64,000 nt of DNA from Candidatus Saccharicenans sp. (GTDB lineage: Bacteria; Acidobacteriota; Aminicenantia; Aminicenantales; Saccharicenantaceae): NCBI GenBank assembly GCA_030017715.1, contig JASEIU010000001.1, positions 146,677-210,676 of the forward strand. Direction: 5' to 3'. Under the pieces are notes generated by a model, which saw nothing but the letters and a program-made list of their open reading frames with translations, did not search any database and was not told the DNA's origin. This document shows, one piece after another, positions 1 through 64,000 of the stretch; within the stretch, counting starts at the first letter, position 1; each line of letters starts with the position of its first letter. The position numbers and the translations under genes were made by a program.

Positions 1-55
1 ACAGCAAGATCAGTCCGGCCAGAGCCGGGACTGCGGCCATTCTGGTTTTATTCAT
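1..55 (-). CDS. 5' end of an unidentified gene running off the left edge ([18 protein letters not shown]..., signal-peptide-like)
   Basis: The minus-strand ATG at 55-53 overlaps the hflX stop as ATGA. Only 18 codons are visible. Confidence 0.3.
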
Positions 56-1317
56 GGGCTCTCTCCTTTCTGGAGGTAAGGAAGATAGGCCACCACCCGG
101 CTGCGGTCAGCCGCCACCTGGTATTCCCAGCCCTCGTCGGTCTCGGTCCGGGTGATGATGATGGTCTGCCGGGCCAGAGAACTGGCCAGTTCGGCCCTGG
201 TCCTGGGAATGCGCAGCCTGAAAGTCTCATAATTTTCAAAAAGCAGGCGCCGCAGGCGGCCTTTTAGCTGTTCCAGCCCTTCTCCGGTCAGAGCCGAAAT
301 ATAGAGAGGCGAGTTGCCCGATTCTTTGTTGGCAGCCAGCAGTTCTCTCCTTTCGTTTTCCGGCAGGAGGTCTGTTTTGTTGAATATTTTTATGACCGGA
401 AGTCCGGAAACCTCCAGGTCCTCCAGAATGCGCTCGACAGAATCGGCCTGCTCCAGGGCCCCGGCTGAAGTGGCGTCAACCACGTGCAGCAGGCAATCGG
501 CTTCCCTGATTTCTTCCAGAGTTGCCCGAAAGGCTGAAATCAGCTCCACCGGCAGCTTTTTGATGAATCCGACGGTGTCCGAAAGGAAAAAATACAGGCC
601 GTCGGAAAATGTCACTCGCCTGACCATCGGGTCCAGGGTGGCGAAAAGATGGGGTGAGGTGTAACGGCTCTCTCTGGTCAGCTGGTTGAACAGGGTTGAT
701 TTCCCGGCGCTGGTGTAACCGACCAGAGAGACCGCCGGGATGGGAGACCGGCGACGGCCTTCTCTTTGCCGGGCTCTTCTCTTCTGCAAGCCGTCAATTT
801 CTTTTTTTATCCTGGTAATGCGGTCGGTGATACGGCGCCGGTCTTCTTCCAGCTTTTTTTCGCCGGGGCCACGGGTGCCTATGCCGCCTCCCAGCCTGGA
901 CATGGCCTGCCCGCGTCCCTTGAGCCTGGGCAATAAATAGGTAAGCTGAGCCAGTTCCACCTGAAGTTTGCCTTCGTTGGACCTGGCTCTCTGGGCAAAA
1001 ATGTCAAGGATAATCTGGGTCCGGTCCAAAACCTTGACCCGCAGCGCTTCTTCCAGGCTGCGCTGCTGAACCGGAGTCAGGTTGGAGTCGAAGATCACCA
1101 GGTCGGCCCCGGTTTTCTCCACCAGCTCGGCCAGCTCTTCCACCTTGCCTTCGCCTATGAAAAACCTGGGGCTGACGGCGTTGCGGGTCTGGTAGACCTT
1201 CCCCACTACCGTCGCTCCGGCCGAGACGGCCAGACCGGCCAGTTCGGTCAGGGAATCATCCGCTTCTTCCCTGTCTTTTCTGGAAACGGCCAGATTAACC
1301 AGAATTGCTTTTTCCAT
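52..1317 (-). CDS. hflX: GTPase HflX
   Basis: 421-aa ORF. It has an HflX-type N-terminal domain followed by G motifs [14 protein letters not shown] and NKTD. Confidence 0.9.
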
Positions 1318-1321
1318 ATCT

Positions 1322-2254
1322 TTATCGGCTCAGCTGCGTGGCCACGAATTCTTTCAACCCCGGCCTGTCCTTGGCCTCAAACCAGGTTATCCCGGGAGAT
1401 TTCCTGAACCAGGTCAACTGTCTCTTGGCAAAATGCCTGGTCTCAAGCTTGGTCTTTTCAATCGCCTCGGCCAGCGAAATTTCTCCTCTCAGGTACTGCA
1501 AGACCTGTCGGTAACCGAGCCCCTTGAAAGGGGTAGCCGTTTCCGGCACTCCTTGGGCCAGCAGTCGCCTGACTTCTTCCACCAGGCCGCGGGCGAACAT
1601 CCGCTCCACGCGGGCTTCTATTCTCCTGTAAAGTTCAGTCCTCTCTAATTTTAAACCAATCTGAACAAGATGAAAACCCTTTTCCCTGGCCGGCGACCGG
1701 GTCCTGAGAAACTGTCTGGACATGGGCTCTCCGGTCAGGTAATAAATTTCAAGCGCCCTTATTATCCTGATGCTGTCGGCCGGAGTGATCCGGGTGGCAT
1801 ACTCCGGGTCCACTTCTTTTAATTTCTCGTACAGGGCAAGCAGGCCGGCTCTCCCGGCTTCCTGCCTTAATTTTTTTCTGAGCTCCGGGTCCCGGCCCGG
1901 GCCCGGGAAAAGTCCCTCCACCAGGGCCCGGTGATAAAGCCCGGTGCCACCGACCACTATCGGCGTGCGGCCCCGGCTCAGTATGCCCTCGGCCGCTTCC
2001 ACCGCCAGGCTGGCAAAATCGGCGGCCGAAAACTGTTCCCCGGGTTCGACAATATCTATGAGATGATGGGGTACGGCTTCCCTGGCTTCGGGGTCGGGTT
2101 TGTCCGTGCCCAGGTCAAACCCACGGTAAACCTGCATTGAATCGCAGCTTATGATTTCAGCCGGGAATTCCCCGGCCATCCACAGGGCGGTCTGGCTCTT
2201 GCCGACGGCGGTGGGGCCGACAATTATCAGCAGATTCCGGGACTTAATGTCCAA
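1322..2254 (-). CDS. miaA: tRNA dimethylallyltransferase MiaA
   Basis: P-loop GPTAVGKS and [17 protein letters not shown] are typical MiaA strings. There is a 4-nt gap to hflX. Confidence 0.9.
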
Positions 2255-2326
2255 GGCTCGTCCTGAGGATCAAATAAATAAAAATCAGGCTGAGGATGAC
2301 CAGCAGGCCCAGCAGCTGTTTTCTCC

Positions 2327-3427
2327 TCAAAGCAGCTCTCCGGTTCGGGCCAGGATGCCGGCCACGGTGGCTTCGTGCTGATTGCCGAGATTTTTCTTGA
2401 CCAGCAGCAGCTCGGCTGCCAGGATTTCGTCAAAGCCCCGCAGCAGGTTTTTCTTGTCTTCCGGGCTCAGGTCATTAAGGCTCATCTTCAGCATGGCTCT
2501 GGGCTCAAAACTTCCGTCCGGCCTTATTTCCAGATTGCGGAATATAGGGTCCAGGTATTCCTGGGCTTCGCGGTAACACTTCTCGATCAAGCTGAAGGCG
2601 ACCGGCCCCAGTTGTTTGGCAATGTATCGGCAGATAAAAGCGCTCTTTTCGTTAAAGGCCAGCAAGCTCTTTTCCAGGTCGGGAACTCCGGGCCGACCGT
2701 TATTTTCCAGGGCGGCCTGGTTGACGTTGAACTCTACCAGCTTCAGACAGGCCAGAGCCAGGAGGGTTTTTTTGGTCTCGGTCGGTCCCAGCCAGGAATT
2801 TTTTAACAGCTGTCCGTAGCTCTGGGGAGTCTGTAACTGGTTCCAGAGGTAAAGTTCTGGGCTCCTGAGGTCGATTTTTCGGGTGTAAGGCGGGGCCTGG
2901 CGGAAGATGATCTCCTTTTCGGCCGGCAACCAGCTTCCCAGGTGTTGCGGGCGGGAAATCTGCCTGAAACCCCGCAGGATCAGGTCGGGGGTGAACAGGC
3001 CTTTGACAATTATCTCCTGGCCCGGAATTTCTTCTTCCTGGAAGCTCAACCTGACCGGGGGCAGGTTGAAAAAATCGGTCAGCCTGACAGCCAGGAACTC
3101 CCGGGCCAGGTCCAGCGCTTCCTGGGCCGGCAGGAAGCCGTGCTCGATGAGGACAGCCAGCATCGAGCTGATGTTATCAGCGCCGAGGAGCTGGCGGTTG
3201 AGCCTCAACGGCGGTTCTATTTTTCTGATTTCCTGAAGCCAGTCCAGGAAATCTTTTTCCGGAAAATACTTTTTTACCGGGGTGAGTTCGCCTTTCACCA
3301 GACAGAATTGCTTTTCGTAAGGCCCGGGATTGAGGACCAGCCGCCCGGTCTTCTGGTTCTCCCAGAGCTGGAAAAGGTAAAAGGGCAGAAAATTGCCAAG
3401 GTTGTTTTTTCCGGATGGCTCAGCCAT
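2327..3427 (-). CDS. hypothetical protein, DUF4388 (PatA N-terminal)-like
   Basis: 366-aa ORF. The N-terminus LGNFLPFYLFQLWENQKTGRLVL resembles the DUF4388 signature. The rest is unrecognised. Confidence 0.5.
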   Translation of the reverse strand: MAEPSGKNNLGNFLPFYLFQLWENQKTGRLVLNPGPYEKQFCLVKGELTPVKKYFPEKDFLDWLQEIRKIEPPLRLNRQLLGADNISSMLAVLIEHGFLPAQEALDLAREFLAVRLTDFFNLPPVRLSFQEEEIPGQEIIVKGLFTPDLILRGFRQISRPQHLGSWLPAEKEIIFRQAPPYTRKIDLRSPELYLWNQLQTPQSYGQLLKNSWLGPTETKKTLLALACLKLVEFNVNQAALENNGRPGVPDLEKSLLAFNEKSAFICRYIAKQLGPVAFSLIEKCYREAQEYLDPIFRNLEIRPDGSFEPRAMLKMSLNDLSPEDKKNLLRGFDEILAAELLLVKKNLGNQHEATVAGILARTGELL

Positions 3428-3473
3428 AGCCTTAATTTATAGAGGCTGAGCCGAGTTGTCAACCGCTGTCGGT

Positions 3474-4208
3474 CTACTGGTACCGGCCCATTCCCCAGAC
3501 GGTCAGCGCGATGTTGACGGCGGCCTTAAGAGCCCAGAAAAGATAGGAAATAATCAGGGATTTCTTCAGGTCAATCTTGAATATGGCCGACAGTCCGTAT
3601 CCCAGGACCCCGAACATCCAGAGCTGGAACAGGTCAATGTTATTGAGAACAATGAAAGGAGTGGAGTTGAATTCCAGTTTCGGAAAGAAAACGGCCAGGC
3701 CGGTGGAAATTTTATAGACCGACTGTTTGGCGGTTATCAGAAAAAATCGCAGGGCGTTGCCCAGAACGACGTTGATGAAGCCGGCGTGAAACATGGCGCT
3801 GAGCAGCTGGCGGTAGTTGCCCTGGACGGAACCGGAGACCAGCCTTCCCAGGACCAGGAGCAGAATCGACTGGAGAAAAACGGCGATCAGGGTCATCAGG
3901 CCGACGCTCAGTCCGCTCTGGATTTTATAGGTCGGAGAGGCGGCTTCAGCCTCTTTGTGTATTCTGTCCATGTATTTGGCATAGCCTTCTTCGCCCAATC
4001 TCTGTCTCAGCATTTCTTTCATCTTGGGGCTGTTGTCCGTAAGATCGGCGGCGTCACGGGCGGAAAAGGGAGCGATCAGGAAGCCGAAAAGAAAAGCGGC
4101 TAAAAGAACGATCACCATGGCCTCAAGCCAGACCGGCTTTTCGGCCAGGACCCCAAAAGTCTCCTTCGGTCCGGTGAAAACCCCGATGAATCTTTGCCCT
4201 AAGTTCAT
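3474..4208 (-). CDS. Yip1-domain multi-pass membrane protein
   Basis: 244 aa with about 5 hydrophobic helices. The N-terminus [17 protein letters not shown] resembles bacterial YIP1-family proteins. Its start overlaps the ABC ATPase stop (ATGA at 4205-4208). Confidence 0.6.
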
Positions 4209-4918
4209 ATCCAGACTCCTTTCTTTTCTTCTTTTTCTATCAGTCCGTCTTTAATGTGTATGATTCGCTGAGCGTGATTGGCCACCTCGCGGTCGTGGGT
4301 GACCATGATGATGGTATTTCCGCTGTCATGAATCTTGTGAAACAACCTGAGTATCTCCTGGCCGGTCCGGCTGTCCAGGTTGCCCGTCGGTTCGTCGGCC
4401 AGCAGCAGGGCCGGCTCGTTGACCAGAGCTCTGGCGATGGCTACCCGCTGTCGTTCTCCGCCGGAAAGTTCGGCCGGCAGGTGATGCATCCGGTCTTTCA
4501 TTTCCACCATCTCCAGGGCCCGGCGGGCTTTTTCCCGGCGCTCTTCCTTGCTGGCCCCGGCGTAAATCAACGGCAATTCCACATTCTTGAAGGCATTGGC
4601 CCTGGCCAGCAGATTGAAAACCTGGAAGACAAAGCCAATTTCTTTGTTCCGGATGCGGGCCAGCTCGTCCTCGGTCAGGGTGCTGACCTGCTGCCCGTTG
4701 AGGTAGTATTCGCCAGAAGTAGGAGTGTCCAGACAGCCGAGGATGTTCATCAGGGTTGATTTGCCGGAGCCGCTGGGGCCCATAATGGCCACGAATTCAT
4801 TCCTCCTGATGGTCAGGCTTACTCCGCGCAGGGCTTCCACCTGCTGTTTATCCAGCTGGTAGATTTTTTTGAGATCCTTAGCCAGGATCAGTTCATCGTC
4901 GGCAGGCTGGACCGGCAT
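4205..4918 (-). CDS. ABC transporter ATP-binding protein (MacB/LolD-type, ATPase only)
   Basis: Walker [10 protein letters not shown], signature [15 protein letters not shown] and Walker B LLLADEPT are present. At 237 aa it has no fused permease. Confidence 0.9.
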
Positions 4919-4921
4919 CGC

Positions 4922-6160
4922 TCATTTCCTTTCCACCTTCAACAGGTTTCCTTCCTTCAGGTCGCGCAGGGCAGAGTAAGGCCCGGTTACGATTTCCTGG
5001 CCCTCTTCCAGCCCGGAGACAATTTCTACCATCATTCCGCCCATGATTCCTTTTTTAACCGGCTGAAACCGGGCCCGGCTGTTTTCTATCCGGAAGACTC
5101 CCTCTTCTTCTCTGGCTTTCTCGGAGGTCGGCCGGGCAGCCTGGTCTTTTTCGTCATCTTTTTTGGGCTCGCGTATCACCAGAGCGGCGATGGGCACCGC
5201 CAGGATATCCTTCTTTTCAGCCACTATGATATCGGCCGAAGCCGAAAGTCCGGGTTTGAGCTGGTGGCCGCTGTCTTCCAGGGTGATGACCACCTTGAAG
5301 TTCCTGGATTCCTGAGAGCCCAGAGTGGTCCTATCCAGAGCCGAGCTGCCGATTTCCGTGACCTGTCCTTTGAAGATCTGATCAGGAAAAGCATCCACTT
5401 TGACCCTGGAGGTCTGGCCGACTTTGACGTTGACCACGTCGGTTTCGTCCACCTCGACTTCCACTTCCATTATGGACAGGTCGGCGATGGTCAGGAGGAC
5501 TGTTCCAGGATTGTTCATGGTGCCCACTATAGCCACCTCTCCCTCTTCCACTCTCAGGCTGGTGACCATGCCGTCGATGGGCGAGGTATAGGTGGTTTTC
5601 TTGAGGTCGTCCAGGGTGCTCTTCAGATTGGCTTCCGCCTGTTTTATCTGGTATCTCAGCGACTGCAGGGTGGCTGAGGAAACTTCATACTGGACGCGGG
5701 CGCCTTCCAGCTGGTCCTTGGAAATCAGGGAGCTGTCAAAGAGTTGTTTCTGACGTTCATAATAACTCTTGTCGCGACGATACTGGGCTTCAGCCCTTAT
5801 CAACTCAGCCTTAAATTGATTGATGTTGGCCCGGATACGGTCTACCTGGGCCTCAAAGTAAGTGGGGTCAATTTGCAGCAGGAAATCCCCGGCCTTTACT
5901 TCCTGACCCTCTTTGACCCCGATCTTCACAATCCGACCGGCCACCAGGGCGCTGATGTTGATATTCTTTTTGGGTTTGATTTCCCCGGAAGCCGAAATAA
6001 TGGAGGTTATGTCCTGTTTTTTAACTTTGTCCACTGTGACCTTGATGGCTTTTTCGCGCGAAGCCTGAAGATTCAGGAATACAATAGCGGCGATTATCAG
6101 GATGATGACGATAAATAACAACAGTCTGGTTTTCTTTTTTGAACCTTTCTTTTCAGTCAT
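4922..6160 (-). CDS. HlyD/MacA-family periplasmic adaptor (membrane fusion protein)
   Basis: It has an N-terminal TM helix, a coiled-coil segment and a beta-barrel/lipoyl-like layout. It lies 3 nt upstream of the ABC ATPase. Confidence 0.8.
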   Translation of the reverse strand: MTEKKGSKKKTRLLLFIVIILIIAAIVFLNLQASREKAIKVTVDKVKKQDITSIISASGEIKPKKNINISALVAGRIVKIGVKEGQEVKAGDFLLQIDPTYFEAQVDRIRANINQFKAELIRAEAQYRRDKSYYERQKQLFDSSLISKDQLEGARVQYEVSSATLQSLRYQIKQAEANLKSTLDDLKKTTYTSPIDGMVTSLRVEEGEVAIVGTMNNPGTVLLTIADLSIMEVEVEVDETDVVNVKVGQTSRVKVDAFPDQIFKGQVTEIGSSALDRTTLGSQESRNFKVVITLEDSGHQLKPGLSASADIIVAEKKDILAVPIAALVIREPKKDDEKDQAARPTSEKAREEEGVFRIENSRARFQPVKKGIMGGMMVEIVSGLEEGQEIVTGPYSALRDLKEGNLLKVERK

Positions 6161-6328
6161 AACAGTGTCCTTTGAGGCAATCGATTTTCGTTAATTATAC
6201 TTCATTTTACGGAATTTTGCCCAAAAGGTTTAATTTATCTGGCCGTCTGGCTCCGCTCTTGCCAGGAAAAGCCACCGTTCGGCCGTCATTCCTGCCGAGT
6301 GCGGAGCCAGGAAAACTTGCATAATTTA

Positions 6329-6357
6329 TTGCCAGGGACCCGCCAGGCTGGTAAGAT
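6329..6357 (+). promoter_or_regulatory. sigma70-like promoter, TTGCCA-N17-TAAGAT, ending 6 nt before the IMPase ATG
   Basis: Read directly: -35 at 6329-6334 and -10 at 6352-6357. There is no Shine-Dalgarno between the -10 and the ATG at 6364. Confidence 0.35.
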
Positions 6358-6363
6358 TCTCTC

Positions 6364-7155
6364 ATGGACAACCCGGCCATATATCTGCCCGAAGCCCGCG
6401 AAGCCGCCCAGGAAGCCGGCCGCTATTTGCTTCAGGGGCTGGGCCAGAAAAAAGAGGTTGATTTCAAGGGCCAGGTGGACCTGGTCACCAGCTTCGACCG
6501 GAGGTCTGAAGAGATGATCTTCAGGCGGCTCAGCCAGGCCTTTCCCGACCACAGTTTTCTGGCGGAAGAAGAGATCCGACGCGACAGAGCCTCGGATTAT
6601 TGCTGGCTGGTCGACCCGCTGGACGGCACTACCAACTATGCTCACGGACTGCCAGTTTTCTGCGTGTCCATTGCTCTGAGCTTCAAGAAAGAAGTCGTTC
6701 TGGGCGTGGTATATGATCCCGCCCGAGAAGAGATTTTTACCGCCGTCAGGGGCCAGGGAGCTTATCTTAACGGACAACCGGTCAGAGTTTCGGAGACGGC
6801 GGAGCTGGGCAGAAGCCTTCTGGCCACCGGTTTCCCCTATGATGTCCGGAGTAGCAACGATAACAATCTAGACCATTTTTCCAATTTTGCGGTCAGAGCC
6901 CAGGCCATCAGGCGACTCGGTTCGGCGGCTTTAGACCTGTGCTATGTTGCCTGCGGTCGCTTCGACGGCTACTGGGAGAAAAAGCTTAAGCCCTGGGACC
7001 TGGCGGCCGGTAGCTTGCTGGTGGAAGAAGCGGGCGGACGGGTCAGCAACCTGGAAGGCGGCGACTTTAATGTTTTCAGCCCCCATATCGTGGCCAGCAA
7101 CGGTCATATTCATCAGTCTATGCTGGAAATTCTAAGCCTTGGTTTAGTAAAATGA
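6364..7155 (+). CDS. inositol monophosphatase family protein (SuhB-like)
   Basis: It carries WLVDPLDGTTNY and WDLAAGSLLVEEAGG, the IMPase metal-binding motifs. Confidence 0.85.
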   Translation: MDNPAIYLPEAREAAQEAGRYLLQGLGQKKEVDFKGQVDLVTSFDRRSEEMIFRRLSQAFPDHSFLAEEEIRRDRASDYCWLVDPLDGTTNYAHGLPVFCVSIALSFKKEVVLGVVYDPAREEIFTAVRGQGAYLNGQPVRVSETAELGRSLLATGFPYDVRSSNDNNLDHFSNFAVRAQAIRRLGSAALDLCYVACGRFDGYWEKKLKPWDLAAGSLLVEEAGGRVSNLEGGDFNVFSPHIVASNGHIHQSMLEILSLGLVK

Positions 7156-7174
7156 TCAAACGAGAGAAGGGAAT

Positions 7175-7708
7175 ATGAAGCCAGGCCGAATTTCTGTCCT
7201 GACAATCGTCTCCATAATTTATTTATCGCTTTTCCAGGCCGGAGCTCATGAATTTCAGGCCGCGACCGGTCAGGAACAGGAGAATGGCCTGGTTCTCGTG
7301 AAGCAAGTTGAGGTTAAGGCTGCCCTGGGCTGGGTGGACACCGGTCTCGATGTAAAAGAGGGAGAAAGATTAATCCTGCGGGCTTCAGGCACCATTTCGC
7401 TCCAGAAGGGAAATCCCGTAGCCGGTTGCGGCCCCGAAGGGCTCGACCTGCAAACGCCTCAACAGCCGTTGCCCGACCGAAACCTGGGGGCGGCGGTGGG
7501 CCGGGTGGTCAAGGTTCTTAGCGTCACCAAGGATGAGGAGACCGGCGAGGAAATAAGAGAAGAGGTGAGCACCGTCTTCTATATAGGGTCGGCGGTGGAG
7601 GTGGAGCTCACGCTGGCAGGCCGCCTGTATCTGGGGGTAAATGACAATGTCTATGCCGACAACGACGGTCAGTTTACGGTCAGCATCTTCAGGAAGAAAA
7701 CGGAATAG
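7175..7708 (+). CDS. secreted protein, possibly LecA/PA-IL-like lectin fold
   Basis: It has a signal peptide. The strings GWVDTGLDV..LRASGTI..GCGPEG..GAAVGRV..GRLYLGVNDNVYADNDGQFTVSI resemble the PA-IL pattern. Confidence 0.5.
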   Translation: MKPGRISVLTIVSIIYLSLFQAGAHEFQAATGQEQENGLVLVKQVEVKAALGWVDTGLDVKEGERLILRASGTISLQKGNPVAGCGPEGLDLQTPQQPLPDRNLGAAVGRVVKVLSVTKDEETGEEIREEVSTVFYIGSAVEVELTLAGRLYLGVNDNVYADNDGQFTVSIFRKKTE

Positions 7709-7723
7709 CCTTCTCCGGCTTTT

Positions 7724-9085
7724 TTAACCCACAACATCAGCCCTGGCTTTATGATTGAGGAAGTGCTCCATAAACTGGGTGTTGTAATTGCCTTTGACAA
7801 AATCGTCGCTGGAAAGAATGTTCAGCAGCAGGGGAATATTGGTTTTTATGCCGACGATGGTGGTGGTTTCCAGGGCGGCTTTCATCTTGGAGATGGCCAG
7901 TTGCCTGGTAGGGGCATAGGCAATAATCTTGGCCAGCAGAGAATCATAATAAGGCGGAATCTCCCAGCCGGCGTAGGCGGCTGAATCCACCCGGATGCCT
8001 TCGCCGCCGGGAAACACCAGGAAATCTATTTTCCCCGGAGAGGGAATAAAGGTCTCCGGGTCCTCGGCGTTAATACGGCACTCAATGGCATGCCCGCGCA
8101 TTTCCAGTTCCATCGGGAAGTTTATCTTTTCGCCGGCGGCTACCCTGATCTGGGCCTTGATCAGGTTGATGCCGTAAACCATCTCGGTGATAGGGTGCTC
8201 GACCTGCACTCTGGTGTTGGCTTCCATAAAATAGAATTTTTTCTTTTCGTCCACCAGGAATTCGAACGTGCCCAGGCTGCGGTAGCCGATCTCTTCGGCC
8301 GCATCCCGGGTTTCCTTCATCATCCTGTTCCTGGTGCGCTCGTCCAGGAAGGGAGAGGGAGTCTCCTCGATTATTTTCTGGTACTTCCTCTGGACGCTGC
8401 ACTCTCTCTCGCCGAAAGCTATGACTTTTCCCCTGCTGTCGCCGATGACCTGAATTTCAATGTGCCGGGCTCCGCTGATGTATTTCTCAAGATAAAGGGA
8501 GGGGTCGCCGAAGGCAGCCTTAGCTTCATTTTGAGCCATGGGAAACTGTTCTTCCAGGTGAGCGGCGCTGCGGCAGATCCTCATGCCCTTGCCTCCGCCG
8601 CCGGCGGCCGCCTTGATTATAACCGGATAACCGATCTTCTGGGCAACTTTCCTGGCCTCGGCTACGTCTTCCAGGATAATGTCGCTGCCGGGGACAACGG
8701 GCAGGCCGGCTTTTTTCATCGCCTGGCGGGCCCGGTTCTTGTCACCCATTAACTTGATAATGTCCGGCGGCGGGCCGATGAAGACGAAGCCTGAGTTCTG
8801 ACAGATCTCGGCGAACTTGGCATTTTCAGCCAGAAAGCCGTAACCAGGATGGATGGCTTCAGCCCCGGTAATTTCGGCCGCGCTCAGGATGTTGGGGATA
8901 TTCAGGTAACTGTCTGAAGCTTTGGCCGGACCGATGCAGACGCTCTCGTCGGCCAGCATGGCATGGAGCGAATTGCGGTCGGCCTCGGAGTAAACCGCCA
9001 CCGTCTTGATTCCGAGTTCCTTGCAGGACCTGATTATTCTTAGGGCTATTTCGCCCCGGTTGGCTATCAGAATTTTTGAGAACAT
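7724..9085 (-). CDS. accC: acetyl-CoA carboxylase biotin carboxylase subunit
   Basis: 453 aa. The N-terminus MFSKILIANRGEIALRIIR and an ATP-grasp region are conserved throughout. Confidence 0.95.
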   Translation of the reverse strand: MFSKILIANRGEIALRIIRSCKELGIKTVAVYSEADRNSLHAMLADESVCIGPAKASDSYLNIPNILSAAEITGAEAIHPGYGFLAENAKFAEICQNSGFVFIGPPPDIIKLMGDKNRARQAMKKAGLPVVPGSDIILEDVAEARKVAQKIGYPVIIKAAAGGGGKGMRICRSAAHLEEQFPMAQNEAKAAFGDPSLYLEKYISGARHIEIQVIGDSRGKVIAFGERECSVQRKYQKIIEETPSPFLDERTRNRMMKETRDAAEEIGYRSLGTFEFLVDEKKKFYFMEANTRVQVEHPITEMVYGINLIKAQIRVAAGEKINFPMELEMRGHAIECRINAEDPETFIPSPGKIDFLVFPGGEGIRVDSAAYAGWEIPPYYDSLLAKIIAYAPTRQLAISKMKAALETTTIVGIKTNIPLLLNILSSDDFVKGNYNTQFMEHFLNHKARADVVG

Positions 9086-9090
9086 GTTTC

Positions 9091-9621
9091 TCAGGCGCTC
9101 GCTTTGATGGCAAAGAGTCTCTGCCCGTATTCAACCGGTTTGCCGTTCTCTACCAGTATGTCCACCACCTGACCGTTGACGTCGCACTCAATCTCGTTCA
9201 TCAGCTTCATGGCTTCAACGATGCACAGGGTCTGCCCTTTTTTAACCGTGTCGCCTATGTCCACGAAGGGGGGAGAGGTGGGAGAGGGTGCCCGGTAAAA
9301 AGTTCCGACCATGGGTGAAGTGACATAGTGAATGTTTTTATCCTCGGCCGGGGCCGGGGCGGGAATTTCGCCGTTGACCGTGACCATCCGGGCCTGGGTT
9401 TCAGACACGGCCGGGGTTAACAAAACCTGAGCCGGGCCCGATGAATTGCCCGGGCTGCGGCTGAGTTTTATCTTGAAACCTTCCACTTCCAGCTCGAACT
9501 GGGTGAGATTCTTTTCTTCCAGGAGCGCTATCAACTTGCGGAGCTCTTCGTAATCGATTTTCGAGCGGAAAGGACTTTCCTGGCCTGAATCAACAGGCTT
9601 ACCGTTCTTTTGAGTCATCAT
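9091..9621 (-). CDS. accB: biotin carboxyl carrier protein
   Basis: The C-terminal biotinyl domain carries [10 protein letters not shown]. It lies 5 nt upstream of accC. Confidence 0.9.
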
Positions 9622-9644
9622 TCACCTTCCTGAAAATTAGTAAA

Positions 9645-9673
9645 ACTTTACCCAGAACAGACTGGATTGTCAA
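9645..9673 (-). promoter_or_regulatory. sigma70-like promoter for accBC, TTGACA-N17-TAAAGT
   Basis: Minus strand: -35 at 9673-9668 and -10 at 9650-9645. The RBS GGAAGGTG precedes the ATG at 9621. Confidence 0.5.
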
Positions 9674-10143
9674 GCCGGAAAAAGAGGCTGGGCATAATAT
9701 TATTATAATCAATAATATAGCCGCGCGGGCAACTTTTCTTTGACTGCTTCCTGCCGAACCGGAGGCTGCCTCCCGTTTGCTCCTGATCCGACCTGCCCTT
9801 ATACCCCGAAATTCTGCGCCGGGCCCCTGATTATCTGACGACTCCGGGCTTTGGAAACCGGCGCTTCTCAATTGTCCCGGTAAGAGAAACGGACTCTATT
9901 TTAAGTGATTACATCCAGATTGAGCCGCAGGTGCATGAGCTGTCGGGGGATCGGCGGCTGCCGACCGGGTGCCGCGTCTATCCTGCCGGGCCGGCCCGAC
10001 TCGGATTGCCGGCAGGGAAGCACGGCGACCGGGGACTGTTTCCGGTTCGGGACATCATCGAACTGGAGACGCGCCCGCTCCCGGGGGCCGGATTGACCTT
10101 CCGGGCGGGCAGGCGTAAGATTTATGGCAGTCAGGTGAACTCG

Positions 10144-11463
10144 ATGTTCGAACAGCTTACCGAAAAATTGCAGAAAACCCTCAAGTACATCCGGGGCGAA
10201 GGCAAAATTACCGAAAAGAACATTGCCGAAGCCCTGAAAATGATCCGTCTGGCCTTCCTGGAAGCGGACGTCAATTACAAGGTGGTTAAAGAATTTGAAG
10301 CCCGGGTGAAGGCCAGGGCCCTGAACCAGGAAGTTATGTTGAGCCTGACCCCGGCCCAGCAGTTCATCAAAATCGTCAGGGATGAACTGACTGCAATCCT
10401 GGGCCAGGAAGCAAAGCCTCTGAGCTTTGCCGGCCGTCCGCCTTCGGTCTTTATGCTGGTCGGGCTTCAGGGCAGCGGCAAGACCACCACCTCCGGCAAG
10501 CTGGCTCGCCATGTGAAGGGATCAGGCCGGAATCCGCTTCTGGTTTCTTTTGACCTGAAAAGGCTGGCCGCCCAGGAGCAGTTGCGGATAATCTCAAAAT
10601 CGCTGAATCTGCCTTTTTACGAAATGACCGCGGAGAAGATGAAAAACCCGGCCGAGGCTCTGAAAGAACTGATGACTCACACCAGGAACCGGGGTTATGA
10701 CCCGCTCATCGTGGACACCGCCGGCCGTTTGCACATCGACGATGAGCTGATGGAAGAGCTGAGGCTGGTTCGGGAAATCCTGGAACCGACCGAGGTGATT
10801 TATGTGGGCGATGCCATGACCGGGCAGGATGCGGTGCGCAGCGCTCAGGCTTTTGAGGAGAGAATCGGCCTGACTTCTGTCATCCTGACCAAGCTCGACG
10901 GCGACGCCAGGGGCGGAGCCGCACTGTCGATTGTCTATGTGACTCATAAACCCGTAAAATTCATCGGGGTCGGCGAAAAGTTTGATAAGCTTGAAGTTTT
11001 CCACCCCGACCGAATGGCTTCGAGAATCCTGGGCCTGGGCGATATACTGAGCCTGATTGAAAGGGCCGAACAGGAAGCCGACCTGAAGGAAGCCGAGGAG
11101 ATCGCCAGAAAGATTAAAAAACAACAGTTCACCCTGGAAGATTTCCGCAAGCAACTCCAGCAGCTAAAGAAGATGGGCAGCCTGTCCGGCCTCCTTGACC
11201 TTCTCCCCAAAGCCGGGCCCTTTAAGAAAATCGGCCATCTGGACGTGGACGACAAGAAGCTTGTCTATTTTGAAGCTATCATCAACTCGATGACGCCGGG
11301 CGAGCGAGAAAATCCCCGGATAATCGACGGCCGGAGGCGGGCCAGGATTGCCCGGGGCAGCGGCCGGCCGGTTCAGGAAGTTAACCAGCTTCTCAAGCAG
11401 TTCTTCGAAATGGAAAAGCTGCTGAAAAAGAGCGATTTCCAGAAGCTCATGAAAAATATCTAA
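10144..11463 (+). CDS. ffh: signal recognition particle protein Ffh
   Basis: The start is set at MFEQLTEKLQ, the conserved Ffh N-terminus. It has GLQGSGKTTT, DTAGR, TKLDGDARGG and a Met-rich M domain. The ORF-track extension from 9931 has no Ffh-like sequence. Confidence 0.9.
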   Translation: MFEQLTEKLQKTLKYIRGEGKITEKNIAEALKMIRLAFLEADVNYKVVKEFEARVKARALNQEVMLSLTPAQQFIKIVRDELTAILGQEAKPLSFAGRPPSVFMLVGLQGSGKTTTSGKLARHVKGSGRNPLLVSFDLKRLAAQEQLRIISKSLNLPFYEMTAEKMKNPAEALKELMTHTRNRGYDPLIVDTAGRLHIDDELMEELRLVREILEPTEVIYVGDAMTGQDAVRSAQAFEERIGLTSVILTKLDGDARGGAALSIVYVTHKPVKFIGVGEKFDKLEVFHPDRMASRILGLGDILSLIERAEQEADLKEAEEIARKIKKQQFTLEDFRKQLQQLKKMGSLSGLLDLLPKAGPFKKIGHLDVDDKKLVYFEAIINSMTPGERENPRIIDGRRRARIARGSGRPVQEVNQLLKQFFEMEKLLKKSDFQKLMKNI

Positions 11464-11526
11464 CGGAAAAATCAGGCTGGCGGTCCTGGAGTGGCGGCTC
11501 AAAATAACTTTTCTAAATCCGGAGTT

Positions 11527-12255
11527 TTATAGCTTCAGGTAGCCGAGGAAATAAAGAATTCCCAGAATTACCGGTTGGTGCAGGAGATATATCCACAGAG
11601 AGTGGCGGCCGCACCAGTTGAAGAAAGTCGGCCGAAGCTCTCTCGAGAACAGGCCTTTTTTTGATGTATATAACCAGCGTCCCAGGGCGACGCCGACCAG
11701 GAAAACCCCCAGCCAAGGAATCAGCGGGAAATAATCAAACGAGGCAAAATCCGGGCGGTGGAGTCCGAGCGGCAGCAGCCAGTTGGAATCTAGGGACATT
11801 ATCCTGCTGGCTGCGGGCAGCAGAGCGCTCAGGGCGGCTATGATTATCCCGGTCACCAGGCAGGCCACGGCTCCAGATTTCTTGAAGAACAGGCCATAAA
11901 TCAGCGCCGAGACTCCCAGGCAATGGATAATACCGAACAGGATAACCGACCCGGAATCGAAAACATAGGTGACGGCGCTAATCACCAGGGCCACGGCCAG
12001 GTATTTGAGACTCCGCCGGAAGTTGTTCTGGCTGAAATTGGAACTGATACCGGACAGAATGACGAACAGGCCGGCAAAAGAATGCTGGGCCACAAGCCAG
12101 GCGGGTGTGGTCAGGTCGGTGGTGAAGCCCAGGAATTTTTCCAGGCCGGCGAAATCTCCCAGGTCGTAAAGGAGATGGTAGCCGACCATAAGGACAATAG
12201 CCAGTCCGCGCAGGAAATCAATTTCCCAGATACGGGGAGAACTGTCGTCGGTCAC
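11527..12255 (-). CDS. DUF1624 / heparan-alpha-glucosaminide N-acetyltransferase-like membrane protein
   Basis: IWEIDFLRGLAIVLMVGYHLLYDL plus multiple TM helices. Confidence 0.65.
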   Translation of the reverse strand: MTDDSSPRIWEIDFLRGLAIVLMVGYHLLYDLGDFAGLEKFLGFTTDLTTPAWLVAQHSFAGLFVILSGISSNFSQNNFRRSLKYLAVALVISAVTYVFDSGSVILFGIIHCLGVSALIYGLFFKKSGAVACLVTGIIIAALSALLPAASRIMSLDSNWLLPLGLHRPDFASFDYFPLIPWLGVFLVGVALGRWLYTSKKGLFSRELRPTFFNWCGRHSLWIYLLHQPVILGILYFLGYLKL

Positions 12256-12472
12256 GCCGCTGAGTATATTATGTCTCCCCGATTTCAGTCAAGAACGCCT
12301 CCTGACAAGAGGCAGCTGAAAGGAGTGCGGGCGGGAAAATTCCGGCTGCGGCTATCTGTGAGTCGGCCTGGAGATTTTATCTCGTGTGCTTGCTGAAGGC
12401 GGCCGTCAACTGGCTCAAAAGCGGAAGAATTTCTGCCGGCGCCGAGCCTGTTTATCAAGCCGGCCGGTATTT

Positions 12473-12500
12473 TTGACAGCCGCTCGCCTGCTGGTATATA
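12473..12500 (+). promoter_or_regulatory. sigma70-like promoter, TTGACA-N16-TATATA
   Basis: Read directly. It sits about 70 nt upstream of the serine hydrolase ATG (RBS AAGGAGAGG). Confidence 0.5.
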
Positions 12501-12569
12501 GTCGGAATTTGAAAAAGCGATTGTCTTAATGAAGTCCGGTCAAGAAAGAATATTGATAAAGGAGAGGAA

Positions 12570-13883
12570 ATGAAAATATTGAAAAGCCCTCAATCCGTGA
12601 ACAGGCTGGCAGGCTTTATTCTTCTGGTTATTGCTTTAAGCTCTTTGGCCTGGTCGGCCGCGCTGCCGGTGGCCCGCCCGGCTGAGGTCGGTCTGTCGGC
12701 CAGCCGGCTGGAGCGGCTCGGCCGGGTGCTTCAGAGTTATTGCGATGAGAAAGGCGCCCCCGGGATGGTCGTTCTTGTGGCCCGCAACGGCCGGGTAGCT
12801 TATCATCGTTCATTCGGGAAGTTCAGACTTGACCGGTCGGAACCGATGCCCGCCGAGGCCATTTTCCGCATCGCTTCCCAGTCCAAAGCAGTGACCTCGG
12901 TGGCGGTTATGATGCTGATGGAAGAAGGCCGGCTGCTTCTGGACGACCCGGTGTCAAAATATATTCCAGAATTTAAAGAGACCTACGTGGCCATGAAAGC
13001 CGACAACAAAGAGGCCAGGGGTTACAGCCTGGTTCCGGCTAAAAGGCAGATTACGGTCCGCGACCTGCTGACCCACACCGCCGGAATTTCATATGGAGAC
13101 GGCCCGGCGAAAGAGGAATATCTGAAAGCCGGAATTCACGGCTGGTTTTTGACCGATAAAGATATGACCATCGGCGAGTTGGTCAGGAAACTGGCCGGGC
13201 TGCCTTTTGATGCCCAGCCCGGCGAAAAGTTCGTTTACGGTTACAACACCGATATTCTGGGGCACCTGGTGGAAGTGGTTTCGGGGCTGACTCTGGCCGA
13301 GTTTGTAGAAAAGAGGATAACCGGGCCGCTGGGAATGCGGGATACCCATTTCTTTCTGCCGGAGAGCAAGGCTTCGAGATTGACCCCGGCTTACGGAGCG
13401 GACGATAAAGGGAAGCTTCAGATGACCGAAGACCCGGCCAGAAGCCCTTACCTCTACGGTCCCAGGAAATGTTATTCCGGCGGAGCCGGGCTGGTCTCGA
13501 CGGCCGAGGATTACGCCCGCTTTCTGCTGATGCTCCAGAATGGAGGCGAGCTGGGCGGGACGCGGCTTCTGAGCCCGAAGTCGGTCGAGCTCATGACCGC
13601 CGACCATGTCGGGCAGCTCTACTCGGGCGGCAACACCGGCTTTGGCCTCGGTTTCTGGGTGACCAAAAACCTGGGCGCCTCCGGCCTCCCGGGAACAGTT
13701 GGCGCTTACGGCTGGGGCGGAGCCTATTTTACCAGCTACTGGGTCGACCCGGCCGAAAAGCTGGTGGCGGTGTTCATGATCCAGGTGCTGCCGGTGCCGG
13801 GCAGCCTCAGCGACCTGCAGAACAAGTTCAGGACTCTGGTTTACCAGTCCATTGAGAAGTCTTATTCCTTTAAGAATAACTGA
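12570..13883 (+). CDS. secreted serine hydrolase, beta-lactamase/esterase (class C-like) family
   Basis: It has a signal peptide and an S-x-x-K motif (ASQSK). The length is typical for this family. Confidence 0.8.
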   Translation: MKILKSPQSVNRLAGFILLVIALSSLAWSAALPVARPAEVGLSASRLERLGRVLQSYCDEKGAPGMVVLVARNGRVAYHRSFGKFRLDRSEPMPAEAIFRIASQSKAVTSVAVMMLMEEGRLLLDDPVSKYIPEFKETYVAMKADNKEARGYSLVPAKRQITVRDLLTHTAGISYGDGPAKEEYLKAGIHGWFLTDKDMTIGELVRKLAGLPFDAQPGEKFVYGYNTDILGHLVEVVSGLTLAEFVEKRITGPLGMRDTHFFLPESKASRLTPAYGADDKGKLQMTEDPARSPYLYGPRKCYSGGAGLVSTAEDYARFLLMLQNGGELGGTRLLSPKSVELMTADHVGQLYSGGNTGFGLGFWVTKNLGASGLPGTVGAYGWGGAYFTSYWVDPAEKLVAVFMIQVLPVPGSLSDLQNKFRTLVYQSIEKSYSFKNN

Positions 13884-14006
13884 ATCCTGGCCGAAAAAGG
13901 ATTCAGCCGACTGTCCGTCCTGACCGGGGAAGCTGGCAGTCGGTCCGGCGGCCCGAATTACGAACAGAGAATTTTTGGCGCCTGAAAAAGAGGGGCTATA
14001 AAATAA

Positions 14007-14028
14007 TATATGAATGAATCTTCATATA
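14007..14028. promoter_or_regulatory. palindromic operator site 1: TATATGAA-tgaatc-TTCATATA
   Basis: Perfect 8-6-8 inverted repeat. A TATAAT hexamer at 14025-14030 overlaps the right arm. It lies about 175 nt upstream of the ORF at 14202. Confidence 0.6.
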
Positions 14029-14201
14029 ATAAAATTTTCGGGCCGATAATCTTGAATCCCGGCCGGCGACAGCGGGGGCTGGTGTAACCCGGCCGTTATT
14101 ATCCGGGCAAGTGCTTCAACTGCGGGCCGAAATGGGCTAAACTTACTGGCTTAAACAGGAATCAGCAGCCTGAAAGCCTTGAGCCCGGGACGGCTCCGAT
14201 A

Positions 14202-15476
14202 ATGAAGATCAGAGCCGCGGGCAATCCGGACCGGGCGGTCGACATCCCCCGTCTGGTCCGGACGGAGTTCGGAAGATTTTCTGTCCGGGAGGATAAAACA
14301 TTGGAAAGCAGAATTGAAGAGAAAGATTTATGGGAAAAGGTCAGGGCCGAATTTCTGCTCGACCCGGGCCAGGTTTTTTTTAACACCGGCACCCTGGGCG
14401 CCATGCCCCGGCGGGTATTTGACCGGGTGGTCAGCCATCTGCGGCTGACGGCCGAGAGAATTGCCGAGTGGGATTACTACGGGCCCGACTGGATTTCAGG
14501 CTACCAGCCCTGGACTGAAATCAGGGAAAAAATCGCCCGCCTGTTGAACTGTGAGGTCAAAGAAATCGCCCTGACCGAAAACGCCACGGCCGGAATGAAT
14601 TACCTTTCGAACGGACTGGACCTTAAACCCGGAGATGAGGTCCTGGGAACCGACCAGGAACATCCCGGCGGCGAGTCCGGCTGGAAACTTAAGGCTGCTC
14701 GCTGCGGTGTTATCTATCGTCAATTGCCGCTGGGAAAACCGATCAATTGGCCGCAGGAAGTAATAGAGACTTTCGTCAGAGCCATGGGACCCCGAACCAG
14801 GGTTCTGGCCGTGCCCCATATGATAACCGGAAGCGGGGCTATTCTGCCGATTAAAGAGCTCTGCGCCGAGTGCCGGAAGCGGGGGATTATTACTGTTATT
14901 GACGGCGCCCAGACTGTCGGCCAGATAAAGGTTGACCTGGAGGACCTGGGCTGCGATGCCTATTACGGCAGTTTTCACAAGTGGCTCTGCGCCCCGGCCG
15001 GAAACGGATTTTTATATCTCAGGCAGGACAGGGCCCCGGAAGTCTGGACCACCCTGGCCAGCACCCAGTGGGACAACCGGGAAGACCACGGCTTCCGTCT
15101 CAGCCAGCGGGGAACCGGCAATCTGTCGCTTCTCTTTGGCCTGGATGAAGCCCTCGATTTTCATTTTGAACTCGGCCCGGAGCGGGTTTATGCCCGGATC
15201 AAAGACCTGGGCGATTACCTGAGAGCCAGGTTGCGGGAAATTTCCCGAATTAAAATCTTAACCCCGTTGCACCCCGAAATGGCGGCCGGCATCACCGTTT
15301 ACAGCCTGGAAGGGTTGCCGGCGAATTACATCCAGGATGAACTCTGGAAACGCGGACGGCTGCGGCCGCGGGCGCTGGGAGACGGGTCCGGAGTGCGTCA
15401 GTCCACCCATATCTATAATTCTTTTGCCGAAATCGACCGGACGGTCGACATTTTGAAGGACCTGGCCGGCAAATAA
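14202..15476 (+). CDS. class V aminotransferase-fold PLP enzyme (cysteine desulfurase / isopenicillin-N-epimerase-like)
   Basis: FFNTGTLGAMPRRV, GAQTVGQIKVDL and SFHKWLCAP (the PLP lysine context). The exact start is uncertain. Confidence 0.75.
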   Translation: MKIRAAGNPDRAVDIPRLVRTEFGRFSVREDKTLESRIEEKDLWEKVRAEFLLDPGQVFFNTGTLGAMPRRVFDRVVSHLRLTAERIAEWDYYGPDWISGYQPWTEIREKIARLLNCEVKEIALTENATAGMNYLSNGLDLKPGDEVLGTDQEHPGGESGWKLKAARCGVIYRQLPLGKPINWPQEVIETFVRAMGPRTRVLAVPHMITGSGAILPIKELCAECRKRGIITVIDGAQTVGQIKVDLEDLGCDAYYGSFHKWLCAPAGNGFLYLRQDRAPEVWTTLASTQWDNREDHGFRLSQRGTGNLSLLFGLDEALDFHFELGPERVYARIKDLGDYLRARLREISRIKILTPLHPEMAAGITVYSLEGLPANYIQDELWKRGRLRPRALGDGSGVRQSTHIYNSFAEIDRTVDILKDLAGK

Positions 15477-15502
15477 ATAATGCCTGGCGGCCGGCATAAA
15501 TT

Positions 15503-16009
15503 TTAAAATATTACGAAGACCAGAAGCTCGGCGATCAGGGCCGGCTTGGGGTTGCCGTCTATCTCCAGGGTGTTTTCAATTTTCACCAGCCAGCGGCGGA
15601 ATCCTTTGCGCCTGATTTCCTTGAGCACGGCCCGGTTTCTGATGCGGTCGCCCGGTTTGACCGGCTGGATGAACCTGATCCGGTCGAGACCGTAATTAAA
15701 AACCATCCGGACCTTGATCCTGGCCAGAGGCGATTGAGACAGAAAATGCGGCAGCAGAGACAGAAGCAGGAAGCCGTGGGCGATGGTGCTCCGGAGTGGA
15801 CTCCTGGCTGCCCTTTCGGCATCGACATGAATCCACTGATGGTCTTCGGTGCAGTCGGCAAAGGCGTTGATTCGGTCCTGGGTCATGGTCAGCCAGTCGG
15901 AGAGACAGAATTCCTGGCCGAGCAGTTTCTTGAGATGGCGAGGCTTCATGGTTCTTTCTTCCGGCTCCGACCCGCCGGAGCCGCCAATCTTCTCATCGCT
16001 CATGTTCAC
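15503..16009 (-). CDS. MaoC-like (R)-specific enoyl-CoA hydratase/dehydratase
   Basis: Hot-dog fold string FADCTEDHQWIHVDAERAARSPLRSTIAHGFLLLSL. Confidence 0.8.
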   Translation of the reverse strand: MNMSDEKIGGSGGSEPEERTMKPRHLKKLLGQEFCLSDWLTMTQDRINAFADCTEDHQWIHVDAERAARSPLRSTIAHGFLLLSLLPHFLSQSPLARIKVRMVFNYGLDRIRFIQPVKPGDRIRNRAVLKEIRRKGFRRWLVKIENTLEIDGNPKPALIAELLVFVIF

Positions 16010-16165
16010 CTACCCGCGCCCCGGTCAGGCCAGACCCGGTCTGGCTGACCCGGGAGACCTCCGGGCCGTTTGGCCGCTTTTTCCGCCCGAGGCCTTCCGG
16101 AAACCTTTCTGTTTCGGGCATAATATATCTACTCGATTTTCAGCTTGACTTCAACCTTATTTAAT

Positions 16166-16187
16166 CATATGAAGATTTATTCATATA
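16166..16187. promoter_or_regulatory. palindromic operator site 2: cATATGAA-gattta-TTCATATA
   Basis: It has the same motif as site 1. It lies about 157 nt upstream of the MaoC start, on the gene-proximal side of the hrpA-MaoC spacer. Confidence 0.55.
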
Positions 16188-16370
16188 TCACCGGCCCGAT
16201 TAAGCCTGTTCCGGTCAGGGAATAGACCCGGGGCCAAAGAAATCAATCCCGCCGGCCGATAATAGAAGCTGGCCCAAACCGGGCCGTATAGAAAGTTATA
16301 GAGCGAACTGGTTTAGCTTATTTCAGCCGGACTGGTGTTTTATGGTCGTCATGGAAAGGGGAAAGCAATC

Positions 16371-19300
16371 CTAACTCTCCGTCAGCAGCGCTTCTATTTC
16401 TCTGACTTTGGCCGCCAGGCGCTTGGCGCTGACCGGGAAAGCGGTTTTGATTTCGGGGGCGAAGAGCGAAATCTTGAATTCTTCTATCATCCAGCGAAAT
16501 TCAAAGAGCCATTTTTCTTTTTCCGGTCCCGGCTTCTTCCGGGCCAGCCGGAGCAGACGCTCGTGTTCGGCCAGAAAAGGTTCCACCTGGGCGGCCTTGG
16601 CCCGGTCTTTCTCGGCTGACAGCCTGACCCGTTCGGCCCGCAGGCCCAGGGCCTGCACCATCCGCGGCAGGCGAGCCAGGAAATCTGAAGGATATGCGGT
16701 CAGGAAGTCTTCCGGCACCAGCCGGGCCAGTTCTTCCCTGAGCATTTCCGGCAGGGTGGAGCTGACCCCAAGTTTTTTCCTGGCTTCTTCCATCTCCCGG
16801 ATCAATCCCTGGGTTTTCCGGTACTCCTGGAGTATTTCCTCGACGGTGGCGAACACCCGGTGTCCGGTTTCAAAAAGCTGTTTCAGGGCGCTGTCCCTGA
16901 TAAAAGCCTGGAGTTCTTCCCGGCGCCTGAAATTTTTTTGAAACACTTCGGTTTTGATTCTTTGCAGGATTCGTTTCTTTAAGGTTGTTTCACCCCCGAA
17001 AAAGAGCATCACCGGTCGCAGGTCCTCGGGAAAAGCATAGCTTCGAGAGATGAAATTCAGGTCTTTTTGAAATTGCCGGCTTAAAATTTCTTCCATGGCC
17101 CGGAGATGGGACTGCCTGGCCTGTTCGGCGCTCCTGAATAGCCGGACTTCAAACTCCTGACCGCTGACGGAGAGCGCCGGGTAGCCTGTCAGGAAATCAT
17201 CTATGGCCACTTCTTCCGGAATTTCCGGCAGGGTTTCTTCCCAGCCGCCGGGGCTTTTCTTTTCCCACCTGGCCCGGGCCTGGAGCCAGCCGGGGGATTC
17301 TTCGGCCGCCGGCTGAGCCGTCCGGCTGCTGAGCATTTTCTTCAGAAAACCGAGGTCACGGCTGCTTAGAATTTCCTGGCCGGCTTCATTGACGACCGAG
17401 ATTCTCATTTTAAGATAACGCGGGATTTCCAGTTTTTCCCAGACCTCACGGGGCATTTCCAGCCCGAAACGGTCTTTAAGCAGCGCAGCCAGGGCGGCGA
17501 AAAACGAAACGGGGGCCGCCTTGAGTTCGCGGGCCATCTGCTCGGCTTTTTCGCCCAGCGGTTGCAGGAGGCGGCGATACTCCTTGGGCAGCGCTTTGAG
17601 ACAGTTTTCCACCTTTTCCTGGAGCATTCCCGGGACCGGCCATGTCAGCAGGGCTTCCGGAATGTGGTCTATGAGTCTCCGGGGAACCAATATCGTTACT
17701 CCGTCGTCATCTTCGCCCGGGGCAAAACGATATTTAAGCTGATAGGTCTGACCGAGAATTTTCAGACTGTCGGGATATTTTTCCACCAGCTCCTTTTCCG
17801 GGCGGAAGAGGTAGAGGTCTTCTTCTTTAAGGCGCAGAAAATCATCTCCGCCGGCGTTTTTAATCCTGTGTTCCAGTCCCTCCAGGCTATAAACTCCCTG
17901 CAGCCGCCCGGAGTAAAAGTCAAAAAGGTACTGTTCCGGGATCAGAATGTTTCGCTGGCGGAGTTTATCTTCAAGCAGGCGCACCCCGGCCACCAGCCGG
18001 TGGTTGTGTTCCAGGAACGGCAGGCGGCGGTTAACCTGGTTCTTGACCAGCGCCTGATCCACGAAGATTTCATGGGCCAGGGCCGGGTCCTGGCGACCGA
18101 AAGGCACGTCGCGCCCGCTGATTATCGACAGGTTGAAAATGGTCACTCTTTCTTTGGCCCTGACCTGGCCCCGGTTCTGGTCCCAGTACGGTTCTTCGTA
18201 GGAGTAATGGCAGAGGTGCGGAGCCAGTTCTTCCGCCCAGGCCGGAGAGATGCGGGCTGCGGTCCGCAGGTAAAGTCGGTTGGTTCTGATGAGCTCGGCG
18301 GCCACCACCCAGGAAGGCGGTTTCCGGAAAAGAGCCGAGCCGGGCCAGAGCATGGCTTCCTGACCCCTGGCCACCTCATAAACATTCTTTTCTTTATGGG
18401 CAGCCAGGTGGGAAATAAAACCGCTCAGGATGGATTTGTGGACGGCGGTATAACGGTCGGAATCACCGGCCCGGGATTTTCCCGTTCCGGCGCCCCTGAT
18501 TTTCTGTTCTTCCAGGATTTCTAAAATCTGGTTGTGGACAAAGAGCCATTCGCGCAGGCGGTTATAAGAAAGGAAATAATCGCGGGCCAATTTCTTCAAG
18601 GCGGGGCCGGAACCCTGGTTTTGGGCGGCACCCTGGACGGCCTGCCATAAATTAGAGAAAGTCAGAAAATCCGATTCCGGGTGCTGAAAGACAGACTGCG
18701 CCCGGTCGGCATCGGCGGCTTTTTCCAGCGGCCGCAGGCGCGGGTCCTGGATGCTCAGGGCGGCGGCGATGACGGCCACCTCTTCCAGACACCCCAGCCG
18801 CTCGGCCTCGAGCAGCATTCGGGAAAGACGCGGGTCGAGCGGCAGGCGGGCCATCCGGAGGCCGAGTTCGGTTAGTTCATAACCGGAGTCGGTTTTTCCC
18901 ACTGCCCCGAGTTCAAGCAGCGTTCGGTAGCCGTCGCGCACGGCCCTGGCCGCCGGCGGGTCAAGGAACGGAAACCGGAGAGGGTCGCCCAGCTCCAGGT
19001 CCAGCATCCTGAGGATGACTTCGGCTAAGTTGCTGCGTAGAATTTCGGGCGGGGTGTGTTCCGGACGGGAGAGAAAATCCTCTTCGGAATAAAGTCGAAG
19101 ACAGAGTCCGGAGCTCACCCGGCCGCATCTCCCTTTTCTCTGCTCGGCGCTGGCTCTGGAAATCGGCAGGATCGGCAGGCTGTGAATTCCTGAAGAGCTC
19201 TGGTACTGAGAGATGCGGGCCAGCCCGGTATCAACCACATAGCCTATTCCCGGAATGGTCAGCGAAGTTTCAGCCACGTTCGTGGCCACGACGATTTTTC

Positions 19301-20411
19301 CCTGCTTAAGGTGATAAATCTGTTTCTGCTGGTGGGCGGGCATCCGGGCGTAGAGCGGCAGGACCACCGAATCAGGATAGTGTTTTCCCTGAAGTCGCTG
19401 GCAGGTCTCCAGGATGTCCTGCTCGGTCGGCATGAAAACGAGAATATCGCCCGGGGTTTTTTCTTTTTTTAAGAAATTGACGGCTTCCACCGCCAGGTCG
19501 ACGTAATCAGGTTCTTCCTTTTTCGAGCTGCGGTTTTCGGGCTGAAAATACATTACCTCGACCGGATACAGGCGGCCGCTGACCTTGAAGAGGGGCGGAT
19601 GGTTGAAGGCCTTCAGGAATTTTTCGATTTCCAGGGTGGCCGAGGTGATGATGAGGTGAAGCTCCGGCCGCTTTTCCAGCAACCGGCGGCAGAGACCGAT
19701 GAGAAAATCTATGTTCAGGCTGCGTTCGTGTGCTTCGTCGATGATGATGGTGTCGTAGTCGGTCAGCAGACGGTCGCCCTGGGTTTCAGCCAGGAGCATG
19801 CCGTCGGTAAGAATTTTGATGAAGGCCTCGGGGGAGGTGCGGTCCTGAAAGCGGATTTTATAGCCGACTACTTTCCCGAGGGGCTGGCCCAGTTCTTCGG
19901 AAATGCGCTGGGCGATAGTCATGGCGGCTAAGCGGCGCGGCTGGGTGCAGGCGATTTTTCCGGCCAGACCGCGTCCGGCTTCGAGACACATTTTCGGAAG
20001 CTGGGTGCTTTTGCCACAGCCGGTTTCTCCCGAAACCACGACCACCCGGTTCTCTTTTATTGCCCGGACAATTTCCTGGCGGTAGCGGTTGATCGGCAGT
20101 TCATGGGGATAGGACAGGCGGGGCTTTTTTCTGTTCCTGGCTCTTTTCTGTTCGACCGATTTTTCCAGGCGTTCTTTAAGTTTGCCCAGTAGATAGCTGG
20201 CTCTGGTCGGGTTGGTCCGGGGCAAGCGGCCGGTCAGGAGCTCAACCAGCTTTTTCTGAACCTCATAGGAGTCGCGGAGCATGGCTTCGGGCAGAAGCCG
20301 GGAGATTTCTTCTCGCAGGCGCAGAAATTCGGTTCTTGCGGCGACGGCCGCTCCGTTAGGAATTTCCTGTCTCCTGTCGGCACCCATATTTTTAAGCCTT
20401 TCAGCACTCAA
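16371..20411 (-). CDS. hrpA: ATP-dependent RNA helicase HrpA (DEAH-box)
   Basis: 1346 aa with GETGCGKSTQLP, IIIDEAHERS and HA2/OB regions. The ORF-track start is TTG at 20411; an ATG at 20387 is an alternative. Confidence 0.9.
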   Translation of the reverse strand: MSAERLKNMGADRRQEIPNGAAVAARTEFLRLREEISRLLPEAMLRDSYEVQKKLVELLTGRLPRTNPTRASYLLGKLKERLEKSVEQKRARNRKKPRLSYPHELPINRYRQEIVRAIKENRVVVVSGETGCGKSTQLPKMCLEAGRGLAGKIACTQPRRLAAMTIAQRISEELGQPLGKVVGYKIRFQDRTSPEAFIKILTDGMLLAETQGDRLLTDYDTIIIDEAHERSLNIDFLIGLCRRLLEKRPELHLIITSATLEIEKFLKAFNHPPLFKVSGRLYPVEVMYFQPENRSSKKEEPDYVDLAVEAVNFLKKEKTPGDILVFMPTEQDILETCQRLQGKHYPDSVVLPLYARMPAHQQKQIYHLKQGKIVVATNVAETSLTIPGIGYVVDTGLARISQYQSSSGIHSLPILPISRASAEQRKGRCGRVSSGLCLRLYSEEDFLSRPEHTPPEILRSNLAEVILRMLDLELGDPLRFPFLDPPAARAVRDGYRTLLELGAVGKTDSGYELTELGLRMARLPLDPRLSRMLLEAERLGCLEEVAVIAAALSIQDPRLRPLEKAADADRAQSVFQHPESDFLTFSNLWQAVQGAAQNQGSGPALKKLARDYFLSYNRLREWLFVHNQILEILEEQKIRGAGTGKSRAGDSDRYTAVHKSILSGFISHLAAHKEKNVYEVARGQEAMLWPGSALFRKPPSWVVAAELIRTNRLYLRTAARISPAWAEELAPHLCHYSYEEPYWDQNRGQVRAKERVTIFNLSIISGRDVPFGRQDPALAHEIFVDQALVKNQVNRRLPFLEHNHRLVAGVRLLEDKLRQRNILIPEQYLFDFYSGRLQGVYSLEGLEHRIKNAGGDDFLRLKEEDLYLFRPEKELVEKYPDSLKILGQTYQLKYRFAPGEDDDGVTILVPRRLIDHIPEALLTWPVPGMLQEKVENCLKALPKEYRRLLQPLGEKAEQMARELKAAPVSFFAALAALLKDRFGLEMPREVWEKLEIPRYLKMRISVVNEAGQEILSSRDLGFLKKMLSSRTAQPAAEESPGWLQARARWEKKSPGGWEETLPEIPEEVAIDDFLTGYPALSVSGQEFEVRLFRSAEQARQSHLRAMEEILSRQFQKDLNFISRSYAFPEDLRPVMLFFGGETTLKKRILQRIKTEVFQKNFRRREELQAFIRDSALKQLFETGHRVFATVEEILQEYRKTQGLIREMEEARKKLGVSSTLPEMLREELARLVPEDFLTAYPSDFLARLPRMVQALGLRAERVRLSAEKDRAKAAQVEPFLAEHERLLRLARKKPGPEKEKWLFEFRWMIEEFKISLFAPEIKTAFPVSAKRLAAKVREIEALLTES

Positions 20412-20847
20412 ATTTTAGCCTATTTTTTTGTCAACTGATATAACAATCGAAGATGAAATCTTGAGGGCCAGACAGAGGGCGACAATCAGGCGGTGAAGAA
20501 GACGATTTTTGAATAATTCTTGTTTATTTACAAAAAAGCTACCCCGGGCCGATTAAAATGGAGGATGTCGGCCTGTTTGATATCCGGGAGGGAAGAAAGT
20601 AAATCTGAAAATAAGTCAAAAATGCTTGAGCTTATTAATTGAGTCATCAGGATATCAGGCTGTTGTTCAGGGGAAGATAGAGGTTCAAGAATTGGCGACT
20701 GGCAAGACAAAGGCCTGATTCAGGGTGAGTTCTTGAGGGTTGAGAATCTGCGAGGCAGATATCTTCGCCCAAAAAGTGAACTGAAGTTTATATATCGTTC
20801 GATTGCCTGATTAAGCCAAAACGCTTAAAGCGCTGCGATAATCTATG

Positions 20848-21750
20848 TTAGTAAATCGTCGCTGCGCAGGCTCTGTCGACGGTCTGGACAAGTCCGGTTT
20901 CGCAATAATCCGCATAGGGGTACATTAAGGAAGTGGTGCAGTCGTTATGGTCAAGGCCGATGGCGTGGCCGAATTCATGGGCGGCTATGACGCTCAGGTA
21001 AAAGCCGCCGTTGCAGGCGCTGGTGCAGCTATTGTTAAAGCTAAAATACTTCCAGCCGTCGTAAAACATCATATCGAATTCGATGATAATCCCGGTCGTG
21101 CGATTATACCAGGTATAAGTGACGGCGATGGTGCTTCCGCCTTTGGCTTTCCGGAAGAAGACGATGTTCTGATAATCCTGTTTAACCCTGGTCATGGAGG
21201 TTGTGCCTCCTATGACCAGCTTGAAGGTAGGTTGCCAGTCGCCTGCTCCCCGGTCAATTTCTGAGTAGGTGCAGTCTGAGGTCATATCATTACAATTTGG
21301 GTTAAGCAAGAAGGTGGCGCTGTTTGAAGGCCACCTGGCAAAAGTGGCGCAGCATTCGGTTTGCGGCCTGGCTTCCGGTTTGACTCTTTCCTGCTTTATC
21401 AATTTATAAACGGCGTTAAGCTTTTTCAGGTAGAGTTTATGGACCTGCCCTTTCTTAAAGACCGGGGTGTTGGAAACCCTCAGGCCCAGGTCGTTGACCT
21501 CACCGCCCTCGACTGAAAAGGAAACGAATCTCTCGGTCCGACCTTTAAGTTCTCTGTCCACCCTGACCGTTACCCGGCTGAAAATCAGGTAATCGCCATA
21601 TTCGTTGTAATCATAATAGCCGGTGACCTCGGCCACTTCGCCAACCAGGATATGGGTGGCTTCTTCCGGGTCCCTGACCGTCTTATCGGCCAGCCCGGGG
21701 AAAGTGGCTAGAATAATGAAGAAAAATAGCAGAATAACGAGCTTTTTCAT
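20848..21750 (-). CDS. secreted zinc metalloprotease, matrixin/metzincin-like
   Basis: It has a signal peptide, HEFGHAIGLDH (HExxHxxGxxH) and a downstream SLMYPY Met-turn. The roughly 130-aa N-terminal domain is unrecognised. Confidence 0.75.
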   Translation of the reverse strand: MKKLVILLFFFIILATFPGLADKTVRDPEEATHILVGEVAEVTGYYDYNEYGDYLIFSRVTVRVDRELKGRTERFVSFSVEGGEVNDLGLRVSNTPVFKKGQVHKLYLKKLNAVYKLIKQERVKPEARPQTECCATFARWPSNSATFLLNPNCNDMTSDCTYSEIDRGAGDWQPTFKLVIGGTTSMTRVKQDYQNIVFFRKAKGGSTIAVTYTWYNRTTGIIIEFDMMFYDGWKYFSFNNSCTSACNGGFYLSVIAAHEFGHAIGLDHNDCTTSLMYPYADYCETGLVQTVDRACAATIY

Positions 21751-21772
21751 GGCGCTTCCCTCCTTCTAAGCC

Positions 21773-21802
21773 TTCTATAATCCAGTTTCCCGGCGTAAGT
21801 CA
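21773..21802 (-). promoter_or_regulatory. sigma70-like promoter, TTGACT-N18-TATAGA, for the metzincin gene
   Basis: Minus strand: -35 at 21802-21797 and -10 at 21778-21773. The RBS GGAGGGAAG precedes the ATG at 21750. Confidence 0.4.
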
Positions 21803-22069
21803 AGCAGTTCTGGCGACTGCAGAGGCTTTTATTGGTATCTTGTCAACAAGCATTATCCAGGCCGAAAAAAATTTTCCTCTTGCATTTCTTCGCCCGGGCA
21901 GCTTCTTTTAGCCGTGCCTGTGCTAATAGGGCTGGCGTGACCATATTATTCATGATTCTAACTGGCCCCGCGTCACTGGCCCGAAAGACTTTATGGGGTT
22001 AACAAACTCCCGTTTACCTTCTTGACTTTTTGTTTTCGGACCATAAAGAGCAAAAGCCGGGTAAAATGG

Positions 22070-22909
22070 TCAGACTTTTTTTCCTGCCGGCCGGGCAGCG
22101 ATTCTGAGAATCAGAGCCAGCAGAATTATGAACATGGCGGCGACGACCGCCGTTTCCACTGCCCGGTCGCTGGCGGCGGGGTCCTGCACTCTTTTATAGA
22201 GAATTCCAGAAAGAGCCCAGAGAGCTGTCAATCCGAACAATAGGTCTTTTTTCTTCACGACAAAAATCAGCGTCAGCGCGGTAATGACCGTCAGGACGGC
22301 AACCGTCCAGAACTGCTGGCTGAGCCCGAAGCCGTTCCAGTTGTAGCCGACCAGAACAGCCGTGGCGTTGGCCACCGTGGCCACCGAGATCCAGGCTAAG
22401 TAAATACTGAACGGCAAACACGCCGGGAAGCGGTCGCGGCGGATTTCTTCGTATGGACGGCGGCTCAGCCGCTGGTAGATTATTATGAGCAATACCAGCA
22501 GCGTTAGCATGATCAACAGCGACAGGATAAGCTGTTCGTAATGCCAGGCGAATATCCAGCCGGCGTTGGCCAGACAGGTCAGGAAGAAAAACGGACCGAT
22601 GGTCCTGAAGGCCGGGAAAACCTCACGGCCGGTTATAGCCTGCTTAAGCGAGAAAAAGATGAAAAAGGTCAGCAGCAGGTAAATGACTCCCCAGATGGAA
22701 AAGGTAAAGCCCGCCGGCACAAACAGATTCGGGTATTTGTCCGATAGCTGTCCGGTGTTCAGGTTGTTGAGCGGAAGAGCGTTGGCCAGGTAATTTGCGA
22801 CCACCATGAACAGGAATCCGGCCAGGTTGAGCCAGGCCAGCCAGTCGCCGGTTTTTTTCTTCTTAATTTCCGGACGCTGTCCCCTTAAGAATGCCTGATG
22901 GCCTTCCAT
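22070..22909 (-). CDS. multi-pass membrane protein, TspO/MBR-related (tentative)
   Basis: 279 aa and Trp-rich. It carries ANALPLNNLNTGQLSDKYPNLFVPAGFTFSIWGVIY. The family assignment is from memory only. Confidence 0.45.
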   Translation of the reverse strand: MEGHQAFLRGQRPEIKKKKTGDWLAWLNLAGFLFMVVANYLANALPLNNLNTGQLSDKYPNLFVPAGFTFSIWGVIYLLLTFFIFFSLKQAITGREVFPAFRTIGPFFFLTCLANAGWIFAWHYEQLILSLLIMLTLLVLLIIIYQRLSRRPYEEIRRDRFPACLPFSIYLAWISVATVANATAVLVGYNWNGFGLSQQFWTVAVLTVITALTLIFVVKKKDLLFGLTALWALSGILYKRVQDPAASDRAVETAVVAAMFIILLALILRIAARPAGKKV

Positions 22910-23153
22910 TTTTGATTCTCCCTTATGGAAGATGACAATTTATTAATTCCTTCCTTCGCCACTAATTTTACAGGAAACCCGGGCAGTGTTTGCAAATTAT
23001 TTTTCTTTTGTGGCCAGCGCGAAAGAAGAGATTGCCGCCTCCTTCATTCTCTTTGAGGAGTGTTACGATAAATTTCAATTTTTATGATTTGCCTTTTACG
23101 ATTCCCGCCCAATCCACAGCAGAATTAGTTCCTCCTAACGAATAGCGCGCAAG

Positions 23154-23189
23154 AAAAAATTGGGGAATGAGTATCGTGTCCCCCGTTTT
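23154..23189. repeat. 36-bp repeat copy 1 (aaaaaattggggaatgagtatcgtgtcccccgtttt)
   Basis: It is identical to 23830-23865. On the minus strand it reads as a GGGGA..TCCCC hairpin plus AATTTTTT, 36 nt after the lipoprotein stop. Confidence 0.9.
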
Positions 23190-23224
23190 ATGCCGCCGGT
23201 TTGTTTAATCAAGGGGCTGAGACC

Positions 23225-23713
23225 TTACCAGACAGCGCCGACTTCGTTGTTTAGAGATTTGATATAACGATATTGCCCGTCTCTGACTGTGATTCTGACG
23301 ACGATATCGACCGTGGTCTCAGGTTCCCATTTCGGGCCGCCGCGGGCCACCAGCTCGATTCTGTTCGGCTCGGCCGGACTCCGCGGGCGCAATTCATCCT
23401 GAAATCTGCCTTCCCAGGTTTCCCGGCGGTCGGTTACCCAGATTTTATCGGCCCCTATATGATCGGGGAAATCAGGGCGCCCTGCGGCCGTCAGGGTAAT
23501 CACCGCGATCAGCGGCGAGCCTCCCGGTTCTCCGCCGGGCATGAAATCCCTGTAGACTAAAGCCTTCATGCTTATCACAGTTCCGTTGATCACCACTTTT
23601 TCCGGGATTCTATCGAGGTCGTCAATCGGGCTGAAAGGATTGCGGCAGGAGGGTGTGGTGGCTAAGAGCAGAATGGCAACCGGCGCTGCCAGGAGAAAGC
23701 TTTTTCTCCTCAA
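23225..23713 (-). CDS. lipoprotein of unknown function
   Basis: It has a signal peptide with a lipobox-like LLATTPSC. At 162 aa it shows no recognised domain. Confidence 0.65.
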   Translation of the reverse strand: MRRKSFLLAAPVAILLLATTPSCRNPFSPIDDLDRIPEKVVINGTVISMKALVYRDFMPGGEPGGSPLIAVITLTAAGRPDFPDHIGADKIWVTDRRETWEGRFQDELRPRSPAEPNRIELVARGGPKWEPETTVDIVVRITVRDGQYRYIKSLNNEVGAVW

Positions 23714-23829
23714 AATTACCCTCCCTTAAGTAAAATTTCTGACAGTATAAATTTAAGACCGGAGTTCTATGATGTCAAGACAGGCGGGGCAGTGGCTGGA
23801 TTAACGGCCGGGGAAAGCGGAATGGTCAT

Positions 23830-23865
23830 AAAAAATTGGGGAATGAGTATCGTGTCCCCCGTTTT
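23830..23865. repeat. 36-bp repeat copy 2
   Basis: It matches 23154-23189 exactly at 36/36 in direct orientation, 676 bp away. Confidence 0.9.
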
Positions 23866-23912
23866 GTAATCTTTTATCGGGGTGGAGTAGAATCTATCAG
23901 GAGTGTGTCCGG

Positions 23913-24251
23913 ATGAGCCTGAAGTTACTGGTCTGGCTGGCGATCATCGCGGTTGCTATTTTCGGGCTTGACCGGCTTCTGCTGGCCATGGAAAGCCGCG
24001 GCTGGATTTATTACCGCCGAAAAAAGCCGGGCTCGAGCGCTCTCGGGCGGGCCTGCCTTGAAGTTCAGCGACTGCTGGAGCCTTCGAAAAAATACGTTAT
24101 CCAGATTAAGGAAGAGAGGAAGGAGCAACAGCAAGCTGGAGACCTGCCGCCGGTTGAGGACAACCAGGAAGGCGGACAGGAAGAAGGTCAGCAGGACGAC
24201 CGGGATGACGGTCAGGAAGATGGTAAGGAAGGGCGGGATATTCCAGGTTAA
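23913..24251 (+). CDS. small membrane protein with acidic Q/E/D/G-rich tail
   Basis: It has an N-terminal TM helix (LLVWLAIIAVAIFGLDRLLL) and a low-complexity C-terminus. There is no homology call. Confidence 0.45.
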   Translation: MSLKLLVWLAIIAVAIFGLDRLLLAMESRGWIYYRRKKPGSSALGRACLEVQRLLEPSKKYVIQIKEERKEQQQAGDLPPVEDNQEGGQEEGQQDDRDDGQEDGKEGRDIPG

Positions 24252-24410
24252 ATTCCTGTTAAGAAGCTCCGGCGGGACCGTTTCTCGGGTAAAATAAAAT
24301 TATGAGATCGACTTTGTCGTTTGTCAGGCCGCGGTTTTGTAGTTTTGCAGGGGCCTTCATCGGAATTTTATTTTTAATTCGGGAATTTTAATTCGGGAGA
24401 AAAATAGAAA

Positions 24411-25199
24411 ATGAAATTGGCTCTTTTTTCAGATATTCACGGCAATCTCTATGCTCTGCAGGCTGTCCTGACCGATATCAAAGCCCGCGGGGTTGATATG
24501 GTTTTTTGCGGCGGGGACCTGGTCGGCTACGGAGCTTTCCCGAACGAGGTGATTTCTTTCATCAGGAAAGATCGCATCCCGACCATCATGGGAAACTATG
24601 ACCGGGGCATAGGCCACGACCTGGATGATTGCGGCTGCGCTTACCGGGACGAGCTGTCTAAAGCCCTCGGCAAACGCTCAATTGCCTGGACAGGGGCAAA
24701 GGTCACTCCGGAAAACAAAGCTTATCTCAGAAACCTGCCGGAAAGAATCAGCCTGAAAATCGGGGCGTACAGAATACTTATGGTTCACGGCAGCCCGAGG
24801 AAGATAAACGAATATCTTTACGCCGACCGGCCGGCGGCCTCGGTAGTGAGAATTTTTGAGACCGAGAAAGTCGACATAATAACCTGCGGCCATACCCATC
24901 TTCCTTACGTGCTTAAGCTGAGAGCCGGGGAAGGAGTCGGGGCAGAGACAATTCCTCACGAACAAAGCAAAAGCCAGACGAAGCCCGGAAATATATATAT
25001 TCTTGTGAACTCAGGCAGCGTGGGCAAGCCAAAGGATGGGGATCCGAGGGCGGGGTATGTGCTGATGGAATTTCAGGATGGCGGCGTCAACTTTGAGATT
25101 ATCCGAGTGGAGTATGATGTCGAATCCGCGGCCCGTGCGGTCGAACAGAGCGGCCTGCCGGTAGAATATGCCGAAATGCTCCGCCTGGCTTCCGGATAA
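24411..25199 (+). CDS. metallophosphoesterase (YfcE/MJ0936-like)
   Basis: It has LFSDIHGN, GGDLVGYG, GNYD and GHTH motifs in canonical order. Confidence 0.85.
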   Translation: MKLALFSDIHGNLYALQAVLTDIKARGVDMVFCGGDLVGYGAFPNEVISFIRKDRIPTIMGNYDRGIGHDLDDCGCAYRDELSKALGKRSIAWTGAKVTPENKAYLRNLPERISLKIGAYRILMVHGSPRKINEYLYADRPAASVVRIFETEKVDIITCGHTHLPYVLKLRAGEGVGAETIPHEQSKSQTKPGNIYILVNSGSVGKPKDGDPRAGYVLMEFQDGGVNFEIIRVEYDVESAARAVEQSGLPVEYAEMLRLASG

Positions 25200-25385
25200 A
25201 ACTTTTTTATTTGCTATTCAGCATTTTCTACAGAGATAAATTTACTTTATTAAACACTCAATCAGCATTGCCTGTTAAATTTCTTCGGGATGATTAAGAG
25301 TTGGGTCTCTATCAACCAGCTTTTAATGTTTTTTACCAGGATAAAATTGCAAAAAAATTGAAAAAGCAGCTTAAAAAGGTGAATA

Positions 25386-25766
25386 ATGATAGTGATGAAA
25401 AAGAATAGGTCGGATAAACGGAAGCTTGAGGATTTTCCGGAAACAGAGAAATTGGATGAGGAAAATCAATCGGAAATCTTTGAGGAAGCGGTGGAAATTC
25501 CTGTTGACGGCCTTTTAGACCTTCACACCTTTCAGCCGAGAGAGGTAAAGGAGCTGGTGAGCGATTATATTGAAGAGTGTCTGAAGCACGAAATCTATGA
25601 CCTCAGAATCGTTCACGGCAAGGGAACCGGAACCTTAAAAGCCATCGTCCACAGCGTTCTCAAAAAACATCCGGAGGTGCTCAGCTTCAGGGATGCGGAT
25701 CCTCATTCTGGCGGCTGGGGTGCCACCCTGGTCACCCTGAAGAAGGATAATAAAAAGAAAAAATGA
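25386..25766 (+). CDS. Smr domain protein
   Basis: LDLHTF...RIVHGKGTGTLK is an Smr/MutS2 C-terminal-type motif. Confidence 0.8.
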   Translation: MIVMKKNRSDKRKLEDFPETEKLDEENQSEIFEEAVEIPVDGLLDLHTFQPREVKELVSDYIEECLKHEIYDLRIVHGKGTGTLKAIVHSVLKKHPEVLSFRDADPHSGGWGATLVTLKKDNKKKK

Positions 25767-25773
25767 AATAAAA

Positions 25774-25795
25774 AGGGGACACCATGAGGTGTCCC
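25774..25795. terminator. bidirectional hairpin between convergent Smr and ferritin genes
   Basis: GGGGACACC-atga-GGTGTCCCC is a 9-bp stem. It is flanked by an A-run upstream and a T-run about 15 nt downstream. Confidence 0.6.
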
Positions 25796-25816
25796 CGGTG
25801 AAGCTTTTTTCCGGAC

Positions 25817-26305
25817 TTATTTTCTCTGGGCTAGTTCACGATCGATCATTAACAGGCCCTGTTTATGGTCGCCAACCATTTCCAGTTTAGCCACGATTTC
25901 CTGAGCGTTGGCTTCTTCTTCCACCTGTTCATTGATAAACCACTGCAGCATGGCGAAAGTCGCCCGGTCCTTTTCGGATTCGGCCAGGTCCACCAGCTCA
26001 TTGATCCGGCCGGTGATATGGCGCTCATGATTGAGGACAGCTTCGAAAGCCTGGCGCGGGTTGTTCCAGCTGCGGTCTGGCTCTTTGATGGCCTGAAGTT
26101 TTACCTGACCGCCACGTTCAATCAGATACTTATAGAATTTTTCCGCATGCTCCAGTTCCTCATGGAACTGGACAAAGAGCCAGTGATGAAAACCCATCAG
26201 ATTCTGTTCGGCGAAATAAGCGGCCATCGACAGATAGAGATAGGCGGAATAAAGCTCTTCGTTGATCTGTTTGTTTATGGCTTCTTCTATCTTTTTGCTG
26301 ATCAT
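25817..26305 (-). CDS. non-heme ferritin
   Basis: ELYSAYLYLSMAAYF...EELEHAEKF are ferroxidase-centre residues. It is 162 aa. Confidence 0.9.
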   Translation of the reverse strand: MISKKIEEAINKQINEELYSAYLYLSMAAYFAEQNLMGFHHWLFVQFHEELEHAEKFYKYLIERGGQVKLQAIKEPDRSWNNPRQAFEAVLNHERHITGRINELVDLAESEKDRATFAMLQWFINEQVEEEANAQEIVAKLEMVGDHKQGLLMIDRELAQRK

Positions 26306-26408
26306 TTCAACCTCCTTTTGTACTTTACATATTTTACCCTTATTTTTCAGGATTCACAATAGAGGCTTCACTTCCACCCTCGGCCAGACCGGTCAAGAGG
26401 AATGTTTT

Positions 26409-27530
26409 TTAAGAAGAAGCGAGCTTCATAATAGCCTTTGTCCAGTCATCCGCAGAAAGCCCGGGGGATTCCAGATGACTTTCCCTCAGGACCTTTTCTA
26501 TTCTTTCGAAGATGGCCGGATAGCTCAACTCAACTCGGCTGAGGATTTTTTCCATAATTCCCACCCCTTCTTTGGGTATCGCGGTAAAATCGCCCGAAAT
26601 CCAGAGCGAATCAATAAGTACGGAGTTATTTTCGTTTTTTACCCTGGCGGTTATTCTGATCAAACCGCCTGGTGCCTTGTGTTCCACTTCCCGGACCTGG
26701 ACGTCCTCATGAATTTTTATTCCCGGGCGCAGCAGGGTGCCTTTCTGAAGGACCCATTCAGGGCTCTCGAAAAGGCGGTCGAGCCGTTCAGCTTCGCTGA
26801 GCTCTGCCTGGCTCAGAGTGCCTTCCTTAACTTCCGCTCCGAGCTGACGGGCTACCTGCTCGAGGTAAATCTGTTTCACCCGATTTCTTTCCGGTAGTTC
26901 AGGCAGGAGGTCTTTCATCGTAATCATATACTGTTCAAGGCTCTGAAAAACCTTGTCCCGCATTTTCTCGGAAGAAACCTTTAGAACCCGGGACATGGAT
27001 TTTCGGTCGAAATCAAACATGAAGCTTCCGACCAGAATTTCCGCCTGGCCTATTCTGGCGGCGCCGGTGCCGCCTATTTTTCTGCCGGCCACGTGAATGT
27101 CGTTTACCGGCCGGTAAGAAGCTTCAATTCCGAGCTCCCGGTAAGTGCGGATGATCGGCTCGATATAAAAACGGAATTTGTCCTCAAGAATTTCGGGCAG
27201 ACTTTCCGGGTGGAAGATCCACTGGACAAAAAGCTGGTGGCGGTCGAGATAAACCGCCCCGCCTCCGACCTCCCGCCGGAAAACGGGAAGACCGGCCTGC
27301 CGGCAGTATTCGAGGTCAACCTCCCGCTCGACTTCCTGATGAAAGCCCAGACAAACATAAGGGGAGGCCGGGCTGACCAGGATAATGGTATCTGGAGTAT
27401 CCGGAGTAAAAGCATAACCGACCGCGTGGTAGCAGGTCTGCGACCTCACCGCCGGTACCTGGCCCAGGTCAATCACCCTGACGATTTTACCCTTGGACTC
27501 ATTCATCGATTCACCTCTTGTGAAGTTCAA
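26409..27530 (-). CDS. lipoate-protein ligase (LplA-like, BPL/LPL catalytic domain plus C-terminal domain)
   Basis: REVGGGAVYLD and GRKIGGTGAARI (the catalytic Lys context). It is 373 aa, on the same strand as and downstream of the hydrogenase genes. Confidence 0.75.
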   Translation of the reverse strand: MNFTRGESMNESKGKIVRVIDLGQVPAVRSQTCYHAVGYAFTPDTPDTIILVSPASPYVCLGFHQEVEREVDLEYCRQAGLPVFRREVGGGAVYLDRHQLFVQWIFHPESLPEILEDKFRFYIEPIIRTYRELGIEASYRPVNDIHVAGRKIGGTGAARIGQAEILVGSFMFDFDRKSMSRVLKVSSEKMRDKVFQSLEQYMITMKDLLPELPERNRVKQIYLEQVARQLGAEVKEGTLSQAELSEAERLDRLFESPEWVLQKGTLLRPGIKIHEDVQVREVEHKAPGGLIRITARVKNENNSVLIDSLWISGDFTAIPKEGVGIMEKILSRVELSYPAIFERIEKVLRESHLESPGLSADDWTKAIMKLASS

Positions 27531-27771
27531 TTAATCGCAATGATTTTTTTCCCGGCTGTTTGTAATTCAAAAAATTTCCCGAGGAGATTTTAAATTCTTT
27601 TCCTGGCCTTCGGGCCTCTCCGGACATTATTTGCCCCCGGTCGTTTATTTTTTCAATTTTGCTTCTTTTCATCGTGCTGCTCCTGACCTCATTTTGAATC
27701 TGTTCAATTATCATCGGCCACATTCTGTTAAAATGCGATTGATAAAAATTTTTTGCCGGCCCGGCAGCAGT

Positions 27772-28263
27772 TTAAGCTTTATCCGCAGTGGATATCAACC
27801 AGCCCGACAGAACTTCCAGAGCTCTCCCGGCCATTTTGCCAGCAGCTTTTTCTACTGCCCGGCTGAGGCTTAATCCGAGGCCAATAGCTCCAGGAATGAC
27901 TCCGATCAGATGAACTTCTTCCGGGTATTTTCCCCGGACCCTGGCTACCTCCAGAACTTCCTGGAAACCGAGCTGATGCCAGGAAATTTTTCCGGCGAAA
28001 AAAGTATTTATCTCCTTGTTCTTAAACTCGACCATCTCGCCCGGGTTACCGCCCGCCTCGACCGCATCAAGAATCAAAAGCCGGCTGGCTTTTTCCACAT
28101 ACGGCAGCAGATCCAGGCCCAGCACCCCGCCTTCAATGAGCTCCACCCTCTGTTTCCAGTCCTCGGGCATGATTGCCTCCAGCTTTCTAAGAGCATAAAC
28201 GCCCGCCCCTTCGTCGCGGTTCAGAATGTTACCCAACCCCAGGACGACAATCTTATCCTTCAT
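27772..28263 (-). CDS. [NiFe] hydrogenase maturation endopeptidase (HyaD/HybD/HoxM family)
   Basis: VLGLGNILNRDEGAGV and a later WHQLG are present. It is 163 aa. Confidence 0.85.
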   Translation of the reverse strand: MKDKIVVLGLGNILNRDEGAGVYALRKLEAIMPEDWKQRVELIEGGVLGLDLLPYVEKASRLLILDAVEAGGNPGEMVEFKNKEINTFFAGKISWHQLGFQEVLEVARVRGKYPEEVHLIGVIPGAIGLGLSLSRAVEKAAGKMAGRALEVLSGWLISTADKA

Positions 28264-28499
28264 GTTTATTTTGCTCTTTTACCGGGTGATTTTTTGCCGC
28301 GCTTTTGCCGAAGATGGTCGGAACTAATTTTTCTCCGCCCGTGCCCGCATTGTCCAGTCTCTCTGTCCCGCTCATAACACTGGTTTATTTCGCTCGGCTT
28401 AAAATTGTTTATTCAGTTTTAATCAGGCCATTTTTATTTCTGCCTTAGCGTCATCCGGCCAGCTTCTACAAGACCTTCAGTTTGTCTCGCCGGCGGGTC

Positions 28500-30239
28500 T
28501 CATTTTACAACCAGGTTGAATCCCATGGCTGCCTGTCCCACGGCTTTTCCGCTGGCATCGATCAGATGAACAGCGCAGGCCAGACAGGGGTCAAAAGAGT
28601 GAATCGTCCGCAGGATCTCCAGCGGCTGCCCCGGGTTGGACAGCCTGGTTCCGACCAGCGAAGCTTCATAAGCTCCCGGCTGATTTTTATGGTCGCGGGG
28701 GGAAGCGTTCCAGGTGGTCGGCACCACCACCTGATAATTCTTTATTTTCTTGTTTTCGATCACCACCCAGTGCCCGAGAGCTCCGCGCGGGGCTTCGGTG
28801 TAGCCGAAACCCAGAGCTTTTTTCGGCCAGGTGCGCGGGTCCCATTTTTCGTCATTGAAGGTGTCGGTGTTTCCAGCTTTAATTTCCGCAATCAGCTCTT
28901 CGTAGAATTTCTGCAGCAGCCCGCCGATTACTTTGGTTTCAATAGCTCTGGCGGCCGTTCGCCCGAGAGTCGAGAACAGCGCGCTGACCGGAGCTTTGAG
29001 CTCTTCCAGAACGGCGTTCACCAGCTCGACGGTTTCCCTGTGACCGGCGGCATAAAGCAGAAGCACCCGGGCCAGCGGCCCGACTTCCATCGGAAGTTCG
29101 TTCCAGCGAGGGGATTTCAGCCAGGAATATTTGCCTTCTACCTCTAAGTACTCGTACGGCGGCTTCGGGCCGGTGTAGTTGAAAATTGTTTCGCCTTCCC
29201 AGGGGAAGAGCCCGACTTCGTCGCCCTGGCTGTACCTATACCAGCTGTGGGTGACGAATTCTTTCATTCTGGAGGCGTCTCTCGGGTCGGGGATGATAAC
29301 GTTTTTCAGGTCTCGGTTGAGGATGACTCCGCGGGGGAATATCAATTTATCAATTTCATTCAGCTTTCCTTCCGGAAATTCGCCCCAGGCAATAAAATTG
29401 CCCAGTCCTTCTCCCAATGAAGCGTATTCCAGATAGTATGGTGCCACCGCCAGAAGGTCAGGCAGGTACACCTGGTCGATAAAGTCGTTCATCCTCCCGA
29501 TGGAATCGGCAATGACCGCAAACTTCTCAGCGTTGAGCGCCTGGTCGGAATTCATATCTATAGAAAGCGGCACTCCGCCCACCACGAAATTCGGATGCGG
29601 GTTCTTTCCGCCGAAGATGGTGTGAATTTTCGTTACCTGCGATTGCCAGTCGAGACATTCGAGATAGTGGGCCACTGCCAGCAGGTTTATTTCCGGCGGC
29701 AATCTGTAAGCCGGATGCCCCCAGTAACCGTTGCTGAAAAGTGAAAGCTGGCCCGAATCCACGATGGCTTTGACTTTTTTCTGCACCTCGGCGAAGTATG
29801 CCGGCGAAGAATTCGGCCAGCCGGAGAGGCTCTGCTGAATATCCGAGACTTTTTTCGGGTCAGCCTTCAGGGCGCTGACCACATCGACGAAATCCAGGGC
29901 GTGCAGAATGTAAAAATGCATCACGTGGTCGTGGATATACTGCTGGGCTATTATCATGTTGCGCATCAGGTTGGCGGCTTTCGGAATGTCTATCCCCAGA
30001 GCGTCCTCCACCGCTCTTATTGAGGCTATGGCATGGACCGTGGTGCAGACGCCACAGATTCTCTGGGCAAAAGCCCAGGCTTCCCGCGGGTCGCGCTTTT
30101 TGAGGATGTTTTCTATCCCCCGGACCATCGTACCGGCCGAATAGGCTTCGGTTATGGTGTTGCCTTCATCAAGTTTGGCTTCAATTCTTAAATGCCCTTC
30201 TATTCTGGTTATCGGGTCGATAACGATTCTTGTGGCCAT
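28500..30239 (-). CDS. hynL: [NiFe] hydrogenase large subunit (Isp-type, group 1e by gene order)
   Basis: The start is set at MATRIVIDPITRIEGH with RBS GGGAGGGA. It has RICGVCT and a C-terminal DPCLACAVH followed by a cleavable extension. Confidence 0.9.
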   Translation of the reverse strand: MATRIVIDPITRIEGHLRIEAKLDEGNTITEAYSAGTMVRGIENILKKRDPREAWAFAQRICGVCTTVHAIASIRAVEDALGIDIPKAANLMRNMIIAQQYIHDHVMHFYILHALDFVDVVSALKADPKKVSDIQQSLSGWPNSSPAYFAEVQKKVKAIVDSGQLSLFSNGYWGHPAYRLPPEINLLAVAHYLECLDWQSQVTKIHTIFGGKNPHPNFVVGGVPLSIDMNSDQALNAEKFAVIADSIGRMNDFIDQVYLPDLLAVAPYYLEYASLGEGLGNFIAWGEFPEGKLNEIDKLIFPRGVILNRDLKNVIIPDPRDASRMKEFVTHSWYRYSQGDEVGLFPWEGETIFNYTGPKPPYEYLEVEGKYSWLKSPRWNELPMEVGPLARVLLLYAAGHRETVELVNAVLEELKAPVSALFSTLGRTAARAIETKVIGGLLQKFYEELIAEIKAGNTDTFNDEKWDPRTWPKKALGFGYTEAPRGALGHWVVIENKKIKNYQVVVPTTWNASPRDHKNQPGAYEASLVGTRLSNPGQPLEILRTIHSFDPCLACAVHLIDASGKAVGQAAMGFNLVVK

Positions 30240-30255
30240 CGTTCCCTCCCTTTGA

Positions 30256-30576
30256 TTATTGGTTTCGAAGCCATTCCAGGGCTTCTTCTTCGGTTCTGAA
30301 CCAGCGAACTTCCATAGCATAATAGCTTCTGTCTATTTCCAGGATTTTCGGGTCGATTTCAGCTCCAAAGATGGCCGCTGTCGGCATAATTGGTCTCATA
30401 TGTTTTATATGGCGCAGGCACTCGGCTGGATCTGTCCCGCTGAGGTCGATCAGAAGTTTTCCGTGGTATTCGCGGAAAAATAAAGTCAACGATTGAATGT
30501 CTTCAGGAGTGAAAGGTCCGGTGTGACGACAGCGGAGGATGCCTTTTTCAACCGGGGTAAGATTAAAGGATGCCAT
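30256..30576 (-). CDS. small STAS/SpoIIAA-like (DUF3478-like) protein inserted between isp2 and hynL
   Basis: 106 aa, with 15-16-nt gaps on both sides. The C-terminal RWFRTEEEALEWL resembles the STAS/SEC14-like family. The assignment is tentative. Confidence 0.5.
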   Translation of the reverse strand: MASFNLTPVEKGILRCRHTGPFTPEDIQSLTLFFREYHGKLLIDLSGTDPAECLRHIKHMRPIMPTAAIFGAEIDPKILEIDRSYYAMEVRWFRTEEEALEWLRNQ

Positions 30577-30591
30577 GTTGCCCTCCTTTCC

Positions 30592-31857
30592 TTAAATCAG
30601 GGACCTGGAGACCAGCTCGGCCAGGCCGTGGACTTTGACTGGCAGGTTGAAATGCCCGAGGCTGTCGACAAACTGCAAACGGCAGTTGCTGCAGACCATG
30701 CAGACGGCCTGAGCTTCTATCTCCCGGAGTTGCTCGACCTTCATCTCGAAGACCGCGTAGCGGTTGGCGTCGGCCTCCTTGATGGAAATTACCCCGCCGC
30801 CACCGCCGCAGCAGAGAGCCTGTTCCCGGTTTGGAGTCATTTCCTTGAAATTTTTGCCGGCCAGCGCCTGGAGCAGCTCTCTCGGCTGTTTGATTATTCC
30901 TCCCCGACGCTGAATCTTGCAGGAATCGTGGAAGGTAATTGTCCCTGCCTCAAAAGCCCCGTCTTTAATTTTTATCCTTCCGGTTTTCCAGAGGTGGTGG
31001 ATGTACTCGCTGATGTGGACAATTTCCACCCCTTTCGGAACTTTCATGATATTGGGAGCGTTCCAGCGAAAAGCGTCATAGGCGTGACCGCATTCGCTGA
31101 TTACGATGCGCTTAACAGCCAGCTCTTCAGCTGCCCTGAAAACCCGGTGCATGAAAAGCCGGGTGAGTCCCTCGTCGGCCTCAAAGTATCCAAAGTTGAC
31201 CACTTCCCGGCCTTTTGAGCTGACGGTCCAGTTTTCTCCGGCCCGGTTAAGAATCTTAGCCACCGCGGCCAGATTGTCCGGGAATTTCATCAGTTCGATC
31301 GAGGTAAAGACCACCAGCGTCTCCGCCCCGGTTTTATCAACCGGTATCTCCACCTCCCATTCATCGGTAATCCAGTCGACTCTTTCCCGCCACATTTCGT
31401 CAGTGACTCCGAGCGGGCTTCCGATGGTCTTTTGCTTTTCGGTGGCTTCAGCCAGGTCAGTCGGAACCACACCGGCGGCTGTCAGTCCGGCCCTGACCTC
31501 GTGAATCAATGGACCGAGCTCAATGCCCATCGGACAAACGTGGGCGCATTTGTTGCAGACGGTGCAGGCCTCAAAGACAATCCGGCTCCAGCGTTCGAGG
31601 TCTGAATCGGAAAGCCTTTTTTCCAGACCAAGAGCCAGTTTTAGTTTCCCGCCCGGGGTAAATCGCTGTTCATAGGCTCGTCTGAGCGGCTCGAGTTTCC
31701 ATACCGGGGCGTATTCTGGATTGCCGAGTGCCTGATAAAAATGGCAGGCTTCGGCGCAGATGCCGCATCTGGTGCAGGCTTCAAGCTGACTGGCGACCCA
31801 ACCGCCGGTTTCCCGGAGGTAAGTATTGATGGCTGATTCTGTTTTCTGGCTTTTCAT
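30592..31857 (-). CDS. isp2: Isp2: HdrD/DsrK-like Fe-S protein with CCG domains
   Basis: The start is set at MKSQKTES, 13 nt after the isp1 stop. It has CTRCGICAEAC, CTVCNKCAHVCP, CCGGGGG and CSNC. Confidence 0.85.
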   Translation of the reverse strand: MKSQKTESAINTYLRETGGWVASQLEACTRCGICAEACHFYQALGNPEYAPVWKLEPLRRAYEQRFTPGGKLKLALGLEKRLSDSDLERWSRIVFEACTVCNKCAHVCPMGIELGPLIHEVRAGLTAAGVVPTDLAEATEKQKTIGSPLGVTDEMWRERVDWITDEWEVEIPVDKTGAETLVVFTSIELMKFPDNLAAVAKILNRAGENWTVSSKGREVVNFGYFEADEGLTRLFMHRVFRAAEELAVKRIVISECGHAYDAFRWNAPNIMKVPKGVEIVHISEYIHHLWKTGRIKIKDGAFEAGTITFHDSCKIQRRGGIIKQPRELLQALAGKNFKEMTPNREQALCCGGGGGVISIKEADANRYAVFEMKVEQLREIEAQAVCMVCSNCRLQFVDSLGHFNLPVKVHGLAELVSRSLI

Positions 31858-31870
31858 GGTCGACCTCTTT

Positions 31871-32548
31871 TCAGGGCATAATCGCCCTCTTGCCGGCCTG
31901 GGCTCCGTGGATGGTCCTGGAGAAGAAATAGAAAAGGAAGTGAGAAATTCGCCCCAGGGGAATCCAGATGAGGAGCAGGCTGACGGAGATAAGATGCAGA
32001 CTGAAGATAACTTCATACTTAAACCACAGGTGTCTGGCCATGATGAAGCCGGTTATCATCGGAAGAAAAACCACCACCCAGTTAATCCACACGGGAAGTC
32101 TGGTGAGCAGCTTTAAGACCGGATGGGTGAGTCTGTTGACCAGAAGGATAATTAGCGAGATGATCCCGACCGAAGAGAAGAAAGACACCACCGGCGTTGG
32201 CAGCGGCTTCCAGCTCAGGCCAAAAAGACTTTTCCAGACCAGGATGTGAGCTGTGCCGAAAGCCAGAACCACAAACAGGCTCAGGTGGAACAGCCCGCCG
32301 GCGATAAAGGTCAATTCGTTCCGGCGAAAAGTCCTGCCCACCCAGGGGATAAAGGGCAGAATGATCAACCCTTTCAGGTAGTTGATGACCACTCCCTTCA
32401 GTTTGCTTCCTTTATTGCTGGCCCGATCTCTCTCCCAGCCAAGCAGGACGACTCTGACCAGCCGGTAGCTCATCCCAACCACAAAAATTATCATCGAGAT
32501 ATGGAGGAGAGGACCGCGAGAAAAGCTGAGAATTTCTGTCCAGTTCAT
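31871..32548 (-). CDS. isp1: Isp1: NarI/DsrM-like di-heme b membrane subunit
   Basis: 225 aa with about 5 TM helices and conserved His residues in the helices. It sits between the small subunit and the HdrD-like gene. Confidence 0.75.
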   Translation of the reverse strand: MNWTEILSFSRGPLLHISMIIFVVGMSYRLVRVVLLGWERDRASNKGSKLKGVVINYLKGLIILPFIPWVGRTFRRNELTFIAGGLFHLSLFVVLAFGTAHILVWKSLFGLSWKPLPTPVVSFFSSVGIISLIILLVNRLTHPVLKLLTRLPVWINWVVVFLPMITGFIMARHLWFKYEVIFSLHLISVSLLLIWIPLGRISHFLFYFFSRTIHGAQAGKRAIMP

Positions 32549-32549
32549 C

Positions 32550-33695
32550 TCAGTCCTCCTTCTTTTCTTCCGCCGGAGAGACCGGCTGTTCTGGTTTGAC
32601 GACCGCTTTACGGGCGCGGGTTTTCTTCACCGCGTTCACTCCAGCCAGAGCGGCCCCCAGGGCTGTTCCTGCGCCGATCAGAGTGGCCGTGGAGCCTTTA
32701 TCGAGCTTCATCGTCGGGGCGGACTGCCCTTCATAGAAGCCACCGCCATCCCAGAAATGTGGCTCTGAACAACCAAGGCAGGGATGTCCCGATTGGACCG
32801 GGTAGGAAAGACCGCGCTCCCATTTGAGACCGGCACAGGCGTTATAAGTGGTTGGCCCCTTGCAGCCGAGCTTGTAGAGGCAGTAACCCTTCCGGGCACC
32901 TTCATCGTCAAAACTGCCGACAAATTTTCCAGCCTCGTAGAATGGCCGGCGCAGACAGTGGTCGTGGACTGTGTGGCCGTAAAACGGCAGCGGCCTTTTA
33001 AGACTGTCAAGGGCCGGCAACTGTCCCATTACCAGAAAGTGAAGAATGGTTCCAGTGGTCACCTCAGGAATGGCCGGACAGCCCGGAATATTCACCACCG
33101 GTCTGTCTTTGATAAGGTCAGCCACGCCCACCGCGCCGGTCGGGTTTGGCCGGGCCGCCGGAATCCCACCGAAACAGGCGCAGTTTCCGGTGGCGATGAT
33201 GGCCGCCGCTCCGGCCGCTGACTCCTTGAGAATCTCCAGGTTGCTCTTTCCGCCCACCGTGCAGTAGATTCCGTCATCGGCGGTGGTCGGACTGCCCTCG
33301 ACCACCAGCACATATTTTCCGTAATATCGTTTCAGGCATTCTTCTCTGGCTTTTTCCGCCTGGAACCCGGCCGCGGCCATCAGGGTCTCGTGGTACTCAA
33401 TGGCAATATCTTCAAGAACCAGCCTGCTTAAAAGAGGAGAGCTCGATCGGGAAATAGCTTCTGTGCAGCCGGCGCAATCCTGAAATTCCAGCCAGATGAT
33501 CGGAACCCTTGGTTTAGTCTTGAGGGCCTGAGCCACCACCTCTTCTGGAGAGGGATTAAGGACCTTGCCCAGGGCTTTGACCGGCGGTGAGAACTCCAGT
33601 CCCAGCATCCCGGCTATGGTGCCGCAGAGCTTCATGAAATCCCGCCGGGAAAGCCCTTTCTCCCTGAGATGTTCATAAATTGTTTTTTCCTTCAT
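32550..33695 (-). CDS. hynS: [NiFe] hydrogenase small subunit, Tat-exported
   Basis: It has the twin-arginine motif SRRDFMK, Cys clusters (CAGCTEA, GCPAIP, CLGCSEP) and a C-terminal hydrophobic helix. Confidence 0.9.
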   Translation of the reverse strand: MKEKTIYEHLREKGLSRRDFMKLCGTIAGMLGLEFSPPVKALGKVLNPSPEEVVAQALKTKPRVPIIWLEFQDCAGCTEAISRSSSPLLSRLVLEDIAIEYHETLMAAAGFQAEKAREECLKRYYGKYVLVVEGSPTTADDGIYCTVGGKSNLEILKESAAGAAAIIATGNCACFGGIPAARPNPTGAVGVADLIKDRPVVNIPGCPAIPEVTTGTILHFLVMGQLPALDSLKRPLPFYGHTVHDHCLRRPFYEAGKFVGSFDDEGARKGYCLYKLGCKGPTTYNACAGLKWERGLSYPVQSGHPCLGCSEPHFWDGGGFYEGQSAPTMKLDKGSTATLIGAGTALGAALAGVNAVKKTRARKAVVKPEQPVSPAEEKKED

Positions 33696-33799
33696 TTACC
33701 CTCCTTGGTGAAGGAACTAAATTTATGTTCTTATCGTTTTTATCGCAACCACCCTGGTTACCTCGGCCTGACTTCTTAAGCCAACTGCCCTTTATGATC

Positions 33800-34246
33800 T
33801 CAGTCGCAGGAGATGCCGGCGGCTTCAAGCTTCTTCTGGTATTCGGCCAGACCCTCAGGACCGGTCAGAAGAGCGGCCTTTTCTTCTTCCCATCTGGTGG
33901 CCTCCATTTCAACCACCCAGCCCTCGCCATAGGGATCGCTGATTACAAGATTAGGTTCGCTGGCCAGCCGCTCGTTGACGGACCTGACGATTCCGGTAAT
34001 CGGTGCTGGAACCGGCCCCACATATTTGCTGCTTTCAAGTGTTGCCAGGCTTTTTCCCTGCTGTACTTCATTTCCGATGTTTTTCGAGCGAATGGTTACA
34101 GCGTTAAGTTTCCCTCCGGACAGCTTGCCGGCCATCGGCGTCAGCCCGACACGAAACAGATTTCCGCCCAGCGGCTTCAGCCAGAGGTGTTTTTCCGGAT
34201 AATAAAAAAGGTCTTCAGGAAGGTTGCAACCGCGGATTATAGCCAT
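33800..34246 (-). CDS. GcvH-like lipoyl-carrier protein (LbpA-like)
   Basis: The start is set at MAIIRGC with RBS AAGGAGG. It has HLWLKP and TLESSKYVGPVPAPITGIV, with the lipoyl-lysine position conserved. No gcvT or gcvP is nearby. Confidence 0.75.
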   Translation of the reverse strand: MAIIRGCNLPEDLFYYPEKHLWLKPLGGNLFRVGLTPMAGKLSGGKLNAVTIRSKNIGNEVQQGKSLATLESSKYVGPVPAPITGIVRSVNERLASEPNLVISDPYGEGWVVEMEATRWEEEKAALLTGPEGLAEYQKKLEAAGISCD

Positions 34247-34272
34247 GTCGCCTCCTTGTGTAATTATATCGA

Positions 34273-34641
34273 TTAAAATGTTAAAACCGTTTTGCTTTCC
34301 TCGGCCATCTGCCACATAGAAGCGCCGCCCACCAGCCTGGCTTCGGGAATGAGGTCATCCGGGGTGAGCCCATGCAGTTCAAGGGAAGCGGTGCAGGCGG
34401 TCATTTTTACACCCGACTCGATGGCTTCTCTGAGAAATTCTCCGACCGACTTGCCTCCTTCCCTGGGAAAGACAGTCTCGGCCAGACCCTTTTTGAGGAG
34501 CAGGGTGCCGTCAATGGTGAAGAACATGGTCACCTCATAATCCATAGCCGTGGCCAGGGTGGCGAAGAAAAACGGGGTGGCGCAGCGCCGGGGAGTGTCC
34601 GGACCGCTGGTCATGATGATCAAAATTTTGTCGTCAGCCAT
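34273..34641 (-). CDS. DsrE-family sulfurtransferase-like protein
   Basis: 122 aa. It has ILIIMTSGPDTPRRCATPF and MTACTASLELHGL, the DsrE/TusD-type Cys context. Confidence 0.7.
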   Translation of the reverse strand: MADDKILIIMTSGPDTPRRCATPFFFATLATAMDYEVTMFFTIDGTLLLKKGLAETVFPREGGKSVGEFLREAIESGVKMTACTASLELHGLTPDDLIPEARLVGGASMWQMAEESKTVLTF

Positions 34642-34651
34642 GGATTCCTCC

Positions 34652-35125
34652 TCAGAAGGTCAGGGTGATGGCGTCCTGACTGGCGAATTCCAGGAAAGTT
34701 GCCGCTCCGCCTATTTCTATGCCGTCTATCAGGTCTTCCTTTTTAATTCCCATCACATCCATGCTCATCTGACAGGCAATCAACCTGACCCCGAGTTCGC
34801 GGGCGGTGTCGAGCAACTCACCCAGGGTGGCCACCTTCGATTTTTTCATCCAGGATTTCATCATGGCCGTGGCCGCAGCGGTCATTCCGGGCAGCATGGC
34901 AATTATGTTGGGAATCTTTACCGGCATGGCCGGATTGGCCAGGGGCGAAACTTTGAGCTTGTTGATTTTTCCTTTCTTGAGCACTTCCAGCCCGTAGAAG
35001 GCAAAATAAACAGCGGTCTCCATTTCCATGGCGGCCCCGGCTGTGGCCAGGACGAAAGTGGCAAAGGCCACGTCGAGGCTGCCGTGCAGACAGATAATGG
35101 CCAGTCTCTTTTTTCCTTCTGGCAT
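34652..35125 (-). CDS. DsrE/DsrF/DrsH-like (DsrE3-type) protein
   Basis: 157 aa. It has LAIICLHGSLD..., FYGLEVLKKG and RLIACQMSMDVMGIKKEDL, typical of the DrsE_2 family. Confidence 0.7.
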   Translation of the reverse strand: MPEGKKRLAIICLHGSLDVAFATFVLATAGAAMEMETAVYFAFYGLEVLKKGKINKLKVSPLANPAMPVKIPNIIAMLPGMTAAATAMMKSWMKKSKVATLGELLDTARELGVRLIACQMSMDVMGIKKEDLIDGIEIGGAATFLEFASQDAITLTF

Positions 35126-35242
35126 TATTTATCCTCCTATTTGAAATTGATTTTTCCGGTAAGGCTATTCTGGAGTGTTAATCCGAGTGGATGATACTTC
35201 TGCGTCCTTTTGTTCATTGGTGTCCGGTCTTTGGGCAGGACG

Positions 35243-35482
35243 TTACTTTGCTTTGCGGATGTAAAAAATAAATTTGTTGCCCTCGGTCTCATACTTGAGA
35301 AGCTCATGACCGGTTTTGCTGACCCAGGCCTGAACATCTGGCAGAGAGCCGGGGTCAGTGGCAATCATCTTAAGGATCTGACCGACTTGAAGTCCGTCGA
35401 CGGCCTTTTTGGTCTTGATGATGGGCATCGGGCAGGCCAGTCCGCTGTTGTCCAGAATAAGGTCAGGGTTGATGTCAGACAT
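35243..35482 (-). CDS. tusA: sulfur carrier protein TusA/SirA family
   Basis: 79 aa. LDNSGLACPMPIIKTKKAV carries the CPxP active-site motif. Confidence 0.85.
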   Translation of the reverse strand: MSDINPDLILDNSGLACPMPIIKTKKAVDGLQVGQILKMIATDPGSLPDVQAWVSKTGHELLKYETEGNKFIFYIRKAK

Positions 35483-35683
35483 TTAAGACCTCCTGTTGAA
35501 ATTTTTTGGCGCTAAAAAAGAAAAGATTGCAGGGTTAGGTGAAAGATAATGGGCTGAACTAACTTTATTAAATTCTGAATTCTGGAGAAAGCGATCCCGG
35601 CTGAAGACAGGGCCGGGGGTTGGAGGGCCCTGCCCGGGACAGAGAAAACCTCTGGCTTTGTCCACGGCCGTCATGTTAATCCC

Positions 35684-35712
35684 ATTATCCTACTATTCCG
35701 ATAAAAATACAA
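35684..35712 (-). promoter_or_regulatory. candidate sigma70-like promoter for the tusA cluster, TTGTAT-N17-GATAAT
   Basis: Read on the minus strand, about 200 nt upstream of the tusA ATG. The -35 is weak. Confidence 0.3.
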
Positions 35713-36372
35713 GGAATTAGAATAATTTTTTGCAAATTCCCGGGAATCGGCCAGGGTCGGCCTAACGAGGCGGGGAACAACTGAAGAAAAAAGAAACACC
35801 CTTCCCTCCCGTTCTTTTGACTAAGCCCTCCGCTATAACTCTAAGGTAATGTTTATTCCCGGTGCTGTCAAGCAGCCTGTTCTTTCAGGCGCAACAGATA
35901 TCCGGGCCAGGGGATGTAAAGGTCTGAACTGCGATGGCCCGGAGAAGCCAGCTTCCTGGCTCAAAAAGGAGGTCTCAACAATTGCCGGAGGGGCGGTCAT
36001 GATGCCAGAAGTGCGGCGGGGGATGAATCTCCGGTTGCCTCCGGGGCAGATCGCAGCCCGGCCTGAGATCGGGCGGCGATGACGGGCGGAGCCGCGACCT
36101 GCCCTTGTCCCGACCTGAGTCCTGGCCAAAGGAGAGCGGAAATCGGCTACGGGAAGGCGGCTTGGCTCCGGTTCACCCAGTTCGGCAGCCTGAGAGATTG
36201 TCCACAGGCGATCGGGGCAGGAAAGGAAGGGCAGCGGCCTCCCGAGTCCGAATTCTTTTCTTGAGAGGAGTCGCCGCTGAAGGAAAGATCTTTATGGATA
36301 ACCTGAAGACGTCCGTGGCAGAAGAAGCTAAAAGCCCCTGTTACCCTGTTTATCTCTGGTCTCCGGTCCGGC

Positions 36373-36396
36373 GGCAAATAAATTTGCCTTTTTTTT
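36373..36396 (+). terminator. attenuator-like intrinsic terminator in the leader of the FadL-like gene
   Basis: GGCAAA-taaa-TTTGCC is followed by T8. It lies 43 nt upstream of the ATG at 36439. Confidence 0.45.
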
Positions 36397-36438
36397 AAAT
36401 TTTTGATAATAGTTAGCAAAACTTTAAGGAGGTTAAGA

Positions 36439-37758
36439 ATGAAGAAAACGGTGTGTCTCCTGGGAATTCTGGCCCTGCTGACTGCCAGCGCTACGGCCGG
36501 CATTCTCACCAACAACAACCAGAGCGCGACCTTCATCCGGCTCCTGTCCCGCAACGCTTCCCTTGATGTGGACGCGGTCTACTACAATCCGGCCGGACTG
36601 GTCAAGTTATCGGACGGTTTTCATCTGTCGCTGCACAACCAGATGATTACTCAGGATAAGAAGATCATCAACGGCTTTCCGCTGCTCAACGACCCCAATT
36701 ACCTGGGAGAAGTCCGGGTGCCGTTCTTCCCTGACCTGTATGCGGTTTATAAGAAGGGAAACCTGGCCGTCTCCTTCGGAGTGGGACCTAATGCCGGCGG
36801 CGGGACGGCCGATTTCAAGCAGGGTCTGCCTTCGTTTGAAATACCTTTCTCCATGTTTCCCCCGCTGCTGACCAATATGGGCGTCCCGACCAGCGCCTAC
36901 GATGTAGATATCGCTTTTAAGGGAAAATCAGTTTTTATGGGCTTTCAGCTGAATCTTTCTTATGCTGTCAGCCCGAGCCTGGCTTTCGGAGTTGGCGGCC
37001 GCCTGATTCAGGCCACGAATAAATACGAAGGATCAATCACCGATGTCAGGATCAACCCCGGGGGAAACTGGGTCTCAGCCTATGATTTCTTCATGTCCAT
37101 AGGACAACCCATCTATGCGGCCATGGTGGCTGATAAAGAGTTAAATGTCAAGCAGACCGGTTCGGGCTTTACTCCCATCCTGAGCCTGTGCTTTACCCCA
37201 AATGAATCGCTGGCCTTCAGCCTGAAATATGAATTTAATACCAGGCTTGAACTCACCAACAAGACTACTGTTGATGATACCGGCATGTTCCCGGATGGCG
37301 AAAAATTCAGGAACGATATTCCGGCCATCCTGTCGGCCGGCCTGCGCTATGCCATAACCCCCGCTTTCCGCAGCTATCTCTCTTTCAGCTACTATTTCGA
37401 TAAAAGCGCCAACTGGGAAGGGGCAGAAGAATTCGTTAATCATAACACCTACGAACTCGGGCTGGGTCTGGAATATGAACTCAGCCGTCTGGTCACCATC
37501 AGCGGCGGTTACCTCCGCACCCAGTTTGACCTGTCCCCGTATTACCAGGACGATATCAATCATGAACTCACCAGCGATTCAGTCGGTGCCGGTTTGAAAT
37601 TGAACCTGACCAACAGACTGAGCCTGGAACTCGGCGGTCTGTATGTGTTCTACAAGAAATATCAGAAGCTGGACAGCAACGGCATGGTTTCCGATTTTCC
37701 GGTCACTTTTAACAGAACCACTTTCGACGCCGCGGTAGGCATCAATTATCGTTTCTGA
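36439..37758 (+). CDS. outer-membrane FadL/OmpP1/TodX-family hydrophobic-compound channel
   Basis: The start is set at MKKTVCLLGILALL with RBS AAGGAGG. The sequence is beta-strand rich and ends in the terminal GINYRF signature. Confidence 0.7.
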   Translation: MKKTVCLLGILALLTASATAGILTNNNQSATFIRLLSRNASLDVDAVYYNPAGLVKLSDGFHLSLHNQMITQDKKIINGFPLLNDPNYLGEVRVPFFPDLYAVYKKGNLAVSFGVGPNAGGGTADFKQGLPSFEIPFSMFPPLLTNMGVPTSAYDVDIAFKGKSVFMGFQLNLSYAVSPSLAFGVGGRLIQATNKYEGSITDVRINPGGNWVSAYDFFMSIGQPIYAAMVADKELNVKQTGSGFTPILSLCFTPNESLAFSLKYEFNTRLELTNKTTVDDTGMFPDGEKFRNDIPAILSAGLRYAITPAFRSYLSFSYYFDKSANWEGAEEFVNHNTYELGLGLEYELSRLVTISGGYLRTQFDLSPYYQDDINHELTSDSVGAGLKLNLTNRLSLELGGLYVFYKKYQKLDSNGMVSDFPVTFNRTTFDAAVGINYRF

Positions 37759-37798
37759 GTTGAGTTCAAGCCGGTTTAACTAAGTCGTTGATCTTAGG

Positions 37799-37845
37799 GC
37801 CCTGCCTTCCTGAACTGAAATCGGGAAGGCAGGGCTTTGTTTTTT
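37799..37845 (+). terminator. rho-independent terminator
   Basis: GCCCTGCCTTCC-13 nt-GGAAGGCAGGGC is a 12-bp stem, followed by TTTGTTTTTT. Confidence 0.85.
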
Positions 37846-38145
37846 GGCCGCAACGGCCGAGTCAGACAATCTGGCCGGAAAAAGTTCAGTCTTCGGTTTG
37901 TCCGGACCGATTCAGGGCGGAAGCCTGTCTGTCCGGAGATTCGGGAGAATAGAGGAAAATTCGAGTAGCTTAAGCCTCATCTCTCCGCGGTCAAGATTCC
38001 TGGCCGGAAGCTGGTTGGATGAATGATGGAGACCATTGCGGCCGCCGAGCCCTGCCCTCAATCTGCTTAATCTGAACCAGAAGGGAAGCGGGTAGGCGGC
38101 GGTTTAAAAAAATCAGCCGCCGCCCGGTGAACGTCCACAGCGAAA

Positions 38146-40227
38146 TTACCTCTTATCGAGTTCCGAAAGGAGTTTTCTGATTTCGGGCTGGTCCGGGTTC
38201 AGCCGGAGCGAGGCTTCCAGCGGTTGTCGGGCTTTCTCTTTCTGGCCCATCTGTATATAGACTCTGCCCAGCGCATTCAGGGCCCTGGTGTCGCTGTCGT
38301 AGATGGTGATGGCTTTCAGCAGCTCTTCCAGCGCCCCGGCCTGGTCCTGTTTGCCCATCAGGGCCAGTCCCCGAAACAGATGGTAATCAAAGGCCTGACT
38401 GTCTTCGGCCTTAAGCCCTTCGGCCATTTCCAGCACCCGGTCGTGCTGACCGACTTTGATCAGGAACTGACAATACTCCTTGAGGCCTTCCTTGAATTGC
38501 GGATTCTGGCGGAAAGCCTGCTCGTAATAATAGGCCGCTTTTTCCGTCTTCTCCAGCTTGTCGTACTGGCTGGCCAGCATGTAATGATAGTAGAAAAGGT
38601 TGCTCAGATTAAAACTTTTGGCCTGGATTATTGGATGGCCGATGGCTCTCTCCGGGGAGATGATGAAGGTTCCTTTTTTCTGGTCGACCAGGTTGCCGGC
38701 ACCGTCCAGCAAACTGAGGCTTAACTGATAATAGTCGGGAATCATTTCCCGAACCGAAATCTCCCTTAAATAATTACTGACCCGGCTGAACTCATTTTCG
38801 CTCAGCTTGATTTCTTCGGTCCTGGTCGACTGATTGTTCTGGCCCAGTCCCGTGAGCTCAAGCCTGATTTTGCCGTTCTGGCGCAGGCTTTCGGAGAGGT
38901 TGAGGACATTGACGCTGACCGCCAGAATATCTGAAGCCGAAATGGTATTCTTCGGGTCCACCAGCACCTTGGTCTCGGCCACCTTGAAGGGCAGGTGCTG
39001 ATTCCGGGCGAATTTTTCCGTCCGGTAACCGATTAATGGCTTGGACAGGCGGGGCTGGTTCCCGGTTTCAGCCACTTCCAGGGCTCTTTCGAGAATGGTG
39101 AATTCCTTCGATACCGGATTGCGCAGCAACACCGTTAGCTGGTAAGAACCCTCAGCCACCGGGAAGGAGTCTTCGAGGGCCAGCCCGTTGCCCTTGAGAC
39201 GGGGCAGGTCGTTTTCAGAAAAATAGACCGACATGTTGCGGTTGTACTGAAATATTATTTTATCTCCGGCCCTGAGGCTGACGTCCATCTGAAATGGAAC
39301 GTAATACTGGCTTCTCGGTTCGTAATAATCCACCGAAACGGACTTGGGGGCCAGCGAGAAATGAACGAAATTCAGGCCGGTGGTCGGGTCGGGAATGACT
39401 TCGGCCATGGTTTCGGAGTCAACGAAATTGGTCAGGTACTCGGTTGATACTACTCCTTTGTAGTTCAGGAAATGAGTGGCATAGGAGGGATTGACATCTT
39501 TTTTGGGAGAATTCAGGATATCGGCCAGGATCAGGTTGTAGCGGGGAGAGGGGGAATAATCATAGGAAAACTCGCCGGGAATAAGGGAAATGGCGGTGTT
39601 GGCCAGGGTGGGGGCGATTTCCTGGATTTTTTCATAGAGCTCTTCATAGGTCAGACCGTCCAGGCCTCTCTTGTCCTGAAGCAGGCTGGCCGGCCCGTCG
39701 ATTAATGGATCGTAGAGCTTGTACTCGATGCTGCCGTGTCTTTGAAAAAAGATGAAAATAAAAACCGGGGGCAGTCCTTTTTCCGGATCGCCGTGGTAGG
39801 TCCAGGCCTGGCAGGGCACTATGCCGTTAACTCCTTCGAACCTTTCTATGCTCTCCGGCGGGCCCAGGATCATGTAAATCTTACCCATGTCGGTCATCCA
39901 GCCCTCACGGGTCGAACCCCGTCTGAAGGTCTTGTTTACATAATTGAATCTTTTGATGATTTCTTCTTTGTATTCGTTTTCAGGGGTGCCGGGTGTCGGG
40001 TCCCGCATTTTCCAGAAAGTTTCGACGAACAGGTCTCTTTCCCGGTCGTTGCCGAGTTTCAGGAAAACATCTTTTTCCTGAGGCAGGATGATATAATTGA
40101 CCAGCTTCAACCAGTCCTGGTACTTGGGATTAAGGCTTTTGATAATCTCCGATTGCTTCTGACCGGCTGAAGCTACCGAAGTCAATAGCATCAGAATTAT
40201 CAGGACTGATCCGATTCTTCTGGTCAT
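38146..40227 (-). CDS. GWxTD domain protein with C-terminal TPR repeats
   Basis: The start is set at MTRRIGSVLIIL (signal peptide). It carries REGWMTDMGKIYMILGPP, the GWxTD signature. The last roughly 170 aa are TPR-like. Confidence 0.75.
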   Translation of the reverse strand: MTRRIGSVLIILMLLTSVASAGQKQSEIIKSLNPKYQDWLKLVNYIILPQEKDVFLKLGNDRERDLFVETFWKMRDPTPGTPENEYKEEIIKRFNYVNKTFRRGSTREGWMTDMGKIYMILGPPESIERFEGVNGIVPCQAWTYHGDPEKGLPPVFIFIFFQRHGSIEYKLYDPLIDGPASLLQDKRGLDGLTYEELYEKIQEIAPTLANTAISLIPGEFSYDYSPSPRYNLILADILNSPKKDVNPSYATHFLNYKGVVSTEYLTNFVDSETMAEVIPDPTTGLNFVHFSLAPKSVSVDYYEPRSQYYVPFQMDVSLRAGDKIIFQYNRNMSVYFSENDLPRLKGNGLALEDSFPVAEGSYQLTVLLRNPVSKEFTILERALEVAETGNQPRLSKPLIGYRTEKFARNQHLPFKVAETKVLVDPKNTISASDILAVSVNVLNLSESLRQNGKIRLELTGLGQNNQSTRTEEIKLSENEFSRVSNYLREISVREMIPDYYQLSLSLLDGAGNLVDQKKGTFIISPERAIGHPIIQAKSFNLSNLFYYHYMLASQYDKLEKTEKAAYYYEQAFRQNPQFKEGLKEYCQFLIKVGQHDRVLEMAEGLKAEDSQAFDYHLFRGLALMGKQDQAGALEELLKAITIYDSDTRALNALGRVYIQMGQKEKARQPLEASLRLNPDQPEIRKLLSELDKR

Positions 40228-40392
40228 GATTTTTTCCCTGTCTAAGTTATATTCTTTCAATCCAGTTTGCCCGGAGAGCAACTAAATGCTAAACCAAGGG
40301 GCGGTGACTGTCAAGAAAATGGTCTCCGGCCCCGGGGCCTCAGGATGTCGTTCATGATAAGAAACCCGGACCGGAACAAAAGGTTGCAGGTT

Positions 40393-41118
40393 CTATTTGA
40401 GAAATTCGCGAATGGCCGGGTTATCCCTGATTTTTTCAAATTCCGGCACCTGCTCTATCCGTGGCCAGTCCTTGAAGCCGGCCTGCCTGGCTTTTTTCAA
40501 ATAGTCGACCGTTCTTTCCAGATCCTGGCGACCGGCATACAGGCGAGCAAAGGAAAAATAAAGCTCGGCCAGCAGCCCCCCCCTCATCGGCAACCCGGCC
40601 AGGCTGTCGGGATGCTTTTCTAAAAAGTCGGGCTCGAGTTCCAGCCCTTTAGAAAGATAATCGAGGGCCGCCCGGTCATCACCCATCTGGAAGCAGACTG
40701 CGCCCAGGCTGTAGTAGGCGGCCACCAGGCCGGGAGATAGGCTGAGCGTTTTCTGGTAATATTCCCTGGCCCGGGAATAAAGCTGTTTCATGGCGTAAAC
40801 CCCGCCCAGGTTGAGGTAACCGAGACTGAATTGCGGGTCGAGTTTTATGGCTCGCTGAAAGTGCATTTCGGCCAGGTCATAGTTTTGCTCGCGAAAATAG
40901 GTCAGACCGATCAGGTTGTGAACCCGGGTTGATTTCGGGTTAAAGTTTAAGGCCAGGGAGAACTCCTGCCTGGCCAGAGCATAGTCTTTGTGGCGCAGGT
41001 GAGCCAGCCCGGCGTTGAGATGCCGGTCGAAGGAAGCCTCTGAACCCGCCTTCCCCGAGGGCAGGCAGCCCCAGAAAGCGAAGAGCAAAGCCGCCAGAAG
41101 GGCAGCCGTCTTTTTCAT
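40393..41118 (-). CDS. TPR-repeat lipoprotein
   Basis: The start is set at MKKTAALLAALLFAFWGC (lipobox). Repeated A..Y...A....P TPR patterns follow. Confidence 0.7.
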   Translation of the reverse strand: MKKTAALLAALLFAFWGCLPSGKAGSEASFDRHLNAGLAHLRHKDYALARQEFSLALNFNPKSTRVHNLIGLTYFREQNYDLAEMHFQRAIKLDPQFSLGYLNLGGVYAMKQLYSRAREYYQKTLSLSPGLVAAYYSLGAVCFQMGDDRAALDYLSKGLELEPDFLEKHPDSLAGLPMRGGLLAELYFSFARLYAGRQDLERTVDYLKKARQAGFKDWPRIEQVPEFEKIRDNPAIREFLK

Positions 41119-41269
41119 CTCTTTTTCCTCTCCCCGTATAAAATAATTAATTCTTTCGGCTCGGGTTGTCAATTCAGGCAAGAACTCAGGCTGTAAACAG
41201 AGACGACCATTAAGCGCGGATAGAATCCGGGGGGTGTAATTAAAAGGAGCTCGTTTGAGCGGTCGGGTG

Positions 41270-42886
41270 TTAGTCTTGTGTCGGGCCGGCCAGTTTATAG
41301 AGGTTAAAGCTCTTCAGCCAGGGAACATCTCTCGATTTAAGGACCACCAGACGCACCCGGTCAGTGGTGACCGGGGCCGGAGTCAGCAGTCTCCTGTAAC
41401 CCACGGTCGTTCCCCCGGCAATTTCAGTCCATTGGCCGTCCAGCCAGGCTTCAACCGAAAATTCCTCGATTCTCTGTCCCCTGGTTATATCTTCGCTGAT
41501 TTCAAGGCAATCAAAACGGCCGGGTCTCTCCAGAGTTATCTCCAGCCAGGGGCGGAGTTGGTCGGCGGGCGGGCACCAGCCGTCGTCGGGATTTTTCTTC
41601 AGCAGATTATCTGCGGCTGCGCCGGGCCTCTGTCCTGAAGCTCTAACTGCCCTTTTTTTGAGGTAACCGTCCCGGAAAGTTCGATTCAAAAGCTCTCTCC
41701 AGCCTCGGAGGGCCCGGACATCGCTGTCGTTAATCAGTCCCCTTCTGTCCGGAGGAACGTTCAGAAGCAGGACCGAGTTTCGGCCGACCGACTTCAGATA
41801 GATCTCAAACAGCTCCCGGGGCGACTTTACCAGCCGGTCCTGTTCCTGGTGGTAGAACCAGCCCGGGCGGATTGACACATCCACTTCGGCCGGGTACCAG
41901 AAAAGCGCCCTGGCTCGACCGATAACCTCCCGGCTGCCCAGGTCCTCCCCCATGAGGTTGGCGGGCTGGAATATTTTTTCCAGAGACGATTTGCCCCCCT
42001 TTAAGGTATTCAGGGAATCTTCGGAAATGGCGAGAGGCAGAACGCTCCATTCGCTCTCCCTGGCCAGCCCGCTTTCGTTGCCCACCCAGCGGACATCGGG
42101 GCCCATTATGGCCACGACGGCTTCCGGCTGGAGTTTTCTTATCAACTGGTAATATGAATTCCAGTCATAATCCTGCTTTCTGCCTCCGGGCCCTTGGCCG
42201 CAGTAGCCGTCAAACCAGACTTCGGATATCGGGCCGTAGTTGGTCAGCAGTTCTTTCAACTGGCTGCGGAAAAATTCGTTGTATCGGCCGGTTCCGTAGC
42301 TCTTTTCGTGACGGTCCCAGGGGGAAAGATAGATCCCGAAATCCAGGCCCTCTTCCCGGCAGGCCCTGGCCACCTCCAGAACCACGTCACCCTTCCCTTT
42401 TCGCCAGGGGCTTGATTTAACAGAATAATCGGTGGTCCTGGTCGGCCAGAGGCAGAAGCCGTCATGATGCTTGGCGGTCAGGATTATCATCCTGAAACCG
42501 GCCTCTTTTAATACCCGGGCCCATTGCCTCGGATTGAAGGAAGTCGGCTGGAAGAGTTTCGGGTCCTCGGTCCCGTCGCCATGTTCTTTTCCGGTAAAAG
42601 TATTGAGGCCAAAGTGGGTAAAAGCGGCCAGTTCCTTTTGCTGCCATTTTAACTGCCTTCTGGTCGGCACAACGCGGGCCGCTTTCCGGATTACCGTTGG
42701 CGGCGAATCTTCCGGCTCTATAATCTGGATGTTTCTTAAAGGAAGGTCAGTCGGCTGTCGGGACTTGAGCTGGCCTCTGACACCCGCCAGGCCCCAGAAA
42801 GCAATGGCAGCCACCGGCAGCAGACCCAGCAAAAATTTTTTGGACGGAACCAAAACGGCTTTCCGGCCTGTGGCCATCCTAAACAT
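41270..42886 (-). CDS. alpha-L-fucosidase (GH29) with C-terminal F5/8 type C-like domain
   Basis: FGLNTF...AKHHDGFCLWPT, YLSPWD and a C-terminal discoidin-like segment are present. Confidence 0.8.
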   Translation of the reverse strand: MFRMATGRKAVLVPSKKFLLGLLPVAAIAFWGLAGVRGQLKSRQPTDLPLRNIQIIEPEDSPPTVIRKAARVVPTRRQLKWQQKELAAFTHFGLNTFTGKEHGDGTEDPKLFQPTSFNPRQWARVLKEAGFRMIILTAKHHDGFCLWPTRTTDYSVKSSPWRKGKGDVVLEVARACREEGLDFGIYLSPWDRHEKSYGTGRYNEFFRSQLKELLTNYGPISEVWFDGYCGQGPGGRKQDYDWNSYYQLIRKLQPEAVVAIMGPDVRWVGNESGLARESEWSVLPLAISEDSLNTLKGGKSSLEKIFQPANLMGEDLGSREVIGRARALFWYPAEVDVSIRPGWFYHQEQDRLVKSPRELFEIYLKSVGRNSVLLLNVPPDRRGLINDSDVRALRGWRELLNRTFRDGYLKKRAVRASGQRPGAAADNLLKKNPDDGWCPPADQLRPWLEITLERPGRFDCLEISEDITRGQRIEEFSVEAWLDGQWTEIAGGTTVGYRRLLTPAPVTTDRVRLVVLKSRDVPWLKSFNLYKLAGPTQD

Positions 42887-42902
42887 TCTCCATCTTTAAG
42901 AA

Positions 42903-44447
42903 TCACCAGAAAATTATGTAAAGAGCTATGGTCAGGATAATGATAGCCGCGCACATATATTTGAGAACCGGGGTGGAACGGAGGTCAAAGTTTTCCTGGA
43001 CCGGCAGTTCTTTCGGCTCCCGGAGCGGCCTGGCCAGCGTAATGGCGGCCATGATTATGACCAGGATTATGAAGTTAATGGCGATCCGGTTCAGAAAAGC
43101 TACCTCTCCGAACTGCCATTTCAAAAAGCCATAAACGGGAACGGAAAAAACCAGAGCCGCAACCCCGGCCGCCGGCGGCGTCCTCTTTATGAACAGGCCG
43201 AAGACAAAAGCTGCCAGCACTCCGGGCGACACAAAGCCCTGGAATTCCTGAATATAATTGAAGATGCCCTTGAACCGTGGGTCGCCCAGCTTGGGCGCCA
43301 GCAAGCAGACTGCCAGAACAAAAACTATAGTCGCTACCCGGCCGATGGTTATTAAACTCTTCTGGCTGGCGTCTTTTTTCAGGTGACGCTTATAGAGGTC
43401 CATGGTGAGAATGGTGGAGACCGAGTTCAGAAGAGACCCCAGGGTGCTGATCACCGCTCCGGCGATGGCGGCCAGTATAAATCCTCTCATTCCCGGCCCG
43501 ACCAGATTGCGAATGAGAAGCGGGTAGGCCTGGTCGGTCGTGTGCCCGGGGGCCAGGAGCTGTTCTCGGTAAAGTTGATAAGAAATTATTCCCGGCATGA
43601 CGATAATAAAGGGTATGAGCAATTTGAGAAAAGCGGCAAACATAATTCCCAGCTGGCCCTGTTTCAGGCTTCTGGCGGCCAGGGTCCTCTGGGTTATAAA
43701 TTGGTTCAGTCCCCAGTAATAGAAATTAGGAATCCAGAGACCGATCACCAGGGTAGTCCAGGGAATTACCGGATGGTCAGCCGGCATGATCATATGAAGC
43801 TTATCCTGGTTGGCGGCCACAAAAGCTCCAATTCCGCCCACGGCCCTGAAGCCCAGGACCATCGTTACCAGACCGCCGATAATCAGGGCCGAGCCCTGGA
43901 AAAGGTCGGCCCAGGCCACAGCTTTCAATCCGCCCCAGGTGGTGTAAACCGCGGCGATGAGGCCGATAAGCCAGACGGCTTTTACCAGGTCGAAGTCAAA
44001 AATGGTGTGGAGGGCCAGGGCTCCGGTGTAGACCACGGCTGCTATGCTGACCAGGATGTACATGAGAATCATGTAAAAGGCCATGATGCCGCGGGCGGCC
44101 GGGTTGTAACGGTATTCCAGAAACTCAGGAATGGTATAGATGCCGCTGCGCAGGAATTTCGGCAGAAAGAATAGGGCCACGAACACCAGAGTGATGGCAG
44201 CCATCCACTCATAGCTGGCCACGGCCAGACCGGCGATTCCCGCGGCCTGCCCGGACATGCCGACAAAATGTTCGGTGGAAATGTTGGCCGCGATCAGCGA
44301 AAAACCGATCAGTGGCCAGACCAAACCGCGACCGGCCAGAAAGAAATCGGCTCCGGTCCGCTCCTTGCGGCTCTTGTACATGCTGACCGAAACCACCACA
44401 ATAAAAAAGAGTATGAAAACTGAAAGGTCCAGCCAGTGAAGTTGCAT
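42903..44447 (-). CDS. sodium:solute symporter family (SSS/SGLT-like) transporter
   Basis: 514 aa with about 13 TM helices. The N-terminal FFLAGRGLVWP is typical of SSS transporters. Confidence 0.85.
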   Translation of the reverse strand: MQLHWLDLSVFILFFIVVVSVSMYKSRKERTGADFFLAGRGLVWPLIGFSLIAANISTEHFVGMSGQAAGIAGLAVASYEWMAAITLVFVALFFLPKFLRSGIYTIPEFLEYRYNPAARGIMAFYMILMYILVSIAAVVYTGALALHTIFDFDLVKAVWLIGLIAAVYTTWGGLKAVAWADLFQGSALIIGGLVTMVLGFRAVGGIGAFVAANQDKLHMIMPADHPVIPWTTLVIGLWIPNFYYWGLNQFITQRTLAARSLKQGQLGIMFAAFLKLLIPFIIVMPGIISYQLYREQLLAPGHTTDQAYPLLIRNLVGPGMRGFILAAIAGAVISTLGSLLNSVSTILTMDLYKRHLKKDASQKSLITIGRVATIVFVLAVCLLAPKLGDPRFKGIFNYIQEFQGFVSPGVLAAFVFGLFIKRTPPAAGVAALVFSVPVYGFLKWQFGEVAFLNRIAINFIILVIIMAAITLARPLREPKELPVQENFDLRSTPVLKYMCAAIIILTIALYIIFW

Positions 44448-44795
44448 CTTAAACTCCTTGTCGCCGGTTTTTTCGCCGGCTCAAGTAATCAACGGATATT
44501 ATAAGCAAATAAAACCCTGATAAACAAAAAAAATTTAAGGCCCGGAGTTAAATCACCAAATGCTGTTCGGTCGGGCGAGTCCCGGCGATGGCCGCGGCCG
44601 AATTCATTTATCGGCAGACATACCGGAGGTCATACCCGCGCGGTTGAGGATTGGCAGGCGGTCGGTTTCAAACGGGATGATATTATTGAGAGGCCCCGGG
44701 TCCGGCGGTCATCGAAATTATTATTGACAGCCGGAATTCAATCGGGATAAATAATAATGTTAACGTTGTAGAAGAGTGAAGAGGGGAGGAAGCCC

Positions 44796-46937
44796 GTGCT
44801 GACTCGAAGTAAAATCTTTTTTTTGTCGTTAGCCTGGATTCTGTTGCTGACGGTTGGCCTCTCGGCTCTGGAGCCGCCGACCAGGGAACAGGTTCAGAAA
44901 TATCGTCTGGACGGCACTTACGCCGCCCGGGTGGCTGCGGCCAGAGAAATCGGCAACCATCGGATGGACCCGGAATTAGTTGCTCATCTGAATTACCGGG
45001 TGAAGCGGCTGGCCCTGGAAGCCCAGGGATTTAACCCGCAGCAGATAGACCGTCTTCTGGCCCCGCCCCCGAGCCGCCGGGGGATGCCCACCAGGGGACA
45101 GGTTAAAGTCCTGGCCATTCTGATTGCCTTCCAGGATTATCCGCCCGTCACCGGCGCCGATTTCATTGCCCAGCAACTGTTCGGCCTCGAAGACACCTAT
45201 AACCCCAATTATCCTTATGAATCGATGAGAGCTTATTATTCCCGGGCCTCTTACAGCCAGCTTGATATTCAGGGCAATGTCCTTGGCTGGTACACCACCG
45301 CCTATAATCGCTCTCAGGTGGAAGAGACGACTCAGGGCCGCCAGAGTCTAATCAAGGAGGTGCTGAATTATTACGACGCCCAGGGACACGATTTTTCGCA
45401 GTACGACAATGACAACGACGGCTACATAGATTATTTCCTGGTTTTCTGGACGGGGCCTCACGGTGAATGGGCTTCTTTCTGGTGGGGTTACCAGACCACC
45501 TTTGGCGACAGCAGTTATCTCCTCGACGGCAAACGGTTGCGGAAATATTCCTGGCAGTGGGAGCTTTACAATTACCCTTATGGCCAGTTCACCCCGCTGG
45601 TGGCCATTCACGAGACCGGGCATGCCCTGGGACTGCCAGATTATTATGATTATGATGCTTCGGTGGGACCGAAGGGAGGGGTGGGCGGCTTTGACATGAT
45701 GGACGCCAACAGCTATGACCACAATGCCTTTTCCAAGTTCGTCCTGGACTGGCTGACGCCCTCCGTTTTTAACTCCGGCAGCCAGGTTTACAGCCTGAGA
45801 GCCAGCGGCGAGTATCCTGAAGCCCTGATTTTCTTCCCAGGGGCCGTCAGCGGAGATATTTTTAATGAATACTATTTAGTCCAGAACAGGTATGCCACCA
45901 GGAACGACTCCCGGCTGGTGAATGTCAACGGCGGAAATGTCGGCCTGGCAGTCTGGCATGTAGATGCCAGGCTTAATTCCTACGGCACCAATTTTCTGTA
46001 TGACAATTCTAACACCGACCACAAGCTGCTGCTGCTGGTTCAGGCCGACGGCCTGGACGAGATTGAGCTGGGCATTAGAGGCTTCAATTCGGCCGATTTT
46101 TATCGGCCGGGCTCAGAGCTGGGCCCTTCGACCTACCCGGCAACCGTCCGTTATGATGGTAATCCCACCGGAATGGGCCTGACTGAAATTACGGGTTCGG
46201 GTACACCCATAAGTTTCAGGATGTATTCCGGGGCCAATCCCGAGCTGCGCCTTTCGGCCTCAACGCTTAACTTTGACCGGGTAAAGGTCTGCACTTATGC
46301 CGACCTGACCCTGACGATTTATAATGACGGAGACGGGCCCCTGATTATAAGCAGCCTTTCCAGGCTTTCCGGGGCTGCGGATTTTTCCTGCCGGACAACG
46401 ACTTTTCCTGTAACGGTCAATGCCGGCAGCAGCCGGGAGTTTGTCTTCAGGTTTGACGCTTACAACACGGGACCTCTGACCGCCACCTATGCCATCAATT
46501 CCAACGACCCCTCCACCCCCCAGGCCCTGCTCAACCTAAGCGGAACGGGTTACATTCCGGAGATCAACCTTAATATCCAGGTCGAGCGCAGGGTGGAAAG
46601 GGCCTGGATTCTGCAGCGAGCTTTTGCCAGGATAACCATTCAGGTCAGCAAGGCCGAGCCTTTCAATGTCGATAGCTACCGGCTAATCCGGCAGGAAGCA
46701 GGCAGCAGCGCCGACCCCCGGCTGGTGCAGACCTTCAACGATTCTGATTTTTCGTCCGGCCAGATGGTCTACATTGATAAGTACCTGGAGGCCGATAAAA
46801 GTTATATCTATACCTTACAGGCCATTGATTGCTACGGTCGGGTCATCAGCGCTTCCTCACAGCAGAGGAGCGGCTCAGAATTATCAAGGAAAAGAATAAT
46901 AAAAGCTATCAACGGGAAGGATTATTATGAGGACTGA
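44796..46937 (+). CDS. secreted M6-family (immune inhibitor A-like) metalloprotease with C-terminal beta-sandwich domains
   Basis: It has a GTG start with RBS GGGGAGGA, a signal peptide and AIHETGHALGLPDYYD. The later segment resembles a choice-of-anchor-D-like fold. Confidence 0.75.
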   Translation: MLTRSKIFFLSLAWILLLTVGLSALEPPTREQVQKYRLDGTYAARVAAAREIGNHRMDPELVAHLNYRVKRLALEAQGFNPQQIDRLLAPPPSRRGMPTRGQVKVLAILIAFQDYPPVTGADFIAQQLFGLEDTYNPNYPYESMRAYYSRASYSQLDIQGNVLGWYTTAYNRSQVEETTQGRQSLIKEVLNYYDAQGHDFSQYDNDNDGYIDYFLVFWTGPHGEWASFWWGYQTTFGDSSYLLDGKRLRKYSWQWELYNYPYGQFTPLVAIHETGHALGLPDYYDYDASVGPKGGVGGFDMMDANSYDHNAFSKFVLDWLTPSVFNSGSQVYSLRASGEYPEALIFFPGAVSGDIFNEYYLVQNRYATRNDSRLVNVNGGNVGLAVWHVDARLNSYGTNFLYDNSNTDHKLLLLVQADGLDEIELGIRGFNSADFYRPGSELGPSTYPATVRYDGNPTGMGLTEITGSGTPISFRMYSGANPELRLSASTLNFDRVKVCTYADLTLTIYNDGDGPLIISSLSRLSGAADFSCRTTTFPVTVNAGSSREFVFRFDAYNTGPLTATYAINSNDPSTPQALLNLSGTGYIPEINLNIQVERRVERAWILQRAFARITIQVSKAEPFNVDSYRLIRQEAGSSADPRLVQTFNDSDFSSGQMVYIDKYLEADKSYIYTLQAIDCYGRVISASSQQRSGSELSRKRIIKAINGKDYYED

Positions 46938-47502
46938 TCAGAGCACAAGGATCTTAATGGTTTGGTCATTGCTGGTTTTGCTGATTTTCGTCAGCGCTCC
47001 ACAGGTCAGAGCCGAAACCGTCATGCTGTCCTTCAGCTACGGTTATCTTTTCCCCGCCGATTCAAACTACCGAGAAGTCTACGGAAGTCAGGTCATGGTG
47101 CCGGAATTCAAGCTGGGAGTCCGGGTTATCAGCGATGTTTATATCTACGGAACATTTTCCACTTTCAGCAAAAACGGCACCACGCCTGAGCTTAATGAAC
47201 CGGCACATTCCAAGCAGCAGTTTTTTGGCGGCGGGCTGGCCTATTTTCCCCATCTGACCAAGCATCTTAAAGCTTTTATCGGGGCCGGGGTGGCTGCGGC
47301 CACTTATGAAGAAAAAGCCCTGGATATCAAGGTCAGCGGGAATAAAATTGGCTTTCTGATGGAAGGCGGCCTTTATTTCAAGGAGAAATCTGTTTTGGTC
47401 GGGGTGAACGGAGGTTACTGCGCGGCCAGCGATACCTATGAAGGGGTGGACTTCAAAATCGGCGGAGTCCGGGTCTCAGCCGTGCTGGGCTTCATTTTTT
47501 AA
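46927..47502 (+). CDS. small outer-membrane beta-barrel protein
   Basis: It has a signal peptide, an alternating hydrophobic pattern and a terminal LGFIF. It overlaps the M6 gene by 11 nt. Confidence 0.65.
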   Translation: MRTDQSTRILMVWSLLVLLIFVSAPQVRAETVMLSFSYGYLFPADSNYREVYGSQVMVPEFKLGVRVISDVYIYGTFSTFSKNGTTPELNEPAHSKQQFFGGGLAYFPHLTKHLKAFIGAGVAAATYEEKALDIKVSGNKIGFLMEGGLYFKEKSVLVGVNGGYCAASDTYEGVDFKIGGVRVSAVLGFIF

Positions 47503-47589
47503 GACCCGACGGCTGCCAGTCTTCAGATTGGTTTTAGAGGCGGAAATCCGGATCAGGGCCCGCAGACTTTTTTAAGCCGCTGTCAGCTT

Positions 47590-48624
47590 TCAAAAAATAA
47601 AAGCGGCTTTTAAGACTCCGTCCAGCCGGTCGGCGGCGGTAATAAAAGCCTGTCGGGCTTCTTCCGGCCGGAAGCGATGGCTGAGCAGCCAGGCCACCTC
47701 AACCTCTTTGTTCTTTATCATCTGAAGCGCCGGCTCCAGGCATTGGTTCTGTCGCCTGGAGTTGATTATGGTGACTTCTTTGCGGCGCAGGCGGGCTATC
47801 TGGTAAGAGACTCTTTCCGGAATCGGGATTCCAACCTGAATGATACGGCCACCCGGCTTAATCAGCGCCACCGACTGGTCTATAGCTTCCTGGTCTCCGC
47901 TGACCTCAAATACCAGGTCCAGACCCTGCGGCTGGCGAGAGAGAATTTCCTGAACGATGTCTTCCTGCTCGACGCTGGCTGCCCAGGCAGCTCCGGCCCT
48001 GAGGGCGGCTTTGACCCTGGCTTCCACCCGGTCGGTGGCCAGGATGGAGCTCAGTCCCCATCGACGGAGAAGAAGTATCAACGACAGGCCGATTGGGCCT
48101 GAACCCAGAACGGCCACCCTGTCCCCGCTACGGGGAGCAGCCAGATTTAAGGCCTGGAGGGCAATCGACAGCGGTTCGGCCAGCATGGCTTCTTCAGGAG
48201 TCAGCGCGGAGTCCAGCTTGATTAAGTTTCTGGCCGGCAGGACAAAATATTCGGCCAGGCAGCCGTCAAGCTCTCCCGGATGGCCCAGAAATTTAACCTT
48301 CCGGCAGGTATTGAACCGTCCGGCCAGACACTGGTCGCAGACCCCGCAATAAATTGAGGGCTCAACCGCGACCAGGTCTCCCGGCTTAAATTCTCTGACT
48401 GCGGTTCCGACCTCAACCACCTGGGCCGAGCATTCGTGGCCGACGATGCAGGGATAGGGGACTTTTTCACCGCCGACCGAATCGGAGACGAAGTAATGGA
48501 GGTCGCTTCCGCACAGGCCGGCCACCCTGGTTTTGAGCAATACCCAGTCGGCAGCGGGAAGGACAGGTTCAGGCCTGTCCTGGAGCTGGGCTTCTCTCGG
48601 TCCGGTCAGGACAACAGCTTTCAT
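47590..48624 (-). CDS. zinc-dependent medium-chain alcohol/polyol dehydrogenase
   Basis: The start is set at MKAVVLTGP with RBS GGAG. It has GLCGSDLH, GHECSAQVVEVG, CGVCDQC and GSGPIG. Confidence 0.85.
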   Translation of the reverse strand: MKAVVLTGPREAQLQDRPEPVLPAADWVLLKTRVAGLCGSDLHYFVSDSVGGEKVPYPCIVGHECSAQVVEVGTAVREFKPGDLVAVEPSIYCGVCDQCLAGRFNTCRKVKFLGHPGELDGCLAEYFVLPARNLIKLDSALTPEEAMLAEPLSIALQALNLAAPRSGDRVAVLGSGPIGLSLILLLRRWGLSSILATDRVEARVKAALRAGAAWAASVEQEDIVQEILSRQPQGLDLVFEVSGDQEAIDQSVALIKPGGRIIQVGIPIPERVSYQIARLRRKEVTIINSRRQNQCLEPALQMIKNKEVEVAWLLSHRFRPEEARQAFITAADRLDGVLKAAFIF

Positions 48625-48636
48625 CTTAACGCTCCA

Positions 48637-48658
48637 TATATGATGTTTCATTCATATG
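48637..48658. promoter_or_regulatory. palindromic operator site 3: TATATGAt-gtttca-TTCATATg
   Basis: It has the same ATATGAW-N6-TTCATAT core as sites 1 and 2. It lies 13 nt upstream of the dehydrogenase ATG at 48624. Confidence 0.5.
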
Positions 48659-49136
48659 AATAGGTTCTGTTGAAAATTAGTCAACAGGAAATATCCAGAG
48701 AATATATGATACTACAAATTATTACCGGGGAGTCAGGCCTGGATGAAAGAAGACGCATTTTAAGTTCTTTCGGGCGGGGGGCGGTCGCGGGGTGCTGCCG
48801 CTTGCCGTTCGCCCGCCAGATCCCCGGCTCAGAACTTCTTCCGCCGCCGGCTTCAGGAGACAGGCCGCGCCACCCTCCCGACATCATTACCGCAAGTTAT
48901 GAAAACAAAAAGGCTTACTTGAGGACATTTCAGGCGCAGGTTGACCCGGACCTCCTGATGGATTGAATTCTGGTTAGGGCGAGAAGAACAGGTCTGACTG
49001 GAATTAAGGAGCCAAAGGTTTTTTCAACCAGAACGCTGAGTGCTTCCGGATTGGGCAGGCCTGAAAAATTTTACTTTATCGGCAAGAGCTTTTTTTGTAT
49101 GTTAAAAAATGGCTGATCCCCAACCAGGAGCGGATT

Positions 49137-49943
49137 ATGTTTTCAAAAAAGATTCATCTCAACCCAATTTTATACATACCTTTTGTCCTGGTCCTGACCT
49201 GGACTCCCTGGCTGCTGGCGGTGTCAACCGGACGGGGAATTGAAAACTTCGCGGTTAAGGTTTTGCTGCTGGGCGGTCTGTTAGTTCCGGCCCTGGTGGC
49301 CTTAGTGTTTATCCTCCTCAGCGAGGAGGCTGAATATCACTGGGATTACTGGCGGCGGGTGTTTGACCCGACATTGATCAGCCGGAGCAGTTTCCGGGTT
49401 ATGCTTTTGCTGCCGCCGGCTGTCACCGTAGCTGCGATTCTGCTTTCTTTTTTACTGGGGGAATCAATGACTCAACTCAGGCTGGTTCCCCAGATCCGGG
49501 CCCACATTCCTTCCATTTTAATTTTCATATTTTATACGTTTTTTATCGGCCCTTTTCCTGAAGAGCTGGGCTGGAGAGGTTACTGGCTGGATAAGCTTAA
49601 GCTCCGGATGTCGGGCCTGCAGGCCAGCCTGCTGATCGCTGCTGTCTGGGCGCTATGGCATGTCCCGCTTTTTATGGTCAAAGGCTATCCCCTTCAGGCC
49701 AGAGCAGAGAATCCGCTGCTCCTGGCCTTTTATTTTCTTGACCTTTTTCCCAAGTCGGTAATCTTTACCTATCTCTTTTTTAAGAACCAGCGCAGCACCT
49801 TAGCTGCCATTCTGTTTCATTTTATGATAAATTTTACCGGACAGCTGTTTGAACTGGCCCCGCTGACTGAGGGACTGGTGACTGCCCTTTACTTGCTGGC
49901 GGCCATTTTTCTGGCTGTCAGGCATAAAGAGATATATAAATAG
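49137..49943 (+). CDS. CPBP-family intramembrane glutamic endopeptidase (CAAX protease-like)
   Basis: It has FPEELGWRGY, ALWHVP and FHFMINF motifs. The start is set at MFSKKIHL after AGGAG. Confidence 0.8.
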   Translation: MFSKKIHLNPILYIPFVLVLTWTPWLLAVSTGRGIENFAVKVLLLGGLLVPALVALVFILLSEEAEYHWDYWRRVFDPTLISRSSFRVMLLLPPAVTVAAILLSFLLGESMTQLRLVPQIRAHIPSILIFIFYTFFIGPFPEELGWRGYWLDKLKLRMSGLQASLLIAAVWALWHVPLFMVKGYPLQARAENPLLLAFYFLDLFPKSVIFTYLFFKNQRSTLAAILFHFMINFTGQLFELAPLTEGLVTALYLLAAIFLAVRHKEIYK

Positions 49944-49991
49944 ATAATTCTGTAATTTAGCTCGCAAGTTCAGTTTGACTCCGGGCACGAA

Positions 49992-51683
49992 ATGATCAGT
50001 AAAATCTCGAGAAATCTTAGCTCATCTGTTATTACAGTTATTTTGTCCCTGGGCTCAGGATTGTTGGCTGTATCGTTCATGCTTATGATAAACTTCATTT
50101 TCGAGCAGACTTTTCTCAGCCTGTCGATCCGCCCCCAGAAAGTTTTCTTGCTGTCCAGCCTGGCCGTGGTCATGACCACATCGGTTCTGTCCGGCTTGCT
50201 CCTGAGATTTTTCAGCCCTGAGGCGGCTGGCAGCGGAGTGCCCCAGGTAAAAGCTGCCTACTGGAAGGAAATGGGCCAGATTGACCTTCGAGCCGGGATC
50301 GTTAAATATATGGCCGGGGCTCTCAGCATTGGGGGAGGTACCAGCCTGGGAAGAGAAGGTCCGTCGGTTTTTCTCGGGGCAGCCGTCAGCACAAATTTTT
50401 CTGGCTTTTTTGGAGTCAATCGCAGGCAGCGTCGTGGTCCCAATGTGATTGGTGCTTCTTCTGCTCTGGCCGCGGCTTTTAATGCCCCGCTGGCGGCCAT
50501 CACTTTTATAATTGAAGAAATTATCGGCGACCTGCATAGCCGCTATCTTGGCTCGGTAATCCTGGCTTCTGTTACCGGGGCTTTCGTGGTGCATGCAGTC
50601 ATTGGCCGGCAGCCTGCTTTTAAGATGGCCTCGGTAACCGACGTAACCTGGAACCATTATCTTATTGTTCCGGTGGTGGCCACGGTGGCTTCCCTGGTGG
50701 GAATAATTTTTCATAAATTGACAATCGGATTGAGGCCCCGGTTTCAAACGTCCAGAATAATCCCACTCTGGGCCAGACCTCTGGCCGGTGGGCTGACCAC
50801 CTGGCTTATAGGAATCGGAATTTTCTTGTTGACCGGGAAACTTGGTGTATTCAGCCTCGGTTATCAAGATCTGTCTGATGCTCTGAACAATAACTTTCCC
50901 TGGAAGGTGGCCGGCTTGCTGGTCGTAGGCAAGCTTGTGGCAACCGTGGTCAGTTACGCTTCCGGTGGCTGCGGAGGCATTTTTGCGCCCACTCTTTTTA
51001 TGGGAGGGATGAGCGGATTTTTTGTGGCCGGTCTGTTTTCCCGATGGGTCAATCTTAATCCATCCGACAGTATCATTCTGGCGGCCGTCGGAATGACAGC
51101 CTGTCTGGGTTCAGTGGTCAGGGCTCCTCTAACCTCTGTGCTGATCGTGTTTGAAATGACCCATCAATTTGAGCTGGTTCCCGGCCTGATGCTGGCGATC
51201 CTGATAAGCCAGGGGCTGTCGCACCTCCTGACCGGGCGTCTCAATTTTTATGAAGCCCTTCTGGTTCAGGACGGGCATGAGCTTCACAGGGTCAAGCCAC
51301 CACTGGACCTTCGCAGCTGGCAGAATCTTCCAGTCTCAGCTATCGCCAATTATCGGCCGGTGGCGGTTCATTCCCTGTCTTCTGATGAGCTGAGAAAGGC
51401 CATAAAAAAATATCCGTACAATAATTTCCCCTTTATAGAGAACGGGCAGGTCAATGGAATTTTGAACCGGGATAAAATTAAAGCTTTTTTAAGCGGCGAG
51501 ATGCCCCTTGAAATCTGGCCGGCTGCATTCTGTTATGAAGATGAAACCATAGAGGAGGTGGGAAATCGATTTCTTGAGTGCCCGGCCAACATTCTTCTGG
51601 TCAGAAGGAGAGATGATTCAAATCTGGTGGGGGTAATAACCTTGCATGACTTGATCCGGGCCCAGGCCTCGGTTGAAGAATAG
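49992..51683 (+). CDS. ClC-family chloride channel/antiporter with C-terminal CBS pair
   Basis: It has GSGVPQVK, GREGP and GIFAPTL selectivity motifs. A CBS-like tail follows. Confidence 0.9.
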   Translation: MISKISRNLSSSVITVILSLGSGLLAVSFMLMINFIFEQTFLSLSIRPQKVFLLSSLAVVMTTSVLSGLLLRFFSPEAAGSGVPQVKAAYWKEMGQIDLRAGIVKYMAGALSIGGGTSLGREGPSVFLGAAVSTNFSGFFGVNRRQRRGPNVIGASSALAAAFNAPLAAITFIIEEIIGDLHSRYLGSVILASVTGAFVVHAVIGRQPAFKMASVTDVTWNHYLIVPVVATVASLVGIIFHKLTIGLRPRFQTSRIIPLWARPLAGGLTTWLIGIGIFLLTGKLGVFSLGYQDLSDALNNNFPWKVAGLLVVGKLVATVVSYASGGCGGIFAPTLFMGGMSGFFVAGLFSRWVNLNPSDSIILAAVGMTACLGSVVRAPLTSVLIVFEMTHQFELVPGLMLAILISQGLSHLLTGRLNFYEALLVQDGHELHRVKPPLDLRSWQNLPVSAIANYRPVAVHSLSSDELRKAIKKYPYNNFPFIENGQVNGILNRDKIKAFLSGEMPLEIWPAAFCYEDETIEEVGNRFLECPANILLVRRRDDSNLVGVITLHDLIRAQASVEE

Positions 51684-51726
51684 ACTCTATCCGGCAGCTC
51701 AACCTTACCGCTACGGGCGGGGTCCC

Positions 51727-52086
51727 TTACTGATTGAATCCGGAGGTGTCCGGATAGCTGGTCATGAAGAGTGAGCCAGCCTGGATGATGATATAAACGA
51801 CGAAGGCTAACAGCAGTATTCCCAGGATGAGGAAAATGACCGACTTGGTGTTGGATACTGGCCGGGCGATTCCCTGAGGGAAGAAAACGTCAAATCCCAG
51901 CTTGCCCAGCATTATGATCATGATCATCAGGCCAAAGGCCAGCCTGTAGACCAGAACTTTCCCCTGAACATAATCGGACCGGTCGATCTTTATAAAGGGA
52001 GAAAGCAGCCAGACGGCCAACAGAACGGCAATTACCCCGGGCAGGTGTTTATAAATTTGCTCCTGGATCTTAGCCAGCCTATCCAT
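51727..52086 (-). CDS. small membrane protein of unknown function
   Basis: 119 aa with 3 hydrophobic helices and no recognised motif. Confidence 0.5.
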   Translation of the reverse strand: MDRLAKIQEQIYKHLPGVIAVLLAVWLLSPFIKIDRSDYVQGKVLVYRLAFGLMIMIIMLGKLGFDVFFPQGIARPVSNTKSVIFLILGILLLAFVVYIIIQAGSLFMTSYPDTSGFNQ

Positions 52087-52561
52087 TCTGTTATCATTTT
52101 ACCCGTCTTTCATGATAATAAGCAACACAATCCATAGAAATTAATCCCGGGCATCGGTACCCGGGAGGCCGGAACCGCCGGCCGGAGAAGGGGCAGCCTG
52201 AATCTTCCTCGCGGGATTCCGGTGCCGGCAGTCTTTATCCCAATTTCCTGGCTCAAATGACCGGCCACCAGGCGGATCACTTGCGCGGCCGCCGCTGCGG
52301 TTGCGGTCTTGAGCGCCAAGGGGGTGTGGAGAACTGAGGCTGCGGCCGACCTGTGCCGGCGGCCTCAGCTGTCGGGGATATCCACCCCGGTCGAATTCCT
52401 CTTCCTGGTGCTGGCGGGACAGGGCTCCGGAGGTGTATCATTAAGATGTCAGGCGTGTCATCAACAGGACAGCTCCCGGGCTTGTTGGTCAGAATAACAG
52501 GGAAGGAGCTTACACCCGTATTGGCATGAATTATGCAGCTTGATGTGACGTGGGGTGCGAA

Positions 52562-54583
52562 ATGAAAAAAATATATTTATGGCTTATCTTAGGGGTTTTA
52601 GGAGTCGGACTGCTGCAACCGGCGGCCGCGACCGGCAAGCACTATACCCTGGTGAGCGGTGAGCGCAATTTTTATTATGGCTATATAAGTTATATCCCTG
52701 AAGAAACAGGCGCCAGGGTCCCGGAGGTTATAAGGGTCGGGCTGACCGGACCCGAACCGGTCAGGCTGAATTTTCCGCTGGGGCCCGGAGACGTTATAGT
52801 TACATACGACAAGCCCTGTGAAATTCAGTTTGACAGCGGGACCATTGTTCGCCTGGGAACGGATACCAGGCTGAAAATCGAAACCATTATGGCTCAGAGC
52901 CTGAGTTCTGACGACCAGTTATCCAACCTGGTTCTTGAGAAGGGGCAAATTTATCTAATGTATACGGCTTATAATTCCTGGGAAGTTTTCCAGTTGCTGA
53001 CTGTCAATGCTGCTCTGAAGATGAAAAACAAGACGGTCCTGATAGTCCGGGTGACCGATGACGGAGAGACCCGGTTGATGGTAAAGGAAGGCAAGGCCAA
53101 CCTGCTTTACGGGCCGTCGGCCGGGGAGCTTAAGACACTGACTGCCAGGAAGGGCACCGGCTTTCTGGTAGATGCTGGCCATCGGGTAGAAAGTAAGGAG
53201 AACTTTCCTGAATTCAGCCCGTTTGAGGCCTGGAATGCTGAATTGAATAAACACTTCCTGGAGCTCCATAAAGGGCTTACTCCTCTGCCCAAACCAATTC
53301 AGAAGCTGCCCCCGGCGGTCTTTTATTTTGCTCAGTATTATGGCAATAAATATGGAGAATGGGTCTGGGACGATTATTTCGGCTACGTCTGGAGGCCCTT
53401 CTACAATGATTATTACCCCTGGGGCAACTGGAGTCCGTATTACTATGGCAACTGGACCTATCTCAACGGACAACTGTTCTGGGTGCCGGTTGAACCCTGG
53501 GGCTGGGTGCCCTATCACCTGGGAATCTGGCAGTGGGATAAGAAAAAAGGCTGGATTTGGATTCCCGGTTCTGCCTTTGCCCCGGCCTGGGCGGTCTGGG
53601 ATTTTTATTTCGGGTATTATAGCTGGAGGCCCTGGTCTCTTTATGATTGGCTGGGTTATTACGGATACGGGTATGGTTACTGGGATTATTATGGACCGAT
53701 CGGCACGGTCCTTCCGCCCGGAGGAGCTTCAGAGCCGCCGGCTGTTCGCCAGATAACAAAGAATCAGTTGAAAAAGCCGCAGGGCCAGGTCCAGACCGTG
53801 CCTGTTCCCGACAGCTATAAAAAAATAGTGGCCAGTCTGGCCAGAGCGATAGACAGAGGAGACCGGGAAGTCCTGCAAAGAATTTCAGCCAGACCGCCGG
53901 AGCCGATGCTGGTCAGGCCGGCTGACCTGGATTCCCGCGACCTTTCCTCACGGAGAATTTCCATGGGCGAACTGGCCGCGAAGGCCAGGGCGGTCCAATC
54001 TGAGGGTGATGAGCCGGCGCTGGAAAAGGGCCAGACCCCGGCCTGGAACCTGGCTGTTTTTCGCTTTCTGCGAAATAGAAATGAAACGGAAGCAGAGAAG
54101 GTCTCTATTTCCAGGCCTGAGGCCGTCAGACCCCGGCCGCTGGAACGAGAAGCTCCAAAGCAGCCGGCCCCGTCGTCCGCAGCTGAAAACAGGCCGCAGT
54201 TAAAGAGAAATTCTGATCCCGGACCGTTGCCAGGTTTGCCCGGGACCTCAGACTTAAGGTTCAGGGACTGGAATCCTGACCTGAAGATGGCCCATCAACT
54301 TGGGGTCCGGATAGTCTATGACAGTTCTAAAAACCTGATTGTATCGCCCGAGCTGAAGATAACCTCTCGGGAGGCCAGTGGCCTTGGAGTCAGAATTGCT
54401 CCTTCAGGTCTGGTTCTCAGCCGCACCGGAGGCGGTTCTTCCGGTTATTCCGACGGTTCTTCTTCAAGTTCCGGCAGCTTCTCGAAAACTGCGAGTGCCA
54501 GCAGCGCTCCGGCTTCCAGGGGTTCGGGCAGCGAACGCTCCGGCGGCAGTAAGGCTTCTTCTTCGGGCCACGAGAAGCACTGA
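52562..54583 (+). CDS. secreted FecR-like / DUF6600-like protein with W/Y/G-rich segment and Ser-rich tail
   Basis: The start is set at MKKIYLWLILGVLG. A FecR-like beta region is followed by WVPVEPWGWVPYHLGIWQW-type repeats. The C-terminus is low complexity. Confidence 0.6.
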   Translation: MKKIYLWLILGVLGVGLLQPAAATGKHYTLVSGERNFYYGYISYIPEETGARVPEVIRVGLTGPEPVRLNFPLGPGDVIVTYDKPCEIQFDSGTIVRLGTDTRLKIETIMAQSLSSDDQLSNLVLEKGQIYLMYTAYNSWEVFQLLTVNAALKMKNKTVLIVRVTDDGETRLMVKEGKANLLYGPSAGELKTLTARKGTGFLVDAGHRVESKENFPEFSPFEAWNAELNKHFLELHKGLTPLPKPIQKLPPAVFYFAQYYGNKYGEWVWDDYFGYVWRPFYNDYYPWGNWSPYYYGNWTYLNGQLFWVPVEPWGWVPYHLGIWQWDKKKGWIWIPGSAFAPAWAVWDFYFGYYSWRPWSLYDWLGYYGYGYGYWDYYGPIGTVLPPGGASEPPAVRQITKNQLKKPQGQVQTVPVPDSYKKIVASLARAIDRGDREVLQRISARPPEPMLVRPADLDSRDLSSRRISMGELAAKARAVQSEGDEPALEKGQTPAWNLAVFRFLRNRNETEAEKVSISRPEAVRPRPLEREAPKQPAPSSAAENRPQLKRNSDPGPLPGLPGTSDLRFRDWNPDLKMAHQLGVRIVYDSSKNLIVSPELKITSREASGLGVRIAPSGLVLSRTGGGSSGYSDGSSSSSGSFSKTASASSAPASRGSGSERSGGSKASSSGHEKH

Positions 54584-54765
54584 GGACATAGGATAGATTC
54601 AGGGTTATCCGAGACTTGCCTGCCGCACAGTTTAAGATAGCATATTTCTGCTGGTAGTAGCTCCATTCCATTTTAAGTTAGCGAGCGAGCTGCTCTACGA
54701 AATCAGGCCGCTGTAATTGAACCTTCAGAAACACCCGCTGCAGGCTTTTCAGGTCTGGGTTTTTC

Positions 54766-55161
54766 TTATGGGCTGACCCGGACCAGAAGGCAGGTTCCGT
54801 GGATGACCTTGATTCCGGCCGATTCAAGAGAAAGGATGACTTTCCCCGATTCGGCTCCCGGCTGGAACCAGATGTAACGAAAGCCGGCAGCAATGGCTTC
54901 AACGGCAACTGTTTCTGAGACTTTGGGGGGAACGACCACGACGGCGGCTTTAACCGAATCGGGCAGGCTGGACAGGCAGGGATAGGCTGGCTGCCCATCG
55001 ATCAGTCTGGCCCGGGGATTAACCGGATAGACCAGGTATCCGGCCGCTTGAAGTTTCTTAAAAACTATGTTTCCGTATTTGGCCGGGCTTCTGGAAGCTC
55101 CGACCACCGCAATTTCCCGCTGGTTGAGAAAATCATTAATCAGACTGACACTGACCATCAT
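54766..55161 (-). CDS. CoA-binding domain protein (YccU-like)
   Basis: REIAVVGASRSPAKYGNIVFKKL...YPVNP is the CoA-binding Rossmann signature. Confidence 0.8.
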   Translation of the reverse strand: MMVSVSLINDFLNQREIAVVGASRSPAKYGNIVFKKLQAAGYLVYPVNPRARLIDGQPAYPCLSSLPDSVKAAVVVVPPKVSETVAVEAIAAGFRYIWFQPGAESGKVILSLESAGIKVIHGTCLLVRVSP

Positions 55162-55632
55162 TGACCTCTTTCTGCGCCAGGCTGTATTTTACACCATTTT
55201 GCAGGTCGCTGACAGGCTTCCCGGGAAAAGGGCAGTCGGGTGAGGGCTGCCCCCTGAGCGAGTGAGGCGGCTCTGTTCCAACTGGTGGCCTCAGTCGATT
55301 CGGGAGAAGAGGTGATCGCCGGGTGAGGTTCTCAGGCCGGGCCAGGACGCCGGAAACGCTTTTTTTCTCCCGGGATCCAATCTGGCCCGGTCTTCCCTCG
55401 GCCAGTCCCCAGGGCACTCTCAGCCCTGAGGAAGCCGGGACAAATACGGTTCCTTAAGTCCGCGGGAAATACCACGGACTTTCAGGCTGGCTGACCTCAG
55501 GGCGTAAATTATCTGAGAATTAACGGAGAAAAATCTTAATGACGGAAAAGTCCCATACCTTTCAAGGGGTGGCAAAACGCCGGGAAAAGGCTCCGACCCG
55601 ATCAGCTAATTAAGAAAATATAAGGAGTATTT

Positions 55633-55661
55633 AAAAAAAAAAGAAGGTTCCCATCCTTCTT
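55633..55661 (-). terminator. rho-independent terminator of the three-gene operon
   Basis: Minus strand: AAGAAGG-atgggaa-CCTTCTT followed by T8. It lies 94 nt after the stop at 55755. Confidence 0.55.
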
Positions 55662-55754
55662 GTTTTTGCCCTTTTGCCCTTGCCTCCACCAGAACACTAG
55701 TAAAGGGTTGCGAAATTCTGATTTGCAGAAAAAATTTGGGGGATTTTTTGCAAA

Positions 55755-58133
55755 CTAAAAATTAAGCTTCTTGTTTCGGGCCGGATAGTTTACCCAGGCC
55801 TCCCCGTCCCAGTATTTAATCCGTTCTTTGAGGCTTCTCAGTTCTGTTTCAGCATGCGGCGGCAGAGTCCGGGAGGCCACCAATTCCTTAACGGCTTCTA
55901 TCAGCCCATCGGTGGGCCGTGAGAGCAAAGGGCGGAGCCGGAAATCAAAATTGTAGAGCATCCGGCAGGAAACTTCTTTGCTGAATTCATGACTGGTGAT
56001 TTCCAGCATTTTTTCTTCCCGGAAAAGTTGTACGGTTATGATGTAATTGCGCAAAGCCATCATCTGGTTAATTGTCGTCCTGGGCAAGAGCAGGTAGTAT
56101 TCCTGGGAGCCCTCCGGCAGTTCGCTGAACAGGAAATCGGGGTTGCCGCTTCCCGGGGAGCAGCCGGTTATGGCTCTCGGGTCGAGAACCAGAAGGCAGG
56201 CTTGTTGAAAGTCGTTGTTGGTCCCGCCAGCGATGATTTCCCGCCAGCCGTCATCATCCAGGTCTTCTATTAACAGGGCCGCCTGGCCGAGATGCCCGGT
56301 CTGCCAGTATTCCCCGCACAGCTTGCCCCCGGCATCGAGAAGCGAAATCTGGGTCGGGTACCAGGTGATATGGTTTCCCACGACCAATACATATTTCTCC
56401 GGGGAGTTGCGGTTAAAAGCGGCCGTCTCAAACCTCTTTATCAGGTAATGATTTGAAAATTCGTCGGTCAGGGTCTTGATCTTCCGGCCGGGCTGGTAGC
56501 TCCACAACAATTTTCCCGATTTTTTCAGGCAGAAAAGTTCCGCGCTGACCTTTTCTTCGCTCTGATACTCCCCCGATACCAGGATTTCATCCTCTCCGTC
56601 TCCGTCGAGGTCTACAAATTTTTGCTGCATGGTTTCCGGCCTGAATGGCCTGCGCAGCGGAAAAGTCCAGAGAAGCTGTTGTTCGGGATTGCGAGCAAAA
56701 AGACGGCTGTCGTGAAGCTCCAGTATCACCGGATGCCTGATTTTCCAGAAGTGATAGACGGGATTCTTGTTGATTATGACCAGGGCGGCGGTTATGATGG
56801 CCAGACCGATAATGGCCAGCAACCCCCGCCGGAAAAGCGGACCTCCGGTCCTGACCAGGTGGGTTATCAAGGGCGTTTTTATTTTCTGGCAGATTCGACC
56901 GTCGGCAATAATTTCCTTTAAGTTGCCTACCCCGATCAGTTCCAGCTTTCTCCAGGGATGCCTGGCCAGGAGATTGTACAGAAAGCTTCGGGCCTCCTTA
57001 AGGTTATCGGCCGGAATGACCAGGTAGCGGAGGCCGGAATAAAAAGCCGTCCGGACCTTTTGTTCCAGGGCCTCCGGTGAAAGGCGCTGCGTTGTGCCGT
57101 TGAGGAGGACCTTGCCGGTAAAAGCCGCTTCGCGAGAAAAGGCAAAATAAAACCGGCGCCGGCCGGCAACCAGTTTCTGGCTCAGGGCCAGGGTGGCCAG
57201 GGGCAAGCTGAGACTTTCTCCGTAGTACAGAAAGTTTTTTTCGCTGAAGGAAAAAAGAAGGGAGCAGGGGGGAAGATTGAGTCTATATTCGGTCTTGAGG
57301 AGGTAGTCGGCGGCTTCCAGAGCATCGCTGGCCATCAGGTAGGATTTTTCCTGGTTATATGATGACAGGTTGGAAAACCTCACCAGGTTATGCCCTTCGG
57401 CTGCTCCGGTCCGCCGGCAGCGGCTTTCCAGCAATAACAGCCTGGCCCGCTGACCGGCCTGAAGCGGGCCGCTCCTTTCGACCAGGGGGCAAAAAATACT
57501 GTCACTGCTCCAGTCTGAAAATCTTTTCCATTTTTCCTGGATCAGGTCAAGGTCCAGGGATAGCCCATTATCCCGGACTAACCTTGCGGCCAGTTCAAAG
57601 AAAATAAGCCGGTTGGAGCGGTCCTGATTCTTGAGTTCCCGCACAAAGTCCGGAATCTCTTCTCCGGAGCTCTCGGGTTTATCGGCCAGACCATCGGCGG
57701 AGACGGCGGCGGTCAGTTTCTTCTTCTGGCCCAGGGCCCTCAGGGCCTCTTCCAGTTCTCCCAGGTAAAAATGGTTCAGGGCCAGGTAAAACAGCAGATT
57801 GCTCAGGGTTTCCTTCAATTGCTCGAAGTGGATTCGATCCTGAAACCTTCGGTAAAGTTGCCATGAGGTTTCCAGGTAGCCCTGCAATTCTTCCGGCGGC
57901 AACCCGTCAGGCTGGAAGGAAGCGGTCAGGAAGAAAAACATGCCGGCCAGCTGAAGATGAAAAGAGTGAGTCAGGTCTTCCGGCAGGTCGCTGGTGGAGC
58001 GGAAGAATTCTGTTATCAGGTGAATCCTTTCCTGCTCGTCGGCGGCCATAGACAGGCTGGATAGGGTCTGGCCGAAAAAGTTCTCCAGGGCGGCTACCGG
58101 GTTACCCGGCGGATATTCTGGCTTGTTATTCAT
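55755..58133 (-). CDS. 792-aa membrane protein: helical/TPR-like N-terminus, Lon (S16)-like domain, one TM helix, FG-GAP/VCBS-like C-terminal region
   Basis: GESLSLPLATLA...FTGKVLLNGTTQRL..EQKVRTAFYSGLRYLVIPADN parallels the Lon GPSAG...TGE...K..AA...G...IP..N pattern. The TM helix is LLAIIGLAIITAALVII. It also has DLDGDGEDEILVSG and DLDDDGWREIIAGG. Confidence 0.55.
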   Translation of the reverse strand: MNNKPEYPPGNPVAALENFFGQTLSSLSMAADEQERIHLITEFFRSTSDLPEDLTHSFHLQLAGMFFFLTASFQPDGLPPEELQGYLETSWQLYRRFQDRIHFEQLKETLSNLLFYLALNHFYLGELEEALRALGQKKKLTAAVSADGLADKPESSGEEIPDFVRELKNQDRSNRLIFFELAARLVRDNGLSLDLDLIQEKWKRFSDWSSDSIFCPLVERSGPLQAGQRARLLLLESRCRRTGAAEGHNLVRFSNLSSYNQEKSYLMASDALEAADYLLKTEYRLNLPPCSLLFSFSEKNFLYYGESLSLPLATLALSQKLVAGRRRFYFAFSREAAFTGKVLLNGTTQRLSPEALEQKVRTAFYSGLRYLVIPADNLKEARSFLYNLLARHPWRKLELIGVGNLKEIIADGRICQKIKTPLITHLVRTGGPLFRRGLLAIIGLAIITAALVIINKNPVYHFWKIRHPVILELHDSRLFARNPEQQLLWTFPLRRPFRPETMQQKFVDLDGDGEDEILVSGEYQSEEKVSAELFCLKKSGKLLWSYQPGRKIKTLTDEFSNHYLIKRFETAAFNRNSPEKYVLVVGNHITWYPTQISLLDAGGKLCGEYWQTGHLGQAALLIEDLDDDGWREIIAGGTNNDFQQACLLVLDPRAITGCSPGSGNPDFLFSELPEGSQEYYLLLPRTTINQMMALRNYIITVQLFREEKMLEITSHEFSKEVSCRMLYNFDFRLRPLLSRPTDGLIEAVKELVASRTLPPHAETELRSLKERIKYWDGEAWVNYPARNKKLNF

Positions 58134-58812
58134 ATAAATAAATTCTCATAGATCCAGCATTCTCTGGCAGTTCGTAAAAGGTCAGGTCATTCTGGGGGAC
58201 GGCGATCAACGTTTCCTGGTCATCTATTACCAGGATCATCCTTTTAATTTCAGAGTCTGCCGGCAGATTAACCGACTGGACTTTCAGCGTCGCCTGAGGC
58301 CCGACCGAAAAAAGCTCGGTCTTCAGCCGGCAGTCTTTAAGATGTTCCTCGGCATAAATTCGGACCGGTTCTCCATCCGGTCTCCATTCGAAAATTGCCG
58401 AGGGCGGGCAAACGGAGACAGCTGCCAGCGACCGATCCTGGTCGACCTGGCCCAGGACGGCCCAGCCGTGATGGTCGGTCAGGAATTCCCGGTTCTGATT
58501 TTCCAGCATAATATAAGCGTAACGGTACTTGTGCTCCAGGGGATGTAAAAGATAGGCCTCCAGCCGCCCGCTCAACTGGTCATGGAGTATCCTCAGAAGA
58601 AAGCTGTGGTCGGGAGAGACCAGAGCAATTTTTTCGGAGTAAATTTCATAGGAAGAAAGGCCGCTGAAACCTACCAGGTGAGGAAAAGGCGACACCTGGC
58701 TGAGATGATGGAACAACTTAATCCTGTTCCGGAAACTGGCCGGCCGGGCTATTTCCGAACACCGGTCGATGAGTTTCTGGTCGGAGCTTTTCTTATAATT
58801 CCTGTCCATCAT
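58126..58812 (-). CDS. hypothetical cytoplasmic protein (228 aa)
   Basis: It overlaps the downstream gene by 8 nt and the upstream gene by 20 nt. No motif was recognised. Confidence 0.55.
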   Translation of the reverse strand: MMDRNYKKSSDQKLIDRCSEIARPASFRNRIKLFHHLSQVSPFPHLVGFSGLSSYEIYSEKIALVSPDHSFLLRILHDQLSGRLEAYLLHPLEHKYRYAYIMLENQNREFLTDHHGWAVLGQVDQDRSLAAVSVCPPSAIFEWRPDGEPVRIYAEEHLKDCRLKTELFSVGPQATLKVQSVNLPADSEIKRMILVIDDQETLIAVPQNDLTFYELPENAGSMRIYLYE

Positions 58813-59890
58813 ATTCCCCCCAGCCAGCCTTTTGTCTATGAAGTTTAAGCTTCAGAAAATCCCTGGAAGTCCTGACCAGGTATTCCAGTATTTTTCTTTT
58901 TTCCTTCCTGTATTCTCTCGGAGACATCTCCGGCGCGTATTTTTTCAGATAGCCAAAAAGTGATTTTTCCTGGCCGCCGTCCTGCCAGTTCTGGAAAAGC
59001 TCATTCAGGGCCTTTAAGTATGCTTCCAGTTCATCTTGGCTGATCTTGTTTCTGTCCAGATAGCGTTTAAGAAGAACGGCGTTTCTGATTCTTAATTCTT
59101 CTATCCAGGCATTCAAATCGGGGCTCTCAATTTCGGTCTCGGTTCTGGCCCGGATTGCCGAACTGTTTCTGGCTTCAGACAGTAAATAGCCTTTCTGAGT
59201 CTCGATGTAAGTTTCAAGAAGGGTGTTAAGGGGAATTTCGACTGACAATTTCTGTTCGGAGAGGAATTCAACCAGTCGATTGAAAAACTTCGGAACCTGC
59301 AGACCGGCCAGTCCCTGGTTGAGACAGATTTCGACCAGCCAGTCAGACTGGTCGGCGGCTGACACTTTTGGCTTCTTCCGGCCGGAGTGTTCAGGCCGGA
59401 TAACAACTCTGGTCCGGCCGTTGTCCTTAATTATCCGGCAGCCGGGAAGCTTTTTCAGGGTATAAAGGATTTCCCTCTTGATTTTGGCTCGCTCCGGACG
59501 GATCTCGCTGCTAAGGTAATAAAAAGTTTGCTTTAGTCGGCGGGCCAGGATATTTCTCAGATAACGCCTGAAGTCCGCCTCTTCGGCGGCCATGAATTTC
59601 TCGACGATTCTCCAGTTAAATAGCCTTTCCAGGACCGGAAACCTGCCCTGCCCGTTCCTGATGAACAGCGACGAGATGGTCAGGAGGGCAATGTCCCGCG
59701 GCTGGTAGCCGGCCAGCTTCAAGTATACCCCGCTCTGTTTTCTGACCAGGGGAAGGAGCAGCCGGACCATGGACATAATCAGGTCTTCCAGGTCGGATTC
59801 TTTATAGTTGTTATTTATGATGTAAAGAAGCTTGAGGAGAATTTTCCGTTCCTCGGCCAAGATACCTGCCTGAAAAAGGAAATTCTCCAT
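58793..59890 (-). CDS. hypothetical protein (365 aa), weak sigma-70 region-2-like strings only
   Basis: The start is set at MENFLFQAG. DLEDLIMSMV and FRRYLRNILARRL are only faintly sigma-like, so no family call is made. Confidence 0.5.
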   Translation of the reverse strand: MENFLFQAGILAEERKILLKLLYIINNNYKESDLEDLIMSMVRLLLPLVRKQSGVYLKLAGYQPRDIALLTISSLFIRNGQGRFPVLERLFNWRIVEKFMAAEEADFRRYLRNILARRLKQTFYYLSSEIRPERAKIKREILYTLKKLPGCRIIKDNGRTRVVIRPEHSGRKKPKVSAADQSDWLVEICLNQGLAGLQVPKFFNRLVEFLSEQKLSVEIPLNTLLETYIETQKGYLLSEARNSSAIRARTETEIESPDLNAWIEELRIRNAVLLKRYLDRNKISQDELEAYLKALNELFQNWQDGGQEKSLFGYLKKYAPEMSPREYRKEKRKILEYLVRTSRDFLKLKLHRQKAGWGEYDGQEL

Positions 59891-60174
59891 AATTAAACGC
59901 CAATTGCCTGCCCCTGTCAAGAACATATTGAAAAGGGGTAATCGGTCGGGATATAATGATTCAGGTCCCCGGGCAGGGGCTTATGAAAGGTGTCTCTGCT
60001 TTCGTAAGCGGCGGACGGGATCTCAGGCCGACGGCGCGGCCTTGATTTCTTTCCGTCCGCTGCCAGAGAGATTCCCCGGTGGATGGATGAAGCTACGAAG
60101 CCGGGGAGAAGGCCGGGACAGATTTCTCCGCCCGCTCCGGCCCGCCGCGGAAACCGGGAGGCTAAAGGTAAAAG

Positions 60175-60203
60175 TTGACTATTTTGCGGTTTTTGGCTAA
60201 TAT
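60175..60203 (+). promoter_or_regulatory. sigma70 promoter of the rpsP operon, TTGACT-N17-TAATAT
   Basis: Read directly. It lies about 35 nt upstream of the rpsP ATG. Confidence 0.6.
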
Positions 60204-60238
60204 TTTAGCCTATTTTTATTGAAGGTGAGAAGCAGACC

Positions 60239-60505
60239 ATGATTAAATTGCGCCTGATCAGATTTGGAGCCAGAAAAAAGCCCTCTTACCGGATCGTGGC
60301 CATCGATTCCCGCAGGGCCAGACAGAGCCGGACTCTCGATACCCTGGGTTATTACAACCCCCGGACCGAGCCTCTGGAATTCAAGATCGACCTTAACAAG
60401 GTGGATTACTGGCTAAAGAAGGGAGCCCAACCTTCCGAAACCGTCAATTCGCTGATAAATAGAGCAGTTAAGGGTAGCAAATCAACCCAAGATTCTAAGT
60501 CTTAA
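60239..60505 (+). CDS. rpsP: 30S ribosomal protein S16
   Basis: [25 protein letters not shown] is the canonical S16 N-terminus. Confidence 0.95.
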
Positions 60506-60516
60506 AGGAGGTCACT

Positions 60517-60753
60517 GTGAAAGAACTGGTTGAAATGATTGCCAAGTCACTGGTTGACAATCCGGACAAGGTGCAGGTTTCCCAGCTTGAAGGGGAACAG
60601 ACCACCATCCTGGAACTCAAGGTTGCTCCTGAAGATCTGGGAAAGGTGATCGGAAAGCAGGGCCGGACTGCTCGAGCCATCCGGGTTATTCTGGGTGCCG
60701 CCGGTATGAAGATGAAACGGAGATTCAACCTGGAAATCATTGAAAAGGGTTGA
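60517..60753 (+). CDS. KH-domain RNA-binding protein (YlqC/UPF0109)
   Basis: It has a GTG start after AAAGGAGG. It carries [18 protein letters not shown], with the GxxG KH motif. Confidence 0.85.
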
Positions 60754-61261
60754 GCTGGTTGCCATTGGTCGAATAATCCGGAGTGAAGGAAAGGATGGCA
60801 CTCTAAAAATCAGACTCTATCAAAAGAGCCTGAGAGAGCCATTCTTTAAGAAAATTTATCTCGAATCAGAAGGGGAATTAAGGGACTATGAAGTTGAGAG
60901 TTTCAGGATAGTCCGTAATTCTCCCTTTTTAAGATTAAAGGGCGTTAATAGCCTGGAAGAGGCAGAGGCCCTTAGAGGGCGCGAGATTCTGGTCAGGCCG
61001 GAGGATTTTCCAGCTCTGGAAAGCGGACTTTATTATGATTTCCAGCTGCTGGGTTGCCTGGTGGAAACCGTGGCTGGCCGGGAGCTGGGGCCGGTGGTGG
61101 AACTGATCACCGTGGGCCAGGCCAGTCTTCTGGTGGTTGAGGTCGGCGGGAAAAAGATTGAAATCCCGCTGGTTGAGGCCATCTGCCGGCGGATTGACCC
61201 GGCGGCGGGGAAGATTGTAATTGACCCGCCGGAAGGTTTACTGGAATTAAATGAGGTTTGA
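60740..61261 (+). CDS. rimM: 16S rRNA processing protein RimM
   Basis: It has a TTG start in the ORF track. [19 protein letters not shown] and a PRC-barrel C-terminus are present, and its operon position is conserved. Confidence 0.85.
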
Positions 61262-61988
61262 TATCGTAACCATTTTCCCCGGTCTGCTGGAAAGCCTGCT
61301 GACGGCCGGAGTGCTGAAAAAGGCCGTGGAAAAAGGCATACTTCAGGTCGGAATTCACGACCTGAGAGATTATACGACCGATAAACACCGGCAGGTTGAT
61401 GACAGACCCTTTGGAGGTCAGGAAGGCATGGTGCTTAAACCGGAGCCCATTTTCAGGGCAGTCGAGGCCATTAAGGAGTCTGATGGGTCGGTGACCTGCC
61501 TGCTGACTCCGCAGGGAGAGAGGTTTGATTCGCGGCTGGCCGAAAAACTGGCCGGCTTCAAGCAAGTTATTCTGATCTGCGGTCGTTATGAAGGCGTTGA
61601 CGAAAGAGTGGTTGAGCACCTGGTGGACAGGGAGATTTCCATCGGCGATTATGTGCTGACTGGCGGCGAGCTGGCCGCGGCCGTGGTGGTGGAAGCTGTC
61701 TCCCGGTTTGTGCCGGGAGTTGTCGGCAAGGAAGAATCGGTCCGCCACGACTCGTTCACGGCCGGGTTGCTGGATTTTCCCCAGTATACCAGGCCGCGCG
61801 AATTTCGCGGATACCGGGTGCCTTCGGTTCTCTTTTCCGGAGACCATAAGAAAATCGCCCGCTGGCGATTGAAAAAAGCCCTGGAAAAAACTCTGGCCCG
61901 CAGGCCGGATTTACTGGAATCAAGGCAGCTGTCCTCGGAAGAAGAGGAACTCCTTGATGAAATCAAGAAAGAAAGGAAAAACTCATGA
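61251..61988 (+). CDS. trmD: tRNA (guanine37-N1)-methyltransferase TrmD
   Basis: [12 protein letters not shown]..., [11 protein letters not shown] and GDYVLTGGE are present. Confidence 0.95.
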
Positions 61989-62332
61989 GCAACTTGGTAA
62001 GAACAGTCGAGGAAAAACATATGCGCCAGGATATAGAGCCTTTCAGGGTGGGCGACACCGTCAAGGTTCACGTCCTGATCCGGGAAGGGGATAAGGAAAG
62101 AATCCAGATTTTCAAGGGCGATGTCATTGCCAGGAGAGGCTCAGGACTGGGGGCCACCTTTACCGTCAGGAAGGTTTCCTACGGAATCGGGGTGGAGAGG
62201 ATTTTTCCGCTGCATTCAAAAATGGTTAAAAAGGTTGAGGTGGTCCGCCACGGCAAGGTTCGCCGGGCCAAGCTTTACTATCTCCGCCAGCTCAAGGGAA
62301 AAGCGGCCAAGCTGAAGGAAGAGCAGCAGTAA
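61985..62332 (+). CDS. rplS: 50S ribosomal protein L19
   Basis: [11 protein letters not shown]...[15 protein letters not shown]. Its start overlaps the trmD stop as ATGA. Confidence 0.95.
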
Positions 62333-62424
62333 GGCGTCGTTCTCGGCTGGCCAGTAATTTTCGAAAAATTTTGACTATCACTCCGGGGTCGACCGGAAGG
62401 GGGAAATTTTATAGAATACTATTG

Positions 62425-63057
62425 ATGATTGGGTTTCAGACTGAGAAGACTCTGTTGCAGGAGGGCCGGAGACACCTGGCTGGTCTTGATGAAGTCGGCC
62501 GCGGTTCTCTCCTGGGACCGGTGGTGGCCGTGGCCGTGCTGTTCCCGCCCGATTTCTTTCTTAAGAGAAAGCCTGCCTGGACCGGAGCAGTTATCGATTC
62601 CAAGCTTCTTTCTCCGACTAAAAGGCTGGAGCTCTCGGGAAAAATACTGGAAGCGGCGGCCGACCTGGGAGTGGGCTATGCCACTCACTTAGAGATTGAC
62701 AGGCTGAACATCTACCGGGCCAGCCAGCTGGCCATGGTCCGGGCTCTGCGGGAACTGAGCCTCAAGCCGGATGCGATTTTAGTTGACGGCTATCCCCTGA
62801 AAGGTATAGATTATTTTCAGATGGCGGTGCCGCAAGGAGACAGGAAAATTTTCTCTATTGCTGCAGCCTCAATAGTGGCCAAGGTTTTCAGAGATAAACT
62901 TATGGACACCCTGGACGGGATATATCCCGGATATCAGCTCAGCCGGAACCGTGGTTATGCCACTGAAGATCATTATCGGGCTCTGGAGCAAAACGGGCCC
63001 TGTTCCCTTCACCGCAAGAGCTTCAGGCTGTATAAAGAAAGAGCGCTTCTAAAATGA
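62425..63057 (+). CDS. rnhB: ribonuclease HII
   Basis: The start is set at MIGFQTEK. It has AGLDEVGRGSLLGPVV and DSKLLS motifs. Confidence 0.9.
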   Translation: MIGFQTEKTLLQEGRRHLAGLDEVGRGSLLGPVVAVAVLFPPDFFLKRKPAWTGAVIDSKLLSPTKRLELSGKILEAAADLGVGYATHLEIDRLNIYRASQLAMVRALRELSLKPDAILVDGYPLKGIDYFQMAVPQGDRKIFSIAAASIVAKVFRDKLMDTLDGIYPGYQLSRNRGYATEDHYRALEQNGPCSLHRKSFRLYKERALLK

Positions 63058-64000
63058 ACGGCAAGTTTGACCGGATTAAAATCATCGAGCAGGCCGAAAA
63101 ACTGGTCCGGGCCGGGAAGCTGCGGGAAGCCATAATAGAGTACGAGAAACTGCTGGACGAGGATCCGGCGGATGTCAGCATAAATAACATCGTCGGCGAC
63201 CTCTATGTTCGCCTGGGCCAGACCGAAAGGGCCATCAAGGCCTTTGAGAAGGTGGCGGCTGAATATGGGAAAAAAACACAGTATTCCCAGGCTTTGGCCA
63301 TTCTGAAAAAAATCTGCCGACTCAACCCCGAGAACCCTGTTTATTTCATAGAAATGGCCGACCTCTACACCCGCCAGGGTTTTACGGCCGAGGCCAAGAG
63401 AGAATACCTCAGGGTGGCCGAGATTTACCTGAGAGCCAAGCGGGTTGAGGAAGCAATTGAGCTCTATGAAAAAGTGGTCAGGCTGGATCGCGACGACCTA
63501 AATGCCAGGATGCAACTGGCAGCCCTGTATAAACTCGACGGGCGTCTCGACCGTGCAGTCAATGAGCTGCTGGAGGCGGCCGACCTGAAGCTGGCTGACA
63601 AACGGATTGATGAAGCCTACAAGATACTGGTCGAGGCCAGGAAGCTTAATCCCGATAATCCCCGAGCCAGTCTGAAACTGGCCCAGGTTTTAAGGCTTAA
63701 AGGACAAGCAGAAGAAGCCATGGAACTGGCCAGGGCGGCCATGGAGAAGAATCCTCACGACCTGGAGGCTCTGAACTTTCTGGGCAACGTCTATTTCGAG
63801 GAAGGCAAGTTTGATGCGGCCAAGGAAATTTTCACTGAGATCTTGAATTTTTATCCGCTGAATGTCAATGCCAGGTACAGGCTGGGCAGAATCAACCTGG
63901 GGCAGGGAGATGTGGACCGGGCTTTTGAGTATTTTGAGCCCCTGATTGACAGCTATCTTAAGAAGAAAAAGGAAGAAAAAGCCGTTGGTTTGATCGGCCT
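63054..64000 (+). CDS. TPR-repeat protein, 3'-truncated by the window edge
   Basis: This ORF is not in the ORF track and was translated by hand. The ATG overlaps the rnhB stop as ATGA. MNGKFDRIKIIEQAEKLVRAGKLREAI... has repeated TPR-like A..Y/L..G...A periodicity, and the frame stays open to 64000. Confidence 0.7.
   Translation, partial: MNGKFDRIKIIEQAEKLVRAGKLREAIIEYEKLLDEDPADVSINNIVGDLYVRLGQTERAIKAFEKVAAEYGKKTQYSQALAILKKICRLNPENPVYFIEMADLYTRQGFTAEAKREYLRVAEIYLRAKRVEEAIELYEKVVRLDRDDLNARMQLAALYKLDGRLDRAVNELLEAADLKLADKRIDEAYKILVEARKLNPDNPRASLKLAQVLRLKGQAEEAMELARAAMEKNPHDLEALNFLGNVYFEEGKFDAAKEIFTEILNFYPLNVNARYRLGRINLGQGDVDRAFEYFEPLIDSYLKKKKEEKAVGLIG

Follow-up and report, generated by a model that had tools for sequence, protein, structure and literature searches.

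Eleven co-directional genes on the minus strand (26409–35482 of the window, the whole 64,000-nucleotide stretch of DNA analysed) join an Isp-type [NiFe] hydrogenase to a set of sulfur and lipoyl carriers that had previously been known from sulfur oxidisers alone. Judging from gene context, we give about even chances to these genes forming one functional unit, in which H2 drives the reduction, by the Fe-S protein Isp2, of a carrier supplied by co-encoded proteins. The cluster names a testable partner for Isp2, for which none has been known; Isp2 is still listed as a protein of unknown function (PMC8551704), in keeping with the first-pass annotation of this DNA, which regarded its cytoplasmic partner as undefined. 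No paper describing a link between this hydrogenase, or Isp2, and the TusA–DsrE–LbpA set was found in the literature searched, and the module appears, as that annotation supposed, to be undescribed.

Profile searches, together with open reading frame (ORF) and public gene calls, located all the genes named in the first-pass annotation on the minus strand and in the positions it had assigned. It had counted twelve genes, but there are eleven, the next gene in the same direction, encoding a ferritin (25817–26305), falling outside the range. In the order tusA, dsrE, dsrE, lbpA, hynS, isp1, isp2, STAS-fold ORF, hynL, hynD and lplA, successive genes are separated by 117, 10, 26, 104, 1, 13, 15, 16, 236 and 265 bp. 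Pfam searches of 40 ORFs of the window (ten cluster proteins plus 30 ORFs of at least 150 aa located elsewhere) revealed no gene for HdrA, HdrB, HdrC or DsrAB, and sHdr/Dsr catalytic genes were likewise absent from the DNA flanking the 24 syntenic loci that were studied in detail (see below), which bears out the earlier statement that they are missing. Neither a sulfur importer nor a rhodanese gene was found in the cluster.

The hydrogenase genes follow the hynS-isp1-isp2-hynL order common to the group 1e enzymes of Allochromatium vinosum, Thiocapsa, Aquifex and Acidianus, as had been noted for this DNA. As in the classical enzymes, the small subunit HynS (32550–33695; TIGR00391, E = 3e-123) bears a Tat signal (SRRDFMK; TAT_signal_seq match); it also has a C-terminal hydrophobic stretch and invariant Cys/His ligands for its Fe-S clusters. 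The large subunit HynL (28500–30239; PF00374, E = 5e-224), in which the NiFe-site residues Cys62, Cys65, Cys552 and Cys555 are invariant, had as its top PDB match the A. vinosum group 1e reference 3MYR_B (798 bits, 61.6% identity, compared with 702 bits for a 1d enzyme), and a neighbour-joining (NJ) tree placed its clade as sister to the A. vinosum-type group 1e. HynL is thus group 1e-like, a point on which the first-pass reading had been made to depend. Isp1 (31871–32548; NCBIfam TmcC, E = 8e-35; HmcE, E = 2e-26), a NarI/DsrM/TmcC/HmcE-type integral membrane protein with six hydrophobic segments and, like its classical counterparts, conserved His residues (six of them invariant), is a putative dihaem cytochrome b; the corresponding protein of the hydrogenase-free locus L037 (see below) matches PF02665. 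The cytoplasmic HdrD/DsrK-like Isp2 (30592–31857; PF02754 CCG domain, E = 5e-15) scored about 222–224 bits with each of the NCBIfam models TmcB, DsrK (222.6 bits) and HmcF. It contains two ferredoxin-type CxxCxxCxxxC motifs and one full CCG motif (C313-X35-CC349/350-X38-C389-XX-C392), plus Cys256; all its Cys are common to the classical type, and both cubane motifs and the CCG Cys are kept in the hydrogenase-linked, classical, hydrogenase-free and dsrC-linked groups of Isp2/DsrK-like proteins.

Upstream of hynS lie the genes for four carriers. TusA (79 aa; 35243–35482; PF01206, E = 1.4e-24) has its Cys17 in a CPxP motif and invariant in 23 aligned sequences. Two DsrE-family sulfurtransferases follow, one of 157 aa (34652–35125; PF13686 DrsE_2, E = 2.6e-46) and one of 122 aa (34273–34641; PF02635, E = 9e-20). 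The former is DsrE2-like (161.7 bits with the NCBIfam DsrE2 model, under its 210-bit cut-off; top PDB match 3PNX), with Cys118 invariant in the alignment of syntenic loci; the latter, in which Cys20 and Cys83 are invariant, is DsrE3-like, its top PDB match being 3MC3, the protein named DsrE3A by Tanabe 2024 (PMC11094781). The first-pass annotation was right that both genes are present, but had called the 157-aa protein DsrE3, and on these matches the two subtype labels were probably swapped. The fourth carrier is an LbpA-type lipoate-binding protein (33800–34246, 148 aa according to the public gene call, although the ORF extends to 34315; PF01597, E = 2e-26). Its lipoyl-Lys74 stands in an ESSK motif and is accompanied by conserved Cys7 and Cys147, a Cys/Lys/Cys signature that is invariant in the alignment and fits that defined for LbpA by Cao 2018 (PMC6067878). 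The protein falls below the cut-offs of every NCBIfam GcvH model, and its place in an NJ tree is within the LbpAs linked to sHdr, apart from E. coli GcvH; a grouping with glycine-cleavage H proteins, the outcome that the earlier reading had singled out as adverse, was not observed. The carriers are conserved on a par with the enzyme (61–72% mean identity), every active-site Cys and Lys being invariant.

Three further genes complete the cluster. The ligase gene (26409–27506 according to the public call; a longer ORF with a TTG start extends to 27530) encodes a fusion of an LplA-like catalytic part with an LplB-like C-terminal part (PF21948, E = 8e-38; TIGR00545, 126.7 bits, below the cut-off). 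The protein scored 397 and 242 bits against the ligases adjoining tandem lbpA genes at loci L036 and L028, the latter confirmed as a type II sHdr locus, and at most 84 bits against any solved LplA; by this comparison it is of the kind linked to LbpA. It is less tightly coupled to the cluster than the other proteins (identity correlation 0.27–0.34), and of the 24 other syntenic loci only 15 contributed a full-length copy to the alignment. The HycI-type maturation endopeptidase gene hynD (27772–28263; PF01750, E = 1.5e-25) is present in 21 syntenic loci. The 106-aa ORF between isp2 and hynL (30256–30576; PF11964, E = 1e-5) has a predicted STAS/SpoIIAA fold (AlphaFold2 pLDDT 76.8; best fold match STAS 4XS5, TM-score 0.57); of the 24 other syntenic loci, 14 supplied a full-length homologue, and Cys16, His18 and Cys53 are invariant in the resulting alignment of 15 sequences.

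An LbpA profile recovered 80 genome loci. All 27 of those beyond the window in which LbpA is at least 52% identical carry the colinear cluster tusA-dsrE-dsrE-lbpA-hynS-isp1-isp2-(STAS)-hynL-hynD-(lplA); since the order repeats at 27 other public loci, the arrangement is far beyond chance. Intact loci, numbering 24, were analysed in detail, and the cluster occurs in at least 25 genomes of several phyla, recorded as Acidobacteriota, Chloroflexota (including Oscillochloris sp. ZM17-4 and Herpetosiphon), Ignavibacteria/Melioribacteraceae, Calditrichia, Acidimicrobiia (Actinomycetota) and others. Median gaps were 22 nt for dsrE-lbpA, 57 nt for lbpA-hynS (minimum 17) and 9–10 nt within the hydrogenase genes. 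The tusA-to-lbpA block is therefore syntenic with Isp-type hydrogenases, at short distance, in every close relative, which is what the survey proposed in the first-pass annotation had sought. The divergence of LbpA parallels that of the hydrogenase subunits: its pairwise identities correlate with those of HynS (0.81), Isp2 (0.81) and HynL (0.76) almost as those of the subunits do among themselves (0.83–0.88). In contrast, tusA, dsrE, lbpA, the STAS-fold ORF and the ligase gene were found in none of 80 classical A. vinosum-type Isp loci; hynD sits upstream of hynS in 31 of these, the place taken here by the four carrier genes. Besides forming a separate clade (in Chloroflexota, Acidobacteriota, Ignavibacteria, Calditrichia and Actinomycetota), the present type differs from the classical one in that isp2 is usually separated from hynL by a STAS-fold ORF and a lipoate ligase gene usually follows downstream.

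Four Anaerolineae loci (L037, L039, L163 and L164), belonging to a type that comprises at least 34 protein clusters, have no hydrogenase and read ArsR-tusA-dsrE-dsrE-isp1-like-isp2-like-lbpA. They share with the window the six non-hydrogenase components, in near-identical order, and the Cys/Lys/Cys signature of LbpA, but lack hynS, hynL and hynD, have lbpA after isp2, and are flanked upstream by a thioredoxin gene and an ArsR-type regulator. Since the carriers are kept in this variant, they go with Isp1/Isp2 and not with HynSL. No description of this module was found in the literature searched. The Isp2-like protein of the module clusters with DsrK-like proteins linked to dsrC, and not with hydrogenase Isp2. 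More distant members of the Isp2 Fe-S family (L167–L170) adjoin dsrC, which occupies the carrier's position; DsrC is a known protein substrate of DsrK. The co-divergence, the hydrogenase-free variant and the position of dsrC all support the first-pass suggestion that electrons may pass between Isp2 and a persulfide or lipoyl disulfide borne by a carrier.

From gene identities, catalytic residues, cross-phylum colinearity, the co-divergence of LbpA and the carriers accompanying Isp1/Isp2 where hydrogenase is lacking, all of them observed directly, we infer a physical Isp2–LbpA interaction, its substrate chemistry, its reductive direction and the conservation of energy. HynSL, exported by the Tat system, would be a membrane-bound, periplasm-facing uptake hydrogenase oxidising H2 outside, the electrons crossing the membrane via the cytochrome b Isp1 to cytoplasmic Isp2, whose substrate would be provided by the co-encoded carriers. 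TusA and the two DsrE-type transferases would hold sulfane sulfur as cysteine persulfides and load it onto LbpA (on the lipoyl dithiol and/or Cys7 and Cys147), whose lipoylation the co-encoded ligase would maintain. With electrons from H2, the CCG-domain cluster of Isp2 would then reduce whichever species had formed (lipoyl disulfide, persulfide or trisulfide), regenerating the carrier and releasing H2S. Because protons would be released outside and consumed inside, this would be an energy-conserving redox loop, which we propose to be analogous to the action of DsrMK on DsrC trisulfide and of HdrED on CoM-S-S-CoB. H2-driven reduction of elemental sulfur is described for the Thiocapsa Hyn/Hyd enzyme (PMC10892978). 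The accessories documented for sHdr include TusA, DsrE-type transferases, LbpA and dedicated ligases, as the first-pass annotation stated, and in sHdr systems LbpA works with CCG-domain subunits while TusA and DsrE pass sulfur towards it (PMC6067878, PMC11094781).

The sHdr-LbpA systems of types I and II (Hyphomicrobium denitrificans, Aquifex aeolicus, Alicyclobacillus) have in common with the cluster LbpA with its Lys and two Cys, TusA, DsrE-type proteins, an Lpl(AB)-like ligase and a redox partner bearing a CCG domain. The cluster differs in lacking sHdrA, B1, B2, C1, C2, EtfAB/Emo and LipS1/S2, in having a single lbpA instead of the usual tandem pair, in its membrane-tethered, hydrogenase-fed CCG partner of the HdrD/DsrK type and, likely, in its reductive direction. 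With DsrMK(JOP)-DsrC and HdrED it shares a NarI-like cytochrome b, a cytoplasmic subunit in which two [4Fe-4S] motifs are combined with a single CCG motif, and, as proposed here, a small cytoplasmic carrier substrate encoded alongside. That carrier would be LbpA with TusA/DsrE instead of DsrC or CoM-S-S-CoB, and the donor a directly attached periplasmic hydrogenase instead of the quinol pool; DsrAB and DsrJOP genes are absent.

On an oxidative or bidirectional reading, the carriers would instead bring sulfane sulfur or dihydrolipoyl-LbpA to Isp2 for oxidation, with electrons passing via Isp1 to quinone; the membrane-bound CCG protein would then play an sHdr-like role, and the hydrogenase would serve as a second donor on the cytochrome b or as an H2-evolving outlet. 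All LbpA/TusA/DsrE3/Lpl(AB) sets that have been characterised act in sulfur oxidation, opposite to the direction favoured here, the closest LbpA relatives outside the clade belong to sHdr clusters (L027–L036; NJ tree), and the hydrogenase-free variant has an ArsR-type regulator like sHdr systems. In that variant the reduction of lipoamide would need an uphill transfer of electrons from menaquinol, while dihydrolipoyl-to-quinone flow is thermodynamically favoured, so the variant fits the oxidative direction better; moreover, DsrMK-type modules run in both directions (rDsr). Against this, an HdrA-like flavoprotein, a sulfite-handling gene and EtfAB are absent from the window and the syntenic flanks, and we know of no four-electron oxidation to sulfite by a single CCG site. 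Further, the named hosts are, we presume, mostly anaerobic fermenters, and H2 uptake is the typical function of periplasmic hydrogenases of group 1. On balance we consider oxidative or bidirectional operation unlikely.

Rather improbable, in our view, is a role without energy conservation, the hydrogenase acting as an H2-powered thioredoxin-like system that keeps the lipoyl-protein/persulfide relay reduced against reactive sulfur species or oxidative stress. A Tat-exported transmembrane hydrogenase with a dihaem cytochrome b seems too costly for housekeeping, and that the whole unit has co-diverged so tightly and spread so widely by horizontal transfer suggests an energy-related trait that can be selected for; this has to be set against the thioredoxin gene and ArsR-type regulator of the hydrogenase-free variant and the detoxification of reactive sulfur species proposed for some DsrE groups (PMC11094781). 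The ferritin gene following the cluster would also suit such a role, but this linkage is not conserved at other syntenic loci. Least probable, and already disfavoured, is that the carriers merely travel with the hydrogenase while serving cofactor or tRNA thiolation or hydrogenase Fe-S maturation. TusA is multifunctional in other bacteria, and the longer spacers in the window include those at lbpA-hynS, hynL-hynD and hynD-lplA; yet the order is kept across phyla with gaps as small as 17 nt, LbpA and the hydrogenase subunits have diverged in step, the carriers remain with Isp1/Isp2 where HynSL is missing, and classical Isp hydrogenases mature without carrier genes. As these classical enzymes function carrier-free, Isp2 need not use LbpA in general.

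Regarding transcription, a scan of the minus strand detected no strong terminator within the cluster, the sole strong one coming after the ferritin gene. The candidate promoter of the first-pass annotation, TTGCGA-N17-TAAATT, does lie in the lbpA-hynS spacer, but it agrees with the consensus in no more than 8 of its 12 positions and was not flagged by a promoter scan; promoter-like sites in the cluster region were no more frequent than expected by chance. Between genes, conservation with locus L003 was confined to a promoter-like stretch on the minus strand (35683–35720), ∼200 nt upstream of tusA (blastn, 87% over 38 nt against L003 8573–8610), which may act as a promoter.

The cluster under study comprises 11 co-directional minus-strand genes at positions 26409-35482 of the window, i.e. 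one fewer than the twelve counted in the first-pass annotation, as judged from ORFs and family matches; the 11 gene calls are identical in the public record GCA_030018335.1 (contig JASEFW010000023.1). In the direction of reading these are tusA (35243-35482), a DsrE-family gene specifying 157 aa (34652-35125; Pfam DrsE_2, with NCBIfam DsrE2 as the nearest model), a dsrE gene specifying 122 aa (34273-34641), the gene for a GcvH-fold lipoate-binding protein, LbpA (33800-34246), and hynS (32550-33695), whose product bears a Tat signal. They are followed by isp1 (31871-32548), whose product is a membrane protein resembling TmcC/HmcE that contains six hydrophobic segments, isp2 (30592-31857), encoding a CCG-domain relative of TmcB, DsrK and HmcF, a SpoIIAA/STAS-like ORF (30256-30576), hynL (28500-30239), the HycI-type protease gene hynD (27772-28263) and a gene for an LplA-type ligase (26409-27506). 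Both DsrE-family genes reported earlier are indeed present, but their subtype labels had probably been swapped: the closest PDB entry to the 122-aa protein was 3MC3, a DsrE3A, while the 157-aa protein was closest to PDB 3PNX and NCBIfam DsrE2. For the STAS-like ORF, a PDB sequence search returned no solved homologue; an AlphaFold2 model and a fold search supported a STAS fold only, and no function. The flanks of the cluster are unrelated to it, with ferritin and Smr genes on one side and genes for a FadL-like outer-membrane protein, TPR proteins, a fucosidase and an SSF (sodium:solute symporter family) transporter on the other. The ferritin gene lies 3′ of lplA in the same direction, after a gap of 103 nt (25775-26305, including a hairpin), a linkage not seen at the other loci. 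The only strong intrinsic-terminator-like minus-strand hairpin of the region (25796-25775) is located just past it.

The assignment of the hydrogenase to the Isp type (group 1e) was borne out by several lines of evidence. The order hynS-isp1-isp2-hynL, considered diagnostic, is present in the window and recurred in each of the 24 further syntenic loci that were examined closely, and the features of group 1e were all found, namely a Tat-exported HynS, the NiFe cysteine pairs, conserved histidines in Isp1, and an HdrD-like Isp2 with a CCG motif. The best PDB match of HynL was the Allochromatium-type reference, A. vinosum HynL (3MYR_B), which aligned end to end with a score of 798 bits, versus 702 and 656 bits for group 1d enzymes and 535 bits for the 1c enzyme E. 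coli Hyd-2; identities were 61.6% to A. vinosum HynL, 50% to HyaB and 47% to HybC. In neighbour-joining (NJ) trees, all of them built from small samples, the HynL proteins of LbpA-linked loci formed one clade, sister to 25 A. vinosum-type sequences, with E. coli HyaB outside both (root, HybC); the Isp2 proteins of LbpA-linked loci likewise formed a sister clade to classical Isp2. Since this clade stands apart from the A. vinosum type, the label that HydDB would give HynL might be either 1e or a new subgroup. Alignments showed the NiFe-site cysteine pairs, the HynS Fe-S ligands, six Isp1 histidines and the Isp2 cysteine set (two CxxCxxCxxxC motifs plus Cys256, Cys313, Cys349/350, Cys389 and Cys392) to be invariant. 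Isp1 matched TmcC and HmcE, and Isp2 matched DsrK, TmcB and HmcF with scores near 222 bits; no match reached its equivalog cut-off. The pair shares with the membrane disulfide reductases DsrMK(JOP) and HdrED a NarI-like cytochrome b and a cytoplasmic subunit with two [4Fe-4S] motifs and one CCG motif. A Pfam search of 40 window ORFs revealed neither dsrC nor dsrAB, the genes that go with DsrMK(JOP). The PDB sequence search retrieved no close solved homologue of Isp2 (best match, 60 bits), and its active site was read from motifs only.

The GcvH-fold protein could in principle be a glycine-cleavage H protein, which is how it is labelled in current records ('glycine cleavage system protein H', the label of Isp2 being merely '(Fe-S)-binding protein'). 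This identity was ruled out. The carrier fell below every NCBIfam GcvH cut-off (91.5 and 70.3 bits against required scores of 117 and 116), and Cys7, Lys74 (within an ESSK motif) and Cys147 were invariant in an alignment of 25 sequences. LbpA proteins are defined by a strictly conserved lipoyl-lysine and by two strictly conserved cysteines near the termini that are absent in GcvH (Cao et al. 2018; PMC6067878). In an NJ tree rooted with E. coli GcvH, the hydrogenase-linked carriers formed one clade adjoining the first LbpA copy of clusters for sHdr, the sulfur-oxidation system that uses LbpA, and the cysteine-free GcvH-like sequences fell outside. No gcvT or gcvP was found near the carrier gene among the window ORFs. 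The protein is therefore an LbpA-type carrier, as had been proposed from the sequence. The ligase pointed in the same direction, scoring 397 and 242 bits against ligases encoded beside the tandem lbpA genes of two comparison loci (L036 and L028, respectively), and 84 bits or fewer against any solved LplA. The second of these loci, from Alicyclobacillus tolerans, is a type II sHdr cluster with genes for an HdrA-like flavoprotein, CCG proteins, EtfAB, two LbpA proteins, LplA and a radical-SAM protein. The cluster in the window therefore has in common with the sHdr-LbpA system the LbpA signature, linked TusA and DsrE-type sulfurtransferases, and an Lpl(AB)-type ligase. It differs in that the sHdr core (sHdrA, sHdrB1/B2, sHdrC1/C2) was not found among the 40 Pfam-searched window ORFs, nor, as regards LipS1/LipS2, was a radical-SAM gene present in the cluster or among those ORFs; the earlier statement that sHdr and Dsr catalytic genes are missing held for this set. 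The flanks of the syntenic loci contained no additional CCG protein, except for one weak partial match at the end of locus L006.

To determine how far the linkage of carriers and hydrogenase extends, an LbpA profile was used to scan one genome per species, which yielded 80 loci. Local phmmer searches with the 11 window proteins as queries showed the colinear cluster to be shared by every one of the 27 loci in which LbpA was at least 52% identical to that of the window; the carrier block (tusA, the two dsrE genes and lbpA) is thus syntenic with Isp-type hydrogenases in all of them. Judging from the depositors' titles, some of which may be imprecise, these belong to Acidobacteriota, many Chloroflexota (Anaerolineae, Caldilineaceae, Thermoflexales, Oscillochloris sp. 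ZM17-4 and Herpetosiphon), Ignavibacteriaceae, Melioribacteraceae, Calditrichia, Acidimicrobiia and others. Only the Oscillochloris sp. ZM17-4 locus bears the title of a named strain, as opposed to a MAG. Across 25 loci (24 intact ones and that of the window), gaps had medians of 22 nt for dsrE-lbpA, 57 nt for lbpA-hynS (range 17-161), 9 nt for hynS-isp1, and 10 nt for both isp1-isp2 and STAS-hynL. The carriers were as conserved as the enzyme, mean identities to the window proteins being 0.61-0.72 for TusA, both DsrE proteins, LbpA, HynS, Isp2 and HynL. The pairwise-identity matrix of LbpA correlated with those of HynS (0.81), Isp2 (0.81), Isp1 (0.76) and HynL (0.76), the values among the hydrogenase subunits themselves being 0.83-0.88; the unit has therefore moved as one block, both by descent and by transfer, the ligase being off this pattern (0.27-0.34). 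In public metagenomes, where the cluster family is abundant, the best 120 LbpA protein clusters (formed at a 90% identity threshold) all shared 63% identity or more with the LbpA of the window. Isp2 relatives at E < 1e-20 numbered 2159; as the best 120 Isp2 matches were without exception closely related proteins bearing generic names, A. vinosum HynL was used as a control to bound the linkage. None of the 80 metagenome loci closest to this protein (74-83% identity) contained homologues of tusA, dsrE, lbpA, the STAS-like ORF or lplA, their arrangement being hynD-hynS-isp1-isp2-hynL. Linkage to the carriers is the mark of a distinct subclade of Isp hydrogenases, which may explain why it was missed in work on purple sulfur bacteria and Aquifex models.

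Some variation was observed around the cluster. At 19 of the 25 syntenic loci a co-directional regulator gene lies directly upstream of tusA (e.g. L005, 7948-8733; L007, 8057-8839), its product combining an HTH_17 DNA-binding domain with a PocR sensory domain with conserved cysteines; it is absent in the window and in L003, L060 and L023. In some Chloroflexota, hypA-like and hypB-like maturation genes follow hynD instead of the lipoate ligase gene (L016, 8626-9666; L017, 16143-17184; L018, 17160-18245). In two MFD-named MAGs (L004 and L032) the whole cluster is split into many short frame-shifted ORFs, which looks like the result of assembly indel errors and not of decay.

The carriers were also found with Isp1/Isp2 outside the hydrogenase. 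Four Anaerolineae loci (L037, L039, L163 and L164) encode a thioredoxin, an ArsR-type regulator, TusA, a DrsE_2 protein, DsrE, a NarI-like protein (PF02665), an Isp2-like CCG protein and LbpA, and have no hydrogenase genes; the Isp2-like protein of this variant is represented by at least 34 protein clusters at 62% identity or more. The carriers thus go with Isp1/Isp2, not with HynSL. More distant members of the Isp2 family (43-47% identity) are encoded in compact trios of dsrC, a dsrM-like and a dsrK-like gene beside a class-V aminotransferase (cysteine desulfurase-like) gene in Aminicenantes, candidate division B38 and Bacteroidales MAGs (L167, 6024-8353; L168, 5034-7335; L169, 2746-5061; L170, 1329-4196), with no dsrAB within the flanks covered. 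A NarI-like and HdrD/DsrK-like pair encoded beside its own small cytoplasmic sulfur carrier is thus a recurrent pattern. For DsrK this carrier is DsrC, its established substrate (reported by Santos et al. 2015). In the Isp2 NJ tree, the LbpA-linked proteins of the hydrogenase-free variant grouped with the dsrC-linked ones, placing LbpA linkage on two branches of this Fe-S family. A hybrid cluster was seen in a Deltaproteobacteria MAG (JAOUEW010000003.1; L165, 201-11044), in which the carrier set is accompanied by EtfAB and further CCG proteins (HdrD-like, EtfBA, a 684-aa CCG protein, GcvH-like, a membrane protein, Isp2-like, TusA, two DsrE, another LbpA and a ferredoxin); this arrangement may represent an intermediate stage linking type II sHdr with the Isp1/2-LbpA module. 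Three consecutive pairs of GcvH-like and CCG-domain Fe-S genes in Candidatus Terraquivivens archaeon (L052, 190-8941) hint that the pairing of a lipoyl carrier with a CCG protein is a wider theme.

How the carriers might serve the enzyme was considered next to other explanations. A role in hydrogenase maturation was dismissed, since the carriers are absent from classical Isp loci yet are kept in the hydrogenase-free variant. It is considered likely that Isp1/2 and the carriers are functionally coupled. From its six hydrophobic segments, Isp1 is read as an integral membrane protein; the carriers (TusA, both DsrE proteins and LbpA) and the ligase, like Isp2, had no noted signal peptide and are read as cytoplasmic. 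In the reductive mechanism we propose, H2 would be oxidised outside the membrane and its electrons would pass via the haems of Isp1 to Isp2, whose CCG-bound cluster would reduce a disulfide, persulfide or trisulfide on LbpA. LbpA would receive its sulfane sulfur from TusA and the DsrE proteins, the ligase maintaining its lipoylation; H2S would then be released and LbpA recycled. This would constitute a charge-separating redox loop, parallel to DsrMK-DsrC and HdrED. [quoted passage not shown] The main alternative is an oxidative or bidirectional flow of electrons through the carriers and Isp2: sulfur oxidation is the role of all LbpA systems studied, and for the hydrogenase-free variant a flow from dihydrolipoyl groups to quinone would be the better thermodynamic fit. 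The reductive mechanism, taken as a whole, is given an even chance of being correct. That LbpA, with its lipoyl disulfide or with sulfane sulfur supplied by TusA/DsrE, is the physiological acceptor of Isp2, in a previously unrecognised, energy-conserving, H2-dependent reduction of sulfur in the cytoplasm, is a more tentative proposal, to which we give somewhat less than that.

Isp2 came to light with the first hyn operons to be sequenced, those of Thiocapsa and Acidianus. Its cytoplasmic partner was described in the first-pass annotation as undefined, which agrees with the literature, a 2021 review still giving its function as unknown (PMC8551704). The cluster supplies concrete candidates for this partner (LbpA, TusA and the two DsrE proteins), all of which can be produced and directly tested. 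A full-text literature search found no paper linking LbpA or lipoate-binding proteins to Isp, DsrK or HdrD-type proteins or to a hydrogenase operon, and hydrogenases do not figure in this connection in the principal papers on sHdr. As far as can be told, the components are all of known kinds and their combination is new. LbpA and its ligase are currently seen as parts of the sHdr sulfur-oxidation system; their genetic tie to a hydrogenase, at a locus where no sHdr genes are found close by, points to a wider role for protein-bound lipoate in sulfur and redox metabolism. If the proposal is true, the system would have a wide distribution among uncultured Chloroflexota, Acidobacteriota (Aminicenantia), Ignavibacteria and Calditrichia, and lipoyl carriers would form a second class of substrates, beside DsrC, for DsrK/HdrD-type enzymes. 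These host lineages are usually described as fermenters, so the family could change the assignment of H2 and sulfur cycling in sediments, aquifers and digesters.

Some further observations concern the window as a whole and the expression signals of the cluster. An Rfam scan of the whole window gave no matches. On the minus strand, positions 55755-59926 hold three successive overlapping ORFs of 792, 228 and 377 aa, with no Pfam match at E ≤ 1e-5. The public contig JASEFW010000023.1 (46273 bp) begins at window position 25371, the window thus reaching further on this side than the contig does, and look-up of the gene to the left of this position returned no record; the left 25 kb may derive from another contig. 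In a promoter/terminator scan, promoter-like sites were no commoner than in shuffled sequences, and the promoter previously suggested in the lbpA-hynS spacer was not flagged; since this spacer is just 17-30 nt long in other genomes, an internal promoter there is not a conserved feature. The 920 bp between tusA and the divergent FadL-like gene (35483-36402) contain no convincing ORF. The sole conserved piece of this stretch is a 38-nt AT-rich, promoter-like segment (∼35683-35720) that is 87% identical to its counterpart in the nearest relative, locus L003, and which is a candidate for the operon promoter.
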